This document shows, piece by piece, positions 1-64,000 of a stretch of DNA of 64,000 bases. Numbering within the stretch: position 1 is the stretch's first letter; the number at the start of each line of letters is the position of its first letter. The stretch covers positions 53,295-117,294 of the forward strand of contig DJVP01000011.1 in assembly GCA_002441245.1 (NCBI GenBank), in the 5' to 3' direction. The stretch is from Candidatus Omnitrophica bacterium UBA6253. Lineage in GTDB: Bacteria; Omnitrophota; Gorgyraeia; Gygaellales; Profunditerraquicolaceae. A program made the translations under genes and the position numbers. The notes beneath the pieces are model-generated. The model had not been told where the DNA came from. It worked only from the letters and a program-made list of their open reading frames with translations, and searched no databases.

Positions 1-488
1 ACGCTACTAATTCAGCTCTTCCAGTAGTGTCTATTGACCGAATGGTGGTTACTTGGACCATTAGCGGTGGTGGAGGTGGCGGCCACTGGTGGTGGGGGTC
101 ATCTGCTACTTTGCAATCTATAAGAATAGGGGGTTGGGACCGTTGGACCGGAAATTTAAACTCGCCGGCAAACGCGGATTTTATTACTAACTATACTTTA
201 ACCGGCACGTCGGCTATTTCAGTTGACCGTTTGCGTTTTAGCAGTAGTATTCAAAATTTAAGCAGTATGAGTATAGAGTTTGTGATGACTGATGGCTCAA
301 GCAAAACCGTGGCGGTATATCCGCCTTCTGATACCTGCCAGTTTACGATTAATTCCACCGGAAAAGTCTCCGGTTCGAGTATTTATCGAACAATCAGGGC
401 TACTTATGATTTAACGCCTTTAAATTTTAACACAGATTCTAAGATAGTTGATATTGATGAGATTAATACAGAAATCACCTCGCCGTAA
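1..488 (+). CDS. Hypothetical protein, 3' fragment; the frame is open from the window edge. It contains a Gly/Trp-rich stretch and sits in a pilus-gene context.
   Basis: Frame 3 has no stop from nt 3 to 488, and the track ORF is 27..488. It lies next to prepilin-type genes. No recognisable family. Confidence 0.3.
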   Translation, partial: ATNSALPVVSIDRMVVTWTISGGGGGGHWWWGSSATLQSIRIGGWDRWTGNLNSPANADFITNYTLTGTSAISVDRLRFSSSIQNLSSMSIEFVMTDGSSKTVAVYPPSDTCQFTINSTGKVSGSSIYRTIRATYDLTPLNFNTDSKIVDIDEINTEITSP

Positions 489-867
489 GCCAAGGGCCTT
501 CACGCTTATTGAGCTGATTATGACAATAGTCGTAATCAGCATAGTTGCTTTGCCGATTTCCGTTACTATGGCAAAGCATGTGCAGAGTGTTTTTCAGTCG
601 CAAGATATAACCATGGCGATTAACCTGGCCAGGCTTGATCTAGAACAGGTGAATAATACTCCATATAACAGCATTGCTTCTGCCAATATCCCTAATTATC
701 AGGGTTATGGTTATGATTTAGTACGCACAGTTTATTTTCTAAACGGTTCAACATATAGCCAGGAAAGCACTAAAAAGATAACTGTCCAGGTCAGTAAGGC
801 AGGAAGCGCAACAGTATTAGCAAAACTGGTTACTTATATATCCAAGAACATAAGGTACCCTTTTTAA
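448..867 (+). CDS. Prepilin-type N-terminal cleavage/methylation domain protein (minor pilin or pseudopilin)
   Basis: The N-terminus reads ...KPRAFTLIELIMTIVVISIVA, matching the class III signal consensus (G/A)FTLIEL followed by a hydrophobic helix. The true start may be the ATG at 457. Confidence 0.55.
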   Translation: MILMRLIQKSPRRKPRAFTLIELIMTIVVISIVALPISVTMAKHVQSVFQSQDITMAINLARLDLEQVNNTPYNSIASANIPNYQGYGYDLVRTVYFLNGSTYSQESTKKITVQVSKAGSATVLAKLVTYISKNIRYPF

Positions 868-871
868 GATA

Positions 872-1447
872 ATGAAGAATATTAAGGTGTTCCGAGGTTT
901 TAGTTTTATAGAACTAGTTATGGTTATGGCTATAATCGGAATATTAGCCGGCGCCGGCACCTGGATTATGGGCTATACAGTAAAAAACTCGGTTTTTATC
1001 CCGAACCAACTGAATATGGATAAGTTAGCTAATGATGCTTTAGAGGTTATGATTGAGGGTGATGGCCAGGCCAGAGGTTTACGTTTTTCCAGAATTATTA
1101 GCACTATCGCGGCCAATCAAGTAGCTTTTATCAATCAGGATGGGGTAGCGATTATCTACCGTTGGGATACCAGTGCAAATAGACTTTACCGTAAGATAGG
1201 CTCTGCGGCTGAAACGATTATACCAGCTTATGCCTCTGGTTTGTCAGGCGTAACCTTAAGCGGTAAAAGCGGGGTACTCTTTACCTACTATGACGCAAAT
1301 GAGGCGTTAACCTCAAACGCCGCCAACGTAAGGCGGATCAAAATGATTTTAATTGCTAAAAGCGGGACAGGTTTGTATAATGACTGGCAAGGGCAATCCG
1401 AGCAGGTTTCATCGGTTGCTGTGAAGAGGTTAGGGGTGGGGCTTTGA
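872..1447 (+). CDS. Prepilin-type minor pilin (FimT/PilW-like)
   Basis: The N-terminus MKNIKVFRGFSFIELVMVMAIIGILAGAG is a textbook prepilin leader followed by the G|FxxIEL motif. Confidence 0.6.
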   Translation: MKNIKVFRGFSFIELVMVMAIIGILAGAGTWIMGYTVKNSVFIPNQLNMDKLANDALEVMIEGDGQARGLRFSRIISTIAANQVAFINQDGVAIIYRWDTSANRLYRKIGSAAETIIPAYASGLSGVTLSGKSGVLFTYYDANEALTSNAANVRRIKMILIAKSGTGLYNDWQGQSEQVSSVAVKRLGVGL

Positions 1448-1453
1448 TATTGA

Positions 1454-3100
1454 TTGCCGGGATGTTTTATAATCTTTTTAGGATTTATGGAACGGTTCAA
1501 GTTTTTAAAATTTGGGGAGAATAATAAGCGCCTCACCTGTATTGATTTCGGAGGTTCGTTTATTAAGGTAGTTTGTGTTAAAAGGGAAGATGCTGTTTAC
1601 AAGCTTTTGGCTTACTCTTTAAAGGAATTTGACACGGCTTCAAGCACATCCGAAGGATTGAGCGTTTTTCTTAAGCAAACCCTTGAAAGTAATTCTTTAT
1701 TCGGCAAGGAGGCTTATTTAAGTATTTCTGACCCGGAAGGAGTTTTTATTAAAAAACTCAGTCTTCCGTATATGCCTAAGGATGAACTGCTTAACGCGGT
1801 GAAGTGGCAGCTTAAGGGTGAGATTCCCTTTAGCCCTGAAGAAAGCGTTTCGGATTTGCAGGTTGTCCGTGAATGTTCAGATAGCGAAGGCGCTAAGAAA
1901 ATTGAGATTTTCTGTGTTTTTGCCAAAAAAGACGTAGTTAATAAATATGTTTCCGCGGTTATCGGCTGCGGGCTTGAGCCCCAAAGAGTATCAAGCAGCG
2001 TATTCAATTACTGCGGGATTTTGGATTCGTTATCCTCCAGGGCGCAAGTCAGCGCTATTTTTGATATAGGTAACACCCATTCTTATATTTCTATCTATCA
2101 AAAGAATAAATTGAGCTTTGTCAGAAGCTTGAATTTTTCTACTTCCAAGTTTTCCGCTTCATTATGCGGGCCGCTGATAATTGATAAGGGCAAGGTTGAA
2201 ATTAATTTTGATAAAGCCGAGCAGCTAATACTAGAACAGGGGATTCCTCTTGATGAAACAATTGTGCTTGAAGACGGTATAAAGACAGCGCAGCTTATAC
2301 CGCTTATGCGGCCGCTGCTTGAAACAGTAACTAAGGAATTAGAGCGTTCCTTTGATTATTTTAAATCTGAAACCGGTTCCGGCAACCCGGAAGTTTTGTA
2401 CATTACCGGAGGCGGAGCAAACCTGAAAAATCTTGATAACTATTTGGCAGGAGCGCTTAAGATAAGTATAGAGAAATTGCCTTTACCTGCTTCGCTTGAT
2501 ATTAAGAATGTTGATGCAGAAAAGTTTTTTCTTCAAGTTAATCAGCTTTCCAGTGCTATAGGATTAGGTTTCTCAGGCTCCGGAATAAATTTACTGCCGC
2601 GTGAGGTAAAAAACCGCAAGGCAGAGTTGATCCAGAAGGCTGTACTGCGTATTGCCGCAGTTGCTATCGGTGCGATGTTTGCTTTTTCCTGGTTTGTAAT
2701 TAATTTTCAGATCCGTGATTATAGAAAGCGTTTAAAAATAGCCACCCTGCATTTGCAGAGCGTAGAAGAAATAAAAACTCTAAAACAGGCAATAGATTTA
2801 AGGGATGATTTTATCAACAAGATCCATACGGGCAAGGTCCCTTCCGGAGGGCTGTTAAGGTTAATCGGTTCAGTCATACCCGCAAGAATTATACTTAATG
2901 AGTTTGATTTTGACCAATCCGGCCATTTGATGCATCTTAGCGGTGTAGTCATTGGCAGCGGGGATTCAGTGGAGAAGGTAATTACGGATTTTATGAAAGC
3001 GCTGGAAGATTCAAAGTTTGTCCTGGAGGCAAATCTGATCAATTCCAAAGAGACTGGAGAGGTTAATAATTTTGAGATGGAGTGTATTTTAGCTAAATAA
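1454..3100 (+). CDS. pilM: Type IV pilus assembly protein PilM (actin-like ATPase fold) fused to a PilN-like TM plus coiled-coil segment
   Basis: 548 aa. The N-terminal ~350 aa look PilM/FtsA-like. The C-terminal part, NLLPREVKNRKAELIQKAVLRIAAVAIGAMFAFSWFVINFQI, is a PilN-type single TM followed by a coiled region. An alternative start is the ATG at 1487. Confidence 0.6.
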   Translation: MPGCFIIFLGFMERFKFLKFGENNKRLTCIDFGGSFIKVVCVKREDAVYKLLAYSLKEFDTASSTSEGLSVFLKQTLESNSLFGKEAYLSISDPEGVFIKKLSLPYMPKDELLNAVKWQLKGEIPFSPEESVSDLQVVRECSDSEGAKKIEIFCVFAKKDVVNKYVSAVIGCGLEPQRVSSSVFNYCGILDSLSSRAQVSAIFDIGNTHSYISIYQKNKLSFVRSLNFSTSKFSASLCGPLIIDKGKVEINFDKAEQLILEQGIPLDETIVLEDGIKTAQLIPLMRPLLETVTKELERSFDYFKSETGSGNPEVLYITGGGANLKNLDNYLAGALKISIEKLPLPASLDIKNVDAEKFFLQVNQLSSAIGLGFSGSGINLLPREVKNRKAELIQKAVLRIAAVAIGAMFAFSWFVINFQIRDYRKRLKIATLHLQSVEEIKTLKQAIDLRDDFINKIHTGKVPSGGLLRLIGSVIPARIILNEFDFDQSGHLMHLSGVVIGSGDSVEKVITDFMKALEDSKFVLEANLINSKETGEVNNFEMECILAK

Positions 3101-3101
3101 A

Positions 3102-3686
3102 ATGAACCTGCCAAAGATAGACATAACCCGGAATCAGAAAAATATAATTATAATGAGTGCGGCAGCCTTGTTTGTTTTTTTGTTGTTTTGGATATTTTTA
3201 TACTTTCCCAGCAGTAGGGAGATCGCCAGCCTTAAGAATGAATTGATTTCTATGCAGCAGCAGATACAAGGCATAGAGATATTTTTGTCCGGTTCGCAAA
3301 GCAGGGATGAGGCAATCCGGGCCCTGAAAGCAAGGCAGTTGTATTTAAGCAATAAATTTCCTCTGGGGGAAGAGGAGAGCTTGAGGCTTATTCCGGAAAT
3401 AGCGCGCAAGATGAACATTGATGTTATTTCTATTCGTCCGGGTTTGCGCACGGAGTTCCTGGATGAAGCCGGTAAACAGGTGATTATTGAGGGTAAAACA
3501 GCAAGCTATCTGCCGATAACTATGGAGGTAACCTGTTTTTATAAGGATATGGTAGCTTATCTGACAAAGTTAAAAAGCCTCCTGCCGGCCTTTATCAGTG
3601 TGGTAAATTTAGATGTCAGAAAAGAAGAAAGGCTTAATGGCAAGATTAATTCTACCATAGGGTTTAACTTGTATTTATTAGTTTAA
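3102..3686 (+). CDS. pilO: PilO-like pilus assembly protein
   Basis: 194 aa with an N-terminal TM (AALFVFLLFWIFLYF), then coiled-coil, then a C-terminal domain. It sits immediately after the PilM/N gene. Confidence 0.5.
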   Translation: MNLPKIDITRNQKNIIIMSAAALFVFLLFWIFLYFPSSREIASLKNELISMQQQIQGIEIFLSGSQSRDEAIRALKARQLYLSNKFPLGEEESLRLIPEIARKMNIDVISIRPGLRTEFLDEAGKQVIIEGKTASYLPITMEVTCFYKDMVAYLTKLKSLLPAFISVVNLDVRKEERLNGKINSTIGFNLYLLV

Positions 3687-3689
3687 AAA

Positions 3690-4133
3690 ATGCGCCAGAA
3701 AGATCTAATTGAGCTTGGAATAACGGGAATTTTAGTGACGGTATTGATAATTGTTTTCGTTAATACCTTTAGAAAATTGCACAGGTCTAATATTGCTGCG
3801 CCTAAAGTAGTTGATTTGGTTAACCAGCCTTTTTTAACTTATAATAAGGTAGATAGTAAAGATTTATATGATTTGCTTGAACAGGAAGCTAAATCCTTTG
3901 ACTTAAAGAGGGATCCCTTTACCGCTGCTCCCATTATAGACGAGAAGAATATGCAATCCGGTATTGCTTTGACCGGCATACTCTGGGATAAGATCAAGCC
4001 ATTGGCGATTATTGACGGGGAGGTGGTTAAGAAAGGGGACCGGTTTGGCAATAAGGTGGTTGTGGATATAAAGCGGGATAGGGTAATTTTAAGCGATGGA
4101 CAGGAGCTTCTTGAGATTAAACTTGAGCCTTGA
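3690..4133 (+). CDS. pilP: PilP-like pilus assembly protein
   Basis: 147 aa with an N-terminal TM. The C-terminal beta-domain pattern IIDGEVVKKGDRFGNKVVVDIKRDRVILSDGQELLEIKL resembles PilP. It sits between PilO and the pilin/secretin genes. Confidence 0.45.
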   Translation: MRQKDLIELGITGILVTVLIIVFVNTFRKLHRSNIAAPKVVDLVNQPFLTYNKVDSKDLYDLLEQEAKSFDLKRDPFTAAPIIDEKNMQSGIALTGILWDKIKPLAIIDGEVVKKGDRFGNKVVVDIKRDRVILSDGQELLEIKLEP

Positions 4134-4152
4134 AAAGGAAGCAGGTGGATTA

Positions 4153-4554
4153 ATGAGCGGAAAAGGTTTTGCTATGGTTGAGATTATTATTATTTTAATG
4201 ATTATTGTTTTATTGGCTGTAATAGCAGTGCCGTATTTAACAACTTCTGAAAAAGCCAGCGCAATAACAGCGAGAGAGGCCTTAAGCAAGCTTTCTGTTG
4301 CCGCAGAAAATTACGCAACATTCCATAGCGGCGCCTATCCTGCCAGTGTCATTGAACTTACTGAGTTTATTGCTTCAGCAGGCAGCTATTGCGCTAATGC
4401 AACCGGAGCAATTACAGTTTCCGGAGGGTATAGTTATTCATGCACATTGGGGCCAGGCGGGTATGTTTTTTCAGCCAGTCCGGTTATGGCAGACTCAAGC
4501 GGAAGCGGTGCTACCTATACTGTTACCACAGGTGGAGTGCTTACGCCATTATAG
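4153..4554 (+). CDS. Type IV pilin (candidate major pilin) with a Ser/Thr/Gly-rich C-terminal tail
   Basis: The start MSGKGFAMVEIIIILMIIVLLAVIAVPYL carries the G|FAMVEI prepilin motif. The ATG at 4153 is preceded by a GGA-rich RBS, and the track ORF starts upstream at 4096. The C-terminus reads ...ADSSGSGATYTVTTGGVLTPL. Confidence 0.6.
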   Translation: MSGKGFAMVEIIIILMIIVLLAVIAVPYLTTSEKASAITAREALSKLSVAAENYATFHSGAYPASVIELTEFIASAGSYCANATGAITVSGGYSYSCTLGPGGYVFSASPVMADSSGSGATYTVTTGGVLTPL

Positions 4555-4581
4555 AAAAATAGAAACACCCTCCTTTTTATA

Positions 4582-6549
4582 ATGATTACTTTTAAAAAAA
4601 TACATAAGCAGTATGCCTTGGTTTTTTTATTAATCTGCGCAGCTTCTTTTCTCGCCTATTTTAATTCTTTAACCAATCCTTTTATATGGGATGATAACGC
4701 CTTGGTCGCAGGAAACAAACTTATCCGTTCCTGGCAGAATTCAGGCTTGACTTTTGTCAACCATCTTTACCCGGAGGCAAATTCCGGTTCAAATTTCTAT
4801 CGGCCGCTGCAGAGTATATCTTATATATTTGATTATCATTTCTGGCAGCTTGACCCTTTCGGATATCATCTTACCAATATAATCCTGCAGATTGGCGTTT
4901 CCTTCCTGGTTTTTCTTTTGTTGTTTAATCTGCTGGCTAATTTGCCTATTGCTGTTGCTGCGAGTGTTTTTTTTGCTGTCAGCCCTTTAAATACGGAGGT
5001 GGTTACTTATATCTCGGGCAGGGCAGATATGCTTATGGGGTTTTTTCTTATACTTAGCCTGTTATTATTTATACGAAGCCAGAAAGGCGGGGTTAAGAAA
5101 CCCGTATTGCTTTATGCATTATCCATTGGCAGCTTTGTATTAGCTTTATTCAGTAAGGAGGCGGCAATTGTTTTTCCTTTTATAATTTGCGGTTATATCT
5201 TTTACTTTCTGCATGAAAAGATAAAAGAAAGGCATTATTTTATTAAACAAATTATTCCATTCTTTACCGCAAGCTTAATTTACCTGGGGATAAGGGTTTT
5301 CCTGCTTGATTTTGCTGCATTTTATGAGCCCTCGCTGGCTAAGGTTTTCTGGTTTATCCGCTTAAGTGTTTTGCCGAAAATAATTTTTATTTACTTAAAA
5401 CTGCTTATTTTTCCGATTGGCTTGCATATGTCGCGCCAATTTACCTGGCAGGGCAGCCAGGCGCAAGTTTTATTTGGGTTAAGCTGCCTTGGGTTAATGA
5501 TTGCCGGGTGCCTGTATTTATTAAGGTATTCATTAAAAAATAAGGCCGCTTCTTTTATGTTCCTTTGGGCTCTAGTTTTTTTTATCCCGCAGTCCGGTAT
5601 TTTTCCAATTAATACTTTCATCGCCGAGCATTTTATTTATTTATCCTCAATCAGTTTTTACCTGCTTGTAGTTTATATTTTATATAAAGCCTTGAGCAGG
5701 CGCATGTTTGTTCCGGTTGTTGGCCTGCTTTGCGTGTTCTATATCCTGCTTACTGCAGGGCGTAACTTTGAATGGGGCAACCAAATAGTTTTTTATAAGA
5801 ATATCATCAAGTATTCGCCTCAAAGTTACCAGGCGCACAATAATCTTGGCCTGCAATATGAGCTTAGAATGCAGAATGAGCAGGCGATAGAAGAATATAA
5901 AAAGGCGCTGGAGATTAAGCCTGATCTGCTTGAGGCGCGCTCAAACCTTGCCAACCTTTACTTAAAGTTAAAACACTTTACTCAGGCTAAAAGAGAGTAT
6001 GAATTTGCCAAGAAGATCTGCCCTCCTGATAAGGTTGCCGAAATCGAGAATAATATCGCTAATGCCTATGAGGCAGAGGGGTCCTTTGAACAGGCCATCA
6101 AAAGATACAGGCTGGCTTTAGAGCTTGATCCCGGGATTGTTTTTGCGCATTATAACCTGGCGCGTATTTATTATGCCCAAGGAGATACTTATTCTGCGGG
6201 GCTGCATATACTGGAATCACTAAAGGAGGTTACGGGCAGTGCCAAGGCAGCAGACTGCAGGGTTATTGCCGGTTTTCTTAAGAGCTGCGGTTACGTTGGT
6301 AGTGCCGAAGAGTTTTATAATAATTTAGGGGTTAGGTTTGCCAGAAACGGCCGTTGGGAGGCTGCAGCCAGCGCTTACCGGCGCGCCCTGGAATTAAATC
6401 CTGATTTCCCCGGTTATTATTATAATCTGGGTGTCGTTTATTTAAATATGGGGAATAGGCTTGAGGCAAAACGCGCCTTAAGGCAGGCATTAAAAATCAA
6501 TCCTAATTACATCAGGGCCAAGAGGTTAATAATCGAGGATAAGTTGTAA
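4582..6549 (+). CDS. Polytopic membrane protein with C-terminal TPR repeats (TMTC/PMT-like GT-C glycosyltransferase candidate)
   Basis: 655 aa. About 10 predicted TM helices at the N-terminus, with a WDD motif in the first extracytoplasmic loop (NPFIWDDNALV). The C-terminal ~250 aa are TPR-like, with repeated A..Y...L/G..Y spacing such as YNLGVVYLNMGNRLEAKRALRQALKINP. Confidence 0.5.
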   Translation: MITFKKIHKQYALVFLLICAASFLAYFNSLTNPFIWDDNALVAGNKLIRSWQNSGLTFVNHLYPEANSGSNFYRPLQSISYIFDYHFWQLDPFGYHLTNIILQIGVSFLVFLLLFNLLANLPIAVAASVFFAVSPLNTEVVTYISGRADMLMGFFLILSLLLFIRSQKGGVKKPVLLYALSIGSFVLALFSKEAAIVFPFIICGYIFYFLHEKIKERHYFIKQIIPFFTASLIYLGIRVFLLDFAAFYEPSLAKVFWFIRLSVLPKIIFIYLKLLIFPIGLHMSRQFTWQGSQAQVLFGLSCLGLMIAGCLYLLRYSLKNKAASFMFLWALVFFIPQSGIFPINTFIAEHFIYLSSISFYLLVVYILYKALSRRMFVPVVGLLCVFYILLTAGRNFEWGNQIVFYKNIIKYSPQSYQAHNNLGLQYELRMQNEQAIEEYKKALEIKPDLLEARSNLANLYLKLKHFTQAKREYEFAKKICPPDKVAEIENNIANAYEAEGSFEQAIKRYRLALELDPGIVFAHYNLARIYYAQGDTYSAGLHILESLKEVTGSAKAADCRVIAGFLKSCGYVGSAEEFYNNLGVRFARNGRWEAAASAYRRALELNPDFPGYYYNLGVVYLNMGNRLEAKRALRQALKINPNYIRAKRLIIEDKL

Positions 6550-6631
6550 AAAGTATTGCTAAATAATATCTTTGTGTTAAAATCAAGAGTATAACTTTTA
6601 TCAATATCTTCATTCTTTTAATAATTTAAAT

Positions 6632-7045
6632 ATGCCCAACAACAAGGCCCGAAGTTTTGTTATGATCATGATCGCCGTAGGATTGAGCGCATTATTGCTG
6701 CGCACAATGATCCAGAGGTTTATTGTTTATAATGTTGAGCGTAATCAATCATTGGCGCTTGTCAATCTTAAGCTTTTTTATACAGCTTTAGAAAATTACG
6801 CCAAAGATAATAAAGGCGTGTATCCTGATAATATAAACCAGCTTACCAAAGGAAACCCGGTTTACCTGGAAAAAGATTATCTGGCTGTATCATCCGTGAG
6901 GGGTTATGAGTATGATTGCCAGCGGCTTGACTCAAGCGGCTATAACTGCTCGGCAGCTCCGGTAAACTGTAACCTTACCGGAAATAAAGTTTATACTATG
7001 TCTACCGGCGGCTTGATTATCGCCGAGGGTTGCGATAAGAAATAA
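6632..7045 (+). CDS. Hypothetical exported protein, Cys-rich C-terminus (possible pilin-like or pilus-associated)
   Basis: 137 aa. The N-terminus is hydrophobic (ARSFVMIMIAVGLSALLL) but lacks the Glu5 prepilin motif. The C-terminus has 5 Cys. It lies between the TPR protein and the secretin. Confidence 0.3.
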   Translation: MPNNKARSFVMIMIAVGLSALLLRTMIQRFIVYNVERNQSLALVNLKLFYTALENYAKDNKGVYPDNINQLTKGNPVYLEKDYLAVSSVRGYEYDCQRLDSSGYNCSAAPVNCNLTGNKVYTMSTGGLIIAEGCDKK

Positions 7046-8734
7046 ATGGTAAAAAGAGTGAAAAATATATTCTTAATTTGTGCTTTATTTTTCTGCTTGT
7101 TTGTTTGCGCCTTGGCCCAGCAGGATAATTTAGATGTTCCGGCTGAGCAAGGGAATGTTACTTTGGATTTCAAAGAGGCAGACATCTCTAATGTGCTTAA
7201 GATTATCTCCTATAAGTCAGGGGTCAATATAGTGACCACGCCTGATGTGGCGGGAAGTGTTTCAGTGCGCTTAAGTGATGTACCGTGGGAGATAGCCCTG
7301 GATGTTATCTTAAAGACTTACGGTTTTGGATACCAGAGGCAGGGCAATGTTATACTGGTTACCAGGGTAGATAATGTGGCTAAGATTGCCGCCGAGGAGC
7401 CTTTGCAGACGGAGATTATTACTTTGAAATTTCTGGACGCGCAGGACGCGCAGAAGATTATTATCCCTCTGCTTTCTCCGCGGGGAAAGATATCTGTTTT
7501 ATATACCCGCGGCCAGAAAGGCTGGCAGTTTGGAACTTTTAAGATTGGCAGGGATTCTGCCGGTTCCAGCGCAGCTTCTGTAAAAGATGGAGCTAATTCT
7601 ACCAGGTCGGAGACGGTTTCTTATGAGAAGGATGATAAAGGGCAGACAGTAATGAAGAAGGCAGAGTTTGACCCGTCAGTGAAATCCAAGATGCTGGTAA
7701 TTACCGATACCCCCAGCTCGCTTGATAAAATACGCAATATAATATTGCCCAAAATTGATATTAAACCCAAGCAGGTGCTTATTGAAACAAGGATTATAGA
7801 AGTCAATCGCAATAAACTAAGAGACCTGGGCATTGATTGGGGGCTAGGCGGGGCTGGTTCGGCAACAGATACCGCGATACAGATGCAGGGGTCCGGCACT
7901 GCTATAGGAGGACATTCCGGTACGATTAAGACTGCTGCTACAGCTACAAGCGCAGCTAAAACCGTAACTCCGTCTATTTTTAATCCGGCAACAACCGGGA
8001 TCTCAGGATATGAGCCATATAATGCCGGAGGTGAATTTGTATTCCAGAAGTTAACCGGAACTAAGTTTGAAGCGGTTATCCATGCCCTGGAGGATGATGC
8101 TAATACCAATACGTTGTCTGCGCCGAGCATCCTTACTCTTGACAACCAGGAGGCATCTATGTTAGTGGGGTATCATACCCCCATACTTCAATCTACAGTT
8201 ACCGCCGGCGATAACAGCGGCACCGGCACCGGAGCAACTATTACCCAGACACTGGATTATTACCAGGAGATAGGTATTCGTTTAAATGTTGTCCCGCAGA
8301 TAAGCGAAGAAGGCTACATAAATATGATTATCCATCCTAGCGTCACGTCTTCTAATTCCAGCGTTACGGCCACTTCTACTGCCAGCGGGGAGACAACAGA
8401 GACAGAGTATCCGATTATCGATGTGCGCGAAGCCCAGACCCAGGTCTTGCTTAAAGACCAGGAGACTATTGTAATCGGCGGCCTGCTTAAAGATGTTAAG
8501 GCCAAAGAATTTATAGGTATACCTTTCTTGAAAGACCTGCCCTGGATAGGAAAGTTTTTTGGCCGTGAAACAACAAGCACGCAGAAAATTGATCTTTTAA
8601 TATTTATAAAGGCCAGGATAATCAGGGAGGGGGAGTATACTCCTGAAGAGCTGACTAAACTGGAGACAAGATTAGAGCGTGGGCCGGTGATTATCAAGGG
8701 AAAAGAATTAGATAAGAAAGGCAGGAATAAATAG
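7046..8734 (+). CDS. pilQ: Type IV pilus secretin PilQ (GspD/PilQ family)
   Basis: 562 aa with a signal peptide (MVKRVKNIFLICALFFCLFVCALA). The C-terminal secretin motif is VIGGLLKDVKAKEFIGIPFLKDLPWIGKFFG. It also has a G/S/T-rich insert. Confidence 0.75.
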   Translation: MVKRVKNIFLICALFFCLFVCALAQQDNLDVPAEQGNVTLDFKEADISNVLKIISYKSGVNIVTTPDVAGSVSVRLSDVPWEIALDVILKTYGFGYQRQGNVILVTRVDNVAKIAAEEPLQTEIITLKFLDAQDAQKIIIPLLSPRGKISVLYTRGQKGWQFGTFKIGRDSAGSSAASVKDGANSTRSETVSYEKDDKGQTVMKKAEFDPSVKSKMLVITDTPSSLDKIRNIILPKIDIKPKQVLIETRIIEVNRNKLRDLGIDWGLGGAGSATDTAIQMQGSGTAIGGHSGTIKTAATATSAAKTVTPSIFNPATTGISGYEPYNAGGEFVFQKLTGTKFEAVIHALEDDANTNTLSAPSILTLDNQEASMLVGYHTPILQSTVTAGDNSGTGTGATITQTLDYYQEIGIRLNVVPQISEEGYINMIIHPSVTSSNSSVTATSTASGETTETEYPIIDVREAQTQVLLKDQETIVIGGLLKDVKAKEFIGIPFLKDLPWIGKFFGRETTSTQKIDLLIFIKARIIREGEYTPEELTKLETRLERGPVIIKGKELDKKGRNK

Positions 8735-8738
8735 GGGT

Positions 8739-9044
8739 ATGTATAAGGTCAATTTTATTTTTTCTAAAAAAGGACTGATGCGGTATATTTCGCATTTAGA
8801 CCTGATGCGCCTATTCATGCGCGCTATGCGCCGGGCAGAGCTGCCTTTGAAAATGACAGAAGGTTTCAGTCCGCATCCTAAGTTAAGTTTAAGAAGGGCA
8901 TTAAAGCTAGGATTGGAAAGCGAGCATGAGGAAGCTTCCATAGTTTTAAAATTCCCGGTTGAGCCGGAAGATTTTAAAAATAGGCTGCAAAAACAATTGC
9001 CAGAAGGGATACAAGTAAAAGATGTCCAAGGAAATTTTAATTAA
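8739..9044 (+). CDS. DUF2344-like 'radical SAM-linked protein' family member, short (possibly truncated)
   Basis: The YISHLDLMRLFMRAMRRAELPL...GFSPHPKLS motif resembles TIGR03936/DUF2344. It is only 101 aa and overlaps the RNase G start by 23 nt. Confidence 0.4.
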   Translation: MYKVNFIFSKKGLMRYISHLDLMRLFMRAMRRAELPLKMTEGFSPHPKLSLRRALKLGLESEHEEASIVLKFPVEPEDFKNRLQKQLPEGIQVKDVQGNFN

Positions 9045-10464
9045 TGCTGAAGCCCAGGAAAAGCGGGTTGCAATAGTCCAGGATGGGCAGCTCCTTGAGT
9101 TTCATATCGAGCGGCCTCAGGACCGCACAATAGTAGGCAATATTTACAAAGGCAGGATCGAGGCGGTGATGCCTTCAATAGGCGCTGCCTTTGTTGATAT
9201 TGGATTGGTCAAGAATGGGTTTTTGTATTTATCGGAGATTGAATCCGCCTATGAATCTGTGGAAAGCCCGCAACAGACCCCGATTAAAGAAGTAAAAAAA
9301 GGCCAGGAGATCCTGGTCCAGGTGGTTAAAGAATCATTCGGCACTAAGGGGCCGCGTCTTTCTACGCAGATTGGCCTAGCCGGCAGGTACTTAGTAATTA
9401 TGCCGATGGATAAACAGGGAGGTATCTCTCGGCGCATCGAAGATGAAGCTGAGAGAAGGCGCCTGCGCGATATTTTCAGAGGGCTTAAATTTCCTACTCC
9501 GGTAGGTTTTATTGTGCGTACCGCTGCCAGCGGCCGTTCCGCACAGGAGTTGACCCGCGACGCGCAGTTCCTTTATAAATTATGGCAAAGGCTGGAGAAG
9601 GGTGCCCAGGGCAAAAAGGCCCCGGCCCTGGTTTACGAGGAATATGATTTAGCCCTGCGGGCAATCCGCGATTCTTTTACGGAAGATGTTACAAAGCTGA
9701 TTGTTGATTCCAAACCTGAATTTTACCGCATTCAGCATTTTATGCGTACTTTCTTAAGTTATTTATGCAAAAGGGTTGAGCTCCACAGGGGGGATGACCT
9801 TTTTGGCGCAAAAGACGTAGAAAAGCAGATCAACCGTATTTTTGAAAGCCATGTTTATATGAAATCCAAGGCCTACCTGATTATTGAGCCGACTGAAGGC
9901 TTGGTGGTAATTGATGTAAACAGCGGCGGTTTTAAGAAAAAGGTAAATCAGGAGGATATGGCTTTCAAGGTTAATGCGGAAGCCGCGCTTGAGATTGCCC
10001 GCCAACTGGTGTTGCGCGATTTAGGCGGGATAATCGTTATTGATTTTATTGATATGGAGCGTGAAGGCCACCGCAGGGAGTTGTTAAATATTCTGAAAAA
10101 AGCCTTGTCGAGCGACCGGGCAAAATATGATATAGAGGGAATTTCCAAATTCGGGATAGTGGAGATGACCCGCGAACGGATCCACAAAACCGTGCAGATG
10201 CTTTCTTTCCATCCCTGCCCTTATTGCAAGGGCAAAGGCAAGCTGCGTTCACCGCAAACCCTGGGAATTTTTGCTTTAAAAGAGCTTAAGCGTTATCTCA
10301 AGGGCAAAACCTTAAAACAGGCATCAGTTACCCTGGCACCGCCTGTAATTGATGAAATCTTAAAAGATAAGGAGGCCCTGGCTGCGATTGAGCGAAAATA
10401 CAGGATCAAAGTAAATTTGATCTCAAACCCAACTGCGCACCTGGAAGATATCAAGATATCCTAA
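9022..10464 (+). CDS. rng: Ribonuclease G/E family endoribonuclease
   Basis: 480 aa with an S1 domain near the N-terminus and an RNase E/G catalytic core (VIDVNSGGF, IVIDFIDME). There is no long C-terminal scaffold. Confidence 0.8.
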   Translation: MSKEILINAEAQEKRVAIVQDGQLLEFHIERPQDRTIVGNIYKGRIEAVMPSIGAAFVDIGLVKNGFLYLSEIESAYESVESPQQTPIKEVKKGQEILVQVVKESFGTKGPRLSTQIGLAGRYLVIMPMDKQGGISRRIEDEAERRRLRDIFRGLKFPTPVGFIVRTAASGRSAQELTRDAQFLYKLWQRLEKGAQGKKAPALVYEEYDLALRAIRDSFTEDVTKLIVDSKPEFYRIQHFMRTFLSYLCKRVELHRGDDLFGAKDVEKQINRIFESHVYMKSKAYLIIEPTEGLVVIDVNSGGFKKKVNQEDMAFKVNAEAALEIARQLVLRDLGGIIVIDFIDMEREGHRRELLNILKKALSSDRAKYDIEGISKFGIVEMTRERIHKTVQMLSFHPCPYCKGKGKLRSPQTLGIFALKELKRYLKGKTLKQASVTLAPPVIDEILKDKEALAAIERKYRIKVNLISNPTAHLEDIKIS

Positions 10465-10484
10465 GTTATAAGAGAAAATCGGAC

Positions 10485-10513
10485 TTGACCCTTAAATCCA
10501 TCGGATATATAAT
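10485..10513 (+). promoter_or_regulatory. Sigma70-like promoter for rplU: TTGACC-N17-TATAAT
   Basis: TTGACC lies at 10485-10490 and TATAAT at 10508-10513 with 17 bp spacing. An AAGGAGG RBS lies at ~10547 and the ATG at 10562. Confidence 0.45.
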
Positions 10514-10561
10514 ATATAATTCAAAATTAGCTGTATTTAGTTACCTTAAGGAGGATAACAA

Positions 10562-10879
10562 ATGTATGCGATAATTGAAGTTGGAGCAAAACAGTACAAT
10601 GTGAAAAAAGATGATATTATTGAAGTAAACAAGCAGGTATTTGAAAAAGGCAAGAATATTATCCTGGATAAAGTTTTGTTGGTTGGCAGTAGTAAAGCCG
10701 TAGAGATTGGACAGCCTTATGTTAAAGGCGCTAAGGTTGAAGCAGTGGTTCTTGGCCAGACTAAAGGCGAAAAGACTACAGCTTATAAATACCGCCGCAG
10801 AAAGAATTGGCATTGGGAGAAAGGACACCGTGCCCAGCTTACTGAGCTTAAAATAAAATCTATTGATTTAGGCCTGTAA
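10562..10879 (+). CDS. rplU: 50S ribosomal protein L21
   Basis: 105 aa. MYAIIEVGAKQYNV...KYRRRKNWHWEKGHRAQLTELKI is the bL21 signature. Confidence 0.9.
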   Translation: MYAIIEVGAKQYNVKKDDIIEVNKQVFEKGKNIILDKVLLVGSSKAVEIGQPYVKGAKVEAVVLGQTKGEKTTAYKYRRRKNWHWEKGHRAQLTELKIKSIDLGL

Positions 10880-11832
10880 TGTTCATTGACAGCTCTAAAA
10901 TAAACGTCCGGGCTGGCAGTGGGGGTAAAGGGTGCAAAAGTATCTACCGCGACAAGTATCAACGTCAAGGAAAAGCTGATGGCGGAGACGGGGGCAAAGG
11001 CGCTGATATTATCTTTCGCGCAGACCACAATCTGCTTACGCTTTTGGATTTTCAATATCATCGGCATTTTTTTGGCGCACACGGAGGCCACGGCAGCAGT
11101 AATCATAAAAAAGGCAGGGCCGCAGAGGATGTAATCGTACGCGTCCCGCTGGGGACAGTGATAAGAGATGCCACAACAGGTTCTCTTCTGCGTGATTTAA
11201 ATGAAGATGGGCAGGAAGTAATTGTTGCCAAGGGCGGAAAGGGCGGGATAGGCAATTGGCATCGTAAAGAAGCGACTCCCGGAGAGTCAGGCGAAGAAAG
11301 GGAAGTTATTTTAGATTTAAAACTCCTGGCTGATGTGGGGGTAGTGGGATTTCCTAATGCGGGAAAATCCACATTGATAACGGCAATATCAAATGCCCGG
11401 CCGAAAATTGCAGCTTACCCGTTTACGACTATGGGGCCGGTTTTAGGAATTGTAAATTCTGGGCATAAAAAATTTGTTATTGCGGATCTGCCTGGTTTGA
11501 TTGAGGGGGCTTCAGAAGGGCGCGGGCTGGGAGATAAATTCCTAAAGCATGTTGAACGTACCAAGGTCTTGATTCACATGGTGGATATTGCTGGTTTTGA
11601 GGGCAGGGACCCGGTAGATGATTATAAAAAGATTAACCTGGAATTAAAGAATTACAACAAAGTTGTTTATAAAAAACCGCAGGTTATTTGTGCCAACAAA
11701 ATGGATATTGAAGGCGCAGAGAAAAATTTAAAAAGGTTCAAGAAGTTAATTAAAAATCCTGTTTATGCGGTTTCGGCATTAGAGAAGACAAATTTAGGGG
11801 AGTTAATTGATGCGGTCGCAAAGAAATTATAA
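10879..11832 (+). CDS. obg: GTPase Obg/CgtA
   Basis: Obg N-terminal glycine-rich fold (GGDGGKGADIIF) followed by a G domain with GFPNAGKST and DLPG motifs. The start codon overlaps the rplU stop (TAATG). Confidence 0.9.
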   Translation: MFIDSSKINVRAGSGGKGCKSIYRDKYQRQGKADGGDGGKGADIIFRADHNLLTLLDFQYHRHFFGAHGGHGSSNHKKGRAAEDVIVRVPLGTVIRDATTGSLLRDLNEDGQEVIVAKGGKGGIGNWHRKEATPGESGEEREVILDLKLLADVGVVGFPNAGKSTLITAISNARPKIAAYPFTTMGPVLGIVNSGHKKFVIADLPGLIEGASEGRGLGDKFLKHVERTKVLIHMVDIAGFEGRDPVDDYKKINLELKNYNKVVYKKPQVICANKMDIEGAEKNLKRFKKLIKNPVYAVSALEKTNLGELIDAVAKKL

Positions 11833-12577
11833 AAGAATTGTAATCAAGATCGGCTCAAGCCTGTTTTCCAGCCAGAAGTCAAAGCTGGATATGGGGCTGG
11901 TTAAAAACATTGCCGGACAGATCTCTGATTTGATAAGGCAGGGCAAAGAGGTGGTGGTTGTTTCTTCGGGAGCTATTGCTTTGGGTATGTCAATTTTAAA
12001 GCTTACAAAACGGCCCAAAGAGCTGCAATACCTTCAGGCTGCCGCGGCCATTGGCCAGCATGAGTTAATGCACGTCTATAAGCTTGCGCTTAATAAATAT
12101 AAATTAAATTGCGCCCAGTTGCTACTTACCTGGGATGATTTCCTTGGAGTGCGTTATGCAAATGCAAAACATACACTGAATACATTGCTAAAATTAAAAT
12201 GTGTACCGATCATAAATGAGAACGACACAGTTGCAACTGAAGAGATCAAGTTTGGAGACAATGACCGTTTATCTGCCTTAGTCTCCATATTGGTAGGCTC
12301 AGACCTTTTAATTATTCTTTCTGATGTGGAAGGTTTATTGGATAAGAATAAAAAAGTTATACGCAGGGTGGATAAAATTACGGGTGAAATAAAATCTTTG
12401 GCTTGTCCGATCAATAAGAGGACCTGTGTTGGAGGGATGACGACCAAAATAGAGGCAGCGCGCATCGCCGTTGAAGGGGGAGTCCCTTGTGTAATTACTA
12501 ATGGGCGAAAGAGCAGAATTGTCAGCCAGTTGGCAAATAACCCTTTTTGCCAAGGTACTATATTTTTACCTAAATGA
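11807..12577 (+). CDS. proB: Glutamate 5-kinase (no PUA domain)
   Basis: IVIKIGSSLF...VVVVSSGAIALG...ENDTVATEEIKFGDNDRLSA matches the amino-acid kinase family of ProB. Confidence 0.85.
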   Translation: MMRSQRNYKRIVIKIGSSLFSSQKSKLDMGLVKNIAGQISDLIRQGKEVVVVSSGAIALGMSILKLTKRPKELQYLQAAAAIGQHELMHVYKLALNKYKLNCAQLLLTWDDFLGVRYANAKHTLNTLLKLKCVPIINENDTVATEEIKFGDNDRLSALVSILVGSDLLIILSDVEGLLDKNKKVIRRVDKITGEIKSLACPINKRTCVGGMTTKIEAARIAVEGGVPCVITNGRKSRIVSQLANNPFCQGTIFLPK

Positions 12578-13830
12578 AGAAAAACCTTAAAAAAGAAATA
12601 GAGGGTATCGCAAAAATGGCTTTAGCAGCTTCCCGCCTGCTGGCTAATTTAACTTCTGATGCCAAAAACGCGGTGCTTAAAGACATGGCTGCCGCTTTGT
12701 TGAGCAATAAGCAGGATATTTTGAAAGCAAACAGGAAGGATATCAGCTCCTCCCGCAGCAAGGGCAAGGCCTTTATCGACCGGCTTACCTTGGATGAGGC
12801 AAGGATCAGGCAGATGGCAGGCGCCTTGCTCGATGTTACCAGGCTTAAGGATCCGGTGGGCGAGCTTATGCGCGGCTGGAATACTGATAGCGGCTTGCGT
12901 ATCCAGAAGGTGCGTTCGCCTATCGGAGTTATCGCTATAATTTATGAATCCCGGCCTAATGTTACCGCGGATTGTGTCGGGCTTTGCCTTAAGTCAGGCA
13001 ACAGCGTAATTTTACGCGGCGGAAGCGAATCTTTGAATTCCAATCTTGCCATTTACAATGCGCTTAATTCGGCGATACAAAAACACGGTTTACCTTGCGG
13101 ATCAATCAGCCTGATTAAGACACCTGACCGCAAGGCAGTAGATATATTGTTAAAGTTAAATAATTATATTGATGTAGTTATCCCCCGCGGCGGAGAGGAG
13201 CTGATTAAGAAGGTAGTTAGTTCTTCGCGCATTCCTGTGATCAAGCATTATAAGGGGATTTGCCATGTTTATGTGGATGCCTGGGCGGATTTGAATATGG
13301 CGGAAAAGATTTGCTTTAACGCCAAGGTGCAGCGGCCGGGAGTTTGTAATGCAATGGAAAGCATGCTGGTGCATCGCGATGTAGCTATAAGATTTCTGCC
13401 GGGGATGCTTAAAAAGTTTAAAGAGGCTGGGGTTCAAATCCGCGGGTGCGCCTTTACCCGGAAGATCGCTAAGTGGGTGCAGCGCGCCACCGAAAAAGAC
13501 TACCGCACTGAATACCTGGATTTGATTCTTTCGGTCAAGGTAGTTGAGGATTTAGATGAGGCAATCGCCCATATAAATAATTATGGTTCGCACCATTCGG
13601 ATAGTATTGTTACGGATGATTATGACGAGGCCTTGAAATTTTTAAGGCAGGTGGATTCAGCCTGTGTTTACCTGAATGCCTCAACCCGTTTTACAGACGG
13701 AAATCAGTTTGGCATGGGCGCCGAGATCGGTATCTCAACAGATAAATTGCATGCCCGAGGGCCTATGGCACTAGAAGAGTTGACTACCTATAAATATATG
13801 GTTTTCGGCTCTGGCCAGGTGAGGCAATGA
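12574..13830 (+). CDS. proA: Gamma-glutamyl phosphate reductase
   Basis: 418 aa in the aldehyde dehydrogenase superfamily. It contains IYESRPNVT and CNAMESMLVH and follows proB with a 4-nt overlap. Confidence 0.9.
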   Translation: MKKNLKKEIEGIAKMALAASRLLANLTSDAKNAVLKDMAAALLSNKQDILKANRKDISSSRSKGKAFIDRLTLDEARIRQMAGALLDVTRLKDPVGELMRGWNTDSGLRIQKVRSPIGVIAIIYESRPNVTADCVGLCLKSGNSVILRGGSESLNSNLAIYNALNSAIQKHGLPCGSISLIKTPDRKAVDILLKLNNYIDVVIPRGGEELIKKVVSSSRIPVIKHYKGICHVYVDAWADLNMAEKICFNAKVQRPGVCNAMESMLVHRDVAIRFLPGMLKKFKEAGVQIRGCAFTRKIAKWVQRATEKDYRTEYLDLILSVKVVEDLDEAIAHINNYGSHHSDSIVTDDYDEALKFLRQVDSACVYLNASTRFTDGNQFGMGAEIGISTDKLHARGPMALEELTTYKYMVFGSGQVRQ

Positions 13831-14393
13831 AGATTGGCATCTTAGGCGGAACTTTTAATCCGGTGCACATCGGCCATTTGATTCTGGCAGAGGAGGCAAG
13901 AGAGAAATTAGGGCTGGATAAGATTATCTTTATTCCTACAGCCTTGCCGCCGCACAAGGATAATTTAAATATTGCTCCGGCGGATAAAAGGCTAAAAATG
14001 TTAAAGTTGGCCATAAGGGGCAACCGGCACTTTGCAGTTTCGGATATTGAAGTTAAACGCATGGGCCGTTCTTATACGATTGATACATTGAAAGAATTGA
14101 AGTGCAGATACAGCCGTGATGAGCTTTATTTTATTATTGGTTCTGACCTGCTTAAATATTTAAATGAGTGGAAGGATTTAAGCGAAATAACCAAGATGGT
14201 AAAATTTGTAGTTGCAACGCGGCCGGGTTACCCTCTTGAGCAGATACCGCATTACATGCAGACTTTAGCTATCCGAGCAGTAGATGTTTCAGGTTTTGAA
14301 GTGCGGCAGGCAGTGGCGAAGAATAAGTCATTCGGTTACCTGGTGACAGATAAGGTTTTTGACTATATCAAGAAAAGCAAGCTCTATAAGTAG
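13827..14393 (+). CDS. nadD: Nicotinate-nucleotide adenylyltransferase
   Basis: MKIGILGGTFNPVHIGHL carries the (H/T)xGH nucleotidyltransferase motif. The TAG stop at 14391-14393 lies inside the first repeat module. Confidence 0.85.
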   Translation: MKIGILGGTFNPVHIGHLILAEEAREKLGLDKIIFIPTALPPHKDNLNIAPADKRLKMLKLAIRGNRHFAVSDIEVKRMGRSYTIDTLKELKCRYSRDELYFIIGSDLLKYLNEWKDLSEITKMVKFVVATRPGYPLEQIPHYMQTLAIRAVDVSGFEVRQAVAKNKSFGYLVTDKVFDYIKKSKLYK

Positions 14394-14548
14394 ACAGTCT
14401 ATATAATTATTTGATAATAGATGAGTTATGAAACAAATACATGTAAGAGAGAGGAACATAATAAAATAAGAAGTTGTTTTAGTTATTTTGAATCAAAATA
14501 TTTGTTTTATAAATAATTGGTTTGCAAGATGTTACATACACTGTCTAC
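14390..14548. repeat. REPIN-like inverted doublet of the GTAGAC-W-GTCTAC module; it fills the whole nadD-rpe intergenic region.
   Basis: The left arm at 14390-14402 is GTAGACAGTCTAT. The right arm at 14537-14548 is TACACTGTCTAC. Both arms align over ~50 nt with the other module copies (AATATTTGTTTTRTAAC ... TTACGTAGACTGTCTAC). Confidence 0.6.
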
Positions 14549-14549
14549 T

Positions 14550-15197
14550 ATGATAAAGATAGCGCCATCAATATTATCGGCTGATTTTAGTAATCTTGCG
14601 CTTGAGCTTAAAAAGATTGAACGTGCGGGAGCGGATTTAGTCCATGTTGATATAATGGACGGGCATTTCGTGCCGAATATTACAATCGGTCCGGTAGTCG
14701 TAAAATATATACGCAGTTCGACCAGGCTTCCTCTGGATGTGCATTTGATGATTGAAAATCCTGCTAAATATATAGGCGCCTTTATCAACGCCGGAAGCGA
14801 TATGATTACTGTGCATATTGAGGTTGTAGCCTTAAAAGAATTGGCAGCTATTGCCAGGGTGTTAAAGAAAAACGGGATAAAACTGGGGATTTCGTTAAAT
14901 CCGGCAACCCCTTTATCCAGGATTAAGAAAGCCTTGCCGCTGGTCGATTTTGTTTTGGTGATGTCGGTTAACCCCGGATTCGGCGGACAGGCCTTTATTC
15001 CGTCAGCGTTAAATAAAATACGCCAGCTTCGCGCAATCTTTAAAAAAGATATCGCCGTAGACGGAGGGATTAATAATGTTACCGGCAAGCAGGTAAGGCA
15101 GGCAGGGGCAAATATCCTTGCCGCAGGTTCGTATATTTTTGGGGCAAAGAATACAAAAAAAGCAATTAACAGTTTAAGAAAGGACGAGACTCGATGA
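14550..15197 (+). CDS. rpe: Ribulose-phosphate 3-epimerase
   Basis: MIKIAPSILSADFSNL...VHVDIMDGHFVPN...GG. The likely true start ATG at 14550 sits 2 nt after the repeat. The track ORF starts at 14517, inside the repeat. Confidence 0.85.
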   Translation: MIKIAPSILSADFSNLALELKKIERAGADLVHVDIMDGHFVPNITIGPVVVKYIRSSTRLPLDVHLMIENPAKYIGAFINAGSDMITVHIEVVALKELAAIARVLKKNGIKLGISLNPATPLSRIKKALPLVDFVLVMSVNPGFGGQAFIPSALNKIRQLRAIFKKDIAVDGGINNVTGKQVRQAGANILAAGSYIFGAKNTKKAINSLRKDETR

Positions 15198-16585
15198 GCA
15201 ATGCAGTTTCACAAATCAAATTCGGCACCGACGGTTGGAGGGCGATTATCGCAGATACTTATACTTTGGAAAACGTAAGGATTTTGAGCCAGGCAGTGGC
15301 GGATTACCTGGGCAGCGGCAAGAAAGTTGGGATTGGATATGATACGCGTTTCATGTCCGCTAAATTTGCCGAGGCAGCTGCAATAGTATTAAAGAATAAC
15401 GGTATGGAGGTTGTCCTTTCTGACAGGCCCACGCCTACGCCGGCATTAAGTTTTGTTGTAAAGTCGCGTAAGCTGGACTTAGGGATTATGATTACCGCTT
15501 CGCATAACCCGGCAGAGTACAATGGTTTTAAAATTAAGAATTCCGCTGGCGGCGGAGCTAGCCAGGAGTTAACGCGGGAGGTTGAAGGTTTACTTGGCAA
15601 GAGCCCGGTAAAAGATGCAACTTTGCTTGAGCCGATTAAGGCCGTGGATATCACTAAGGATTATATAAAGTTTATCCGCAATTATGTTGATTTAAAGAAG
15701 ATCAAAAATAAAAAGTTTAAAGTCTTGGTTGATTCTATGTATGGCTCCGGAGACAGCTTCATTGCTCAGGTACTTAAGGGTACAAGCATAAAACTGGAGT
15801 TTATGCGCAATACGATCAATCCTTCTTTTGGCGGAGGCAGGCCTGAGCCGGTGGAAGAAAACCTGAAAGAATTAAAGGAACGAGTAAAAAAGGAGAAGTT
15901 TGATTTAGGTATTGCTTTAGACGGCGATGCCGACAGGATAGCCGCGGTTGCACCCGGTGGAGTATTTATCCACCCACAGAAGATATTAGGGTTGTTGGCT
16001 TTGCATCTAAACCAGGACAGGCATTGGAGCGGCGGCTTGGTCAAGACAATTTGCGGTACGACGATGATGGATAATATCGCAAAATTCCTGGGGATTAAAC
16101 TTTATGAAACTCCCGTAGGCTTCAAATACATCTCAAATCTCATGGAGACTGAAGATATCGTTGCCGGAGGAGAAGAAGCTGGCGGTATGGGTGTAAAGGG
16201 CTATATCCCTGAACGCGATGGGACTATGGCAGGGCTTTTGCTGATTGAAATGATGGTTTATCGCAACAAGAATATGCTGAAGATTTTAAACGAGGCTGAA
16301 AAATCGTTTGGTAAATATTATTATGTGCGTCAGGATTTGCATTTAACTAAACGTGTTGAGCCAAGAAAAGAAAGTTTGCCATCTGAATTATTAGGCAAAA
16401 AGGTTGTGGATGTCAAAGATTACGATGGCATAAAACTTATCTGTGAAGACCAGAGCTGGCTGATGTTCCGCAGCTCGGGGACTGAGCCGATTATGCGCAC
16501 CTACGCTGAGGCAAAGAGCCTCCTGCGGGCAAATAAGCTGCTTGCGTTGGGAAAGGAAATAATTTTGAAAGATGTACAGATTTAG
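15194..16585 (+). CDS. Phosphomannomutase/phosphoglucomutase (alpha-D-phosphohexomutase)
   Basis: The active-site loop ITASHNPAEYNGFK (phospho-Ser) and the GDGDADR metal-binding loop are both present. Confidence 0.85.
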   Translation: MSNAVSQIKFGTDGWRAIIADTYTLENVRILSQAVADYLGSGKKVGIGYDTRFMSAKFAEAAAIVLKNNGMEVVLSDRPTPTPALSFVVKSRKLDLGIMITASHNPAEYNGFKIKNSAGGGASQELTREVEGLLGKSPVKDATLLEPIKAVDITKDYIKFIRNYVDLKKIKNKKFKVLVDSMYGSGDSFIAQVLKGTSIKLEFMRNTINPSFGGGRPEPVEENLKELKERVKKEKFDLGIALDGDADRIAAVAPGGVFIHPQKILGLLALHLNQDRHWSGGLVKTICGTTMMDNIAKFLGIKLYETPVGFKYISNLMETEDIVAGGEEAGGMGVKGYIPERDGTMAGLLLIEMMVYRNKNMLKILNEAEKSFGKYYYVRQDLHLTKRVEPRKESLPSELLGKKVVDVKDYDGIKLICEDQSWLMFRSSGTEPIMRTYAEAKSLLRANKLLALGKEIILKDVQI

Positions 16586-17159
16586 CCGGTTTGTATTGCT
16601 GATAATTTTGAAATTATTTTTCCTTTTTGAAGTTAAGGGCAGGGAAAATATTCCTAAGGAAGGCGGATTTATCTTGGCGGCTAACCACGTCAGCTACCTT
16701 GACCCTATAGCCGTAGGCGCAGCCTGCCCGAGGACAGTGCATTTTATGGCCCGGGATAATTTATTCTTTAAGCCGTTTCTTAAATCATGGCTTAAGGCAG
16801 TTGGTGTTATCCCGCTTAAAAGAAACGCCGCGGATTTATCGGCGATTAAGACAGGATTAAGGATTGTGCATAAGGCAGGGGCATTAGCGTTATTCCCTGA
16901 AGGCACGCGAAGGACAAAAGAAAATATGTATTTAAACCCTGAGCCGGGAGTAGGGTTTTTGGCGGCAAAGGGAGGTGTGCCGGTGATTCCAGCTTTTGTT
17001 TCCGGCACATATAAAGCAATGCCGAGGCAGGCGCGGTCACTGCATTTAACAAAAATATCCGTGTACTTCGGAGAAGAAATTCATATAGAAAGGGGGAGGT
17101 CTTATCAGGAAATTTCGCATCTGATAATGGCTAATATCAAGCAATTATCACTTAATTAG
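16572..17159 (+). CDS. plsC: 1-acyl-sn-glycerol-3-phosphate acyltransferase
   Basis: HX4D motif AANHVSYLDP and FPEGTRR motif. Confidence 0.75.
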   Translation: MYRFSRFVLLIILKLFFLFEVKGRENIPKEGGFILAANHVSYLDPIAVGAACPRTVHFMARDNLFFKPFLKSWLKAVGVIPLKRNAADLSAIKTGLRIVHKAGALALFPEGTRRTKENMYLNPEPGVGFLAAKGGVPVIPAFVSGTYKAMPRQARSLHLTKISVYFGEEIHIERGRSYQEISHLIMANIKQLSLN

Positions 17160-17210
17160 TTATTTAAAACTAAAAAATCAAAATCTAATAAAGAAAGGAA
17201 GTAATTTAAA

Positions 17211-18755
17211 ATGTCAAGCATGACAAGAGAAGAATTAGAGCAGATGTATAATCAAAGCATTAAAGTTTTAAAAGAAGGCCAGGTAGTTACCGGAAAAATT
17301 GTGGGGATTAAGAGCAAGGAAGTTTTAGTGGATGTGGGTTTTAAATCCGAAGGGATTGTTCCGATTACGGAATTCAGCTCCGGAGATTTAGAGACTGGCA
17401 AGGAGATGGAGTTTTTGCTTGAGACTATGGAAAATGACGCCGGGGTAATGACCTTGTCACGCGAAAAGGCCATGCGTATGCAGGGTTGGGATAAGATTGT
17501 CAAGTTGTCTAATGAAGGCACTTTAGTTGAAGGTAAGCCGGTAAAGAAGGTTAAAGGCGGATTCCTGGTTGATATTATGGGAATCGAAGGGTTCTTGCCC
17601 AGTTCGCTTTCCTCCTTTCGTAATATTCCGGACAAGGATATATTGTATAAGATGTTTAAGTTTAAGATTGTTAAGGTGAATAATCTTCGCCGTAGTATTA
17701 TTGTCAGCCGCCGCGAAGCAGTGCAGGCAGACAGGGATGTGGCCAAGGGCAAGATTTGGGGAGAATTAAAGATCGGCAATATCTATCCTGGGTTAGTTAA
17801 AGCGATTACCGATTTCGGCGCTTTTATTGATCTAGGCGGGGTAGACGGCCTGTTGCATATTACGGATATGTCCTGGTCAAAGATCAGCCATCCGAGCGAG
17901 ATTGTGGCTATCGGGGATAAGATTGAGATCATGGTTTTAAATATGGATCAGGCATCAGGCAAGGTTTCTTTGGGCCTCAAACAGAGGCTTGCTGACCCAT
18001 GGCAGGATATCGGCGAGAAATTCAGTGTTGGAGCAAAGGTAAAAGGTAAGGTAGTTAACATACTGCCTTACGGAGTTTTTGTGGAGTTGGAAAAAGGGAT
18101 TGAAGGCTTAATCCATGTTTCCGAGATCTCCTGGACTAAACGCGTGAATAATCCGGGCGAGATGTTTGCCGTCGGAGATATACTGGAAACTCAGATTCTA
18201 AGCGTGGAAAAAGAATCCCGAAGGATATCCTTGAGTTTAAAACAGTTGGAGCAGAACCCTTGGACTGAAGCCGAAGCTAAATATCCGGTAGGCGCAAAGG
18301 TATCCGGTAAAGTCCGCGGCTTCACTGATTACGGTGCATTTGTCGAGTTGGATTCTAACCTTGAGGGGATGATCCATGTGTCTGACCTTTCCTGGACCAA
18401 GAGGATAGGTCATCCGCAGGATGTATTAAAGAAAGGGCAGAAGATTGATGTCACTGTACTTTCTGTTGATGCTACCAACCGCAGGATTGCTTTAGGATTA
18501 AAGCAGTTGCAGGATAACCCCTGGTCAAAGATAGCTGAGAAGTATCCTCTGGATACTGTATTGGAAGCTGAGGTGTCCAGCCTGACGGAGTTTGGCGTGT
18601 TTGCTAAGTTAGATGATGAACTGGAAGGCTTGATTTACTCTAGTGAAATCGAGAAAGAAACAGTTGCCAATTTGAAACCCGGAGATAAAATAAAGGTAAA
18701 GGTAATCAAGGTGGATGTGGAGCAGGCTAAGATCGGCCTGACTGCCCGTTTATAA
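17211..18755 (+). CDS. rpsA: 30S ribosomal protein S1 (multiple S1 domains)
   Basis: 514 aa with repeated S1 motifs (G.V..I.DFGAFVDL, GL.HISE). Confidence 0.9.
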
Positions 18756-19921
18756 TGGATATAAGTAAACAAATAGAGACAATTAAAAGGGGCGCTGCGG
18801 AGATAATCTCTGAGGGGGAGTTGTATAAGAAACTCGACCAGAGTATTAAAACCAAGCGCCCCTTAAAAATCAAGGCCGGTTTTGACCCTACTGCCCCGGA
18901 TCTGCATTTAGGTCATACCGTGCTTTTGAGGAAGCTGCGCCAGTTCCAGGATTTAGGGCATGAGGTTTATTTTCTGATCGGCGATTTTACCGGCCAAATC
19001 GGCGATCCCAGCGGTAGATCGGAAATCCGCAAGCAGCTTTCAAAATCAGAGGTTGTTAAGAACGCCCAGACCTATAAAAAGCAAGTGGCCAAGATCCTTG
19101 ATACCTCAAAACTAAGAATAGTTTTTAATAGTAAGTGGTTTGAAAAAATGTCGGTTGTAGAAATGCTAAAACTTACTACTTATTCTACGGTTTCCCAAAT
19201 GCTTGCCCGCGACGATTTTAAAAAGCGTTATGCAAAAGGAGAGAATATCTCTATCCTGGAATTTATTTATCCTTTGATGCAGGGGTATGATTCAGTTGTG
19301 CTTGAGGCTGATGTGGAACTTGGGGGGACTGACCAAATCTTTAATCTGCTGGTTGGCCGCGAATTACAAAAAGATTTTAACCAGGCTCAGCAGGTTGTGC
19401 TCACCATGCCGTTATTGGAAGGAACTGACGGCGTGCAGAAGATGAGTAAAACTTACGGCAACTATGTTGGCATCAATGAGCCGGCAAGCGATATATTCGG
19501 CAAGATTATGTCAATCTCCGACGAGTTGATGTTTAAATATTATGAGCTGCTTACTGATGAAGATTTAAATTCAGTTAGAAGAATGCATCCTAAAGAGGCC
19601 AAAGTAAATTTAGCCAAGATTATCATTACCCAGTATCACTCTGCAGAAGCGGCGGAAAAAGAAGCGCAGGAGTTTGCCCGAGTATTTTCCCAAAAAGAGA
19701 CGCCTGCGGATATGCCGGTTTTTAAAACTGACGGCGAGAAAACAATCCTGGTTATTCTTGCTGAAAGTAAACTGGTTGCCAGCGGCAATGAGGCGCGCAG
19801 GCTGATTAAACAGGGGGCAGTCAGTTTTAATAATCTAAAAATAGAAAAAGATGATTTTGTTCCGAATGAACCCGGCATCTTGAAAGCCGGCTCCCGCAGA
19901 TTCCTGAAGCTTATTTTGTAG
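18755..19921 (+). CDS. tyrS: Tyrosine--tRNA ligase
   Basis: Class I HIGH motif (PDLHLGH), KMSKT motif and a C-terminal S4-like domain. The TAG stop at 19919-19921 lies inside the GTAGAC of the repeat. Confidence 0.9.
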
Positions 19922-20764
19922 ACAGTCTACGTAACTATATATTCCCCAGCCATATCTGTAAGAAATATTTCTATTTTTAAAATAAACTTCGTTAGATTTA
20001 CCCATCTCCTACGTCAATTATGATAGAAGGAGGGGAAAATTATGCCATCGTATGCGCGCAAGCATCAGCTTCAACAGTCATTAGCGTATCATGCGTTTAA
20101 CCGAAGTAATGGACGAAAGGTAATTTTTCAAGAACCGGGGGATTTTGATCGTTTTAAGACTTTACTTTACGAGTATGGTTTTAAGTTTGATGCAAAAATA
20201 TACCATTGGGTGATTATGCCGAATCATTACCATCTTGTGGTCGAATTTAATTTACCTGAGTTAATTTCGAAATTTATGGCAGGATTGCATCGGGCATATA
20301 GCCATTATTATCATAATCAATATAACTCGGTAGGTTTTTTATGGCAAGGCAGGTTTAAATTACAGCCGATACAAAAAGATTTATACTTGAAAAATTGCGG
20401 CAGGTATGTGGAGAGGAATCCGGTGCGCGCGGGAATGGTCAAAGAGGCCTGTGAATATGCGCATAGTAGCGCGCGGTTTTATTGTTTAGGGCAGGAAGAT
20501 GGTGTAACGCAAGTCAGTTGCGATTTTGAAAATTTTGGAAAAGAAGCAACTGGGCGCAGGGCAGTTTATAAAGAATTCCTGAGGGCTTTTGATAGCGAGG
20601 AAGAGGCGTACTTCTCAAACATAGAAATTCCTTGTGGTGACCAAGATTTCCTGCGTAGGCTGGTAAAAGCGAAGGGGCATTATTACCCGAGAAGGCAAGG
20701 TAGGAAGGCTGCAATATTTGTTTTGTAAACGCATATATTTGATATGATTGCATAGACTGTCTAC
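19918..20764. mobile_element. REP-associated tyrosine transposase (RAYT) unit flanked by inverted copies of the GTAGAC-W-GTCTAC module
   Basis: The left end at 19918-19934 is GTAGACAGTCTACGTAA, an inverted module. The right end at 20752-20764 is ATAGACTGTCTAC, a direct module. Between them lies the IS200-like Y1 transposase gene. Confidence 0.7.
20042..20728 (+). CDS. IS200/IS605-like Y1 (HuH) transposase of the REP-associated (RAYT) type
   Basis: HuH motif MPNHYHLVVEF. C-terminal motif YVERNPVRAGMV with the catalytic-Tyr context typical of PF01797 and RAYTs. 228 aa. Confidence 0.8.
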   Translation: MPSYARKHQLQQSLAYHAFNRSNGRKVIFQEPGDFDRFKTLLYEYGFKFDAKIYHWVIMPNHYHLVVEFNLPELISKFMAGLHRAYSHYYHNQYNSVGFLWQGRFKLQPIQKDLYLKNCGRYVERNPVRAGMVKEACEYAHSSARFYCLGQEDGVTQVSCDFENFGKEATGRRAVYKEFLRAFDSEEEAYFSNIEIPCGDQDFLRRLVKAKGHYYPRRQGRKAAIFVL

Positions 20765-20771
20765 AGATTTG

Positions 20772-20780
20772 TGGTATAAT
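20772..20780 (+). promoter_or_regulatory. Extended -10 (TGGTATAAT) just downstream of the right REP end, 8 nt before the SemiSWEET ATG
   Basis: TGnTATAAT pattern. There is no obvious -35 and it is very close to the ATG, so the transcript may be leaderless. Confidence 0.3.
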
Positions 20781-20788
20781 TATTAATT

Positions 20789-21064
20789 ATGCTTTGGCAT
20801 TTGATTGGCGCGATGGCCGCCACCTTAACCATGTTTTCTTTTATTCCGCAGATAGCCAGGTCTTTAAGGACTAAATCTGTAAAAGACGTCAGCCCGATTA
20901 CCTTATTCCAGCTTTCTGCCGGTGTTTTACTCTGGATGATCTATGGTATCGCGCGCAAGGATGTGATAATTATCGGCGCGAATCTGATAACTTTTATAAG
21001 CCTGGCAGTGCTTATTTTCTTGTATTTTAAATATAAAAAGGTGGATGTTTCTTTTAAGAAATAA
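20789..21064 (+). CDS. SemiSWEET (PQ-loop/MtN3 family) sugar transporter
   Basis: 91 aa with 3 TM helices and the PQ motif (FSFIPQIARSLRTKSVKDVS). It is close in sequence to characterised bacterial SemiSWEETs. Confidence 0.75.
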   Translation: MLWHLIGAMAATLTMFSFIPQIARSLRTKSVKDVSPITLFQLSAGVLLWMIYGIARKDVIIIGANLITFISLAVLIFLYFKYKKVDVSFKK

Positions 21065-21065
21065 C

Positions 21066-21114
21066 ATTTCTTTTATAAGTATCTATTGCATAACGAATTA
21101 CGTAGACTGTCTAC
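21066..21114 (+). repeat. Single direct-orientation repeat module ending in TTACGTAGACTGTCTAC at 21098-21114
   Basis: Aligns with the modules at 23811, 24970 and 28283 (..CATTTCTTTTATAAG..TAACGAATTACGTAGACTGTCTAC). It sits 27 nt upstream of the rmlA ATG. Confidence 0.6.
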
Positions 21115-21140
21115 AAGAGCTACAAGAGCAGGGGGGGTGA

Positions 21141-22007
21141 ATGAAAGGCATAATTCTGGCTGGTGGCAAGGCAACGCGTCTTTATCCTATAACTAAAGGT
21201 GTCTGTAAGCAGATGCTGCCGATTTATGATAAGCCGATGATCTATTATCCTTTATCAGTATTAATGCTGGCAGGTATACGGGAAATTCTGGTTATCTCTA
21301 CTCCCAAAGATACACCAAGATTTAAAGATTTATTGGGGGATGGCTCCAGCTTAGGGATTAAATTATCTTACTCTGTCCAACTTGAACCGAAAGGAATTGC
21401 CCAGAGTTTTGTGATTGCTGAAGATTTTATCGGCCGCGATAACGCCTGTCTTATCCTGGGAGATAATATTTTTTACGGTTATAATTTAAGCGAGCTCTTG
21501 CAGCAATCAGCCAGGATTAAGGATGGGGCGGTGATCTTTGGTTATTATGTCAAGGACCCTGAGCGTTATGGCGTGCTTGAGTTTAATAAGAAATGCAAGG
21601 TTACCTCGATTAAAGAAAAACCTATAAAGCCCAAATCTAACTGGGCGGTGGCGGGTTTGTATTTTTATGATAATAATGTGGTAAAGATTGCCAAGAATAT
21701 CAAGCCCTCTGCAAGGGGGGAGCTGGAGATCACTTCGGTAAATAACGAATACATCAAAAGAGGCAAACTCAGGGCGGAATTTCTCGGCCGTGGGCATGCC
21801 TGGCTTGATACCGGTACCTATGAATCGCTTATTGACGCATCGGTTTTTATTAAAACGATAGAAGACAGGCAGGGGCTTAAGATCGGCTGTATTGAAGAGG
21901 TGGCCTACCGTATGGGTTATATTAATAAAACACAATTGCTAAAGCTTGCCGGCCAGATACCGACCAGCTACGGCGAATACTTGAAGGATTTACTTAAAAA
22001 TGGATAA
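21141..22007 (+). CDS. rmlA: Glucose-1-phosphate thymidylyltransferase
   Basis: [18 protein letters not shown]...[11 protein letters not shown] is the RmlA signature. A G7 tract lies at 21131-21137 in the RBS region. Confidence 0.9.
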
Positions 22008-22821
22008 AAACATTTTAATTTTGGGAAAAGGGTTTATCGGCGAAAGGCTGCAAAAAGAGTTTGATTGCCCAATTGACGGCTCAATGATAAATTGTTTTAG
22101 CGACGCCGAGAAACTGGCCAAGAAATATGCCCCTAAAATAATCATAAATTGTATCGGCATTACCGGCAGGCACAATGTCGATGACTGTGAATTAGAGAAG
22201 GATGCGACTCTATTGGCAAACAGTTTTATCCCGGTAATTCTGGCTGAAGTTTGCCTGCGCAATAACATTAAGCTTGTGCATATAAGCAGCGGGTGTATTT
22301 TTAATTACGACTATAAGAAAAATGTATCGATAAAAGAAAATAGCCAGGATTATTTCTTCGGGTTGTTCTATAGCCGCAGCAAGATCTATTCGGAAAGGGC
22401 GCTTGATACGCTTAGCCGGGATTATAATATACTTATTGCCAGGATCCGCATACCCCTGCTTAATGCCAGGCATCCTAAGAACGTGTTAGATAAGCTTATA
22501 AAATACAAGAAAATAATCGATATTGCTAATTCCATAACTTATATACCTGATTTTATCCGGGCAATTAAACATTTGATAAAGATTGACGCCCGGGGGGTGT
22601 ATAATGTAGTAAATAAGGGCGGCTTGCGTTATCCGAGGCTTATGCGGGTTTATCAAAAATACGCCCCGGATTTTAAATTCAAAGTGATTGCCTTAAAGAA
22701 ATTAGGCCTGGCCAGGACTAACCTTATTTTGTCCACAAGCAAGCTTGAGAAAACAGGTTTTAAGGTCAGGAATATCAACTCAATCCTAGAAGAATGCGTA
22801 AAAGAATACCTAAAATCTTAG
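22000..22821 (+). CDS. NAD(P)-dependent sugar-nucleotide reductase, RmlD-like (dTDP-4-dehydro-6-deoxyhexose reductase candidate)
   Basis: 273 aa. N-terminal [13 protein letters not shown] Rossmann motif and a short-chain SDR YxxxK-like catalytic region. It sits between rmlA and rmlB. No rmlC was seen. Confidence 0.45.
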
Positions 22822-23786
22822 TTACCGGCGGGGCGGGTTTTATCGGCAGTGCCTTTGTCAGATTGCTGGTTAAAAACGGGATATCCCCTGTAGTTGTTGA
22901 CAAGCTTACCTATGCCGGAGACCTTAAGCGCCTTGAGGAGGTAATGGGCAAATTTAAATTCTATAAAACCGATATCTGCAGCAAAAAAGGGATCGAGGCT
23001 GTTTTTGCTAAAGAGAAACCGGCTGTCGCAGTTCATTTTGCCGCTGAAAGCCATGTTGACCGCAGTATCCATGATGCTACTCCGTTTGTAGAGACTAATA
23101 TTAAGGGGACGCAGGTACTTCTTGACGCCAGCCGCAAACATAATATAAAGAAATTTATTCTAATCTCTACTGATGAAGTCTATGGAGAGATCGCCAATGG
23201 CAGGTTTAATGAAAATTCTCCGATTAAACCTAACAGCCCTTACGCCGCATCTAAGGCAGCGGCAGACCTTCTGGTGCAGGCGTATATTAGGACAAATAAT
23301 TTCCCTGCAATAATTATCCGGCCGTCAAATAATTACGGCCCGTGGCAATATCCGGAGAAACTTATCCCGCTTGCTATATTAAGAATATTAGGGGATGGTA
23401 AGGTACCGGTTTATGGCAAGGGATTAAATGTGCGCGAATGGCTTTATGTTGATGACTGTGTGCGAGGCATTATGATGATTATGCGCAAGGGTAAAATCGG
23501 AGAGACGTATAACTTAGGCAGCGCTTGCGAGAGTAAAAACATTGACACAATCAAATTATTGCTAAAAACCCTTGGTGTTGGCCATGACAGGTTTGAGTTC
23601 GTAAAAGACCGCTTAGGCCATGATATAAGGTACAGCCTTAATTCAAGAAAGATTGCCAAGGGGCTTGACTGGAAGCCGGGAGTTAAGCTTAGCCAAGGGC
23701 TTAAGCTCACAGTGGCTTGGTCGCTTAAGCATAAAACTTGGCTTAAGAGTAAGCTAGGCGATATTAATAAGCTATATAATAAATAG
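22794..23786 (+). CDS. rmlB: dTDP-glucose 4,6-dehydratase
   Basis: [16 protein letters not shown]... catalytic YAASKAAADLLV(Q)AY and DEVYG. Confidence 0.85.
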   Translation: MRKRIPKILVTGGAGFIGSAFVRLLVKNGISPVVVDKLTYAGDLKRLEEVMGKFKFYKTDICSKKGIEAVFAKEKPAVAVHFAAESHVDRSIHDATPFVETNIKGTQVLLDASRKHNIKKFILISTDEVYGEIANGRFNENSPIKPNSPYAASKAAADLLVQAYIRTNNFPAIIIRPSNNYGPWQYPEKLIPLAILRILGDGKVPVYGKGLNVREWLYVDDCVRGIMMIMRKGKIGETYNLGSACESKNIDTIKLLLKTLGVGHDRFEFVKDRLGHDIRYSLNSRKIAKGLDWKPGVKLSQGLKLTVAWSLKHKTWLKSKLGDINKLYNK

Positions 23787-23807
23787 AACCCCCTTTTAAT
23801 TTTAAAA

Positions 23808-23864
23808 GCTGTAGTATTTCTTTTGTAACTATTTATCTATAATGGAATTACGTATACTGTCTAC
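23808..23864 (+). repeat. Single direct repeat module, ...TTTGTAAC..TATAAT..TTACGTATACTGTCTAC, ending 4 nt before the ATG of the next gene
   Basis: GTAGTATTTCTTTTGTAACTATTTATCTATAATGGAATTACGTATACTGTCTAC. The TATAAT box is at 23837-23842. Confidence 0.6.
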
Positions 23865-23867
23865 TAT

Positions 23868-24935
23868 ATGGCGATTGTCATAGTTACAGGTTCCTGCGGG
23901 TTAATCGGCTCTGAAACTGTGAGTTTTTTTGCGGAAAAAGGCTTTGATATCGTCGGTATCGATAATAATATGCGCAAAAGTTTTTTTGGCGCTGACGGTT
24001 CAATCCTTTGGAATAAAAAACGCCTGCAAAAATTATATAAAAACTACCGGCATTATTCTGTAGATATCCGTGACCAGGGCAAAATCAATTCAATATTCAA
24101 GAAGTATAATAAAGATATCGCTTTAATTGTGCATGCCGCGGCCCAGCCATCCCATGATTGGGCGGCAAGAGAGCCGGCAATTGACTTTGGGATTAATGCC
24201 CAGGGCACGCTGGTTATGCTCGAGGCCTTGCGTAAATTATCCCCCCGCTCAGTTTTTATTTTTGCCTCAACGAATAAAGTCTATGGCGATACCCCTAACC
24301 GGCTTCCCTTAATAGAAAAGGAAAAACGTTTCGAGATCTCATTTGACCACAAATATTTCAAAGGTATTGATGAAACAATGAGCATTGACAACTGCCTGCA
24401 TTCGGTTTTCGGCGCCTCAAAGGTTGCCGCGGATATTATGACACAGGAGTATGGAAAGTATTTCCATCTTAAAACCGGAGTGTTTAGAGGGGGATGCCTT
24501 ACCGGGCCGGCTCATTCCGGCGCTGAATTACATGGGTTTTTATCATATATGGTTAAATGCTGCGTGACAAAACGCAAATATAAAATTTACGGTTATAAAG
24601 GCAAACAGGTCAGGGATAATATACACTCTTTTGATATGGTAAGTGCTTTTTATCATTATTTCCAGAGTCCCCGTTGCGGAGAAGTTTATAATATAGGCGG
24701 AGGCAGATTTGCCAATCTCTCGGTTATGGAAGCAATCGAGATGTGCGAAAAACTAAGCGGCGAAAAGTTTGATTATGAATATATTGATACTAACCGCATC
24801 GGCGACCACATTTGGTGGATCAGCGATGTATCTAAGTTTAAGGCGCATTATCCTGATTGGCAGTATAAGTTCGGCATAGAAGAAACTCTTCGCCAGATTG
24901 TAGACAGTGTACGTAATTCTCTTAAATCTAAATAG
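23868..24935 (+). CDS. NAD-dependent epimerase/dehydratase family protein (CDP-paratose-2-epimerase-like extended SDR)
   Basis: [15 protein letters not shown]...[15 protein letters not shown]. The last 12 codons overlap an inverted repeat module (GTAGACAGTGTACGTAA at 24900-24916). Confidence 0.7.
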
Positions 24936-25026
24936 TTAGAAAACAAATTTTTATCTGAATTAAAATACAGGTATAGTATTTCTTATATAACCTCTTATTT
25001 TTGATATAATTACGTAGACTGTCTAC
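24900..25026. repeat. REPIN-like inverted doublet: an inverted module at 24900-24957 and a direct module at 24970-25026 with TGATATAAT at 25002-25010
   Basis: The outer dyads are GTAGACAGTGTAC at 24900-24912 and GTAGACTGTCTAC at 25014-25026. The inner boxes AAATTTGTTTTCTAAC and GTATTTCTTATATAACCTCTT are conserved. Confidence 0.6.
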
Positions 25027-25033
25027 AAATCAA

Positions 25034-25402
25034 ATGCGGAAGACGATATTGATAATAGAAGACGATCCCCTAAATATGAGGTTGAGCGTTGATTTGCTTG
25101 AATTAAACGGTTTTAATACTCTAAGTTGTGAAGATGGCTGCAGCGCTCTTGAAACCCTAAAGAATACTATCCCCGACCTTATTCTGCTTGATATAAACAT
25201 GCCGAAGATGAATGGTTTTGAAGTTTATAAGAAAATAAGAGAAGATGACCGGCTAGATCAGGTTAAGGTAATTGCCATGTCTGGATCGGTGATGAAAGAA
25301 GATGAGCGAAGGATAGTTGCTGCCGGTTTTAATGATTTTGTGCCCAAGCCCATTGATATAAAGGGATTAGTAGGCAAGCTAAAAGGTTATTTATCTGTAT
25401 GA
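25034..25402 (+). CDS. Response regulator, receiver domain only (CheY-like)
   Basis: 122 aa with acidic pocket IIEDD, phospho-Asp LLDINMPKMNG and the conserved K in PKPI. Confidence 0.8.
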   Translation: MRKTILIIEDDPLNMRLSVDLLELNGFNTLSCEDGCSALETLKNTIPDLILLDINMPKMNGFEVYKKIREDDRLDQVKVIAMSGSVMKEDERRIVAAGFNDFVPKPIDIKGLVGKLKGYLSV

Positions 25403-26523
25403 AGGAATGCATGGAAGTAGAATATCGCGAGCTTGTAGAAAATGCTAATAGCATTATCCTGCGCATGGATATGAAAGGCAACCTTACCTTTTTTAATAGA
25501 TACGCGCAGGAATTCTTCGGTTATAGCCAAGAGGAGATTTTGGGGAAAAGCGTGATTGGCACTATAGTTGCCCCTACCGATTCATCCGGACGGGACCTTA
25601 AGGCGATGATTGATGATATAGTTTCCCATCCATTACGTTATGTTGAAAATAAAAATGAGAATATGCTTCGTAACGGCGAGAGGGTGTGGATAGCCTGGAC
25701 TAATAAAGCCATACTTGATAAAGATGGCCGCGTAGGAGGGGTATTTAGTATCGGTAACAATATAACCAAACTTAAACAAGCCGAAGAGGAAATATTAAAG
25801 GCAAAAGAGGCTGCAGAAAGCGCCAATAAAACCAAAAGTGCATTTCTTGCCAATATGTCGCATGAGCTAAGGACGCCGCTTAATGCGATTATCGGGTTTT
25901 CTGAACTGGTAAAAGATGAAAGCGTTGGGGCCCTTAATGGGAAACAAAAAGAATATCTCAATTATGTTTGGGAAAGCGGCAAGCACCTGCTTTCATTGAT
26001 AAATGAGGTACTTGATTTGTCGAAAGTCGAAGCAGGAAAAATGGAGCTGGAGCTGACCGAATTTGACCTAAAAGAACTTTTAAAAAAGAGCCTTATGTTT
26101 ATATCGGAAAAAGCAATGAAGCAGGAGATCACGCTTTTGACCGATATTGAAGAAGGCGTGGGAATTATTAAAGCTGATGAGAGAAAAATAAAGCAAGTAG
26201 TTTTTAATTTGCTTTCTAACGCTATGAAATTTACTCCTAAGGGGGGTAAGGTTAGTATTCAGGCAAAGATTGCAGGAGAAAATGAAGTTTTAATTTGTGT
26301 GTGGGATACAGGTATTGGGGTAGAAGCCAAGGATAGCCAAAAAATATTTTCTGAATTTGAGCAAATATCCAGTGAATATTCGCGTCAATATGCCGGGACT
26401 GGTTTGGGCATGCCTTTGAGTAAAAAATTTATTGAGTTGCATGGCGGCAAGATGTGGTTTGAAAGCGAGGGAAAGAGTAAGGGTACATATTTTTATTTTA
26501 CATTACCGTCTAAGATAGGCTAA
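25399..26523 (+). CDS. Cytoplasmic PAS-domain sensor histidine kinase
   Basis: A PAS fold follows a coiled region. H-box MSHELRTPLNAI. An N-box and G1/G2 HATPase_c follow (NLLSNAMKFTPKGG, GTGLGMPL). No TM segment. Confidence 0.8.
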   Translation: MKECMEVEYRELVENANSIILRMDMKGNLTFFNRYAQEFFGYSQEEILGKSVIGTIVAPTDSSGRDLKAMIDDIVSHPLRYVENKNENMLRNGERVWIAWTNKAILDKDGRVGGVFSIGNNITKLKQAEEEILKAKEAAESANKTKSAFLANMSHELRTPLNAIIGFSELVKDESVGALNGKQKEYLNYVWESGKHLLSLINEVLDLSKVEAGKMELELTEFDLKELLKKSLMFISEKAMKQEITLLTDIEEGVGIIKADERKIKQVVFNLLSNAMKFTPKGGKVSIQAKIAGENEVLICVWDTGIGVEAKDSQKIFSEFEQISSEYSRQYAGTGLGMPLSKKFIELHGGKMWFESEGKSKGTYFYFTLPSKIG

Positions 26524-26537
26524 CGAAAGGAGCAGAT

Positions 26538-26906
26538 ATGGCGAAGATTTTAATTGTGGATGATGATGAGATAATGCTTAAGCTCTATTCTGAGTTTTTA
26601 TCAAAGGAGGGTTTTGAAGTCCTTACTGCCGGCAATGCGGATAAGGGGTTTGATTTAGCTGCTTCTTGCCTGCCTGACCTTATCCTTTTAGATGTTATGA
26701 TGCCCGGAGTTGATGGAGCAGAGGCGCATGAGCGCTTGTCTAAAGATGCAAGAACTAGCGGCATTAAATTGGTTTTTTTGACCTCCCTGGTAAAGGCGGA
26801 GGAAGTAGCGGCTAACGAAGGGAATATCGGCGGGTTGGATTATATATCAAAATCCACTCCCAAAGAAGAGTTCATTAAAAGAATTAAAGAAATTTTAAGA
26901 TCGTAG
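26538..26906 (+). CDS. Response regulator, receiver domain only
   Basis: ILIVDDDEIM, LLDVMMPGVDG, and a conserved S/T and K. The TAG stop at 26904-26906 lies inside the repeat GTAGAC. Confidence 0.75.
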   Translation: MAKILIVDDDEIMLKLYSEFLSKEGFEVLTAGNADKGFDLAASCLPDLILLDVMMPGVDGAEAHERLSKDARTSGIKLVFLTSLVKAEEVAANEGNIGGLDYISKSTPKEEFIKRIKEILRS

Positions 26907-26960
26907 ACAGTTTACGTAATTTCTTTAAAAGTAGCAGGTTACAAAACAAATATTTATAAA
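26903..26960 (-). repeat. Single inverted repeat module (GTAGACAGTTTACGTAA ... GTTACAAAACAAATATT) between the response-regulator stop and the epimerase start
   Basis: Its reverse complement aligns base-for-base with the module at 28283 (AATATTTGTTTTGTAACCT...AATTACGTAAACTGTCTAC). Confidence 0.6.
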
Positions 26961-26963
26961 AAT

Positions 26964-28001
26964 ATGAAATATAATAATCTCTTGGTTGTCGGCGGGGCAG
27001 GGTTCATCGGCAGCAACCTGGCGGTCTATTTTAAAAGCAAATACCCGATACTTAAGGTTTACGCATTGGATAATCTTGTCCGCAGGGGAAGCGAATTTAA
27101 TCTGCCGAGGCTTAAAGAAAACAACGTTAAGTTTATCCGCGGGGATGTCAGGCGGCCCAAAGACTTGGAATTGAAATTTGATATAGATTTGATATTGGAT
27201 TGTTCTGCTGAGTCGTCGGTGTTGGCAGGTTATGAAAATCCATCTTACGTTATTGATACAAACCTAAACGGCACTGTTAATTGCCTTGAGCTGTGCCGCA
27301 AGCGCAAGGCAGGGATGATTTTTCTTTCCACAAGCAGAGTTTATCCTTATAAAAAAATAAACGCAATCAGCCGCCGGGAATCAAAGAGCAGGTTTGAGTG
27401 GAAGCTTTTCTCCGGTATTGATACGGATTTTTCTCTAACCGGGCCAAAGACTTTGTATGGCGCAACTAAACTGGCTTCGGAATTTATCCTGCAGGAGTAT
27501 ATTGCCGCGTACGGGATTAAAGCGGTTGTTAATCGCTGTGGGGTGGTTGCCGGGCCATGGCAGTTTGGCAAGATTGACCAAGGAGTGTTTACTTACTGGA
27601 TGCTGGCTCATTATTTCAAAAGGCCGCTTAAATATATCGGTTTTGGCGGCCGGGGTAAACAGGTCCGTGACCTTTTGCACGTTGACGACCTTTGCCGTTT
27701 GATCGACCTGCAGGTAAGCGGTCTTTCTAGATTAAGCGGAAATACTTATAATGTCGGCGGCTCAAGAGAGATAAGCCTTTCTCTGTTGGAAGCTACCGCT
27801 TTTTGCCAACAGATTACCGGAAATAAGATTAATGTTGGGTGCGATTTGCGTGAGCGTCCGGGCGATATCGCTATATACCTTACAGATAATAAAAAAGTTA
27901 CCCGGCAGCTGAAATGGAAACCGCAGAAGCAGGTTTCGGAGATCCTGAATGATATCTTTAACTGGGTTAAGAGTAATGAGGCTAAGCTTCGAAAACTATA
28001 A
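26964..28001 (+). CDS. NAD-dependent epimerase/dehydratase family protein (extended SDR)
   Basis: LLVVGGAGFIGSNLAVYF...YGATKLASEFILQEY. Confidence 0.7.
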   Translation: MKYNNLLVVGGAGFIGSNLAVYFKSKYPILKVYALDNLVRRGSEFNLPRLKENNVKFIRGDVRRPKDLELKFDIDLILDCSAESSVLAGYENPSYVIDTNLNGTVNCLELCRKRKAGMIFLSTSRVYPYKKINAISRRESKSRFEWKLFSGIDTDFSLTGPKTLYGATKLASEFILQEYIAAYGIKAVVNRCGVVAGPWQFGKIDQGVFTYWMLAHYFKRPLKYIGFGGRGKQVRDLLHVDDLCRLIDLQVSGLSRLSGNTYNVGGSREISLSLLEATAFCQQITGNKINVGCDLRERPGDIAIYLTDNKKVTRQLKWKPQKQVSEILNDIFNWVKSNEAKLRKL

Positions 28002-28002
28002 T

Positions 28003-28060
28003 ATAGACAGTTTACGTAACTTTATGGAATTATAATAGTTGTAAAACAAATATTACCGAA
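28003..28060 (-). repeat. Inverted repeat module (ATAGACAGTTTACGTAAC ... GTAAAACAAATATT), the left arm of a 331-bp doublet
   Basis: Its reverse complement is AATATTTGTTTTACAACTATTATAATTCCATAAAGTTACGTAAACTGTCTAT. Confidence 0.55.
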
Positions 28061-28097
28061 TTGAGCGCGGTTAGCTTTCTATAATACAGGAGGTGGC

Positions 28098-28262
28098 ATG
28101 GGCGATGAGGGTGGGTTTCTGGTGGATATTGACGGAAAGATATCTCTTCGTTGTTACAAGATTGAGTTTGATTATGACGAATACCAGTATGTGGTTAATG
28201 GTACGGAAAGGCATGAGCTTCCTTCCTGTGTAAAAAAGATAAATATTAATGTAGAAGGGTAA
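28098..28262 (+). CDS. Small ORF (54 aa) enclosed by the two arms of the repeat doublet; hypothetical
   Basis: An AGGAGG RBS at 28088-28093 lies 4 nt before the ATG. The ORF reads MGDEGGFLVDIDGKISLRCYKIEFDYDEYQYVVNGTERHELPSCVKKININVEG. It is absent from the ORF track only because of the length cutoff. No family recognised. Confidence 0.3.
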   Translation: MGDEGGFLVDIDGKISLRCYKIEFDYDEYQYVVNGTERHELPSCVKKININVEG

Positions 28263-28282
28263 GGGGTTACATGTAAAGTTGA

Positions 28283-28333
28283 ATATTTGTTTTGTAACCT
28301 CTTGGCTTTTATGAAATTACGTAGACTGTCTAC
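28283..28333 (+). repeat. Direct repeat module (AATATTTGTTTTGTAACC...TTACGTAGACTGTCTAC at 28317-28333), the right arm of the doublet
   Basis: This is the best consensus copy. It ends 8 nt before the ATG of the 28341 gene. Confidence 0.6.
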
Positions 28334-28340
28334 TAAGTAA

Positions 28341-29087
28341 ATGATTAAATTAAAGGATACTTTTCGCAAACGTTTTATCGCCGCTGAATCTGATACCCTC
28401 GTTATTGAAACTATTCAAACAATCTCCAAAACCAAACGCCAGAAACTCCGCTTACTCAGACTCAAAGGCACCTGGCGCGCAAACGAATATAATGAGCTAG
28501 TCTTTCAAGCAGCAGTCCGAAGAGGTTCTCCTGAAAAATACACCTTTAAAGGTGCCTGGAAAATAAACAAAAACCAGCAGATTGAATATAACTGTGGCGA
28601 AGGCCCGGATGTGTTGACATTTAAGGGCTACTGGAATATATCTTCAGCTAATAAGCTTGTTTATATTATAGAGGGCAGCTCAACTTCGCGCTTTGAATTC
28701 AAGGTTCAGCTTGAATCGCCCACACTTTACCCTAAAAAAGGAGAGATCCGCTATCGTATCGGCATAGGCACTCGTAAAAGCCGCCTAAGCGGCCCAGGCC
28801 AGATAGTTATTCTTTACGGTGAATGGAAGTTTGGCCGCAATTTAGGGTTAACTTTTCAGATGGATTATGGCCAGGGGAGGATCAAGGAAATAGAATTCGG
28901 CGCGGCTGTTTCCTTTGGGCGTAACAAGGTAATCTTTGCTCTTAAAAATGAATTTGGCAAACCCTTAGGCATAACTCTTGCCATGACGCATAAATTCCTG
29001 AAAGCCATTGATGCCGAAGCATTTATAAGATTGAAATCCCGCCAAAATGAACAGTCAATAGAAACCGGAGTTGCCATCCCTTTTTAG
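28341..29087 (+). CDS. Hypothetical protein (predicted beta-rich, no recognisable family)
   Basis: 248-aa ORF with a clean start right after the repeat. It has repetitive K/G-rich alternating hydrophobic strands (FKGAWKINK, FKGYWNISS). Confidence 0.45.
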   Translation: MIKLKDTFRKRFIAAESDTLVIETIQTISKTKRQKLRLLRLKGTWRANEYNELVFQAAVRRGSPEKYTFKGAWKINKNQQIEYNCGEGPDVLTFKGYWNISSANKLVYIIEGSSTSRFEFKVQLESPTLYPKKGEIRYRIGIGTRKSRLSGPGQIVILYGEWKFGRNLGLTFQMDYGQGRIKEIEFGAAVSFGRNKVIFALKNEFGKPLGITLAMTHKFLKAIDAEAFIRLKSRQNEQSIETGVAIPF

Positions 29088-29186
29088 TTAAAAAATCATT
29101 TATTTCCCTTGTTTTAATGCTATAATTTATGTTTAGTAACTCATATAGATTTAATTCAAAATTTCCATAAAAGGAGCTAAAAAGAT

Positions 29187-30173
29187 ATGAAAAAGAAGGC
29201 GCTTATTACAGGAATTGATGGCCAGGATGGTTCATATTTATCAGAATTTTTACTCAAGAAAGGTTATCAGGTCCACGGTATTGTAAGAAGGGTTGCCTTA
29301 GAGGATCCTGAGCATCAGCTTTGGAGAATAAGGCATATTTTAAATAAAATCACCTTACATGCCGGTTCTCTTGAAAGCTTTGCAAGTTTGTTTAAAGTTG
29401 TACATAGAATAAAGCCTGATGAATGCTATCATCTGGCAGCGCAGAGTTTTGTTAGTTATTCATTTGAAGATGAATTTTCAACCATCAACACAAATATTAA
29501 TGGCACGCACTATATTCTTGCTGCAATCAAGGAGCTAGCCCCGCGTTGTAAGTTTTATTTTGCCGCTTCCAGCGAGATGTTTGGTAAGGTCAGAGAAACT
29601 CCCCAGGACGAAAACACTCCATTCCATCCACGTTCTCCTTATGGCATATCAAAAGTTGCCGGTTTTGATTTAACGCGTAATTACCGCGAAGGTTATGGTA
29701 TGTTTGCCTGTAATGGCATCCTGTTTAATCATGAATCTCCGAGGAGAGGTTTTGAGTTTGTCACGCGTAAAATAACCAATGCCGTTGCTGAAATAAAATT
29801 TGGCTTAGCAAAAGAACTAAGGCTGGGTAATTTAGAGGCTAAGAGGGATTGGGGTTTCTCCGGAGATTATATTCAGGCAATGTGGCTGATGTTACAACAG
29901 GATAGGCCTGATGATTATGTTGTTGCTACCGGTGAAACGCATACAGTAAAAGAATTTGTTCAGCTCGCTTTTTATTATGCTGGGCTTGATTGGAAGAAGT
30001 ATGTAAGGATTGATAAAAACTTCTACAGGCCTGCTGAGGTGCATCTTTTATTGGGTGATTATTCTAAAGCAAGGAAGAAATTAGGCTGGAAGCCAAAAGT
30101 TAAGTTCCAAGAATTAGTAAGAATGATGGTGGATAATGATTTAGCTATTATGCAGGTTAAGTGCGGTAAATAA
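29187..30173 (+). CDS. gmd: GDP-mannose 4,6-dehydratase
   Basis: KKALITGIDGQDGSYLSEFLL...YGISKVAGFDLTRNYREGYG is the GMD signature. Confidence 0.9.
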   Translation: MKKKALITGIDGQDGSYLSEFLLKKGYQVHGIVRRVALEDPEHQLWRIRHILNKITLHAGSLESFASLFKVVHRIKPDECYHLAAQSFVSYSFEDEFSTINTNINGTHYILAAIKELAPRCKFYFAASSEMFGKVRETPQDENTPFHPRSPYGISKVAGFDLTRNYREGYGMFACNGILFNHESPRRGFEFVTRKITNAVAEIKFGLAKELRLGNLEAKRDWGFSGDYIQAMWLMLQQDRPDDYVVATGETHTVKEFVQLAFYYAGLDWKKYVRIDKNFYRPAEVHLLLGDYSKARKKLGWKPKVKFQELVRMMVDNDLAIMQVKCGK

Positions 30174-30177
30174 CGCA

Positions 30178-31023
30178 ATGAGAGAGATTACCCGGCAACA
30201 GGCCAGCTGGAAATACCTGAATCCGTTTAGTACGCTTTGGGGGATCTGGAAGGGCAGGGGCCTGCTTGATCAGCTTGTCCGGCGTAACATTGAAGGCCGG
30301 TACAAGGGGACTATGATGGGGTTAGTCTGGATGATAGTGACGCCGTTAGTGATGTTAGCGGTGTATACTTTTGTCTTCGGGGTAATTTTTAAAGCACGTT
30401 GGGGCGCGGGGCTTGGCGATTCTAAAGCAGCGTTTGCTCTGATTATGTTTTGTGGTATGGCTGTGTTTAATATTTTTTCAGAAAGCGTAAATGGCTCAGT
30501 GGGGATTGTAGTAGGGAACCCAAATTACGTGAAAAAAGTAGTTTTTCCCTTAGAGCTCTTGCCGGTTTCTTCCGTGTTGAGCGCTTGTTTTTTCGGATTG
30601 GTTTGGATTGGAATCTTGCTTTTGGGTATCGTCCTATTCTTCCATAAGTTTTGTCTAGCTGCCATTTGTCTCCCGCTGATTTTTATTCCATTGGTACTTT
30701 TTTCCTGCGGGCTCGCCTGGTTCGTTGCATCACTAGGAGTTTTTATCCGTGATTTGGCGCATTTAATCGGGATCGTTTTACAGGTATTGTATTTTATGAC
30801 TCCGATTTTTTACAGCGTTGAGATGGTTCCGGAGTCAGTTAGAGGTGTTTTACTTTTAAACCCCTTAACCCCGATTGTTCAGTCTGCGCGGCAGGTTTTA
30901 ATCTATAATCAGTGGCCGGATTGGCATGGGCTTGGTATCGTAACATTACTGTCTATGGTGGTGTTCCAAATGGGATATTTCTGGTTTATGAAGACTAAAA
31001 GGGGGTTTGCTGATGTCCTCTGA
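30178..31023 (+). CDS. wzm: Polysaccharide ABC-transporter permease (Wzm/KpsM-type, ABC-2)
   Basis: 281 aa with 6 TM helices in the ABC-2 family. It is immediately followed by the ATPase gene with a 17-nt overlap. Confidence 0.8.
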   Translation: MREITRQQASWKYLNPFSTLWGIWKGRGLLDQLVRRNIEGRYKGTMMGLVWMIVTPLVMLAVYTFVFGVIFKARWGAGLGDSKAAFALIMFCGMAVFNIFSESVNGSVGIVVGNPNYVKKVVFPLELLPVSSVLSACFFGLVWIGILLLGIVLFFHKFCLAAICLPLIFIPLVLFSCGLAWFVASLGVFIRDLAHLIGIVLQVLYFMTPIFYSVEMVPESVRGVLLLNPLTPIVQSARQVLIYNQWPDWHGLGIVTLLSMVVFQMGYFWFMKTKRGFADVL

Positions 31024-32338
31024 GATTGTTTTAAAGGTAGAGAATATAGGCAAGCGCTACGAGATTTACGAAGCACCTCATCATCGTCTCTTGCAGACTC
31101 TTTTGCGTGGCCGTAAGCAGTTCTATAAAGAGTTTTGGGCGCTTAAGGATGTTTCATTTGAAGTAAAAAAAGGTGAGACCGTTGGCATTATTGGTCGTAA
31201 TGGTTGCGGTAAAAGCACGCTTCTCCAGATTATTGCTGGTACACTTGCGCCGACCACCGGAAGTGTGAGTGTAAATGGTAAGGTTGCGGCTCTTTTGGAA
31301 CTTGGTAGTGGTTTTAATCCTGATTTCACAGGTAGGGAAAATGTGTATATGAATGGTGCGATTATTGGGTTGCCTAGGAAAGAAATGGAGCGAAAGTTTG
31401 ATGGAATCGCTGCCTTTGCTGATATTGGTGAATTCATCGATCAACCGGTCAAGATTTATTCTTCTGGTATGTTTATTCGGTTAGCGTTCGCAGTGACGCT
31501 AAGTTTGAATCCTCAAATTCTGATCGTTGACGAAGCTCTGAGCGTTGGGGATATGTTTTTTCAAGCGAAATGCATGCTTCGAATGAAAAATCTTATTGAT
31601 GGAGGGACAACGATTTTATTTGTAAGTCACGATATGTCTGCTATCAAGAATCTGTGTTGTAAAGCAATTTTTGTAAGCGAAGGACGCATCAAAAAAGTTG
31701 GAAATACTAATGAAGTTGTAGATGCCTATCATTCAAGTTGTCATGGAAGCGATTCCAATAGTAATCGAATAGAAACCATTAATCAAATTTCTCCAATAAA
31801 AGATAAAAACTCTCAAGATCAGACTACTAAAAATGATCTTATTATTAAAGAATACGAAGTTGATGTTACCTATGCAAGATTTTCTAAGGAGCAACGGTAT
31901 GGAGACGCGAAAATTCAAATCGATTCTGTTAGAGTGTTTGATGAAAATGATAAGCCTCTTAAGGAGATTAATTTGTTTCAAAAAGTAAAGATTAAAGTAT
32001 GTCTGAATTTTAAGGAAATATCAAGCGATGAATACAATGTTGGGTTTTTGGTCCGTAATCTTAATGGTTTGGAGCTTTTCGGAGCGCGAACTGCTGAATT
32101 ATGTCCTGGAATTCCCTATAAACATAAAGGAGAAAAAGGTATAGTATGGTTTTCTTTTACAAATTACCTTTCTTCTGGGGGTTATACGTTGGCTGTTGGA
32201 GTAAGTAACAAAAGAGAGGTTAATGTTATTGAATATTATGATTGGATTAATAATGCTTTCGTTTTTAAATCCATAAGTCCCCCCAATATGGCTTGGGGAT
32301 GTTTTTATAATAATATGGATGAAATTGTGATTGTTTAA
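31007..32338 (+). CDS. wzt: Polysaccharide ABC-transporter ATP-binding protein with C-terminal carbohydrate-binding extension (Wzt-type)
   Basis: Walker A GRNGCGKST, signature YSSGMFIRLAFA, Walker B ILIVDEALSVGD. The extra ~190-aa C-terminal beta domain is typical of Wzt O-PS terminator-binding modules. Confidence 0.85.
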   Translation: MLMSSEIVLKVENIGKRYEIYEAPHHRLLQTLLRGRKQFYKEFWALKDVSFEVKKGETVGIIGRNGCGKSTLLQIIAGTLAPTTGSVSVNGKVAALLELGSGFNPDFTGRENVYMNGAIIGLPRKEMERKFDGIAAFADIGEFIDQPVKIYSSGMFIRLAFAVTLSLNPQILIVDEALSVGDMFFQAKCMLRMKNLIDGGTTILFVSHDMSAIKNLCCKAIFVSEGRIKKVGNTNEVVDAYHSSCHGSDSNSNRIETINQISPIKDKNSQDQTTKNDLIIKEYEVDVTYARFSKEQRYGDAKIQIDSVRVFDENDKPLKEINLFQKVKIKVCLNFKEISSDEYNVGFLVRNLNGLELFGARTAELCPGIPYKHKGEKGIVWFSFTNYLSSGGYTLAVGVSNKREVNVIEYYDWINNAFVFKSISPPNMAWGCFYNNMDEIVIV

Positions 32339-32416
32339 ATTAATTTCTTTATAAAAAAATATTAAAGCTATAGCTATTACTCGAATTAACAAGAAAGATT
32401 GACCATATATTAAATC

Positions 32417-33841
32417 ATGGCAGAAAAAATATACTTATGCTCTTTTAATCAGATGAATCTAGGGATTCGACAGATATACGCGTATTTGTTGAATGCTAAA
32501 ATATATTCTGAAATGATATTCGTTAATCAGAAAACAGATATTGTGGAAATGGCAAAGCATCTTTTGTCATCTAAAATTGTTGCCTTTAGTGTTTTTACTG
32601 ATGAAATGCCACTGGCGCGGAAGCTGTCTGCTGAAATAATGCGTAATCGGAAAAAGAAACATCCGATTATTGTATTTGGCGGGCATCATCCAACCTTGAA
32701 CGCTGGGGAGTGTTTAGAGTTTTGTGATTGTGTTGTGCGAGGTGAAGGTGAAGAAACATTATTAGATATTTGCAGAGATTCTCAAAAAATAGTAAATATT
32801 AAAAACATATCATATCTAGCTGGAGAATCTATTGTTGAGAATCCATTACGTGAGTTGGTGTCTGATCTGGATGAGTTGCCTTTCCCGAATTATGATGATT
32901 TAAATACACTCGCGACCTATCATATAATGACTAGTAAGGGGTGTCCGTTTAATTGCTCATATTGTTATAATAATGCATATCGGAAAATGTATGCCGGTAA
33001 AGGTAAGTATATTAGATTTAAAAGCATACCGTATGTCATAAAAGAATTAGAACGGGCTAAACAAATGTTCCCAGATATTAAAACTGTAGAGATTATGGAT
33101 GATAATTTCTTTATGCGAAAAATTGAAGAGATTATGTTATTTGCAGAGGAGTATAAAAGTAAGATTAGCTTACCGTTTTTTTGTTTAGCGAATCCAACGT
33201 ATGTTACAGGGGATAAGCTTCAAGTATTGAAAAGCGCGGGATTGGAACGCATTCAAATTGGAATTCAAACGGGTAGCGAAAAAATTAATTACTCTATTTA
33301 CGACCGAAAAATTCCGAATAAAAAGATTCTGGAGTGTGCGTATCTCTGTAAGAAATATTCTATTGCAGTTTTTTACGATTTAATATTCAATAACCCGTAT
33401 GAGTCAAATAATGATGTTAAAAAAACATTGCAGATACTTTTGAGAATACCAAAACCTTTCCATCTTCAGGGATTTAATTTAATTTTTTATCCGAACGCGG
33501 ACATAGCAATGAGAGCATTGCATGATGGGTATATACTTCCACGTACATCCGAACATGAAGAAGTAAATACTATTCAGAATGATAACAACAGCCCACTACG
33601 TTTTAGTAACTCAATTGGAAGCCCTTTTTGGAAAACTCATTATTCAACAAGCTCAAAAAAAATAAAATTAAATAATCTAATTGCTCTTTCTCAGTTCCTC
33701 CCGAATTATATAATACGTTTATTGTCTATTTTACCTGGTGATGTGTTGCAGCATGTGCGTTATTGGTTAAAAATTAAGAAAAAACTTATACCCGAAGAAG
33801 AATATCTTTTACGGTTGCTTTCAAGTAGCAAAGTTGAATAA
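32417..33841 (+). CDS. B12-binding-domain radical SAM protein (paralog 1)
   Basis: An N-terminal cobalamin-binding-like domain and a CX3CX2C motif (GCPFNCSYC). Confidence 0.8.
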   Translation: MAEKIYLCSFNQMNLGIRQIYAYLLNAKIYSEMIFVNQKTDIVEMAKHLLSSKIVAFSVFTDEMPLARKLSAEIMRNRKKKHPIIVFGGHHPTLNAGECLEFCDCVVRGEGEETLLDICRDSQKIVNIKNISYLAGESIVENPLRELVSDLDELPFPNYDDLNTLATYHIMTSKGCPFNCSYCYNNAYRKMYAGKGKYIRFKSIPYVIKELERAKQMFPDIKTVEIMDDNFFMRKIEEIMLFAEEYKSKISLPFFCLANPTYVTGDKLQVLKSAGLERIQIGIQTGSEKINYSIYDRKIPNKKILECAYLCKKYSIAVFYDLIFNNPYESNNDVKKTLQILLRIPKPFHLQGFNLIFYPNADIAMRALHDGYILPRTSEHEEVNTIQNDNNSPLRFSNSIGSPFWKTHYSTSSKKIKLNNLIALSQFLPNYIIRLLSILPGDVLQHVRYWLKIKKKLIPEEEYLLRLLSSSKVE

Positions 33842-33914
33842 ATGAAATGGATGTTGTAAAAATTGGTTAATTTGTATGTATCTTATCTGAACAAGTGGAC
33901 TTATAGGGTAATTT

Positions 33915-36428
33915 ATGGATAGAAAGACATTTTATCAACTATATATTGAGCATACTGGGAAGATATCAGATAAGTGGTCACTGTATTTGACCGAATACGA
34001 ACGCTTGTTTAATGATTATCGTGATAAACCAATACGTTTGTTTGAAATAGGCATACTAAATGGCGGTTCGTTGGAAATTTGGGTTAAATATTTTCTAAAA
34101 GCCGAAAAAATTATCGGTTGTGATATAGATAACAAATGCAGGAATCTTCAGTATAGCGACCCTCGGATTTCGGTTATTGTGGGGGATGTCAACTCAGAGG
34201 ATTGTCAGCAGCGCGTTCTTCAACAGTCGTCGTTCTTTGATATTATTATTGATGATGGCTCGCACATATCTAGCGACATTGTGCATTCTTTTGCTCGGTA
34301 TTTTCCATACTTGAATTATGGAGGTATTTATGTGGTTGAGGATATTCATTGTAGTTATTGGGATGATTCGGGAGGTGGAATATACAACCCCTATTCACCG
34401 GTTAGTTTTTTTAAAAGATTGGTGGATATCGTTAATTATGAGCATTGGCGGAATAATAAGCCTAGGGGTAATTTACTGAAAGAATTTACGGCGCATTTTG
34501 GTGCGAATTTTATTGATGACGATCTTGCAAGAATCCATTCTATCGAGTTTGTGAATTCGTTATGTATAATTAAGAAACTTCCTTTAGAAAAGAATGAAAT
34601 CGGTAAACGAATAGTTGTTGGATCAGAGGAGTATGTGACATCGGGGTGGAAACGCTATAATTCTGCTTTGATTCAAGATATGGAAATGAACGTTATAGAT
34701 GATGAGTTTTTAGACGTTTTTGCGTTGATTCGCGCGGTTACCGAATACAATGGGAAAATACTTAATCTCGATAATGAATTACGAAATATTTATAATTCTA
34801 AGAGATGGAAGCTAATTATGAAGGTTGCCGCGCCTGTTTTTTTTGTAAAACAGATTATGTATAAGATTAGGGATTTGATCAAATTAAATAAGGTTAGGTT
34901 TTTTCTGAAGCGTTGTGTATATTTGGTACGCCGTTTTTTTAAAATAACAGCTGATTTAGGATTAGGAGTTGCTATTACTGAAGTCTTTTCAACCCTAGCT
35001 GGTAATAACTACTCATTAATTAAGCTGCCTTTTGTTCCTTTGCCTGAAGATAGCATTTCTACATTAAAATATTCAGAGTCTATTGATGGTCTGAATGCTA
35101 TTTTTGAACGATTAAAGCTTAATTTTGATGCTAAAAAAGTTTGGGAATTACTTTTATCCCATTTAAATTCTGTTGTTTTATATGAATTACAGACAGAGAT
35201 TCTTATGCTCGAGCGATTTTTTTTGTCCGTCAATAGTAAATCTTCCTGCGAATTGATTCAGGCGTCAATTTTGCCTCAACTGAAATCAACCCGGCGTAAG
35301 AGGAATATTCTTTTTGTTACCTCTTTGTTTCCCAACCCGAATCACGGTGGCGGAGGGAGGGTGGTTGATTTTATTAAGGCTTTATCTAAGGATAACGCAA
35401 TCTATTTATATTCTTTTTACAACCCATTTGAAGATCGCCATGCTTATCAGCAAGTCTTTCGGTATTGCGCAAAGATTAGGCGAGTTCATTCCTGGAATTC
35501 TACAAAAAACCTGGTATATATTCGAGGATGGTTAAAAGATATTTCGATAGATATAGTTCATTATGAGTGGCCCGAATCTTTGATTAATTACGATCCATCT
35601 TTAGGAAAAGTTCATATTTTTACATATATGGAAGCTGTGAGTTTGCGATTATTAATGGAGATATCAAAGGAAAGTCCCCTTAGCTTGTTATGGATTGATA
35701 AACTAAAAAAATTAATTCATTATTTAAAAATAGAATTGGTGGATGCTTCGGTTATGGATGCTCGCGTTGCTGTTACGACTAAAGATGCTGAGTTTTTCAA
35801 AAGTCTTGTTCCGGAATTGGAGTATACCATTTTAAATCATGGCGTTAATATGAATGAGTTTTGTTTGCCTGATGTTAAACCAATGCCGTATACACTTGTT
35901 TATGTTGGGAATTTTTTGCATCCCCCTAACGGAGATGCGGTTCGGTTCTTTTTTGATTCAATTTGGGAAAATGTTTTACAAAATGTCCCACAGACAAAAA
36001 TTTATATAGTAGGAGCTCATCCTCCTAAATGGATTAAGTTGCTGTCGAAGCAGCGTAATGTGTTTGTTACAGGGGAAGTCTCTGATATTCGTCCATACAT
36101 ACAAAGGGCTTCAATATGTATTGCTCCTTTGATCTCTGGTGCAGGATTGCGAGGTAAAGTTATTCAGTATGCTTCATTACGAAGAACATTTGTCGCGACG
36201 TCTATTGCGGTATCAGATTTAGCTTTAGTTGATGGTAGTGATTATCTCAAGGCTAATACTGGTAAAGAGTTTTCAGAAAGCCTGTTAGCGTTATTGAAAG
36301 ATGGAGAGCGTGCTCGTAAAATGGGTTTAAGGGCGTATGAAACAGTTGTAAAATATTATGATAGCTATCGTTTGACTAATTATCTACTAAGGATTTATGA
36401 CCGGTTAGATGAGAGGATGCATGTTTAG
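33915..36428 (+). CDS. Multidomain protein: N-terminal class I SAM-dependent methyltransferase (CmcI/'cephalosporin hydroxylase'-like), a long helical middle region and a C-terminal GT4 glycosyltransferase
   Basis: 837 aa. The N-terminus has [13 protein letters not shown]...IIIDDGSH. The C-terminus has the GT4-like EX7E region ...[11 protein letters not shown]. Confidence 0.65.
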
Positions 36429-36987
36429 AATACATAAAAAGATTTTTCATTTTATAGAGGCACTGTTGTATTATATTGCTAACCACTGGATAACGGATAT
36501 CCCTTCTTTTCATGTGCGGCATTGGTATCTGCGGAGGGTTTTAGGTTTTTTTATTGGGAATAGATCTAGTATTCATATGGGGGTATTTGTAACTGGCAGA
36601 AATATTAAACTGGGGAATTGCGTGGTTATTAATCGCGGTGTTTATCTAGATGGAAGAATTGGAGTAGAGATTCATAATAATGTAAGTATCTCGCCGGAAG
36701 TTTATATTATGTCAATGGAACATGATCCTAATAGTCCAGTTTTTGCTACGCGTGGTGGAGTTGTAATTATAGAAGATTATGTTTGGATTGGTGCTAGGGC
36801 TATTATTTTGCCTGGGGTGCATATAGGCGAAGGAGCTGTTGTTGGGGCTGGTGCGGTAGTTACCCGTGATGTATTACCGTATCGAGTTGTAGCAGGGATG
36901 CCGGCTCGGGTTATTGGCGAAAGAAATCGTCAAATTGATTACCAGTGTGTTTATTTCCCTTGGTTCGATACCGATATTCAAAGATAA
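36409..36987 (+). CDS. Hexapeptide-repeat (LbH) O-acetyltransferase
   Basis: Repeated [LIV]GxxxxI hexapeptides ([25 protein letters not shown]). Maltose/galactoside acetyltransferase-like. Confidence 0.7.
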
Positions 36988-37049
36988 ATAGAATAATAAC
37001 CAATAGCATAATTAAGTACGTTAAAAATAACCTAAATTGAAGCATTAAT

Positions 37050-37904
37050 ATGTCAGGGATATTAACAGCAAGAGAGTGTTTGTTATATTATCAGCGTTGC
37101 CGTGAAATTTCACTATCTGAGGTGCAACAGAATATCGCTCAATTTCCTAAGGTGAGTATTCTTGTTATCACTTACAATAATCTTCTTGTGAGCCGGCTTT
37201 GTCTGAGCAGTATTTACTGTAATACTACATATCTTAATTTCGAAGTTATTGTAGTAGATAATGCATCAACCGATGAGACACCAATTTGGCTTCAAGCTTA
37301 CGCCAAGACTCATTCTAATTTAAGAATAATTTTTAATCCGGTTAATCGTGGATTTTCGTCCGGGAACAACCAGGCTGCGTATGAAGCAACAGGGGAATAC
37401 TTAATTTTTTTAAATAATGATACTATTGTGACACGGGGATGGGTTGAGAAACTCTTGATGCATATGCAAAGCGATTCTAAAATCGGTTTAGTAGGTCCGG
37501 TAACCAATGCCACTGGGAATGAAGCTCGTATACCTGTAAACTACAATACTCCGGAAGAGATGGAAGCTTTTGCAGCGGATCGGTCACGGGTTATGTTTAT
37601 GCAGTCGTTTGATATCCGTATGTTGGCTTTCTACTGCGTAATGGCACGAAAAGAGCAATATGAAACTTTAGGTGGTTTGGACGAGCGTTATTTGGTCGGC
37701 ATGTTTGAAGATGATGATTTGGCAGTTCGTTATCATCAGGCAGGATTACGGGTAATATGCGCGGAAGATGTTTTTATCCATCATTTTCAAGGCGTGTCAT
37801 TTGATAAGCTTGATAATAAAAAGTATCAAAAAATATTTGATGAAAATCGAAGAAAATATGAGGAGAAATGGGGATGCGTGTGGAAACCTTACCAGTTTCG
37901 ATAA
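37050..37904 (+). CDS. Family 2 glycosyltransferase
   Basis: VSILVITYNN...VDNASTDET with a DxD-like NNDT motif. GT-A fold. Confidence 0.8.
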   Translation: MSGILTARECLLYYQRCREISLSEVQQNIAQFPKVSILVITYNNLLVSRLCLSSIYCNTTYLNFEVIVVDNASTDETPIWLQAYAKTHSNLRIIFNPVNRGFSSGNNQAAYEATGEYLIFLNNDTIVTRGWVEKLLMHMQSDSKIGLVGPVTNATGNEARIPVNYNTPEEMEAFAADRSRVMFMQSFDIRMLAFYCVMARKEQYETLGGLDERYLVGMFEDDDLAVRYHQAGLRVICAEDVFIHHFQGVSFDKLDNKKYQKIFDENRRKYEEKWGCVWKPYQFR

Positions 37905-38027
37905 AATTTTCTTGTGTGGATATTTTTGTATAAAAATACGGATTTTGTTTTAGTTGTGGCTGAATTTCGCTATTGAATGTGGATGAAGAAAGATTATTAA
38001 TTAAAGACACAAATAAAAAACTCTTCT

Positions 38028-39725
38028 ATGAAGAAGATCATCCCTAGCATAAAGATAATAACAATCATTTTAGTTGTTGCTTCATTTTTTGCGTTATTTT
38101 ATTCCTCTGTAGTTTTGAACAAGAATATTTCTTTTACTAATGATGAGCTCTGGGATTATATGCCAGCAGTTGCTATTGTCAATAATGAATTTATTGTCGA
38201 AAGTCAAGGGATCAATGTGCTTGGTTATAAAATTCCGCTTGTTACTGGTCCTTATCAAGGTGCACTAAAGACTTGGATAGCTGCACCCATAATTTATGTA
38301 TTTGGAACTTCTCCCCTTGCTTTACGAACTTTAAATATTGTTACAGCTCTTTTATTTTTATTTGCTTTTTATTGGGCACTACTAGGACTGTTGGAAAAAA
38401 AATATGCAATTTTAGTTTTCCTAATACCTTTTTTCGATGGCAATTTCTTATTGACCTCTCCATTAGATTACGGGTCTTTCTTATTTCAGAGTATTTTTAT
38501 TGTTCTTGGATTTGGATGTATTTTCCGTTTTTTTATTTTAAAAGACATTAGGTATCTTTGGTTGCTTTCATTATTTACTGGATGTCTATTAGCGCACAAA
38601 TTAACTTCTGTTCCGATTGTATTATTGTTTATTTTTATTTTTTTATTTGGTAGTCTTATTTTTCGTATGTTTCTGAAAGATAATGGTTGGATTTCCTCAA
38701 CTGTTAATATATTGCTTGTATCTTTTGTACTTTTTTTATTACCTTTAATTCCACATATAATTTATTTTTTGAAATCAAATGGACTTAGTTCATTTCTTGA
38801 AATGACAAAAAGCCATGAAAATATTGGGTTTTGCAGTAAAGTATTAAATAACTTGTTGTATTTAGGTAGTTCTGGCTCTAGCAATGGCCTTTATTGGTGT
38901 AGGAGTCTAATTGGGGATATGAATTTTTCTCCGAAGTTTGGATTATTCACATTTGCCTATGGTATCTACGGCATTTATTGCATTTCAATCTTACTACTAA
39001 TTTTATATAGCAATATTAAAATTGATTTAAGAAGATTTGTTATAGGTGGTTTTATATTATTTATGTTGTCAATTTTTTCTTTTTCTTTGTTCAAAGGTCT
39101 CAATAGGCCTTGGCATTACCAATTATTATATCCCTTTTTATGGTGTCAGGCGATTGTTTCCTTTGCTTATATGGTTGATTTCTTGTCAAGGAAGAATTTA
39201 ATTTGCAAGGTAATCCTTTATATAATTTATTTTATTCTTGGGATAGGATTGATTGTATCTTCTTTTTTTTCATATTGTTTGTTGGAAAGAATTGAGCAAA
39301 GTAAGGGAATGTCAATAACATCTCCTGTATTTAATGATTTTAGTAAATTATTGAAAAGACATAAATTTCAAAAGATATATAGCATAAATTACTCTTTAGG
39401 TTGGCCATTATATGTTGTGCTTGAAAGAAAATTACATATAGTAGATTTTGCTTTCTCTCAAATTGATAGTAATATATTATCTAGTATAATGACAGATCTG
39501 TTGGGCAACCAGAATGTTTGCTTAGTTTACCGCTATTCTAATTATAGCGGGGAAGATGCTAATTGGACTAAATGGTTGAATAAGGAATCTAGTATATATA
39601 AAATCAAAGATTTTATAAGCAAACATCAAGATAAATTGAAAGTCATCCGTATTAATAATGAATTTAATAAAGATCGAGAAGATATAGAGTTTGTTTTGGT
39701 ATATGCAAACAAAGGTAAATCTTAG
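38028..39725 (+). CDS. Polytopic integral membrane protein (~13 TM) of the glycan locus; function unknown, possible GT-C-like or polymerase-like
   Basis: 565 aa, highly hydrophobic and Phe/Leu/Ile-rich, with a soluble C-terminal ~150 aa. Confidence 0.45.
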   Translation: MKKIIPSIKIITIILVVASFFALFYSSVVLNKNISFTNDELWDYMPAVAIVNNEFIVESQGINVLGYKIPLVTGPYQGALKTWIAAPIIYVFGTSPLALRTLNIVTALLFLFAFYWALLGLLEKKYAILVFLIPFFDGNFLLTSPLDYGSFLFQSIFIVLGFGCIFRFFILKDIRYLWLLSLFTGCLLAHKLTSVPIVLLFIFIFLFGSLIFRMFLKDNGWISSTVNILLVSFVLFLLPLIPHIIYFLKSNGLSSFLEMTKSHENIGFCSKVLNNLLYLGSSGSSNGLYWCRSLIGDMNFSPKFGLFTFAYGIYGIYCISILLLILYSNIKIDLRRFVIGGFILFMLSIFSFSLFKGLNRPWHYQLLYPFLWCQAIVSFAYMVDFLSRKNLICKVILYIIYFILGIGLIVSSFFSYCLLERIEQSKGMSITSPVFNDFSKLLKRHKFQKIYSINYSLGWPLYVVLERKLHIVDFAFSQIDSNILSSIMTDLLGNQNVCLVYRYSNYSGEDANWTKWLNKESSIYKIKDFISKHQDKLKVIRINNEFNKDREDIEFVLVYANKGKS

Positions 39726-39812
39726 TAATGATGATGGTGATTTTACTGAACTATTTGACAAGCATAAACATGAATCTTGGATTTGAGTATGAAAATTAAA
39801 TATTGAAAGGCA

Positions 39813-41195
39813 TTGAGTGTGAAGGTTTTATTGGTGATTCCTATTAACAGAAGTTATGTAATAACACCTAGCCTAGGACTGGGATACATTGCTTCGGTTT
39901 TAAGATTACAAGGCCATAAGGTAAAGATTTTACATTGTATTAAGGAAAAGTTTACTTTTGGTGACTTTGATAATTATATCAAACAAAATAATTTTGATTT
40001 TATTGGAATACAAATGTTTACTTTTGACAGCACTTCGGTTAAGCGGCATTTGGATATAATTAAAAAGAATAAACCATCTACTACTACAATATTGGGGGGG
40101 TACCATCCTTCCGGTGATCCGCATGAAATTTTGAAAAAGTTCCCACAAGCGGATTTTGCTTTTATAAGTGAAACAGAGATAGCTTTTCCATTTTTCTTAG
40201 AAGAAATAAATAAAAAGGATCCTAATTTAAGTATTGTGCCAAATCTTATATGGAGGAACGGTGATAAAATAATTATTAATTCTCTAAAGATAATTGATGA
40301 TTTAGACGAAATTCCTTTTCCGGCATGGGATTTGATGGATCCAAGAACTTACCCCGAAGCTCCTCATGGCGGATTTTTTAAAAGTTTCCCTACCGCTCCG
40401 ATAATTATTACTCGGGGTTGTCCTATGGAATGTACGTTTTGTGCGGGTAAATCTATTACTACTAAAGAAATAAGAAAAAGATCAATTAATAACGTGATAG
40501 AAGAAATGAAATTCTTGAAGGTAAAATATGGTGTTAATGATTTTTTAATTGAAGATGAAAATTTTACGCTTCATAAAAACCTAGTTTATGATTTCTGCAA
40601 TCAGTTAATAAATCAACAACTAAAAGTTACTTGGAGCTGTCCTTCTGGGGTGAGATTAGATACGTTAGATTTGGCCATTTTGCAATTGATGGAAGAATCT
40701 GGCTGTCACTCTCTTGCCGTTGGTGTGGAATTCGGTTCGCAACGAATACATGATTTAACAAAGAAAAATTTAACTATCAAAATAATAAAAGAAAGGATAT
40801 CTTTGTTTCAGCATACTAAAATTAAAGTAACTGGTTTTTTTATGTTTGGTATCCCAGGAGAGACAGAGCAGGAGATGATACAAACGATTAAATTTGCCAA
40901 AGCTTTGAACATTAACCGGGCGCAATTTAATAATTTTATGCCTTTACCGGGTTCGTCATTATATGCTCAACTTAAACACGATGGTATGGATAGTATTGAT
41001 TCCGACCATTTCTTCGTTCACGATGTTGGTTATGTGCCGCAAGGTTTGACTAGAAAACGACTTAAGAATATTCAGCGTAGGGCTTATTTAGAATTTTATT
41101 TAAGACCTAAAATAATCGTTGGTTTGATTAAAGAAATTACTTCATTTAGACAACTATGTAGATTGATCAAAAGATTTATGGATGGTCTTACGTAA
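39813..41195 (+). CDS. B12-binding-domain radical SAM protein (paralog 2)
   Basis: CX3CX2C motif (GCPMECTFC) after an N-terminal B12-like domain. TTG start. Confidence 0.8.
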   Translation: MSVKVLLVIPINRSYVITPSLGLGYIASVLRLQGHKVKILHCIKEKFTFGDFDNYIKQNNFDFIGIQMFTFDSTSVKRHLDIIKKNKPSTTTILGGYHPSGDPHEILKKFPQADFAFISETEIAFPFFLEEINKKDPNLSIVPNLIWRNGDKIIINSLKIIDDLDEIPFPAWDLMDPRTYPEAPHGGFFKSFPTAPIIITRGCPMECTFCAGKSITTKEIRKRSINNVIEEMKFLKVKYGVNDFLIEDENFTLHKNLVYDFCNQLINQQLKVTWSCPSGVRLDTLDLAILQLMEESGCHSLAVGVEFGSQRIHDLTKKNLTIKIIKERISLFQHTKIKVTGFFMFGIPGETEQEMIQTIKFAKALNINRAQFNNFMPLPGSSLYAQLKHDGMDSIDSDHFFVHDVGYVPQGLTRKRLKNIQRRAYLEFYLRPKIIVGLIKEITSFRQLCRLIKRFMDGLT

Positions 41196-41291
41196 AATGT
41201 TAGTTTATAATAAACGTATTTTTCTGGATTTAATTGTTTGGCGTAATTCTACGAGAGTAAGTCTGTAGATCTGCTATTTAAAGAGGGGGCT

Positions 41292-42011
41292 ATGAATATA
41301 AAAAAATTATCAATTATCATTCCCGCTTATAACGAGTGTAATACTATTCACTTGGTACTCAACAAAATTAAAGATGTGATTTTAATAAATGGAATTACAA
41401 AAGAAGTAATTATCGTAAACGATTGCTCAACAGATGATACGGAGAGAGCTATAGAAAACTATATTGCAGCCAATCCATCTTTAAATATTCAGTATTTTAA
41501 ACATGAAATAAATCAGGGAAAAGGTGCTGCGTTGCATACAGGTATTTCTAAAGCAATTGGGGATTATTTAGTAATTCAAGATGCAGACCTTGAGTATGAC
41601 CCATATGAATATAACCTGTTACTTAGCCCTGTTATTAATGGATTTGCTGATATTGTATATGGTTCAAGGTTAATGGGAGGAAACCCACATAGGGTTTTAT
41701 TTTTTTGGCACAGTATTGGCAATAAATTTCTGACCTTTATTTCAAATACGTTTACAAACTTGAATCTGACTGATATGGAAACATGTTATAAACTTTTCAA
41801 AAGAGAAATAATTCAAAATATTAAGTTAAAAGAAAAAAGATTTGGTTTTGAACCAGAAGTAACTGCCAAAATAGCTCGAATTCCTAATCTTCGTTTATAT
41901 GAGGTTGGAATTTCCTATTATGGCAGGACTTATGCAGAAGGTAAGAAAATCGGATGGAAAGATGGTTTAAGGGCTATTTATTGTATAATCAAGTATAATA
42001 TATTTATATAG
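41292..42011 (+). CDS. GT2 polyprenol-phosphate sugar synthase (DPM1/ArnC-like)
   Basis: 239 aa, LSIIIPAYNECNTI...VNDCSTDDT...IQDADLEYDP (DxD). Its small size is typical of Dpm1-like enzymes. Confidence 0.7.
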   Translation: MNIKKLSIIIPAYNECNTIHLVLNKIKDVILINGITKEVIIVNDCSTDDTERAIENYIAANPSLNIQYFKHEINQGKGAALHTGISKAIGDYLVIQDADLEYDPYEYNLLLSPVINGFADIVYGSRLMGGNPHRVLFFWHSIGNKFLTFISNTFTNLNLTDMETCYKLFKREIIQNIKLKEKRFGFEPEVTAKIARIPNLRLYEVGISYYGRTYAEGKKIGWKDGLRAIYCIIKYNIFI

Positions 42012-42026
42012 AAAATTAACAATTTA

Positions 42027-44534
42027 ATGAGAAAAAATATCGAAATATTTCTTGGATTTTTCCTTGTTTTAGGAGTTACGCTTACTTCTTGGGGGCTTTC
42101 GCATATGTCATGGCCGTCTGTTTTGCCTTGGACTAATATAAATGCGCTTACTTGTTACTTGATTTTTCTTGGTGTCTGTACTGGATTGGTCATCTTTGGT
42201 TATTTTTGGAGTAGAAGAAGTGCGTTGCTCACAGGTTTTGCTCTTGTTGCTGGAATTGTTTTATTAACGGGTAATTTGTGGCCTTTTTTTGTTGTTTTAT
42301 GGTTTGTTGTTGCTTCTGTTCTATTTGGGAGATATATATTGATAGTGTTTCGTATAATGTTAGATGAAGATAGCTGGTTGATAAGTTTCTTAGTCGGGGG
42401 TGGCATTTATGGGATTGCTGTTGGTCTTTTAGCCCATTTTCCTGTGAATTATCCTGGATTATACGGAATTGCTCTTGTATTGCCAATAATATTAAGTTGG
42501 CGTACTGTTTTAGGGGTAGGCAAAAGATTTTTAAGTCGAATTGCTCAAAATTGTATTCCTCAGGTTGCATTCAAAATTAATATTTTAGATGTGACTATTG
42601 TAGTTGTCTCATTAGTTTACTTTGTAGTAGCATTGATGCCAGAATTGGGTTATGACGCGCTTGCAACCCATTTGTTTGTTCCGGCGCAACTTGCAACAAG
42701 ACATCAATGGGGTTTTGATGCTACAAAATATGTTTGGGCAGTTTTTCCTATGTTGGGCGACTGGATTTTTTCTATTGGCTATATGTTAGCTGGTGAGACT
42801 GGGGCACGATTAATTAATGTGGTATTTATTTTTACACTTGCTTGCTTAGTCCGGAAACTTGTACTTTGGGCAGGTGGTTCAATTGTTGGTGTAAGGTGGG
42901 CAATACTCATTTTTTTATCTACGCCACTAACTTTTACCGAAGGCAGTTCTCTTTATATTGATTCAATTTGGGCGTCATTTGTTGTTGCTGGCGTATGGGG
43001 AATCCTTAGTTTTTGTTCTGATTATAGTAAACCAAAATCTGAATTGCCATTGGCAGGATTATTCCTGGGGCTTGCACTGTCCACGAAGGCTGTAACATTT
43101 CTCATATTGCCCGTCTTGCTCTTAATAATGATATTGCGTTATAGATCTTGGTATAAATCGGTAAGTTTACAATCTTTGGCTATTGGTTTTAGTTTATTTT
43201 TCGTTTTATCTGCAATTCCTTATATAACAGCTTGGTTTTTGACTAATAATCCGGTTTTCCCATTTTTTAATGCTTTCTTTAAGTCTCCTTATTATCCTTC
43301 TGTATCGAACTTTGATACAACCGCTACAGTATATGGACAGGGAATAACTTGGGATATTCTGTACAGGTGGACATTTGAAACAGGAAAATATTTGGAGGCT
43401 AGTGCTGGTGCATCTGGTTTTCAGTGGCTATTATTCTTTCTACCTGTAGGATTAATTTTGATTGTTATAAAACAATATAAGGGTATTGCTATGTTTTTAG
43501 TTGCAATATCGATTGTTGTCTTAGTATTTAATTACGTAAGCTACTTGAGATATGTTTTTCCTGCTTGGGTAATATTCTCAGCAGCTATAGGTGTAGCTTT
43601 AAGTATTAAGTTTTCAAAATATATTATCATTAGAGGTACATATTATATATTGGTGGTTGCTACTATTTTATTGAACCTTCTATTTTTAGGAGCTGGAGCA
43701 TTTTATAGAGATTTTCCTTTAGAAGCTATCCTTAACGAAAATAATAGAATGCATTATTTAGTAGATAATATGCCTATCAGATATGCAGTTAAAGTAGTTA
43801 ATGATCTTAATATTGACAGGTCACCTGTTGCTGTTTTTGCTGAGGCTAGGACTGCAGGTTTAGCGTCTGACGCACTCTATCCAGCCTGGTATAATTGGAG
43901 TTTTCAAAAAGAAATTATATCTATTCAGACTGAAAAGGATGCAGCTGAAGTTTTATTTAAAAGGGGTGTTAATTTTGTTATTCTAGATTCTAATTGGCTG
44001 GGAACTAATTGTTGCCCGGATGAAGGTATGAGGCAAAAGTTAATAGAAAATATTACTGAGCCAATTACTCAATACCATTCTATTGGGGTTAGAAAAATCA
44101 AGTCTATGGGGATTGGGACAATTAAAACCTCCAACTTTTTCAAAACAGAGCTACTCGTTAATTCCAATTTTGTATCTGCAAGCGCCTGGAATTTTCCTGT
44201 TGTAACAAATTATGATTCTAAAAATGGCGTTATCTCAGCTAGTGTTGATTCTCCTGTAACTCAATATGTTAGTGTCATTCCTGGAAGATGCTATCTTTAT
44301 TCCATTGTAGCCCGCTCTGCTAAAGAAGGAGTCCAGGGGCGTATGCAAATTAATTGGTTAAACAAAAGCGGAAAGTTTATTACTACTAATATTCAAGTTT
44401 ATAATTGTTCGCCAACTTGGACTGAGCATACAATGGAAATAATTGCTCCACCAGACGCCTCAGGTGCAGTAGTTTATGTTGGTGGACATTCGTTGATTCC
44501 AGTGGAGTTTAAAAGTTGTTCTTTACGAGAATAA
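42027..44534 (+). CDS. Large GT-C-like membrane protein (~14 TM, ArnT/PMT-like) with a C-terminal ~270-aa soluble beta-rich domain
   Basis: 835 aa. It follows the DPM1-like synthase directly, which is the architecture of lipid-linked-sugar-dependent periplasmic glycosyltransferases. Confidence 0.55.
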   Translation: MRKNIEIFLGFFLVLGVTLTSWGLSHMSWPSVLPWTNINALTCYLIFLGVCTGLVIFGYFWSRRSALLTGFALVAGIVLLTGNLWPFFVVLWFVVASVLFGRYILIVFRIMLDEDSWLISFLVGGGIYGIAVGLLAHFPVNYPGLYGIALVLPIILSWRTVLGVGKRFLSRIAQNCIPQVAFKINILDVTIVVVSLVYFVVALMPELGYDALATHLFVPAQLATRHQWGFDATKYVWAVFPMLGDWIFSIGYMLAGETGARLINVVFIFTLACLVRKLVLWAGGSIVGVRWAILIFLSTPLTFTEGSSLYIDSIWASFVVAGVWGILSFCSDYSKPKSELPLAGLFLGLALSTKAVTFLILPVLLLIMILRYRSWYKSVSLQSLAIGFSLFFVLSAIPYITAWFLTNNPVFPFFNAFFKSPYYPSVSNFDTTATVYGQGITWDILYRWTFETGKYLEASAGASGFQWLLFFLPVGLILIVIKQYKGIAMFLVAISIVVLVFNYVSYLRYVFPAWVIFSAAIGVALSIKFSKYIIIRGTYYILVVATILLNLLFLGAGAFYRDFPLEAILNENNRMHYLVDNMPIRYAVKVVNDLNIDRSPVAVFAEARTAGLASDALYPAWYNWSFQKEIISIQTEKDAAEVLFKRGVNFVILDSNWLGTNCCPDEGMRQKLIENITEPITQYHSIGVRKIKSMGIGTIKTSNFFKTELLVNSNFVSASAWNFPVVTNYDSKNGVISASVDSPVTQYVSVIPGRCYLYSIVARSAKEGVQGRMQINWLNKSGKFITTNIQVYNCSPTWTEHTMEIIAPPDASGAVVYVGGHSLIPVEFKSCSLRE

Positions 44535-44571
44535 ATATTTTATGTAGGAAAACCAAAAATGAGGAGATTTT

Positions 44572-45588
44572 ATGATTAGTACTACTGAAAATAATCGTAT
44601 TGCAGTTGTTATCCCGTGTTACCGTGTTACGAAGCATATCCTTGATGTTATTACAGGGATTGGGCCTGAGGTATGGCGTATCTATGTAGTTGACGATAAG
44701 TGTCCTGATGAATCTTGGAAATATGTAGAAACAAACTGTAATGATTTGCGTGTTGTAATATTACGGCATGAGGTTAATCAAGGAGTTGGTAGTGCAGTAA
44801 TGACTGGTTATAAGGTGGCAATTGCAGATGGAGCTGATGTTATTGTAAAGATTGATGGTGATGGGCAGATGGACCCAAGTTTAATTCATGCGTTTACTAC
44901 ACCTATTTTGGTAGGGGAAGCGGATTACTCAAAAGGAAACCGTTTTTTTAACCTTGAGAAAATTCGCGCTATGCCTAAGGGGAGGCTTTTTGGTAATGCG
45001 GTATTATCATTTATAACTAAAATTTCTTCTGGTTATTGGGATTTATTTGATCCTTCTAATGGGTATACCGCAATTCATGCTGATGTAGCTCGACATTTGC
45101 CATTTGAAAAAATCAGCTCACGTTATTTTTTTGAAACCGATATATTATTTAGACTCAATACGCTACGTGCGGTTGTGGTCGATATACCTATGGATGCTCA
45201 ATATGGTAGTGAAGTTAGTAACCTTAAGATCCCAAGAATTATTGGTGAGTTTTTTATTAAAAATGCTCGCAATCTTTTAAAGCGAATCTTTTACAACTAT
45301 TATTTGCGTGATATGTCAATTGCATCTATAGAGTTGCCTTTGGGTTTGTTACTGTTTGTTTCTGGTTGTGGTTTTGGTGTTTACCATTGGGTTAATTCAT
45401 TGCAAATAGGTAGTAATACATCGGCTGGTACGGTAATGCTAGCCGCACTGCCAATTTTAATGGGGTCACAACTCATATTAGCTTTTCTTGGATATGACAT
45501 CGCGAACGTGCCGCGTAGACCTTTGCATAAGTTGCGACAGTTTTTAAAAAATACTTCGACGCATACTGGGTTATCAAGCGAAACATGA
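44572..45588 (+). CDS. GT2 glycosyltransferase with two C-terminal TM helices (GtrB/ArnC-like polyprenyl-phosphate glycosyltransferase)
   Basis: VVIPCYRV...VDDKCPDES...KIDGDGQMDP, plus C-terminal TM helices (LPLGLLLFVSGCGFGVY; MLAALPILMGSQLILAFL). Confidence 0.75.
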   Translation: MISTTENNRIAVVIPCYRVTKHILDVITGIGPEVWRIYVVDDKCPDESWKYVETNCNDLRVVILRHEVNQGVGSAVMTGYKVAIADGADVIVKIDGDGQMDPSLIHAFTTPILVGEADYSKGNRFFNLEKIRAMPKGRLFGNAVLSFITKISSGYWDLFDPSNGYTAIHADVARHLPFEKISSRYFFETDILFRLNTLRAVVVDIPMDAQYGSEVSNLKIPRIIGEFFIKNARNLLKRIFYNYYLRDMSIASIELPLGLLLFVSGCGFGVYHWVNSLQIGSNTSAGTVMLAALPILMGSQLILAFLGYDIANVPRRPLHKLRQFLKNTSTHTGLSSET

Positions 45589-47045
45589 AATCTGCAAATT
45601 TAGGTAATATGGCTATGTTAAGCGAAAAAAAGATCTATTTACTATATCCACCTATATCCAAAATGGAGAGATATTCTTCTGAAATTGGAAGTGCCGGGGG
45701 TGAACAAATTCCACTTGGGATTTTTTATCTCGCGTCTTATCTTAGGAAATTTGATTTTCAGGTGAAGGTCACTGATGCCGAAGCATTGAAGCTTGCATCT
45801 GCTGAGATAGTTTCAGAAATCGCTGATTTTGCTCCTAAATATGTTGGGATTAGTTCAACAACTGTGGCTTTTCACAGGGCTATTGAAATAGCTGAGGATA
45901 TACGAAAAACTAATCCTGAAATCATTATTATTTTAGGTGGTCCCCATGTAACCTCTAATCCTGAGCATGCACTTTCATCGGGGCTATTTAATTATGGAGT
46001 GCTCCGCGAGGGCGAAATTACTTTAATCGAATTACTGCAAGCATTGAACGAAAACAAAAATCCAAATACAATCTCTGGTATAGCATATCTCGATAAAAAT
46101 AAAAAACTGATAGTTACCTCGCCTCGAGAATATATTAAAAATCTTGATATTCTTCCATTTCCTGCATTTGATTTATTGCATGACCTGAATTTATACAAAC
46201 CGCAACCTTCAAACTATAAGACTCTTCCCGTAATTAATATGATTACTAGTCGCGGATGTCCAGGATTATGTACTTTTTGCGACAATAATACTTTTGGTAG
46301 AAATTATAGGAAGCGTTTAGCTGAGAACATCGCTGAAGAGATAAAATACCTGATACAAGAATTTAGTATTCGTGAATTTTTCTTTGTTGATGATACATTC
46401 TTAATTGATAAGGCTCGTATTTATAGACTTTTTGAGATTCTTAAACGGGAAAATATTTCCTTTTATTGGACTTGCGCAAGCCGGATAAATGATGTAGATT
46501 ATGAATTACTGAAATTCATAAAATCCAAGGGGTGTTGGCATATTTCTTTTGGGATTGAATCTGGAGATGAAAATATATTAAAGGTTATTAAAAAGAATAT
46601 TTCTTTGGAAAGGGTTACTGAGGTAATAAAATGGTGTAAGCAGTTAGGAATTAAAACAAAAGGTTTTTTTATTCTCGGGCATCCAACCGAAACGCTTGAA
46701 ACACTTGAAAAAACTATTAAACTTGCATGTAAATTACAGCTTGATGATATTGTAGCTACTATAAATACACCTATACCAGGATCGGTGCAGTATGCAGAGG
46801 CACTTAATTACGGGGCTATTGATAAAACGGACTGGACGCAATATAATTATTGGCGTCCAGTTTTTGTGCCGAATGGGCTTACCAAGGAAATATTATTAGA
46901 AAAGCATGGGGAGATATACCGGAAATTTTACTTGCGTCCACGAATTCTACTGCGATATTTTTTTGGATTCTTTGGAAAAGGAGGATGGAGAAGATTCTTG
47001 AATATCTCTAAGGCGAGTTTTTTTATATTTAAAAAGAACAGTTAG
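45585..47045 (+). CDS. B12-binding-domain radical SAM protein (paralog 3)
   Basis: CX3CX2C motif (GCPGLCTFC) after an N-terminal B12-like domain. Confidence 0.8.
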   Translation: MKSANLGNMAMLSEKKIYLLYPPISKMERYSSEIGSAGGEQIPLGIFYLASYLRKFDFQVKVTDAEALKLASAEIVSEIADFAPKYVGISSTTVAFHRAIEIAEDIRKTNPEIIIILGGPHVTSNPEHALSSGLFNYGVLREGEITLIELLQALNENKNPNTISGIAYLDKNKKLIVTSPREYIKNLDILPFPAFDLLHDLNLYKPQPSNYKTLPVINMITSRGCPGLCTFCDNNTFGRNYRKRLAENIAEEIKYLIQEFSIREFFFVDDTFLIDKARIYRLFEILKRENISFYWTCASRINDVDYELLKFIKSKGCWHISFGIESGDENILKVIKKNISLERVTEVIKWCKQLGIKTKGFFILGHPTETLETLEKTIKLACKLQLDDIVATINTPIPGSVQYAEALNYGAIDKTDWTQYNYWRPVFVPNGLTKEILLEKHGEIYRKFYLRPRILLRYFFGFFGKGGWRRFLNISKASFFIFKKNS

Positions 47046-47089
47046 TGTCTAGCTGAAAGACCTATTAACAACCAATTAAAAGGTGGACA

Positions 47090-48073
47090 GTGAAAGTTAA
47101 AATTAGTGCAATTTCATATCATCTACCAGATAAGGTTGAGGGTGTTGATGTGCTTCAGCGTGACAACCCTGATTGGGATATGCCGCGAATCCTTGAGAAA
47201 ACGGGTGTACATAACCGATATATTTCTTCTCCTGATGAAACTGCAGTTGATTTGGCATTTAAAGCTGGAGAGAAGCTGTTTGAGAATGCCTCGATTCGTA
47301 ATGATGTTGATTTACTTATCCTAGTTACTCAGTCTCCCGATTATGTTTTACCATCTAGCGCTTGCATTTTACAGGATCGGTTTTGTTTATTGAAAAACTG
47401 CATGGCGTTTGATGTCAATCTGGGTTGTTCTGGATTTGTCTACTCGATCAGTATTGCGGGAGGGCTAATAGAATCTGGTGTTGTAAGCAAGTGCTTAATA
47501 TTATGTGCGGATACCTATTCAAAATACATCAAAAAAAACGATCGAACATGTCGTCCGGTATTTAGTGATGGAGCGGCCGCTATCTTATTAGAAAAAAGTA
47601 ACACGGATTGTATTGGTCCATTTGAGTTTGGAACCGATGGTTCAGGCTATGACCGGTTAATTGTAAAAGACAGTGGTGCTAGAGGGATAAGTCAGAAATC
47701 TAATTCTCATCTGAGTTTTATTGAGATGCGCGGTAGTGATGTATTTCTTTTTACAATGCGCGTTGTCCCTGTAAGCATTAACAATCTTCTCAAGAAAGCT
47801 GGTATTGGCATTAAGGATATTGACGTATTTGTTTTTCACCAAGCTAGTAAATTTGTTATTGATAATTTGATACAAAATATGTCTTTGGATAGGGGGAAAG
47901 TTTTTATTAATTATGATTCTATTGGGAATACTGTTTCTGCATCTATACCTATTGCTCTCAAGGATGCAGTATTGAAAAGGCGTTTGAAAGAGGGGGATAC
48001 TATTATGATTGTTGGTTTTGGTGTTGGTTTATCTTGGGGGGCCGCGCTTATGCGTTGGTCAACAATATCATGA
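47090..48073 (+). CDS. 3-oxoacyl-ACP synthase III (FabH-like KAS III)
   Basis: Active-site Cys in LGCSGFVY, and His/Asn in the FHQAS and GNT regions. GTG start. Confidence 0.8.
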   Translation: MKVKISAISYHLPDKVEGVDVLQRDNPDWDMPRILEKTGVHNRYISSPDETAVDLAFKAGEKLFENASIRNDVDLLILVTQSPDYVLPSSACILQDRFCLLKNCMAFDVNLGCSGFVYSISIAGGLIESGVVSKCLILCADTYSKYIKKNDRTCRPVFSDGAAAILLEKSNTDCIGPFEFGTDGSGYDRLIVKDSGARGISQKSNSHLSFIEMRGSDVFLFTMRVVPVSINNLLKKAGIGIKDIDVFVFHQASKFVIDNLIQNMSLDRGKVFINYDSIGNTVSASIPIALKDAVLKRRLKEGDTIMIVGFGVGLSWGAALMRWSTIS

Positions 48074-48753
48074 TTATATTAACTGGTGCTTCAGGTGGAA
48101 TAGGCCGTGCCATACTACCTTCTTTGGTAACTCTGGATAATGTTATTGCAGTATATCATAAAAATCTTCCTGATATCAGCGGGATAAATGGCGTAACGTT
48201 ATATCAAGTTGATTTAACATCGGAATCAAAAGTTAATGATTTTGCTGCAGCCATGAAGGATCAACTTCAAAGAATTACGCTTATTCACGCTGCTGCTCTT
48301 AGCAGGAATGCGCTTGCTGCAAAGTTTAGCACAGAAGATTGGGATCAAGTTATTAATGTGAATCTTCGTGGTAGTTTTTTGTTTACCCGAGCGATGCTCT
48401 TACCTATGATACAAGAGAAATGGGGACGAATAATTTATATTTCGTCCGTTGCGGGAATGCGAGGTGCTCCGGGCACACTTGCATACTCGACTGCTAAGAC
48501 TGGACTCTTGGGAATGTCCCGAGTTATAGCTAACGAATATGCGCGGTTTGGGATTACTTCAAATGTGCTAGTTTTAGGTTATTTTAATACTGGCTTGATT
48601 GAAACCTTAAGCGAAAAACTGCGTAAAAAAATCTTAGAATTAATTCCATCGAGACAGTTAGGAAATCCCGCTAATGTCATTAATGCTGTAGAATTTCTAA
48701 TAAAATCAGAATATGTTAATGGTAGTGCAATGCATATTGATGGTGGCATATAA
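48070..48753 (+). CDS. Short-chain dehydrogenase/reductase (FabG-like 3-oxoacyl-ACP reductase)
   Basis: TGASGGIGRA Rossmann motif and catalytic YSTAKTGL (YxxxK). The ATG at 48070 overlaps the FabH stop by 4 nt (ATGA). The track ORF begins at 48034. Confidence 0.8.
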   Translation: MIILTGASGGIGRAILPSLVTLDNVIAVYHKNLPDISGINGVTLYQVDLTSESKVNDFAAAMKDQLQRITLIHAAALSRNALAAKFSTEDWDQVINVNLRGSFLFTRAMLLPMIQEKWGRIIYISSVAGMRGAPGTLAYSTAKTGLLGMSRVIANEYARFGITSNVLVLGYFNTGLIETLSEKLRKKILELIPSRQLGNPANVINAVEFLIKSEYVNGSAMHIDGGI

Positions 48754-48802
48754 TATCAGTTTTTATTGAAATTTAAGCTTCGGATTGCCAAAGATGTAGG
48801 CT

Positions 48803-49543
48803 ATGACAATAGAACAACATAAAGAAATCAAATTTTCACTTGCCCTTGATAAAAAAATAGATCTCGTGTCTGCGCCAGGAGTATTCACCCCAAACCTAAC
48901 TACAAATTTGTTGATTCAGGCGATTAAGAATACGGTTTCTGGGCCGACTAAATTGCTTGATTTAGGTTGTGGGACGGGGGTTGTTGGACTTGCGCTTTAC
49001 TTGCAGGGTTTAACAAAATCTCCACTTTATGCTTCGGATCTAAGTAAACCAGCAGTGTTTTGCAGTAGGGAGAATTTTAAACGTTATGGATGTCAAGCTG
49101 AAGTTCGCAATGGGGCACTGTTTGAGCCATGGTTAGGCGAAAAATTTGATGTTATTGTTGATGACATATCTGCTATTGCGCAGGATATTGCTGTTGTTTC
49201 GCCTTGGTTTCAAGGCGTACCTTGTGATACAGGCAAGGATGGAACTAATCTTGTTTCAGAAATTTTATGTAGTGCGCGTCAGTATCTTACAGATAAAGGA
49301 TTTTTATTTTTTCCAATATTATCACTGTCAAATGTTGACATACTTTTAAATGTAGCTAAAGAAAATTTTGGTACGCTTAATAGAGTTATTCGACAGGATT
49401 GGCCATTACCCGCAGAATTAAAATTGCATATGCCTCTACTGCGAAAACTAAACGCCGAGGGTTCTATCAAGTTAGAAGAGCGGTTTGGTATGGTTTTATG
49501 CTATACTGAAATATATTGTGTTACAAATTTTCAACCTGTTTAA
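48803..49543 (+). CDS. Class I SAM-dependent methyltransferase
   Basis: Motif I LDLGCGTGVVG and an acidic motif II (VIVDD). Confidence 0.6.
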   Translation: MTIEQHKEIKFSLALDKKIDLVSAPGVFTPNLTTNLLIQAIKNTVSGPTKLLDLGCGTGVVGLALYLQGLTKSPLYASDLSKPAVFCSRENFKRYGCQAEVRNGALFEPWLGEKFDVIVDDISAIAQDIAVVSPWFQGVPCDTGKDGTNLVSEILCSARQYLTDKGFLFFPILSLSNVDILLNVAKENFGTLNRVIRQDWPLPAELKLHMPLLRKLNAEGSIKLEERFGMVLCYTEIYCVTNFQPV

Positions 49544-49564
49544 CTAGATACGGAGGTTATATCC

Positions 49565-49810
49565 ATGTCGAATATTTCCCAATCTGATGTAATTATAGTC
49601 ATAGAAGAGGCACTCAAAATAAAACCCGGATCGCTTCAAGAAAATACGCGGGCCGAAGAGATTGATAATTGGGATTCACTCGGTCAATTGAGTATTCTTG
49701 TCGCTTTGGATAGACTCTTCGATGGGAAGATTGTAAGTATTGCTGATATGGCAGAGGCTGATTCTATACCTAAGATTTTTGATATTCTCAAGCAGCACTC
49801 ATTGCTTTGA
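49565..49810 (+). CDS. Acyl carrier protein-like (phosphopantetheine attachment site)
   Basis: 81 aa and acidic, with DNWDSLGQLSIL, a DSL 4'-PP serine context. Confidence 0.65.
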   Translation: MSNISQSDVIIVIEEALKIKPGSLQENTRAEEIDNWDSLGQLSILVALDRLFDGKIVSIADMAEADSIPKIFDILKQHSLL

Positions 49811-49874
49811 GTAGTATTAAGTTTTTCGTAATTCGTAACCTTCCATAAATTACAACCAAGTTTAAAAACTTATT

Positions 49875-50960
49875 TTGCTAAAAGGAAAAAGCATGATTCA
49901 GATATCAGTTAAAACATTTACAGAGGCAAATCTGGAAAGTTTTCTGAAAATGTCAGAATTGGAATATGGGTTAACGATTTCCACTAATTTCGATCATATT
50001 AGATGGAAGTATTTGGGTTCGCCATTTGGTGGATCTTATTATGTTATTTTGTTAGAAAATGATGAAGTAGTAGGGCGTGTGTTGGCTCAGCCGCGCACCT
50101 TGTGCGTTGCTTCAAAAGTACTCAAGGCTGCTCTCATTACAGATCTTCTTATTAATCAAGAGCATCGTTCACCGGTTAATTTCATTAATATAACAAAGGC
50201 GTGTAGCAATATAGCAAGTTTTGATTTGGTTTATCATACATCTAACGAACGCACGTTTTCGCTCTATAGTAAATTACTTCGTTTTCCTAACCCTTTTTCT
50301 TTACGGGGTTATGGTTTTCCAGTTCGATTGGCCGGTTTTTTTACTTCAATCATTGGCCTTAGAATTGATGTAATAGATTGGTTAACTGCTCCATTGCGCT
50401 GGTTGCTCGAAGTTATTGCTTGTGTAGTCAATTTTATTGCAAAGCTTAATATTGTTCAACGCGGAATTAGCGATGATGAACTCGGAACGATTTGTATAAA
50501 ATGTTTGCGTAAATCTGGTCCGCATTTTGTTCGGACTAATGCTTTTCTGAAATGGCGTTTTGGCGATGCACCATTATGGCCTGCCACGGTATATCGCATA
50601 GACAGAAAAGGGAAGTTTCTTGGCTATGTTGTTACACGTAAAATAAAATTAGGTTGTTTAAATTATTTAGTGTTAATGGATTTTATCCTAGATCCCGATA
50701 CGCCGCTTATTGTCCAAATTGCCTTGCGATTGTGGCTTATACGTAAGACGATTACATCGAAGGTAGATGCATTTTTTACTATGGTTAATCCGTCTAGTGC
50801 TATTGCCCGTAAATGTGTGGGATTTCCGTTTGCAAGCATCCCAAATAGATTACTTCCTCATGCTACACCTATATTTGTAAGAGCATGTAGTAGTGACAAT
50901 AAGGAATTCGAAACGACTAGATCAATCCATCTTACCTTGGCAGATCTTGACTATTTTTAA
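49875..50960 (+). CDS. Hypothetical protein; possible GNAT/FemAB-like acyltransferase
   Basis: 361 aa. Its position between the ACP and the deacetylase mirrors the FemAB-related/polysaccharide-deacetylase pairs of PEP-CTERM-type EPS loci. Sequence evidence is weak. Confidence 0.3.
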   Translation: MLKGKSMIQISVKTFTEANLESFLKMSELEYGLTISTNFDHIRWKYLGSPFGGSYYVILLENDEVVGRVLAQPRTLCVASKVLKAALITDLLINQEHRSPVNFINITKACSNIASFDLVYHTSNERTFSLYSKLLRFPNPFSLRGYGFPVRLAGFFTSIIGLRIDVIDWLTAPLRWLLEVIACVVNFIAKLNIVQRGISDDELGTICIKCLRKSGPHFVRTNAFLKWRFGDAPLWPATVYRIDRKGKFLGYVVTRKIKLGCLNYLVLMDFILDPDTPLIVQIALRLWLIRKTITSKVDAFFTMVNPSSAIARKCVGFPFASIPNRLLPHATPIFVRACSSDNKEFETTRSIHLTLADLDYF

Positions 50961-50994
50961 GTAGAGGAGTAGATGTTAAATCAAGGATTTCACA

Positions 50995-51852
50995 TTGATT
51001 AATAATAAAAGTACTTATAACTTTCTTACTTTTGATATTGAGGAATGGTTTCACGCCAATTTCCTGGGAGTAAATCTTGAAGATTACAGTGAATTATCTA
51101 CTGATCTTGAAAAAAATGTCGATAGGCTTATAGCTGTATGTGCTGAAATTAATGTTTATTCCACTTGTTTTATACTAGGATCCGTTGCAGAAAACAAGCC
51201 ACAAATAGTAAAAAAACTTTATATGGCCGGGCATGAAATTGCTTCGCATGGATATAATCATAAGTTAGTTTATACGATGACAGGGGATGAATTTAGAAAA
51301 GATCTGCAAAAATCATGTACGATTATTGAAAACATTACCGGTGAAAAAGTATTAGGTTATCGTGCTCCGTCATGGTCTGTAAAAAAAGAAAATTTACCCT
51401 GGTTTTATACTATTTTAGAAGAAGCCGGCTTGAAATATTCTTCTTCTGTTTATCCGGCGCATACATTTCTTTATGGTATTCCATGTTTTACAAGAAAAGT
51501 GCATTATCCGGTAATTAACGGAAAGAAAATTAATGTTTTAGAGATGCCTGTTCCTGTTGTGAGTTTACTCGGTAAATATCTTGGATTTTCTGGTGGATTT
51601 TACCTGCGTTTCCTTCCAGTATGGTTCATCAATCGAACTATCAGAAATTTTAACTATAAAAGCGAGCCAGTTTTTATTTATCTTCATCCAAGGGAGATTG
51701 ATGTAAAACAACCAAAATTAAAACTACCAGTATTTGAAGATTTTATCCATTATTGGGGTATTAATTCATGTGAGAAAAAATTACGGAAGATTTTAATATC
51801 TCTGAGCGGGAAGATTGTTAGGATAAGGGATTCTTTAAATAAAACTTTATAA
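50995..51852 (+). CDS. Polysaccharide deacetylase family protein (EPS-locus subfamily)
   Basis: N-terminal LTFDIEEWFHANF, and HGYNH. Confidence 0.7.
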   Translation: MINNKSTYNFLTFDIEEWFHANFLGVNLEDYSELSTDLEKNVDRLIAVCAEINVYSTCFILGSVAENKPQIVKKLYMAGHEIASHGYNHKLVYTMTGDEFRKDLQKSCTIIENITGEKVLGYRAPSWSVKKENLPWFYTILEEAGLKYSSSVYPAHTFLYGIPCFTRKVHYPVINGKKINVLEMPVPVVSLLGKYLGFSGGFYLRFLPVWFINRTIRNFNYKSEPVFIYLHPREIDVKQPKLKLPVFEDFIHYWGINSCEKKLRKILISLSGKIVRIRDSLNKTL

Positions 51853-52815
51853 TTGTCTATGCTGTTAAAAAATAGTGAAATGGATATTTCAAGTTGCAAG
51901 CTCAGTAGTATCATTATTTGTTACAAAAATTTAAAATTAACCTTAGATTGCCTTAAGTCCGTGCAGGCTTTCAAACCTTCTTTTTCCTACGAGATTATCT
52001 GCGTAGATAATAATTCGAATGACAATATCAAAGATTTTATGAAAAATGATTTTTCGAATGTTCGTTTTTTTCAGACAGGGTACAATTCCGGTTTTAGTAA
52101 AGCGAGTAACTTAGGCATTATAAATTCGCATGGCGAATATATTTTGCTTCTTAATAGTGACACAAAGATTGATGAGCCGATTTTTGACCGGCTTATTGAA
52201 TATATGGATTCACATCTCGATACGGGCGCTATTGGGCCGCGTCATTTATTAGGAGATGGCCGTTTCCAGGCCTCTTACGGCAAATTCCCCACTTTATCCA
52301 CAGAGATTTTAAGTAAAGTCATGCAGAAACGAATTATTCCTGAAGGAGAAGTTGATTGGCTTTCAGCTTCGTGTTTGCTTTTACGACGTAAAGCGCTTCA
52401 GGATGTCGGGCTTTTAGACGAGGCGTTATTTATGTATTTTGAAGATGTTGACCTGTGCACAAGGATCCGTAAAAAAGGTTGGCGTATACGTTATTTCCCG
52501 AAGGTATCCATAGTTCATTATCATGGTAAATCGGTTGAGACAAATGTTCTTACAAGTCTTTTTGAATATAGGCGTAGCCAACTTTACTTTGCTAAGAAAT
52601 ACTATGGTAAGATAGGTGAGTTATTAGTGCGGGCGTATCTTTTTTTAAGGTTTTTAATTATGGGTTTCTGGGGTATTTTAATATTTTGCTTTCGAAAAAT
52701 ATTTAAAAAAGAAACCCAAAACGCTTATACGCAAATACTTCTTTCTGCTAAGGTAATATCAATGGTTTTATCTTATAAGACAGCCCAGCCTATTGAGCCA
52801 ATTCTAGAGGTATGA
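51853..52815 (+). CDS. Family 2 glycosyltransferase
   Basis: IIICYKN...VDNNSND...LNSDT (DxD) and a C-terminal TM. Confidence 0.8.
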   Translation: MSMLLKNSEMDISSCKLSSIIICYKNLKLTLDCLKSVQAFKPSFSYEIICVDNNSNDNIKDFMKNDFSNVRFFQTGYNSGFSKASNLGIINSHGEYILLLNSDTKIDEPIFDRLIEYMDSHLDTGAIGPRHLLGDGRFQASYGKFPTLSTEILSKVMQKRIIPEGEVDWLSASCLLLRRKALQDVGLLDEALFMYFEDVDLCTRIRKKGWRIRYFPKVSIVHYHGKSVETNVLTSLFEYRRSQLYFAKKYYGKIGELLVRAYLFLRFLIMGFWGILIFCFRKIFKKETQNAYTQILLSAKVISMVLSYKTAQPIEPILEV

Positions 52816-52819
52816 AGTA

Positions 52820-53926
52820 ATGATCGGAATAAACGGAACTATTCTTGGATGCAGGCCATCTGGTTTAGGCATTTATGCAAAAAATATAATAGAAGAATTA
52901 GACCGTCAAGGCGTTGATTTTATTTTATATTCTTCTTTTGTGGATGATCTGGTATTAAGCGAGAAAAATAGAAGACGAGTTCACAAGATTAAATTTTCCG
53001 TAGAGCCGCTTGATAAGTATAAACATTTATTACGGTATGTATGGCTACAGTTTATTTTTCCCTGGTATTTAAAACGAGATGGTATTTCAGTTATTTTGAA
53101 TCTCGTGCCGGAAGGGGTACTCTTTACACAAGTTGCCCAGGTTACCGTAGTCCATGATCTTATCCCTCTTTTTTCCAAGCGTGAAAACTTTTTTCAAAGG
53201 TTGAACTTCCGCATACTTGTTCCGCAACTCCTTAACCTCTCAAAATCAATAGTTACAGATTCGCAGGCCATAAAAAATGATCTTATCTTTTTTCTTAAGA
53301 TTAAACATGAAAAAATCAAGGTCATACCTATTGCAATTGATTCGCGAAGATTTAAACCTTCTGATGGGCAGGAAATAAAGAAAAGGTTTAACTTGAGTAG
53401 ATATTTTCTTTATGTTGGAAATATATTACCGCATAAAAATTTAGCATTGCTTATTGAAGCATTTAGCCGGGCTGAACTTGGAGTAGAGCATAAACTTGTA
53501 ATTGCGGGGCATAAAGATTGCCGTTATTATCCATCTTTATGTGAATTTGTTAATCAAAATGATCTTGTAGGTAGAGTGGTTTTTCTCGATTACGTTGATA
53601 ATAGGGATTTACCTTCTTTAATATCAGAAGCCGAAGCTTTGGTTTTGCCTTCTTTATTTGAGGGGTTTGGGCTCACTCCTCTTGAGGCGATGGCTTGTGG
53701 ATGTCCGGTAGCATCTTCGGATTTACCAAGCGTAAGAGAGGTATGCGTAGATGCAGCTAAATATTTTAATCCAAATAACTTGGATGAGTTGTCAGGTATT
53801 TTAAAGAATATATCTACTAATAAAAGTCTGCGTTCTTCATTAAAAGCAAAAGGGCTGGAGCGGGCTAAGTGTTTTAGCTGGGAAAAATGCGCTAAAAATT
53901 TAAATGAGGTTATCGAGAATATATAA
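52820..53926 (+). CDS. Family 4 (group 1) glycosyltransferase
   Basis: GT-B fold with the C-terminal EX7E region LPSLFEGFGLTPLEAMACGCPV. Confidence 0.8.
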   Translation: MIGINGTILGCRPSGLGIYAKNIIEELDRQGVDFILYSSFVDDLVLSEKNRRRVHKIKFSVEPLDKYKHLLRYVWLQFIFPWYLKRDGISVILNLVPEGVLFTQVAQVTVVHDLIPLFSKRENFFQRLNFRILVPQLLNLSKSIVTDSQAIKNDLIFFLKIKHEKIKVIPIAIDSRRFKPSDGQEIKKRFNLSRYFLYVGNILPHKNLALLIEAFSRAELGVEHKLVIAGHKDCRYYPSLCEFVNQNDLVGRVVFLDYVDNRDLPSLISEAEALVLPSLFEGFGLTPLEAMACGCPVASSDLPSVREVCVDAAKYFNPNNLDELSGILKNISTNKSLRSSLKAKGLERAKCFSWEKCAKNLNEVIENI

Positions 53927-53927
53927 T

Positions 53928-55013
53928 ATGAAAGTCGCGCTTGTACATGACTGGTTAACCGGAATGCGGGGAGGGGAAAGGGTCCTGGAGGCTTTTTGCG
54001 AACTTTTCCCTGAAGCCGAAATATTTACTCTTTTTCATTTTAAAGGTTCGGTTTCTTCCCTGATTGAATCCCGTAAAATCCATACTTCGTTCCTTCAGGG
54101 GTTGGCAAATAAGAAATGGTATAGGTACCTTTTGCCGCTTATGCCGGCTGCTATTGAGAGCTTAAATGTAAAGAAATTTGATCTGGTGATTTCGCTAAAT
54201 CATTGTGTTGCCAAGGGTATTAAACCGGCTTCAGGCGCAAGGCATATTTGTTATTGTTTTAGCCCAATGAGATATATTTGGGACCGGCAGGAGGATTATT
54301 TCGGCAGGCAAGCTAATAGATTTCCGGTTTCATCCATATTTTCTTATCTAAGAAGGTGGGATAGATTAAGCTCGAGCGGAGTTAATCATTTCGTCGCCAT
54401 TTCACAATTCGTTGCGAAGCGCATCGAAAGATGCTATAATCAAAAATCTGAGTTGATTTATCCTTTTATTGAAACAAGCCTTTTTCATAAAAGAAATGAG
54501 CCTGGGGATTATTATTTGGTTGTTTCCGCGTTTGCTCCTTATAAGCGCATAGATGTTGCTATCGAGGCATGTAATCACCTTAAGTTGCCATTGAAGATTA
54601 TCGGTAATGGGCAAGAGGAGGCCAGGTTAAGAAAGTTAGCAGGAAGAACGGTTGAGTTCCTGGGATGGCAACCAGATGAAGTAGCTAGGCAGTATTTATC
54701 CGGTTGTAAGGCTCTTTTATTTTGTGGAATGGAGGATTTTGGGATAGTGCCTCTTGAAGCTATGGCTTCGGGAAGGCCAGTTATAGCGTTTGGCGCTGGA
54801 GGAGCATTGGAAACTCTTATTAGCGGCCAGACAGGGGAGTTTTTCCCGCAGCAGACAGTTGATTCCCTTGTAAGGGTGCTACTTAGATTTGAAGGAGAGA
54901 TGTATAAATTCGATTCTTCCGTAATCCGGCAGCATGTTGCTAAATTTGATAAATTGATTTTTATGGGAAAGATTAAAAGCTTTTTTAGTAGAACGATAGG
55001 AAATTATGCTTAG
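53928..55013 (+). CDS. Family 4 (group 1) glycosyltransferase
   Basis: MKVALVHDWL... and EDFGIVPLEAMASGRPVIA. The ATG at 53928 follows the TAA of the upstream gene. The track ORF begins at 53904. Confidence 0.8.
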   Translation: MKVALVHDWLTGMRGGERVLEAFCELFPEAEIFTLFHFKGSVSSLIESRKIHTSFLQGLANKKWYRYLLPLMPAAIESLNVKKFDLVISLNHCVAKGIKPASGARHICYCFSPMRYIWDRQEDYFGRQANRFPVSSIFSYLRRWDRLSSSGVNHFVAISQFVAKRIERCYNQKSELIYPFIETSLFHKRNEPGDYYLVVSAFAPYKRIDVAIEACNHLKLPLKIIGNGQEEARLRKLAGRTVEFLGWQPDEVARQYLSGCKALLFCGMEDFGIVPLEAMASGRPVIAFGAGGALETLISGQTGEFFPQQTVDSLVRVLLRFEGEMYKFDSSVIRQHVAKFDKLIFMGKIKSFFSRTIGNYA

Positions 55014-56403
55014 GAAATACGGCCAAGTATTCATAGCTTTATTTATTTGTTCGGATATTCTGCTGATTTTTCTTGTTTGGGCTATTTCGTATATTGCTGC
55101 GGGATACCTATCTCCTATCCGTATTGTTTCGGTGGAAGATTTTCTAAGGCAGCTCAGGATTTTTGCAATTTTTATTCCGGTATATCTTTTTTCGGCGCAG
55201 AATTTTGATTTTTATGCCCCCAGGAGGTTTAGCAACTATTATCTTGAGTTTATCAAAGTTTTAAAGGTTGTATCATCTGTTTTTGCCGCATCTTTCTTTT
55301 TGGGGTATATTACCGGAATCTTGCAATATAACCGTATTTTTATTCTATTTTTTTGGTTTTTTTCCGTTGCCCTAATTTACATTTACCACGTTTTGGTTGA
55401 GCATGTATTAAAACATTTCAGGACGAAAGGTTTTAATTTAAGGAAGATTTTAATTGTGGGAAGCGGGGACCTGGCAGAAAAATTTACCTTAAAGTTCTTA
55501 GAACACCGTGAATTTGGCCTGAATGTGGTTGGTTTTGTTGTCAATAAAAAACAGGCCGCTGCTGATATTTTGGGTATTCCTGTATTAGGAAAATATGACG
55601 AACTGCATAAAATCGTCCTACAGGAGTCTCCGGACATAGTTTTTTTTGTTTTGCCGCCAAACGAAGAACGGTTTATGCGTATTTTAATTGAAAAGATAGG
55701 CAATGAGCCGGTTGATATTAAAATAGCTTTTGATATAGATGAGGTATTTTTGTTGAAGAATAGCGTGTCAGAGATTGATGGCATTCCCGTTATAACTTTA
55801 CGCGAAGGCCATTTTATCGGTTTCCAGGGGATTGTAAAAAGAATCTTTGATTTTACTTTCGCTTCCATAATAATTTTACTTTTAATGCCACTTTTTGTTT
55901 TAATTGCGATTTCGATTAAGATTTTTTCTCCCGGCTCAATATTTTATATCCAGGAGAGAGTCAGCCTTGATGGGAAAAGGTTCAGGCTTATTAAATTCCG
56001 GACTATGCAGGAGGGCGCAGAGAAGAACAGCGGCCCTGTATGGACTGCTGTAAATGATCCGCGCAGGACAAGAGTCGGCGTTTGGTTGCGCAGGACAGGG
56101 TTTGATGAGCTGCCTCAGTTCCTGAATGTTCTAAAAGGGGAGATGAGTATTGTTGGCCCGCGGCCGGAAAGGCCGGAATTCCTGGTGGAATTCAGGAAGC
56201 TCCATCCTCATTATATGTTTCGGCATACGGTAAAGGCCGGGATAACGGGTTTAGCGCAAATTCATGGTTTACGCGGCAACACGTCTCTTGAAAATAGATT
56301 AAAATACGACCTGGATTATATTAATTATTATTCTTTCTGGCTGGATATCAAAATCATGCTTATGACTATACCGGCAATTTTTAAAGGGGAGGGGGCGCAT
56401 TGA
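55006..56403 (+). CDS. Polyprenyl-phosphate sugar phosphotransferase (WcaJ/WbaP-type initiating transferase)
   Basis: N-terminal TM helices, a central CoA-binding-like domain, and the C-terminal 'bacterial sugar transferase' domain (FDFTFASIIILLLMPLFVLIAISIK...KFRTM...DELPQFLNVLKGEMSIVGPRP). Confidence 0.85.
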   Translation: MLRKYGQVFIALFICSDILLIFLVWAISYIAAGYLSPIRIVSVEDFLRQLRIFAIFIPVYLFSAQNFDFYAPRRFSNYYLEFIKVLKVVSSVFAASFFLGYITGILQYNRIFILFFWFFSVALIYIYHVLVEHVLKHFRTKGFNLRKILIVGSGDLAEKFTLKFLEHREFGLNVVGFVVNKKQAAADILGIPVLGKYDELHKIVLQESPDIVFFVLPPNEERFMRILIEKIGNEPVDIKIAFDIDEVFLLKNSVSEIDGIPVITLREGHFIGFQGIVKRIFDFTFASIIILLLMPLFVLIAISIKIFSPGSIFYIQERVSLDGKRFRLIKFRTMQEGAEKNSGPVWTAVNDPRRTRVGVWLRRTGFDELPQFLNVLKGEMSIVGPRPERPEFLVEFRKLHPHYMFRHTVKAGITGLAQIHGLRGNTSLENRLKYDLDYINYYSFWLDIKIMLMTIPAIFKGEGAH

Positions 56404-57581
56404 GTAAGGATTTGAAGGAAAAGATTGCCTTGATTGCTGATAAGATGACAGAGTATTCTTTGTATGCAGTCGCTTTCTTTATCCCGATTTCTATAGGCAT
56501 GGTTGAATCTTTCGTATGTTTTCTTTTGTTGGGGTTTATTATTAAAAAGATCATCCTTCCGGATTTTTCGTTTATAAAAAGCCGTATCAATTTCTTTCTT
56601 TTGATTTTTCTTATTTTTTGCGGCCTTTCTCTGTTAAATAGCGGTTCGGATATTGATAAAAGCCTGAATGCCTTATTTTTTAAATGGGGGCAGTATATTC
56701 TTATATTCTTTATGGTACAGGATACTCTGGTTTCCGGAAAACGCATAAGAAATACGCTGGCAATTCTTATATACGTAGGCTGCCTGGTGGCCCTTGACGG
56801 GTTTTCACAGCGTTTTATAGACTGGGAGTTTTTCAGAGGAAAACAAATTGGGCTAATTAATGAAAACTTAAAAGCGGTTACCGGGCCATTCAAACATTAT
56901 AATAGTTTGGCTGCCTATCTGGTTTGTATATTAACTTTATTTATATCAGTAATTTTTACTAAGAAGAAAGAGGGCAGGGTTGTTTACGGCGTGCCTAATT
57001 TTTTATTATTTCTATTGGCAGGCTGCCTTTTTTTGACTTTTTCGCGTGGTGCCTGGGTGGGGTTTTTGTTTGCCTGTTTATTGATGTTGTTTTTGTCCCG
57101 CAGATGGAAATTCATACTTCCGTTACTTGGTTTTTTTATGCTGGCGCTATTAGCTCCTGGGATAAGAGAAAGAGTGCTGGGGGGGGATTCGGGAAGATTT
57201 AGTGTATGGAGCGGTGCTTGCGGAATGATCAAAGAGCATCCTTTCTTTGGCGTGGGGATAGGCACTTTTATGTCAAATTTCTCTAAATATACAAAGGGGT
57301 TGGGAGTGCAATATGCCCATAACTGTTATTTGCAGATTTGGGCAGAGACAGGGATTTTTGCTTTATTGAGTTTTCTTGGCTTTGTCATTGCGATTTTATC
57401 ACAAGGCATTAAAAGTTTTATAAAAACTCATGATTATATTGCGTTGGGTTTATCATGCGCTATTTTTGGTTTTTTAGCGCACAGTTTTTTTGATAACCAT
57501 TTATATAGCTTGCAATTAGCTGTGTTGTTTTGGTTTTTGGCTGGAATGCTGATAGCATCTAATAAAAAACAGGAGATATAA
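56400..57581 (+). CDS. O-antigen ligase/polymerase family (Wzy_C-like) membrane protein
   Basis: ~10 TM helices and a large periplasmic loop with a Wzy_C-type motif (LFLTFSRGAWVGF). TTG start, or an ATG at ~56445. A G8 tract lies at 57179-57186. Confidence 0.6.
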   Translation: MSKDLKEKIALIADKMTEYSLYAVAFFIPISIGMVESFVCFLLLGFIIKKIILPDFSFIKSRINFFLLIFLIFCGLSLLNSGSDIDKSLNALFFKWGQYILIFFMVQDTLVSGKRIRNTLAILIYVGCLVALDGFSQRFIDWEFFRGKQIGLINENLKAVTGPFKHYNSLAAYLVCILTLFISVIFTKKKEGRVVYGVPNFLLFLLAGCLFLTFSRGAWVGFLFACLLMLFLSRRWKFILPLLGFFMLALLAPGIRERVLGGDSGRFSVWSGACGMIKEHPFFGVGIGTFMSNFSKYTKGLGVQYAHNCYLQIWAETGIFALLSFLGFVIAILSQGIKSFIKTHDYIALGLSCAIFGFLAHSFFDNHLYSLQLAVLFWFLAGMLIASNKKQEI

Positions 57582-57583
57582 AA

Positions 57584-58360
57584 ATGAAAGTAGTCATTTT
57601 AGCGGGTGGTAGAGGTACAAGGCTTAGCGAGGAAACCACTAGTATTCCTAAGCCGATGGTAGAAATTGGCAGTAAGCCAATTATTTGGCACATTATGAAG
57701 ATGTACTCTCATTTTGGTTTTAATGATTTTATTATCTGCCTGGGTTATAAAAGCTATATGATCAAAGAATATTTCTCTCATTATTTTATGCATATGAGCG
57801 ATGTAACTATTGATTTAAAGAAAAATGATGTTAAGGTTCATGCAACATCATCTGAGCCATGGAAGATTACTCTTGTTGACACCGGGCTTGAGACAATGAC
57901 CGGTGGTCGCCTGAAGCGCGTTCAAAAATATATAGGCCATGAAACTTTTATGATGACTTATGGCGATGGAGTCTGCGATGTAAATATTAGGGAGTTAGTG
58001 AAGTTCCATAAGGGCTGCGGAAAATCCGCGACAGTTACCGCTGTTCAGCTTGCCGGAAGGTTTGGCGCTTTAAGCATGAAAGATACAGGAATAGTCAGTT
58101 CTTTTTTGGAAAAACCTAAAGGTGACGGTTCCTGGATCAACGGAGGGTTTTTTGTGCTTGAGCCTGAAGTTTTTAATTATATCAGCGGAGATGAGACTAT
58201 CTTGGAATTTGATTCTTTAAAGAATATGGCTGTTGCTAAGCAATTATCCGCATTTAAACATAATGGTTTTTGGAAGTGTATGGATACATTAAGGGACAAA
58301 TCTGAGTTAGAAGCGCTATGGAATGATGGTAAGGCGCCATGGAGAAAATGGAAGGATTAA
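57584..58360 (+). CDS. rfbF: Glucose-1-phosphate cytidylyltransferase
   Basis: MKVVILAGGRGTRLSEETTSIPKPMVEIGSKPIIWHIMKMY closely matches RfbF/DdhA. Confidence 0.9.
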   Translation: MKVVILAGGRGTRLSEETTSIPKPMVEIGSKPIIWHIMKMYSHFGFNDFIICLGYKSYMIKEYFSHYFMHMSDVTIDLKKNDVKVHATSSEPWKITLVDTGLETMTGGRLKRVQKYIGHETFMMTYGDGVCDVNIRELVKFHKGCGKSATVTAVQLAGRFGALSMKDTGIVSSFLEKPKGDGSWINGGFFVLEPEVFNYISGDETILEFDSLKNMAVAKQLSAFKHNGFWKCMDTLRDKSELEALWNDGKAPWRKWKD

Positions 58361-58363
58361 AGA

Positions 58364-59350
58364 GTGATGGAAAGTAAGTTTTGGAAAAACAAGAAGGTCT
58401 TAATTACAGGTTTTGAAGGATTCTTGGGGTCTAACCTTACTAAAGCGCTTTTCTCTTCAGGCGCAAGAATATTTGGTTTAGATATCAAGGTCAGAAGAAA
58501 AGAAACTATTTTAACTGAACCTGACTATAAGAAAATTAGTGTTATTAAGGGCAGCGTAGCTAACTATAAATTAGTTCAGGGGATTATAAATAAAAATAAG
58601 ATTAATGTGGTATTCCATCTGGCAGCAGAAGCAATTGTATGCAGATGCAATGATAAGCCATTAAATGCTTTTTCTTCGAATATCGAAGGCACATGGAATA
58701 TTCTGGAGGCATGCAGGAATTTAAGAAATATTCAATCAATTATTATTGCTTCTAGCGATAAGGCATACGGCAGTCATAAGAAACTTCCTTATTATGAAGA
58801 TGCGCCATTGCAAGGTAATCATCCTTATGACGTGTCTAAAAGTTGCGCTGACCTGATAGCTTATACTTACGCGCATACTTATAGTTTACCGGTAGCGGTT
58901 ACCAGGTGCGGTAATATATACGGGCCGGGTGATTTTAATTTCAGCCGGCTTATTCCTGATGCGATGCGTTGTTTGTCTGAAGGCAAAACTTTACAGGTGC
59001 GCAGCGATGGTAGATTTATCCGCGATTATGTTTATATTGATGATATTGTAGGCGGTTACTTACGAATAGCCGAGTTATTAAAAAAGAAGGGGCTTTCCGG
59101 TGAATCGTTTAATTTAAGCAATGAGTGTCCGTTGACAGTCATTGAATTGTTGCAGAAAATAACCAAACTTAATTTATGCGGCAGTAAGTTAAGTTATAAG
59201 GTTCTGGATGTGGTAAAATACGAGATTAAGAAACAATACCTTTCTTCAGCTAAGGCCAGGCGTGTCTTAGACTGGAAGCCCGCTTATAGCTTAGGTGATG
59301 GTTTAAAAAAGACTGCCGAATGGTATTTTAGCCATTTTTCTAAAATATGA
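58364..59350 (+). CDS. rfbG: CDP-glucose 4,6-dehydratase
   Basis: VLITGFEGFLGSNL...YDVSKSCADLIAYTY. Confidence 0.8.
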   Translation: MMESKFWKNKKVLITGFEGFLGSNLTKALFSSGARIFGLDIKVRRKETILTEPDYKKISVIKGSVANYKLVQGIINKNKINVVFHLAAEAIVCRCNDKPLNAFSSNIEGTWNILEACRNLRNIQSIIIASSDKAYGSHKKLPYYEDAPLQGNHPYDVSKSCADLIAYTYAHTYSLPVAVTRCGNIYGPGDFNFSRLIPDAMRCLSEGKTLQVRSDGRFIRDYVYIDDIVGGYLRIAELLKKKGLSGESFNLSNECPLTVIELLQKITKLNLCGSKLSYKVLDVVKYEIKKQYLSSAKARRVLDWKPAYSLGDGLKKTAEWYFSHFSKI

Positions 59351-60087
59351 AGATATATTTTTTAGGGACGATGGGTTGGTTTGATACAAAGCTTGGCAAT
59401 ACGCTTTGTGTTTTGGTGGACACAGGCAAGGAATATATCATATTTGATGCCGGGACAGGTTTCTCTAAGATTGATAATTATATAAAAGACAGGCGTCCTA
59501 TCTATCTTTTTCTAAGCCATTTTCACCTGGATCATATTATTGGCCTGCATACTTTGAATAAATTTTCTTTTCCCCAGGGCATCAATGTTTTCGGGCCAAA
59601 AGGCGTCAAAAAAATGTTCAGCCTTATGATTAATGCGCCGTATTCCAAGCCTGTCAATAAACTTAAATTAGGGATTAAAGTTTCAGAAATTAGCCATAAA
59701 TCAAAATTTCCTTTTAATATCAAGTATAAGGAACTTTTACATACAACAGTTTGCTATGGATACCGGTTGGCCGCAGGGGGCAGCTCTATAGCCTTTTGCA
59801 CTGACACTGGCCCATGTAAATCAATAAACTCCTTGGGCGCAAACACAGATGTTTTAATAACCGAATCATCTTTACCTCCCGGCATTGTTGATAGAGGATG
59901 GCCGCATTTAAATCCTGAACAGGCAGCTAGAGCAGCCAAAACTTCAAAGGCAAAGAAATTAGTTTTAGTCCATTTTGACGCTGGCGATTATCCAAAGGAG
60001 ATCGATATAGGGTCAGCTGAGAAATCCGCCCGGAAGATCTTTAAAAACACAATAGCCGCAAGGGACGGGGATTGTTTGGATGTTTAA
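59347..60087 (+). CDS. MBL-fold metallo-hydrolase
   Basis: HxHxDH motif LSHFHLDHIIGL. Confidence 0.7.
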   Translation: MKIYFLGTMGWFDTKLGNTLCVLVDTGKEYIIFDAGTGFSKIDNYIKDRRPIYLFLSHFHLDHIIGLHTLNKFSFPQGINVFGPKGVKKMFSLMINAPYSKPVNKLKLGIKVSEISHKSKFPFNIKYKELLHTTVCYGYRLAAGGSSIAFCTDTGPCKSINSLGANTDVLITESSLPPGIVDRGWPHLNPEQAARAAKTSKAKKLVLVHFDAGDYPKEIDIGSAEKSARKIFKNTIAARDGDCLDV

Positions 60088-61130
60088 AATACATGACTAA
60101 TCAAATTAGTTTACCAAAAGACGATCTGGAACACATATTAAATAAAACACGCAGCTTATTTAAGGATGCTTATAAGAAGAAGTTTTTTATGACCGGCGGC
60201 ACTGGTTTTTTTGGGTTATGGCTATTAGAAAGCTTTGTTTGGATAAATGAGAAGCTTAATCTTAACGCTTCTGTGGTAGTCTTGTCACGCAAACCTGAGA
60301 TTTTTAAAGAAAAGTATCCTTATTTTAAGAAAATTAAATCTGTAAAATTTATTAAAGGTGATGTAAGTTCCTTTAGGTTTCCTAAAGGGCAGTATCACTA
60401 CATTATTCATGCTGCTACTGATAACAATCTTTCTTCGTCTCCATTGGATTTGTTTAGGAATAATATTGCCGGTACACAAAGAGTACTTGATTTTGCCAGG
60501 ACATGCCATAATGAAGCATTTCTTTTTACCAGTTCAGGGGCTGTTTATGGAGAACAGCCGTTTAAAATGTTGCGTATTCCGGAAGATTATCAGGGAGCAC
60601 CGGCCACTATTAATATTAATTCTGCTTATGGAGAGAGTAAAAGAGTTTCTGAGTTTTATTGCGCAAATTATGCCAGGGAGTTTGGCATTAACGTTAAGAT
60701 AGCGAGATGTTTTGCTTTTTTAGGGCCAAATCTACCGTTAAATATTAATTTTGCAGTGGGTAATTTTGTCAGAGATGCTCTGAATGGCGAGCCGATATGC
60801 GTAAAGAGCAATAAGCGCATATATCGTTCTTATTTATATTCGGCTGATCTTGTTATTTGGCTGTGGACAATTCTATTTAGAGGCAAGACAAATAAGCCAT
60901 ATAATGTTGGCTCGCCTAAACCTTGTTCTATAGTAGAATTAGCTGATTTAGTAGCAGAGGTTTTTTCCCCCAAGGTAAAAGTAGAAATTAAAAATAAAAC
61001 TAAGAATAATCTTAAACACATTGAACGCTATGTGCCTGACACTAATTTGGCGAAAAAAGAATTAGGCTTGCGTCAATTTATCAGTTTAACAGCCGGTATT
61101 CGCAAGATGGTTAATTATTATCGTTCTTAA
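60072..61130 (+). CDS. NAD(P)-dependent sugar-nucleotide epimerase/reductase (extended SDR)
   Basis: FFMTGGTGFFGLWL...YGESKRVSEFYCANY (YxxxK). Confidence 0.7.
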   Translation: MFGCLKYMTNQISLPKDDLEHILNKTRSLFKDAYKKKFFMTGGTGFFGLWLLESFVWINEKLNLNASVVVLSRKPEIFKEKYPYFKKIKSVKFIKGDVSSFRFPKGQYHYIIHAATDNNLSSSPLDLFRNNIAGTQRVLDFARTCHNEAFLFTSSGAVYGEQPFKMLRIPEDYQGAPATININSAYGESKRVSEFYCANYAREFGINVKIARCFAFLGPNLPLNINFAVGNFVRDALNGEPICVKSNKRIYRSYLYSADLVIWLWTILFRGKTNKPYNVGSPKPCSIVELADLVAEVFSPKVKVEIKNKTKNNLKHIERYVPDTNLAKKELGLRQFISLTAGIRKMVNYYRS

Positions 61131-61175
61131 ATGATGTTTGATGGACGACTGAAAGTAATCTAAAGAGGAGAGAAA

Positions 61176-62048
61176 ATGGCAGAAATAAAGATTGGAGATG
61201 TTTTAATAGGTGATAATCATCCTTGTTATATTGTTGCCGAAATCGGGATTAACCATAATGGGGATGTGGGGATAGCTAAAAGGTTGATTGATGTTGCGGT
61301 GGTGGCAGGCTGCAATGCGGTTAAATTCCAAAAACGCGATCCGGATTCATGTGTGCCATTGTCACAGCAGAATAAAATGAGAGAGACTCCTTGGGGTTAT
61401 ATTACTTATTTAGAATACCGTCGTAAAGTTGAATTTGGGGAAAAGGAATACAAGGAGATAGATGACTATTGCCGGAAAAAGAATGTCCAGTGGTTTGTTT
61501 CTTCCTGGGACCAAGTATCCTTAGAAGCTTTAGCGGATTTTGATTTGCCTTGCTATAAGATATCGTCCGCCTGCCTTACGGATATTAATTTATTAAAGGC
61601 ATTCCGTTCAAAGAAAAAGCCGCTTATTTTATCTACGGGGATGAGTACGATAGAGCAAATAGATAAGGCTGTGGAAGTCCTGGGCAAAAAAGATTTAATT
61701 ATTTTGCATTCTACAAGCACCTATCCGGCTTATTATGAAGAATTAAATTTACGTGCCATTAAGACTTTGAGAGAACGTTATGGTGTTTTGGTGGGGTATT
61801 CCGGTCATGAAACAGGCATTGCTTCTTCGGTTGCTGCGGTTGCCTTAGGGGCTTGCATGATCGAACGCCATATAACTTTAGATAGGTCAATGTGGGGTTC
61901 TGACCAGGCGGCATCATTAGAACCAAGCGGCACAATAAGGCTTGTCCGCGATATAAGGCTGGTAGAGACATCGATGGGTGATGGTATCAAGCGCGTATTT
62001 GACCGGGAATTGCCAATTATGGAAAGATTACGCAGGGTTGAAAACTAA
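61176..62048 (+). CDS. NeuB-family (N-acetylneuraminate/pseudaminate synthase-like) aldolase, short form lacking the antifreeze-like C-domain
   Basis: PCYIVAEIGINHNGDVGIAKRLIDVAVVAGCNAVKFQKR is the NeuB/PseI/LegI signature. 290 aa. Confidence 0.8.
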   Translation: MAEIKIGDVLIGDNHPCYIVAEIGINHNGDVGIAKRLIDVAVVAGCNAVKFQKRDPDSCVPLSQQNKMRETPWGYITYLEYRRKVEFGEKEYKEIDDYCRKKNVQWFVSSWDQVSLEALADFDLPCYKISSACLTDINLLKAFRSKKKPLILSTGMSTIEQIDKAVEVLGKKDLIILHSTSTYPAYYEELNLRAIKTLRERYGVLVGYSGHETGIASSVAAVALGACMIERHITLDRSMWGSDQAASLEPSGTIRLVRDIRLVETSMGDGIKRVFDRELPIMERLRRVEN

Positions 62049-62053
62049 AATCT

Positions 62054-63850
62054 ATGATTAAGCTTAGTGATTATGTTTTTAATTTTATCGCCAATCTAGG
62101 CGTTAAACATATTTTTATGGTTCCCGGTGGAGGCGCAATGCATTTGAATAATGCGCTTGGCCGGAATAAAAATATCAGATTTGTTTGTAATCTTCATGAA
62201 CAGGCAAGCGCTATTGCCGCAGAAGGCTACGCTAGAGTCACAAATAACCTGGGGGTAGCGTTGGTTACTACTGGCCCCGGCGGGACAAATGCCGTTACCG
62301 GGGTTGCAGGTGCATGGCTTGATTCTACTCCCTGCTTGTTTATTTCCGGCCAGGTAAAACTATCTGATTTAAAAGGTAATTCCGGAGTTAGGCAGCTTGG
62401 CGTTCAGGAAATAGATATTGTTTCCATTGTTAAGCCAATCACTAAATATGCCGTTACAATAATTAATCCTGATGAAATACGCTATCACTTGGAGAAAGCT
62501 GTATTTCTGGCTAAAAGCGGCAGGCCCGGGCCTGTGTGGATAGATATTCCATTGGACGTCCAGGCGGCAATGATTAATCCGCATAAACTAAAGAGTTTTA
62601 AAGAAGCGAATACTGAGATTAGCGTAAGGGGTAATTTTATAAGTACTAAAGTATCCCAGGTAATTGATCTATTGAATGCATCAGAAAGGCCGGTATTATT
62701 AGCAGGAAATGGGATAAGATTAGCTGGTGTAAAAGAAGAGTTCTTGAAATTAGCGGATAAATTAAATATTCCCGTTTTAACAACTTGGTTGGGATTGGAT
62801 TTAATTGGTGATTCTCATAAGTTGTATTTTGGCCGTCCGGGTTCAATTGCTTCGCGCGGAGCCAATTTCACTTTGCAAAATTCAGATTTCCTGTTGTGTG
62901 TTGGTGCCAGGCTTGATATGGCTATGGTTGGATATGATTATAGTAAATTGGCAAGATTAGCTAAAAAGGTAGTGGTTAATATTGACCAATCGGAAATTGA
63001 TAAGATAAAAGCGCGTATAGATATTCCGGTTTGCGCCGATGCAGGAGTTTTTATTAAAGAGTTTTTGTATCAAAGAAATAAAATTAAGAATAATCCAAGA
63101 AAGGCATGGTTTAGCTACTGCCGGAAATTGAAGAAGAAATATCCTATTATCCTGCCTCAATATAAGGCTTATAAAAAGTATGTCAGTACCTATGTTTTTT
63201 CGGATGTTCTTTCCGGTGTTTTAAAAAGCAGCGATATCTTAGTGCCTATGAGTGCTGGTTTTTGCGCAGAATTGATTTTCTTATCGTTAAGAATTAAAAA
63301 TGGGCTAAGGGTTTTTCATAACCGCGGCACAGGCTCTATGGGTTTTGCTATTCCTTCCAGTATTGGGGCGTGTTTGGCTTCCGGTGGAAAACGGACAATA
63401 TGCATAGAAGGAGACGGGGGTTTCCAGTTTAACTTTCAGGAGTTAGAAACAATTAAAAGATTAAAACTGCCGATCAAAATTTTTGTTTTTAATAATAAGG
63501 GTTACGCTTCGATTCGTTCTTCACAGATGAAATATTTTGGGACAAAATTCGGCGCTGATGAATCAAGCGGATTATCTTTTCCGGATACGATCAAAATAGC
63601 CAAGGCTTATGGTTTTAAAAGCAACCGTATTCTTAGCCACGTTGATATTGAAAAGAAGATTGCAGGGTTCTTGAGGTTGACGGGCCCGGCTCTATGCGAA
63701 GTAATGATAAAACCGGATGAAATAAGGGCCCCAAGTTTGGCATCGCGTCAGCAGGCTGATGGCGCGATGGTATCTGCTCCTTTGGAAGATTTGTGGCCAT
63801 TTTTACCCAGGAATGAATTTTTATCTAATATGCTTACTCCGGCATTATAA
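62054..63850 (+). CDS. Thiamine-pyrophosphate-dependent enzyme (acetolactate-synthase-like; YerE-like candidate)
   Basis: An N-terminal Pyr domain, a central domain, and a C-terminal PP domain with the TPP-binding motif GDGGFQFN...NN. 598 aa. Confidence 0.8.
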   Translation: MIKLSDYVFNFIANLGVKHIFMVPGGGAMHLNNALGRNKNIRFVCNLHEQASAIAAEGYARVTNNLGVALVTTGPGGTNAVTGVAGAWLDSTPCLFISGQVKLSDLKGNSGVRQLGVQEIDIVSIVKPITKYAVTIINPDEIRYHLEKAVFLAKSGRPGPVWIDIPLDVQAAMINPHKLKSFKEANTEISVRGNFISTKVSQVIDLLNASERPVLLAGNGIRLAGVKEEFLKLADKLNIPVLTTWLGLDLIGDSHKLYFGRPGSIASRGANFTLQNSDFLLCVGARLDMAMVGYDYSKLARLAKKVVVNIDQSEIDKIKARIDIPVCADAGVFIKEFLYQRNKIKNNPRKAWFSYCRKLKKKYPIILPQYKAYKKYVSTYVFSDVLSGVLKSSDILVPMSAGFCAELIFLSLRIKNGLRVFHNRGTGSMGFAIPSSIGACLASGGKRTICIEGDGGFQFNFQELETIKRLKLPIKIFVFNNKGYASIRSSQMKYFGTKFGADESSGLSFPDTIKIAKAYGFKSNRILSHVDIEKKIAGFLRLTGPALCEVMIKPDEIRAPSLASRQQADGAMVSAPLEDLWPFLPRNEFLSNMLTPAL

Positions 63851-63865
63851 AGCTATAGGGAGAAA

Positions 63866-64000
63866 ATGATGATCTCTAAAAATGAATTGCTGAAGCTTTT
63901 TAAGAAGGTGGAACTGATTGTTTTTGATTTTGATGGGGTGTTTACCGATAACCGGGTATTGGTTATGCAGGACGGGAAAGAAGGGGTCTTCTGCAGTAGG
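63866..64000 (+). CDS. HAD-IIIA phosphatase (KdsC/KDO-8-P or nonulosonate-9-P phosphatase-like), 5' fragment
   Basis: The N-terminus LIVFDFDGVFTDNRV carries the DxDGV HAD motif I. It is truncated by the window end. Confidence 0.5.
   Translation, partial: MMISKNELLKLFKKVELIVFDFDGVFTDNRVLVMQDGKEGVFCSR

Follow-up and report, generated by a model that had tools for sequence, protein, structure and literature searches.

In the window (the whole 64,000-nucleotide stretch of DNA that was analysed), a cassette of six genes was confirmed within a surface sugar-polymer locus, all closely spaced on the + strand. In order, these encode a FabH-type KAS III condensing enzyme (47090..48073; PF08541 1e-31, PF08545 1.5e-21), a FabG-like 3-ketoacyl reductase of the SDR family (48070..48753; adh_short 2e-37, TIGR01830 2.8e-51), an MTS-type SAM methyltransferase (48803..49543; MTS 8.7e-15), a dedicated acyl carrier protein (ACP) of 81 aa (49565..49810), a protein of 355 aa, hereafter protein X (49893..50960), and a NodB-type CE4 de-N-acetylase with a C-terminal DUF3473 domain (50995..51852; PF01522 5e-18, PF11959 6.7e-30). 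The family matches of the individual ORFs (KAS III, SDR, MTS and deacetylase) were far beyond chance. Neither a malonyl/acyl loading enzyme nor a phosphopantetheinyl transferase was found among the cassette genes, so that housekeeping enzymes have to be assumed for these steps. By Pfam scan, the window locus also holds many other GT2/GT4 genes, a Bac_transf initiating transferase and a Wzy_C protein.

The functional unit reaches upstream to 42027, adding two further + strand genes, for a polytopic GT-C-type glycosyltransferase (ArnT/PMT-like, 835 aa; 42027..44534; PF02366 PMT 1.4e-7) and a GT2 of the ArnC/GtrB/DPMS/PpgS-like polyprenyl-phosphate sugar synthase type (338 aa; 44572..45588; PF00535 1.2e-15); this pair adjoining the cassette was missed in the earlier note. 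The NCBIfam matches of the GT2 (AglJ 2.6e-14, PpgS 8.2e-12 and ArnC 2.8e-4) were all sub-cutoff, its sole PDB match was a Pyrococcus Dol-P-Man synthase (2e-11), and two C-terminal membrane helices were apparent as hydrophobic segments. Membership of the B12-binding radical SAM enzyme encoded between the GT2 and the KAS III (45585..47045, + strand; PF04055 1.7e-31, PF02310 1.4e-21) is doubtful; two paralogues occur elsewhere in the window locus, and no counterpart was present in the loci of X homologues (X loci) of other organisms. A hopanoid trio resembling HpnI/HpnK/HpnJ (GT2, deacetylase and radical SAM enzyme) was considered and rejected, given that HpnJ, the best NCBIfam match, reached 239 bits against a cutoff of 577, that all other X loci are without the radical SAM enzyme, and that the genes around it are plainly those of a glycan locus.

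The KAS III scored above the cutoff of NF006829 (269.5 versus 249 bits) and has an intact catalytic triad, C113, H250 and N280 aligning with Cys-His-Asn of E. coli FabH, with Leu in place of FabH Phe87. Its top PDB match was the Burkholderia pseudomallei KAS III 3gwa (6.6e-76; E. coli FabH, 1.6e-43), and its score fell below the cutoff of the housekeeping FabH model TIGR00747 (256.9 versus 292.1), which makes it a paralogue rather than the housekeeping FabH. The start of the SDR is most likely the ATG at 48070, a correction; this ATG shares the sequence ATGA with the KAS III stop, and the resulting length of 227 aa agrees with independent gene calls. The reductase carries TGASGGIG, S125 and Y139-x3-K143; its matches to TIGR01830 (174.5 bits, cutoff 297.75) and to the NodG subfamily (6.2e-40) were both sub-cutoff. 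The fold neighbours of the methyltransferase are amino/amide N-methyltransferases, and a BioC-like role (O-methylation of malonyl-ACP), for which the sole support was a weak match limited to the SAM-binding region (E 2.8e-5), seems less likely.

Against Pfam, the 81-aa ORF gave nothing at threshold and no PF00550 match, PP-binding_2 alone appearing below it (E 0.07, 13.8 bits, cutoff 32). A profile built from 14 family members matched ACPs exclusively in the PDB (E. coli AcpP, E about 7e-4), and on alignment the product is a divergent ACP: all 14 members have D37-S38, with conservation of at least 90% at L39, and these residues are aligned to D35-S36-L37 of AcpP. The phosphopantetheinylation serine of the DSL motif proposed earlier was thereby borne out by alignment as S38, opposite AcpP Ser36. 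The ATG is preceded by GGAGG.

The deacetylase scored 65.7 bits on PF01522 (cutoff 23.1) with its CE4 motifs intact (FDIEE, HGYNH, RAPSW and LH), and its N-terminus is non-hydrophobic, a signal peptide being absent. On TIGR03006 it reached 237.6 bits, under the equivalog cutoff of 276.2, which would place it outside this family of the XrtA/PEP-CTERM system. No exosortase was matched by Pfam among roughly 50 window ORFs, a scan that left aside four long ORFs at 23868-29087.

Protein X and its family

Protein X most likely starts at the ATG at 49893 rather than at 49875, as had been given before; this start is preceded by AAGGA, and its position is common to all 115 homologues. Searches of PDB chains gave no match for the single sequence and only AAC(2') at E about 0.5 for the profile. 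As sequence searches were uninformative, the fold was taken from structure prediction, in which a tandem-GNAT N-acyltransferase fold was predicted with high confidence. The guess of the earlier note that this protein is the N-acyltransferase thus agrees with the predicted fold, while its comparison with FemAB-related proteins found no counterpart in sequence, neither FemAB (Pfam) nor TIGR03019 membership being obtained. There was likewise no significant Pfam NMT or Acetyltransf match for X, no NMT or NMT_C membership for the family (a weak NMT match, E 0.018, in one of 44 members) and no Pfam family for ten remote relatives. Compared with NMT and Eis-type tandem GNATs, X has 8-14% identity at a TM-score of about 0.54 and lacks the SCP2 domain of Eis; its donor is probably acyl-ACP rather than acyl-CoA, and its acceptor would be a sugar, where the others act on a protein N-terminus or an aminoglycoside.

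In the first GNAT half, R92 of CoA-binding motif A is kept and the glycines are replaced (consensus R-x-x-P-x-N-F), a pattern uninformative on an ACP versus a CoA donor. Residues 141-186 form an amphipathic, fairly hydrophobic helical insert. The chain ends in DY(F/L) in 43 of 44 members and in DF in the remaining one, at the same alignment position throughout. Such an invariant end fits a functional C-terminus, and its carboxylate may, by analogy, act as catalytic base: in NMT the general base is the enzyme's own C-terminal carboxylate (PMC4964394). The X family, comprising about 140 clusters (50% identity, E<1e-30) and several thousand remoter relatives, is widespread and without name, annotation or description.

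Conservation of the gene set across hosts

A de-N-acetylase was encoded next to or near X in 17 of the 17 related loci with enough flanking DNA. It was of the PIG-L type in most X loci and of the NodB-type CE4/DUF3473 type in the window; that two unrelated folds occupy one slot argues that the deacetylase activity is required, not a particular protein. Small ACP and KAS III genes were present in most related loci, the ACP gene directly adjoining X in nearly all of them, and one remote X family member was followed by a phosphopantetheinyl transferase. The association of X with deacetylase, ACP and KAS III, which the earlier note had drawn from the one locus, recurs in Gamma-, Beta- and Zetaproteobacteria and in one Spirochaetota MAG. 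The sequence types of X and ACP switch jointly between two variants (A and B). Around a constant core of ACP, X and deacetylase, the builder genes are exchanged: the methyltransferase, an AMP-ligase with an MBL protein, HMG-CoA synthase with MaoC, or LuxC/LuxE with FabA. X loci are consistently surrounded by genes for glycosyltransferases, Wzy_C/WaaL-like proteins and sugar-nucleotide enzymes, and by Wzm/Wzt or Bac_transf genes. The nearest named relative, at 68% identity, was a Methylobacter MAG.

Most X loci, including that of the window, combine an ArnC/DPMS-like GT2 with a GT-C transferase, so that the GT2 synthase plus GT-C pairing of Arn-type pathways is found in the window and kept beside X in other hosts. 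Across distant hosts, the window GT2 shares 72-73% identity with its counterparts in the Variovorax and Mariprofundus X loci, compared with 32% between the window and Variovorax X proteins, and the window GT-C is 42% identical over 747 aa to an 839-aa protein beside the Variovorax X. GT-C homologues or PMT_2 proteins were present in loci L005, L009, L011-L014, L016, L018 and L019; in L018 the genes form a single uninterrupted string (GT2-EamA-KAS III-SDR-MTase-ACP-X-PIG-L-GT-C). This adjacency of GT2 and GT-C suggests that the modified sugar is carried on polyprenyl phosphate and not placed directly in the repeat unit. Many related loci encode a GtrA or EamA flippase-like protein; tblastn of the window with such proteins from related loci gave no flippase (E<1e-3), and in some loci (P0093 and L006) no GT-C or GT2 was seen within 10 kb. 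The lipid-linked route is for these reasons less certain than the acylation.

Proposed pathway and alternative readings

We consider it reasonably probable that the module trades the N-acetyl group of a surface-glycan amino sugar for a longer acyl group, the sugar being carried via a GT2/GT-C lipid route. The KAS III would join a short acyl primer to malonyl carried by the dedicated ACP, and the SDR would reduce the product to a 3-hydroxyacyl-ACP, at which the chain would end because neither a dehydratase nor an enoyl reductase is present in the cassette. A short 3-hydroxyacyl-ACP had been proposed in the earlier note and is favoured by the intact KAS III triad and ACP serine; 3-hydroxybutanoyl, named there, is one possible chain, the length being unreadable from sequence. 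On the best reading, the substrate would be a HexNAc linked to lipid phosphate (or to a nucleotide), deacetylated and then re-acylated from the 3-hydroxyacyl-ACP. The GT2 would load the sugar onto undecaprenyl phosphate, and on the cytoplasmic face the CE4/DUF3473 enzyme would take the N-acetyl group off the HexNAc unit and X would transfer the acyl group from ACP to the freed amine, its C-terminal carboxylate perhaps serving as base as in NMT. The modified sugar would then be flipped and attached to the glycan in the periplasm by the GT-C, its proposed transferase, in the manner of the Arn, Francisella GalN and Bordetella GlcN pathways. An optional methyl group, perhaps N-linked, could come from the methyltransferase.

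The same chemistry could instead take place on a nucleotide sugar. De-N-acetylation and re-acylation would then occur on UDP-HexNAc in solution, an ordinary glycosyltransferase would add the product to the repeat unit, and GT2 and GT-C would serve some other decoration. The absence of an obvious GT-C near the P0093 and L006 cassettes, the lack of a recognisable flippase in the window and its many other GT2/GT4, Bac_transf and Wzy_C genes would suit this route, for which N-acylations on nucleotide sugars provide precedents (F. psychrophilum wfpG, FdhC/QdhC). We nevertheless regard it as rather unlikely, since the GT2 is far more conserved across hosts than X (72% versus 32%) and in most loci directly adjoins the cassette, accompanied by GtrA/EamA and GT-C; in L018 all of these form one unbroken string.

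The product could also be a free glycolipid or small molecule, such as an N-acyl-glucosamine lipid or N-acyl amino compound, with the polysaccharide-locus setting incidental; some GNAT-fold enzymes do produce small N-acyl compounds from acyl-ACP (LuxI-type synthases and N-acyl amino acid synthases), and the hydrophobic character of the insert at 141-186 would be in keeping with such a product. The consistent glycan surroundings of X loci, and a HexNAc-type de-N-acetylase as the constant partner of X, make this improbable. About equally improbable, in our estimate, is that X is a FemAB-like enzyme, dependent on aminoacyl-tRNA or acetyl-CoA, with an amino acid or acetyl as the transferred group, and that KAS III, SDR and ACP serve an unrelated lipid or O-acyl substituent. 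FemABX proteins are tandem GNATs too, and in PEP-CTERM EPS loci FemAB-related genes adjoin TIGR03006 deacetylases (NCBIfam families), a model on which the window deacetylase scores 237.6 bits.

Comparison with known systems

The re-acylation that we favour has a one-to-one functional parallel in the Nod-factor set, which comprises NodB deacetylase, NodA N-acyltransferase, NodF ACP, NodE ketosynthase, NodG reductase and NodS N-methyltransferase; the cassette likewise holds a de-N-acetylase, a dedicated ACP, a condensing enzyme, a FabG-like reductase, a SAM methyltransferase and, by prediction, an ACP-dependent N-acyltransferase. The cassette genes did not come out as orthologues of NodA, NodB or NodS. 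Deacylation on a lipid carrier is known from the Arn (ArnC, ArnD, ArnE/F, ArnT), Francisella FlmF2/NaxD/FlmK and Bordetella LgmABC pathways, which resemble the module in a GT2 with C-terminal helices, a cytoplasmic amino-sugar deacylase and a GT-C, and in related loci also in a small EamA/GtrA flippase, whereas the search of the window for a flippase gene gave no match. These pathways end at the free amine; the cassette inserts an ACP, a KAS III, a reductase and a candidate N-acyltransferase, which implies re-acylation. Replacement of the GlcNAc N-acetyl by a longer acyl group is carried out by LpxC/LpxD, with (R)-3-hydroxyacyl-ACP as the LpxD donor, and by teicoplanin Orf2*/Orf11*. Orf2* belongs to the PIG-L family, the deacetylase type of most X loci, but LpxC, LpxD (a left-handed beta-helix) and the teicoplanin acyltransferase have folds unrelated to those of the cassette, and no dedicated ACP or KAS III is known there.

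Among the common determinants of serotype are unusual N-acyl substituents of amino sugars, for example 3-hydroxybutanoyl, dihydroxyhexanoyl and branched oxoprolyl derivatives; most of the enzymes responsible for their synthesis and attachment are, to our knowledge, either not known or assigned by guesswork. Literature searches turned up no described system of the cassette's composition and, as precedents, only F. psychrophilum and FdhC/QdhC. The remark in the earlier note that such gene sets are rarely spelled out was fair, with the reservation that an ACP/KAS/ketoreductase cassette with a different transferase had already been predicted in Flavobacterium psychrophilum, where the wfpC-wfpG O-antigen cassette has its own ACP, KAS genes and 3-ketoacyl-ACP reductase for a predicted amide-linked 3,5-dihydroxyhexanoyl on Qui2NAc4N (PMC6519341). 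That pathway, likewise only predicted, shares with the window an own ACP, KAS and ketoreductase for a hydroxyacyl group on an amino sugar; it differs in a PglD-type transferase (PMC6519341) in place of a tandem GNAT, in an amine derived from an aminotransferase acting on a 4-keto sugar rather than from de-N-acetylation, and in that no GT2/GT-C link is described.

More tentatively, and as a possibility only, X may be the founder of a family of tandem-GNAT, acyl-ACP-dependent N-acyltransferases acting on polyprenyl-phosphate GlcN/GalN with a C-terminal carboxylate base. Together with an interchangeable de-N-acetylase, it could establish a new branch of the decoration pathways based on GT2, flippase and GT-C, one with deacetylation and re-acylation on the lipid carrier, in which swappable builders (KAS III with reductase, AMP-ligase with MBL, HMG-CoA synthase, or LuxC/E) would supply the diverse exotic N-acyl groups known from bacterial surface glycans. 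The cassette is a complete, testable gene set centred on an unannotated family. If the proposal is true, a large 'hypothetical protein' family becomes annotatable, the lipid-carrier decoration pathways by which bacteria alter their LPS and cell walls gain a re-acylation step, and ACP, transferase, deacetylase and exchangeable acyl builders form a modular glycoengineering toolkit. In the window, the same tentative proposal would allow the sugar to be N-methylated as well as N-acylated, in the manner of Nod factors.

Enzymes of the cassette and the fold of protein X

The six ORFs at 47090-51852 (KAS III, SDR, methyltransferase, ACP, protein X and deacetylase), proposed in the earlier note as an acyl-decoration set, were found to be real and tightly packed. 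Most likely, KAS III and the SDR would together produce a 3-hydroxyacyl-ACP. As neither a dehydratase nor an enoyl reductase is present, only one round of extension would take place, and in the simplest case the acyl product would be 3-hydroxybutanoyl, depending on the primer. The deacetylase would free the amine of a HexNAc, onto which X would then move the acyl group.

The enzyme families named in the earlier note were borne out. KAS III (47090-48073, + strand) scored 269.5 bits against NF006829 (cutoff 249), and its C113, H250 and N280 aligned with the FabH triad, with Leu in place of Phe87. Since it scored below the cutoff of the housekeeping FabH model, it was taken to be a paralogue and not the housekeeping enzyme; its best PDB match was KAS III of Burkholderia pseudomallei (3gwa, 6.6e-76), with E. 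coli FabH well behind (1.6e-43). The SDR (+ strand) was FabG-like, as claimed (TIGR01830, 2.8e-51, below the cutoff; TGxxxGxG, Ser and YxxxK motifs present), and probably starts at ATG 48070, which overlaps the KAS III stop codon as ATGA. The methyltransferase was of the MTS type. The deacetylase (+ strand), expected to be NodB-type, consisted of CE4 and DUF3473 with intact motifs and scored just under the TIGR03006 cutoff; no signal peptide was found in it. The 81-aa ORF did not reach the Pfam threshold; a PDB search with its family profile returned ACPs only, and D37-S38, aligned with AcpP D35-S36, was invariant in 14 relatives (95-aa versions included), in agreement with the DSL serine attributed to it.

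Protein X (49893-50960) probably starts at ATG 49893, a position common to all X homologues and preceded by AAGGA, which gives a length of 355 aa. It matched no Pfam or NCBIfam family, and weak Acetyltransf_9 signals in 17 of 44 relatives were the only family signals obtained. Across the 44-member alignment, which reaches down to 27% identity, the C-terminal end was DY(F/L) in 43 members and DF in one, at an identical alignment position throughout. The general base of NMT is its C-terminal carboxylate, and the C-terminal F402 of Eis has been proposed as a remote base (PMC4964394); by analogy, we infer that X would use its C-terminal carboxylate as base, as NMT does. X is predicted to be a tandem GNAT similar to NMT and Eis, from a family as yet without a name, and not a protein of the FemAB-related kind to which its position had been likened. 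An exhaustive HMM search retrieved 140 (E<1e-30), 788 (E<1e-10) and 4551 (E<1e-3) clusters at 50% identity, mostly of ~350 aa and matched end to end; a Pfam scan of ten remote relatives detected no family in any of them.

A constant core with exchangeable acyl-building genes

Nineteen independent loci with X relatives were compared, from Methylobacter, Gallionellaceae, Mariprofundus, a betaproteobacterium (MOLA814), two Polynucleobacter, three Variovorax, a Spirochaetota MAG and metagenomes. A de-N-acetylase adjoined or was near X in all 17 loci with sufficient flanking DNA, usually PIG-L, and CE4/DUF3473 in the window and in loci L014 and L017. That two unrelated folds fill the same slot is a classic non-orthologous displacement, and argues that the activity itself is required. 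In most related loci a small ACP-like gene directly adjoined X, and KAS III was present in the locus.

Two main arrangements were distinguished: KAS III-SDR-MTase-ACP-X-deacetylase (variant A; window, L004, L007, L008, L014, L018 and the P0093 locus) and X-ACP(95 aa)-SDR-MBL-KAS III-AMP-ligase-PIG-L (variant B; L005, L006, L009-L013 and L019), between which the sequence types of X and ACP change in step. A metagenome locus (P0083) reads ACP-X-MTase-HMG-CoA synthase-MaoC-KAS III-PIG-L, where HMG-CoA synthase and the MaoC dehydratase are a beta-branching set, and the remote locus L017 (219-10970) contains AMP-ligase, LuxE, LuxC, FabA, SDR, GMC oxidoreductase, a split transketolase, X and CE4/DUF3473. 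The constant core is ACP, X and deacetylase, while the acyl-building genes are exchangeable; the very different acyl-building genes in P0083 and L017 suggest a modular system for varied N-acyl groups. In L015 (455-2148), a remote X member (profile match at E 2.7e-30) is directly followed, with a one-base overlap, by a 4'-phosphopantetheinyl transferase (PF01648), which independently ties the X family to carrier-protein chemistry.

Many related loci carry, 5' of the acyl cassette, an MT11 methyltransferase, GtrA, a 424-aa SDR 'epimerase' and a ~529-aa GMC/FAD oxidoreductase (L004 902-4960; L009 5912-9973; L010 5867-9940), reduced to the last two genes in L007 (4355-7226) and L011 (7050-9990). 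In their oxidise/reduce logic these two resemble DprE1/DprE2, which act on a polyprenyl-phosphate sugar. No such set occurs in the window. In the Spirochaetota MAG (L014), the deacetylase, KAS III and X are each in two ORFs (5915-6755, 7295-8261 and 9989-11069), reflecting either frameshift pseudogenes or assembly errors.

A possible lipid-carrier route and known parallels

The acyl-decoration logic of the earlier note was largely right, but besides likening X to FemAB-related proteins it omitted from the unit two + strand genes immediately upstream, encoding a GT-C protein (42027-44534, 835 aa) with a PMT match and a GT2 protein (44572-45588, 338 aa) with two C-terminal membrane helices. The GT2 is related to polyprenyl-phosphate sugar synthases (PDB: Dol-P-Man synthase, 2e-11; NCBIfam: AglJ, PpgS and ArnC). 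It shares 72-73% identity with the X-neighbouring GT2 of Variovorax and Mariprofundus, whereas X and its Variovorax relative are just 32% identical; for the GT-C and its counterpart in Variovorax the figure is 42%. GT2, GT-C and a small membrane protein (GtrA or EamA) recur around the cassette in related loci, and L018 has the uninterrupted order GT2-EamA-KAS III-SDR-MTase-ACP-X-PIG-L-GT-C. In the Arn, Francisella GalN and Bordetella GlcN pathways, a sugar is placed on undecaprenyl phosphate and loses its acyl group at the cytoplasmic face; after flipping, a GT-C enzyme transfers it. The architecture is the same here, and the cassette would add a re-acylation step. Inclusion of GT2 and GT-C in the unit suggests a lipid-carrier route, which is less certain than the acylation itself, since no recognisable flippase was found in the window and two related loci have no GT-C nearby.

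Functionally, the nearest parallel is the Nod-factor set (NodB, NodA, NodF, NodE, NodG, NodS), which corresponds function for function but differs in protein families; the deacetylate-then-acylate logic is also that of LpxC/LpxD and teicoplanin Orf2*/Orf11*. A predicted ACP/KAS/KR cassette lies in the O-antigen locus of Flavobacterium psychrophilum, but with a PglD-type transferase and an amine derived from an aminotransferase (PMC6519341). The known 3-hydroxybutanoyl transferases FdhC and QdhC have been reported without an ACP cassette (PMC4869667). The literature search found no description of the ACP/KAS III/SDR/X/deacetylase composition.

The surrounding surface-glycan locus

All 55 gene-like ORFs of at least 150 aa lie on the + strand, and the window is a single long co-directional stretch. 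Type IV pilus-like genes (prepilin-type N-terminal methylation motif, PilM_2, TPR protein, secretin), unrelated to the cassette, occupy 872-8734. An IS200/Y1-transposase-like gene (20042-20728) separates housekeeping genes (S1 protein, TyrRS) from the first sugar-nucleotide gene at 21141, and from ~21 kb a large surface-glycan locus runs on downstream, with rmlA-like and dehydratase genes, Wzm/Wzt ABC transporter genes, many GT2/GT4 genes, a Bac_transf initiating transferase, a Wzy_C/WaaL-like protein and NeuB. G+C falls from ~0.42-0.45 outside to 0.29-0.38 within the locus, consistent with horizontal acquisition. Mid-locus, a 565-aa ORF (38028-39725) is without a Pfam family. Three B12-binding radical SAM paralogues (32417-33841, 39813-41195 and 45585-47045; 27-30% mutual identity), for which X loci in other organisms contain no counterpart, may C-methylate the sugars or modify them by some other radical chemistry. 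At the 3' end, a further sugar pathway (57584-63850) comprises a nucleotidyltransferase, two SDR dehydratase/epimerases, an MBL-fold protein (dissimilar to the MBL of variant B, with no tblastn match), a TPP-dependent enzyme and the NeuB, which belongs to the sialic/nonulosonic acid synthase family.

Follow-up and report, generated by a model that had tools for sequence, protein, structure and literature searches.

The genes of the locus

The window, i.e. the whole stretch of 64,000 nucleotides analysed here, holds between positions 57584 and 64000 a series of open reading frames, all of them real, all on the + strand, and packed tightly or overlapping. They lie where the initial annotation had placed them. 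Genes past the window end were read on contig L001, which is identical to the window (0 mismatches over 11,947 nt). The block comprises:

57584..58360, + strand: rfbF/ddhA, glucose-1-phosphate cytidylyltransferase (TIGR02623 equivalog, 414 bits, cut-off 300)
58364..59350, + strand: short-type NDP-glucose 4,6-dehydratase (RfbG role), an extended SDR of 328 aa, assigned from profile and relatives
59347..60087, + strand: accessory MBL-fold hydrolase, RNase Z / PhnP-like phosphodiesterase fold (Pfam Lactamase_B_2)
60072..61130, + strand: extended SDR, 352 aa (Pfam Epimerase)
61176..62048, + strand: short NeuB-family PEP-dependent synthase, 290 aa, NeuB domain only (PF03102, 272 bits, residues 37-272)
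62054..63850, + strand: YerE/JanthE-like ThDP-dependent carboligase, 598 aa (TPP_enzyme_N, M and C domains)
63869..64000, + strand: first 44 codons of a KdsC/YrbI-family HAD phosphatase, 165 aa (full gene L001 11816-12313)
L001 15094-16416 (window coordinate ~67147-68469): RfbH, E1 3-dehydrase (NF011936, 715 bits, cut-off 423)

Conservation was surveyed from the ThDP gene outwards in 80 genomes from many phyla, archaea among them. The repeated finding of the same gene set in these genomes places the arrangement far above chance; in spite of its wide distribution, no account of the cassette was found in the searchable literature.

The rfbF product is 60% identical to its counterpart in the JanthE locus of Janthinobacterium sp. 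HH01, and 41 of the 80 related loci carry a homologue. The top NCBIfam family of the 58364 protein is CDP_4_6_dhtase (CDP-glucose 4,6-dehydratase), although its 202 bits remain below the equivalog cut-off of 278; dTDP- and CDP-glucose 4,6-dehydratases are the nearest solved relatives, and an SSDKAYG motif has S-D-K in place of the T-D-E of RmlB. In related loci, a compact operon in Nostoc among them, short-type dehydratases are flanked by rfbF and rfbH, and the product of the 58364 enzyme is presumably CDP-4-keto-6-deoxyglucose. The rfbH gene belongs to the same operon and follows ~3.3 kb past the window end. The initial annotation had seen neither E1 nor E3 genes, which holds within the window; E1 escaped it because the window stops short of rfbH. 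The accompanying suggestion that 3-deoxygenation is absent and the product a branched 6-deoxyhexose is contradicted by this gene, whose presence makes CDP-4-keto-3,6-dideoxyglucose the probable acceptor. A crude motif scan of the window, L001 and the JanthE locus revealed no E3 reductase gene.

The MBL-fold gene overlaps both neighbours at start and stop codons, and its product has only sub-threshold matches to RNase Z/PhnP. It recurs in just 4/80 related loci, in three of them directly 3' of the short-type dehydratase. The 352-aa SDR, present in 47/80 loci and mostly immediately 5' of NeuB, is without the dehydratase acid/base pair. Its top solved relatives are UDP-glucuronate decarboxylases with just 110 bits, and it shares 27% identity (133 bits) with the 351-aa SDR encoded alongside JanthE in its cluster. 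It is a candidate for the side-chain ketoreductase, i.e. the role of YerF and ErwF. FkbM-type methyltransferases occur in 42/80 loci, and two methyltransferase genes lie 3' of the window.

The ThDP enzyme, the NeuB synthase and their conserved association

The 62054 protein scores 409-422 bits with JanthE, 276-282 with PpYerE and 238-243 with E. coli IlvB; its nearest solved structure is 8rph (JanthE; 422 bits, 37% identity), followed by 5ahk (282 bits). It keeps the Glu of the HEQ motif, the GDG...NN motif and a shared C-terminal PLEDLWPF tail. The 62054 family forms a monophyletic clade sister to JanthE in a tree without bootstrap, built with two YerE-like references and one AHAS outgroup and without YpYerE, ErwE, MMAR_2332 and MyGE. 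Its three-domain fold and superfamily are common to AHAS (IlvB/IlvG/IlvI; 29% identity), and top NCBIfam names as well as database annotations call it acetolactate synthase. Against an ordinary anabolic large subunit, to which we give next to no credence, stand the extra C-terminal tail, the scores below all NCBIfam acetolactate-synthase cut-offs (e.g., TIGR00118, 361 bits vs 538), the lack of a small-subunit gene after the 62054 frame in the window and its L001 continuation, and the glycan operon in which the ThDP gene is embedded in 80/80 relatives. Judged by its sequence, the enzyme is YerE-like rather than IlvB-like and not an anabolic acetolactate synthase, which bears out the earlier proposal of a YerE-like enzyme in a CDP-hexose context.

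A domain search found no SAF domain in the 61176 protein, which scores below the equivalog cut-offs of both NeuB (266 vs 400) and PseI (208 vs 340). The DFDGV motif of the phosphatase is readable inside the window; at full length the protein reaches 109.5 bits with TIGR01670 (cut-off 106.95) and falls outside the KdsC and KDN-9-P phosphatase equivalogs. A short synthase lacking the C-terminal SAF domain and a KdsC-like HAD are thus present as first annotated, but the order needs correction: the phosphatase follows the ThDP gene, which intervenes between the two. The synthase is predicted to condense an aldose phosphate with PEP to a 3-deoxy-2-ulosonate phosphate, which the phosphatase may then dephosphorylate. 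An ulosonic acid made via a phosphorylated intermediate, as proposed earlier, remains likely.

A NeuB-family gene abuts the ThDP gene in 73/80 genomes, and it does so in different architectures: short NeuB with a KdsC-like HAD (at least 46), a NeuB-cupin fusion (22) and a NeuB-SAF-TIM-barrel fusion (4). Orthologues of the window NeuB (58-68% identity) adjoin the ThDP gene in at least 46/80 genomes, with a HAD gene beside the short NeuB in 44/80 loci. The ThDP subclades follow the NeuB architecture in the ThDP tree, and a NeuB tree puts the window NeuB inside the ThDP-associated clade. Among the 47 of the 80 loci with full flanks, RfbF or RfbH is encoded within a radius of 10 kb in 35 and neither gene is near in 12. 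The Nostoc genome holds the whole set as a single compact operon, rfbF-rfbG-rfbH-SDR-ThDP-NeuB fusion-methyltransferase-methyltransferase-glycosyltransferase, with nothing else between.

A CMP-ulosonate synthetase (CTP_transf_3) was not detected in the window or the next 10 kb downstream, and only 1/80 ThDP-anchored loci has a CMP-transferase-like gene. The reciprocal NeuB-anchored scan gave 16 loci with a ThDP gene, 28 with a CMP-transferase-HAD fusion and none of the 44 with both. The ThDP and CMP-ulosonate synthetase genes are almost mutually exclusive, and the genetic partner of NeuB and phosphatase is the ThDP enzyme instead of a CMP-ulosonate pathway. This argues against the initial view of NeuB and phosphatase as a separate pathway. 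NeuB relatives at 57-66% identity occur without a ThDP gene too, and the NeuB clades of the two contexts have 87 of 90 conserved positions in common. Since only three positions are clade-specific, the product of NeuB is probably an ordinary free ulosonate that is used differently in the two contexts.

A proposed pathway and its alternatives

We interpret the block, with a probability of roughly 0.6, as building a long-branched cell-surface sugar, in which the ThDP enzyme joins a sialic-acid-like keto acid to a CDP-dideoxy-sugar. From the gene identities, the family placement and the synteny we infer the catalytic steps, the nature of the ulosonate and a dephosphorylation that precedes ligation, as follows. 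On the acceptor side, RfbF would form CDP-glucose, the short-type 4,6-dehydratase would convert it to CDP-4-keto-6-deoxyglucose, and RfbH (E1) would take off the 3-OH to give CDP-4-keto-3,6-dideoxyglucose. On the donor side, the short NeuB would supply the ulosonate phosphate from PEP and an aldose phosphate, and removal of the phosphate by the KdsC-like HAD would leave a gamma-hydroxy alpha-keto acid. The ThDP enzyme would decarboxylate this ulosonate and join the acyl-anion equivalent so formed to the CDP-sugar at its C-4 ketone. The side-chain ketone may subsequently be reduced by the 352-aa extended SDR and/or a KduD-like 251-aa SDR, the sugar tailored by the products of downstream radical-SAM and methyltransferase genes, and finally handed to the glycan by GT2 enzymes resembling polyprenyl-phosphate glycosyltransferases. 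The expected end product is a CDP-activated 3,6-dideoxyhexose that carries at C-4 a long polyhydroxyalkyl branch, of anywhere from C6 to C8 depending on the aldose phosphate presumed. The coupling of NeuB and phosphatase to the ThDP enzyme makes such a branch more likely than the two-carbon, yersiniose-type branch suggested at first.

Several observations weigh against this pathway: the motif scan without an E3 reductase gene, the 12 full-flank loci with neither rfbF nor rfbH near, the NeuB relatives that occur without a ThDP gene, and a window phosphatase closer to HADs of CMP-context loci. Ulosonic acids of six or more carbons are, moreover, mainly cyclic in solution, a form in which they are less obvious as donors for a ThDP enzyme. 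Pyruvate is the donor of YpYerE and is taken by JanthE in vitro (PMC9306805, PMC12188165), so that a simple acetyl branch is conceivable. Two independent pathways might accordingly share one operon, one adding a pyruvate-derived acetyl branch as in yersiniose, the other providing a separately activated free ulosonic acid for the glycan. Close relatives of the window NeuB do serve ordinary CMP-ulosonate loci, and the HADs nearest to the window phosphatase are those of such loci (40-51% identity, vs 30-36% to most ThDP-context HADs). We nevertheless consider this arrangement unlikely: the CTP_transf_3 gene it calls for was not detected in the window or the 10 kb after it, ThDP and CMP-transferase genes almost always avoid each other in the two scans, three distinct NeuB architectures abut the ThDP family and co-vary with its subclades, and the window ThDP gene sits between NeuB and phosphatase.

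The tight linkage of NeuB and ThDP genes, closer than that of the ThDP gene to rfb, could also mean that the enzyme acts on the ulosonate alone, yielding a 2-deoxy-aldose or a ligation product with a small acceptor, with the CDP-dideoxyhexose genes as mere neighbours in a glycan island. The 12 full-flank loci without rfbF or rfbH would fit this; the 35 with one of them, the compact Nostoc operon, the position of the sister-clade JanthE directly 3' of rfbFGH, and the characterised relatives, which are carboligases on ketones and not simple decarboxylases (PMC12247030), make it rather improbable. Very improbable, in our view, is the reversed order, in which the CDP-sugar would first receive PEP at its C-4 ketone through NeuB, and the tethered keto acid would next be decarboxylated or extended by the ThDP enzyme. 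NeuB chemistry does yield an alpha-keto acid usable by a ThDP enzyme, and the pyruvyl-type branch so formed may resemble that of shewanellose; yet NeuB enzymes act on aldehydes, not ketones, the phosphatase would be left without a role, and the near-identity of conserved NeuB positions lets an ordinary aldose-phosphate substrate be expected in both contexts.

Comparison with known branched-sugar systems

Joining of an ulosonate to the CDP-sugar, the reading we prefer, has its parallels in several described systems. In yersiniose A biosynthesis (YerE/YerF, Yersinia pseudotuberculosis) the branch is added to CDP-4-keto-3,6-dideoxy-D-glucose by a ThDP enzyme of the acetolactate-synthase superfamily, and reduction of the branch ketone follows (PMC9306805). 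The superfamily of the enzyme and the proposed acceptor are the same here, a likeness drawn from the published description, whereas YerE takes pyruvate for a C2 branch in a scheme without NeuB or phosphatase. For caryophyllose and gastriose, the proposed donors of the ThDP enzymes are polyhydroxylated C7-C8 3-deoxy-2-keto acids, which would lead to C6-C7 branches (PMC9306805). This long-donor scheme (MMAR_2332 of M. marinum, MyGE of M. gastri) is similar at the level of the pathway, and gastriose is O-methylated; methyltransferases recur in the present cassette as well. The origin proposed for their donors, however, is from unphosphorylated aldoses through pyruvate aldolases of the aldolase/citrate-lyase family, in contrast to the PEP and phosphorylated intermediate proposed here.

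The short NeuB, with its 57-66% identity and three clade-specific positions, and the KdsC-family HAD resemble KDN- and Kdo-type ulosonate pathways. CMP-ulosonate loci combine a CTP_transf_3-HAD fusion with KpsS/KpsC-like or Maf-like transferases and are without ThDP; the window shows the reverse, a ThDP gene without CMP-synthetase.

The erwiniose cluster of Pectobacterium atrosepticum (ErwE/ErwF/ErwI/ErwJ), in which an aldolase makes the 4-hydroxy-2-oxo-acid donor (PMC9306805), and the JanthE locus, whose YerE-like carboligase accepts ketones in experiments (PMC12188165), share with the window rfbF-rfbG-rfbH, a YerE-like ThDP carboligase, one or more SDRs, and enzymes for a gamma-hydroxy alpha-keto-acid donor. 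The 62054 protein and JanthE both have a C-terminal PLEDL tail and Tyr297/Tyr294; the former is placed in a sister clade of its own and shows the canonical GDG where JanthE has CDG. The JanthE locus (RfbF-RfbG-RfbH-JanthE-SDR-acetaldehyde dehydrogenase-DmpG-like aldolase-SDR-glycosyltransferase) follows the erwiniose layout, in which a DmpG/BphI-type pyruvate aldolase and acetaldehyde dehydrogenase provide the donor; this DmpG/acetaldehyde dehydrogenase pair occurs in 0/80 related loci. The NeuB-type synthase and phosphatase of the window appear to fill that aldolase donor slot, and by this analogy the cassette is probably a variant of the known acyl-branched-sugar scheme, with NeuB and HAD supplying the donor.

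Gene block and its continuation on identical contigs

Seven co-directional ORFs run from 57584 to the window end; neighbours are 2 to 45 nt apart or overlap at their start and stop codons. All of them were identified where the initial annotation had placed them and its gene set holds, while its gene order needs correction, as the ThDP gene stands between those of NeuB and the phosphatase. The exact 598-aa ThDP protein was found on eight public contigs, of which three (L001, L002 and L003) were fetched and agree with the window without a mismatch over 11,947, 7,769 and 4,171 nt, respectively. L001 continues past the window end (window coordinate = L001 coordinate + 52053).

Genes of the block and of its downstream continuation on L001 (window coordinates unless stated)
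57584-58360, + strand: glucose-1-phosphate cytidylyltransferase, rfbF (TIGR02623, 414 bits, cut-off 300)
58364-59350, + strand: 328-aa extended SDR, putative short-type 4,6-dehydratase (TIGR02622, 202 bits, cut-off 278)
59347-60087, + strand: MBL-fold hydrolase (RNase Z/PhnP-like), translationally coupled between 4,6-dehydratase and 352-aa SDR
60072-61130, + strand: 352-aa extended SDR, without dehydratase pair
61176-62048, + strand: bare NeuB domain, 290 aa (PF03102, 272 bits)
62054-63850, + strand: three-domain ThDP enzyme (Pfam N, M and C domains)
63869 to window end, + strand: HAD phosphatase, first 44 codons (DFDGV motif)
L001, downstream of window end: full KdsC-like HAD, 165 aa (TIGR01670, 109.5 bits)
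L001, downstream of window end: KduD-like classical SDR, 251 aa
L001, downstream of window end: radical-SAM/SPASM protein
L001, downstream of window end: methyltransferase
L001 15094-16416, outside the window: RfbH, E1 3-dehydrase (RfbH/DdhC; NF011936, 715 bits, cut-off 423)
L001, downstream of window end: two GT2 resembling polyprenyl-phosphate glycosyltransferases, and more tailoring genes

The best family of the 58364-59350 SDR is CDP-glucose 4,6-dehydratase (RfbG/DdhB), whose equivalog score it does not reach, and its nearest solved structures are dTDP- and CDP-glucose 4,6-dehydratases. At the site of the RmlB T-D-E it carries S-D-K, which we take to be the acid/base pair of CDP-glucose 4,6-dehydratases. 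Judged by motif and position, the protein should act as a 4,6-dehydratase of a distinct short type. The top solved relatives of the 352-aa SDR are UDP-glucuronate decarboxylases, at 110 bits only.

The cluster thus holds rfbF and the dehydratase (window) together with rfbH (L001), which is the gene set for CDP-4-keto-3,6-dideoxyglucose, and the acceptor is likely this compound, the same as that of YerE. The initial annotation had seen no E1 gene; since rfbH is present beyond the window end on contigs identical to the window, this was an edge effect, and a missing 3-deoxygenation is ruled out. A crude Fer2/FNR motif scan of the window, L001 and the JanthE locus detected no ORF with the CX4CX2CXnC and RxYS motifs of an E3 reductase (RfbI/DdhD/AscD), and a plant-type [2Fe-2S] plus FNR-like E3 is likewise absent from the Pfam listings of the downstream contigs and the JanthE locus. 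Downstream of rfbH, among GT2, methyltransferase and radical-SAM genes, L001 encodes a 694-aa protein without Pfam or NCBIfam match (18559-20643, approximately window 70612-72696, outside the window).

The housekeeping part of the window (PilM, secretin, RNase G, S1, tRNA synthetase) has a GC content of about 0.40-0.46; near 32 kb this drops, and the glycan island has 0.29-0.39, as is typical of horizontally exchanged surface-glycan loci. Upstream of the block (32417-48753), this island combines glycosyltransferases and a Wzm/Wzt ABC exporter with three B12-binding radical-SAM enzymes (32417-33841, 39813-41195 and 45585-47045), a FabH-like KAS III (47090-48073) and a classical SDR (48034-48753). 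Such a content suggests that the glycan is decorated in an unusual way, with alkyl or methyl groups.

Family placement of the ThDP enzyme, the synthase and the phosphatase

The 62054 protein possesses LHEQ (Glu49) and EGDGG...FNN (residues 452-481), i.e., the catalytic Glu and the GDG-X(n)-NN cofactor motif; of 93 family members, 91 retain G453. It scores 409-422 bits with JanthE (PDB 8rph), 276-282 with 5ahk and 238-243 with E. coli IlvB, at BLASTP identities of 37%, 33% and 29%. The structure 5ahk was deposited under the name 'acetolactate synthase II' and is presumably PpYerE. The comparison covered JanthE, PpYerE and IlvB. JanthE, from Janthinobacterium sp. HH01, is a YerE-like enzyme that couples 2-keto acids to ketones in vitro (PMC12188165). 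Both proteins share a C-terminal tail (PLEDLWPF in the 62054 protein, PLEDLSPL in JanthE) that is missing in the PpYerE and IlvB alignments, and the Tyr matching the JanthE engineering hotspot Y297 is present in the 62054 protein too. In a neighbour-joining tree without bootstrap and with few references (the YerE-like ones, JanthE and PpYerE, were taken from PDB alignments), the NeuB-coupled ThDP proteins group in a single clade whose sister is that of JanthE.

Against TIGR00118 the 62054 protein reaches 361 bits (cut-off 538), and all PRK models remain far below their cut-offs. No small regulatory subunit gene lies next to its gene, the next gene being the HAD phosphatase. The protein is closer to JanthE and PpYerE than to IlvB and falls below every curated acetolactate-synthase cut-off; with neither IlvB clustering nor an adjacent small subunit found, the YerE-like assignment of the initial annotation therefore stands. 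Curated cut-offs, neighbour genes and relative scores rule out an anabolic AHAS (IlvB/G/I).

S561 of the 62054 protein (window 63734-63736) aligns with K567 of JanthE, a position at which Arg prevails in the NeuB-coupled clade (71 R, 14 S, 6 K). K567 is highlighted as a hotspot in the JanthE engineering paper, which names the point mutation K567S.

The NeuB motifs AEIGINHNG, KFQK, LSTGMS, GYSGHETG and ERHIT are invariant across orthologues. The window protein (61176-62048) ends at residue 290 without a match to the SAF (antifreeze-like) domain and scores below the equivalog cut-offs of TIGR03569 (266 vs 399.65 bits) and TIGR03586 (208 vs 340.25 bits); NCBIfam yields no equivalog for NeuB or for the ThDP protein. 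The full HAD of L001, with its DFDGV motif, just passes the KdsC/YrbI subfamily (HAD type C0; TIGR01670, 109.5 vs 106.95 bits) and misses the specific equivalogs for Kdo-8-P and KDN-9-P phosphatases (PRK09484, 122 vs 208 bits; NF058599, 88.9 vs 180).

Conserved neighbourhoods of the ThDP and NeuB genes

The 62054 protein has thousands of strong homologues, the best of which (58-64% identical) come from very different lineages. From a scan with one genome per species we took the best 80 (52-63% identity) of at least 599 candidate stretches. These include Acidobacteriota, Planctomycetota, Verrucomicrobiota, Chloroflexota, Nitrospirota and Desulfobacterota-type lineages as well as Omnitrophota, Margulisiibacteriota, Gemmatimonadota, Myxococcota, Bacillota, Armatimonadota and two archaeal bins. 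To establish the neighbourhoods, these loci were searched with the proteins of the window and L001 (tblastn), gap genes were compared with Pfam, and domain-specific searches were added. A NeuB-family gene adjoins the ThDP gene in 73 of the best 80 loci, and at least three of the seven others merely lack upstream sequence.

The adjoining NeuB genes display three architectures. At least 46 of the best 80 loci have a short NeuB (58-68% identity), with a KdsC-like HAD beside it in 44 loci, usually between NeuB and the ThDP gene. A NeuB-cupin fusion of about 509 aa followed by a conserved protein of about 195 aa occurs in 22, and a NeuB-SAF-xylose-isomerase-like-TIM (+CBS) fusion of 750-830 aa in four. 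The ~195-aa protein has no Pfam match and only weak HAD-phosphatase matches in a profile search against the PDB (E 0.2-0.7); its invariant D-x-D-D-V, T, K and DD motifs alone suggest a putative HAD-like phosphatase. The cupin-type loci form one subclade inside the NeuB-coupled ThDP clade of the neighbour-joining tree, and the ThDP enzyme therefore co-varies with the NeuB type. In these loci (e.g., L050 4145-6262, L005, L009, L044 and 18 others) the fusion and the ~195-aa gene lie directly upstream of the ThDP gene; the fusion of L057 has a weak D-lyxose-isomerase-like match.

Flanks of 9 kb or more on each side are available for 47 loci; 35 of these have RfbF or RfbH no farther than 10 kb from the ThDP gene, and 12 have neither. 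The commonest gene order is RfbF-dehydratase-RfbH-SDR352-NeuB-HAD-ThDP, and Nostoc (GCA_036919835.1) has a compact operon rfbF-dehydratase(330 aa)-rfbH-SDR-ThDP-NeuB/SAF/TIM fusion-FkbM methyltransferase-methyltransferase-GT. The closest rfbF and dehydratase among the best 80 loci are found in the Omnitrophota MAG L020 (85% and 69% identity). GT2 and GtrA-like proteins recur across the family loci. The tailoring genes of the window (MBL hydrolase, radical SAM, methyltransferases) differ from the commonest set of the family, which includes an FkbM methyltransferase, a GFO/IDH/MocA oxidoreductase and a TIM-barrel isomerase. The MBL-fold gene (59347-60087) recurs in 4 of the 80 loci, in three of them just 3' of the short-type dehydratase.

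In both archaeal bins (Altiarchaeota, an uncultured archaeon; L025 4372-6159, L029 3240-5036 and 10594-12336), a ThDP gene of 56% identity is accompanied by a NeuB-cupin fusion. An additional ThDP gene of L029, PpYerE-like (39% identity), precedes an SDR and rfbH. The ThDP enzyme that comes after the short NeuB (62% identity) and HAD of L124 (1655-4863) is far more distant (32% identity), and its branch lies below those of the JanthE and NeuB-coupled clades; here the NeuB/HAD module may have been paired independently with a different YerE-like lineage.

In the reciprocal direction, the short NeuB served as the anchor of a metagenome scan, which gave 80 loci (57-66% identity). A ThDP orthologue is present in 16 of them and a CTP_transf_3-HAD fusion of about 415 aa in 28, and the two are mutually exclusive (both in 0 of 80); the other 36 are mostly short contigs. 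CTP_transf_3 is the CMP-ulosonate synthetase, and the fusion is usually accompanied by a KduD-like SDR and KpsS/KpsC-like or Maf-like transferases. From the ThDP side, a CMP-transferase-like gene occurs in only one of the best 80 loci, 8 kb away; none was found in the window or L001-L003, nor in a Pfam survey of window 27-57 kb. The CMP-context loci (L091 4158-11432, L102, L150 and 25 others) represent a second conserved setting of the same short NeuB and also hold sulfotransferase, Maf-like (MptE-like), KpsS/KpsC-like (Capsule_synth) and 2-hydroxyacid dehydrogenase genes.

A NeuB tree, likewise neighbour-joining without bootstrap support and with few references, separates CMP-context from ThDP-context clades with three exceptions and places the window NeuB in the latter. 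The two clades share 87 positions conserved to at least 90% in both and differ at only three conservative positions. Because they are nearly identical, the same kind of free ulosonic acid appears to be made in both settings; its fate appears to differ by context, with probable CMP activation in one and use by the ThDP enzyme in the other.

Proposed pathway and comparison with known systems

We propose, at a probability of about one half, that the natural donors of this phylum-spanning YerE/JanthE-like ThDP family are NeuB-made 3-deoxy-2-ulosonic acids, which would be joined to CDP-4-keto-3,6-dideoxyglucose with loss of CO2. This would give hybrid branched monosaccharides of 12 to 14 carbons, similar to gastriose or caryophyllose, and uncultured bacteria, cyanobacteria and some archaea may commonly have them in their surface glycans. 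From gene identity and context we infer every catalytic step as follows. RfbF, the dehydratase and RfbH would provide CDP-4-keto-3,6-dideoxyglucose. NeuB would condense PEP with an aldose phosphate, and the HAD would dephosphorylate the product before or after ligation. The putative activity of the ThDP enzyme would be to decarboxylate the ulosonate and attack the C-4 ketone of the CDP-sugar, after which an SDR may reduce the newly formed side-chain ketone. Methyltransferases and radical-SAM enzymes would tailor the product, and GT2 and GtrA-like proteins might move the sugar via a polyprenyl-phosphate carrier. As the aldose phosphate is not fixed, the branch may have six to eight carbons. A Pfam survey of the CMP-context loci did not point to any aldose precursor. 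Their KpsS/KpsC-like genes, KpsS and KpsC being beta-Kdo transferases, hint at a Kdo-like acid, which would, speculatively, give a gastriose-like skeleton.

With anabolic AHAS activity excluded, three other explanations have to be considered. Two independent pathways in one operon, with a separate ulosonic acid as envisaged by the initial annotation, retain some probability because relatives of the ThDP enzyme can use pyruvate and the NeuB family serves CMP pathways too, yet we regard this as unlikely. That the ThDP enzyme acts on the ulosonate alone would fit the loci without nearby rfb genes, but is at odds with the compact operons and the JanthE sister clade, which makes it rather improbable. 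A reversed order, in which NeuB acts on the CDP-ketone, fits neither the phosphatase nor two NeuB clades that are almost identical, and can hardly be expected.

If ulosonate and CDP-sugar are indeed joined, the CDP-3,6-dideoxyhexose route and the NeuB/KdsC route to ulosonic acid, both classic, are united in one pathway, and a class of higher-carbon branched sugars is predicted in many poorly known phyla. Many proteins labelled 'acetolactate synthase' or 'thiamine pyrophosphate-binding protein' would obtain a physiological role and natural substrates, and the annotation 'sialic acid synthase' beside such ThDP genes would be no indication of sialic-acid-type glycans. YerE-like enzymes are wanted as catalysts for chiral tertiary alcohols, and a clade evolved for polyhydroxylated C7-C9 donors would broaden the toolbox.

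In the unifying scheme proposed by Steitz et al. (PMC9306805) for acyl-branched sugars, CDP-4-keto-3,6-dideoxyglucose comes from the rfb genes and a gamma-hydroxy 2-keto acid from a pyruvate aldolase; both are coupled by a YerE-like ThDP enzyme, and a YerF-like reductase completes the branch. ErwE refuses pyruvate and accepts 4-hydroxy-2-oxo acids, and C7 and C8 polyhydroxy keto acids were proposed as caryophyllose and gastriose donors (PMC9306805). Reviews of YerE-like enzymes cover aldolase-linked clusters only, and our literature search found no paper linking NeuB-type synthases with YerE-like enzymes or rfbH. Candidates for the branch-ketone reductase (YerF/ErwF role) are the 352-aa extended SDR and the 251-aa KduD-like SDR, of which the former matches the 351-aa SDR of the JanthE locus and not the 313-aa SDR adjoining JanthE.

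The JanthE locus (L164 6805-15782, GCA_000335815.1) has the erwiniose layout, with the gene order RfbF-RfbG-RfbH-JanthE-SDR-acetaldehyde dehydrogenase-DmpG-like aldolase-SDR-GT. This points to 4-hydroxy-2-oxovalerate and CDP-4-keto-3,6-dideoxyglucose as probable natural substrates of JanthE, whose physiological substrates were described as unidentified (PMC12188165). A DmpG/AcDH homologue occurs in none of the best 80 related loci, and the Pfam listings for L001 and the window show none either. Chemically, 3-deoxy-2-ulosonic acids and the aldolase products are of the same kind, 4-hydroxy-2-oxo acids, and the simplest reading is that NeuB and the HAD constitute the donor-supply module. In contrast to JanthE and erwiniose, the donor-supply slot of this cassette is occupied by a PEP-dependent NeuB-type synthase and a phosphatase rather than by an aldolase pair.
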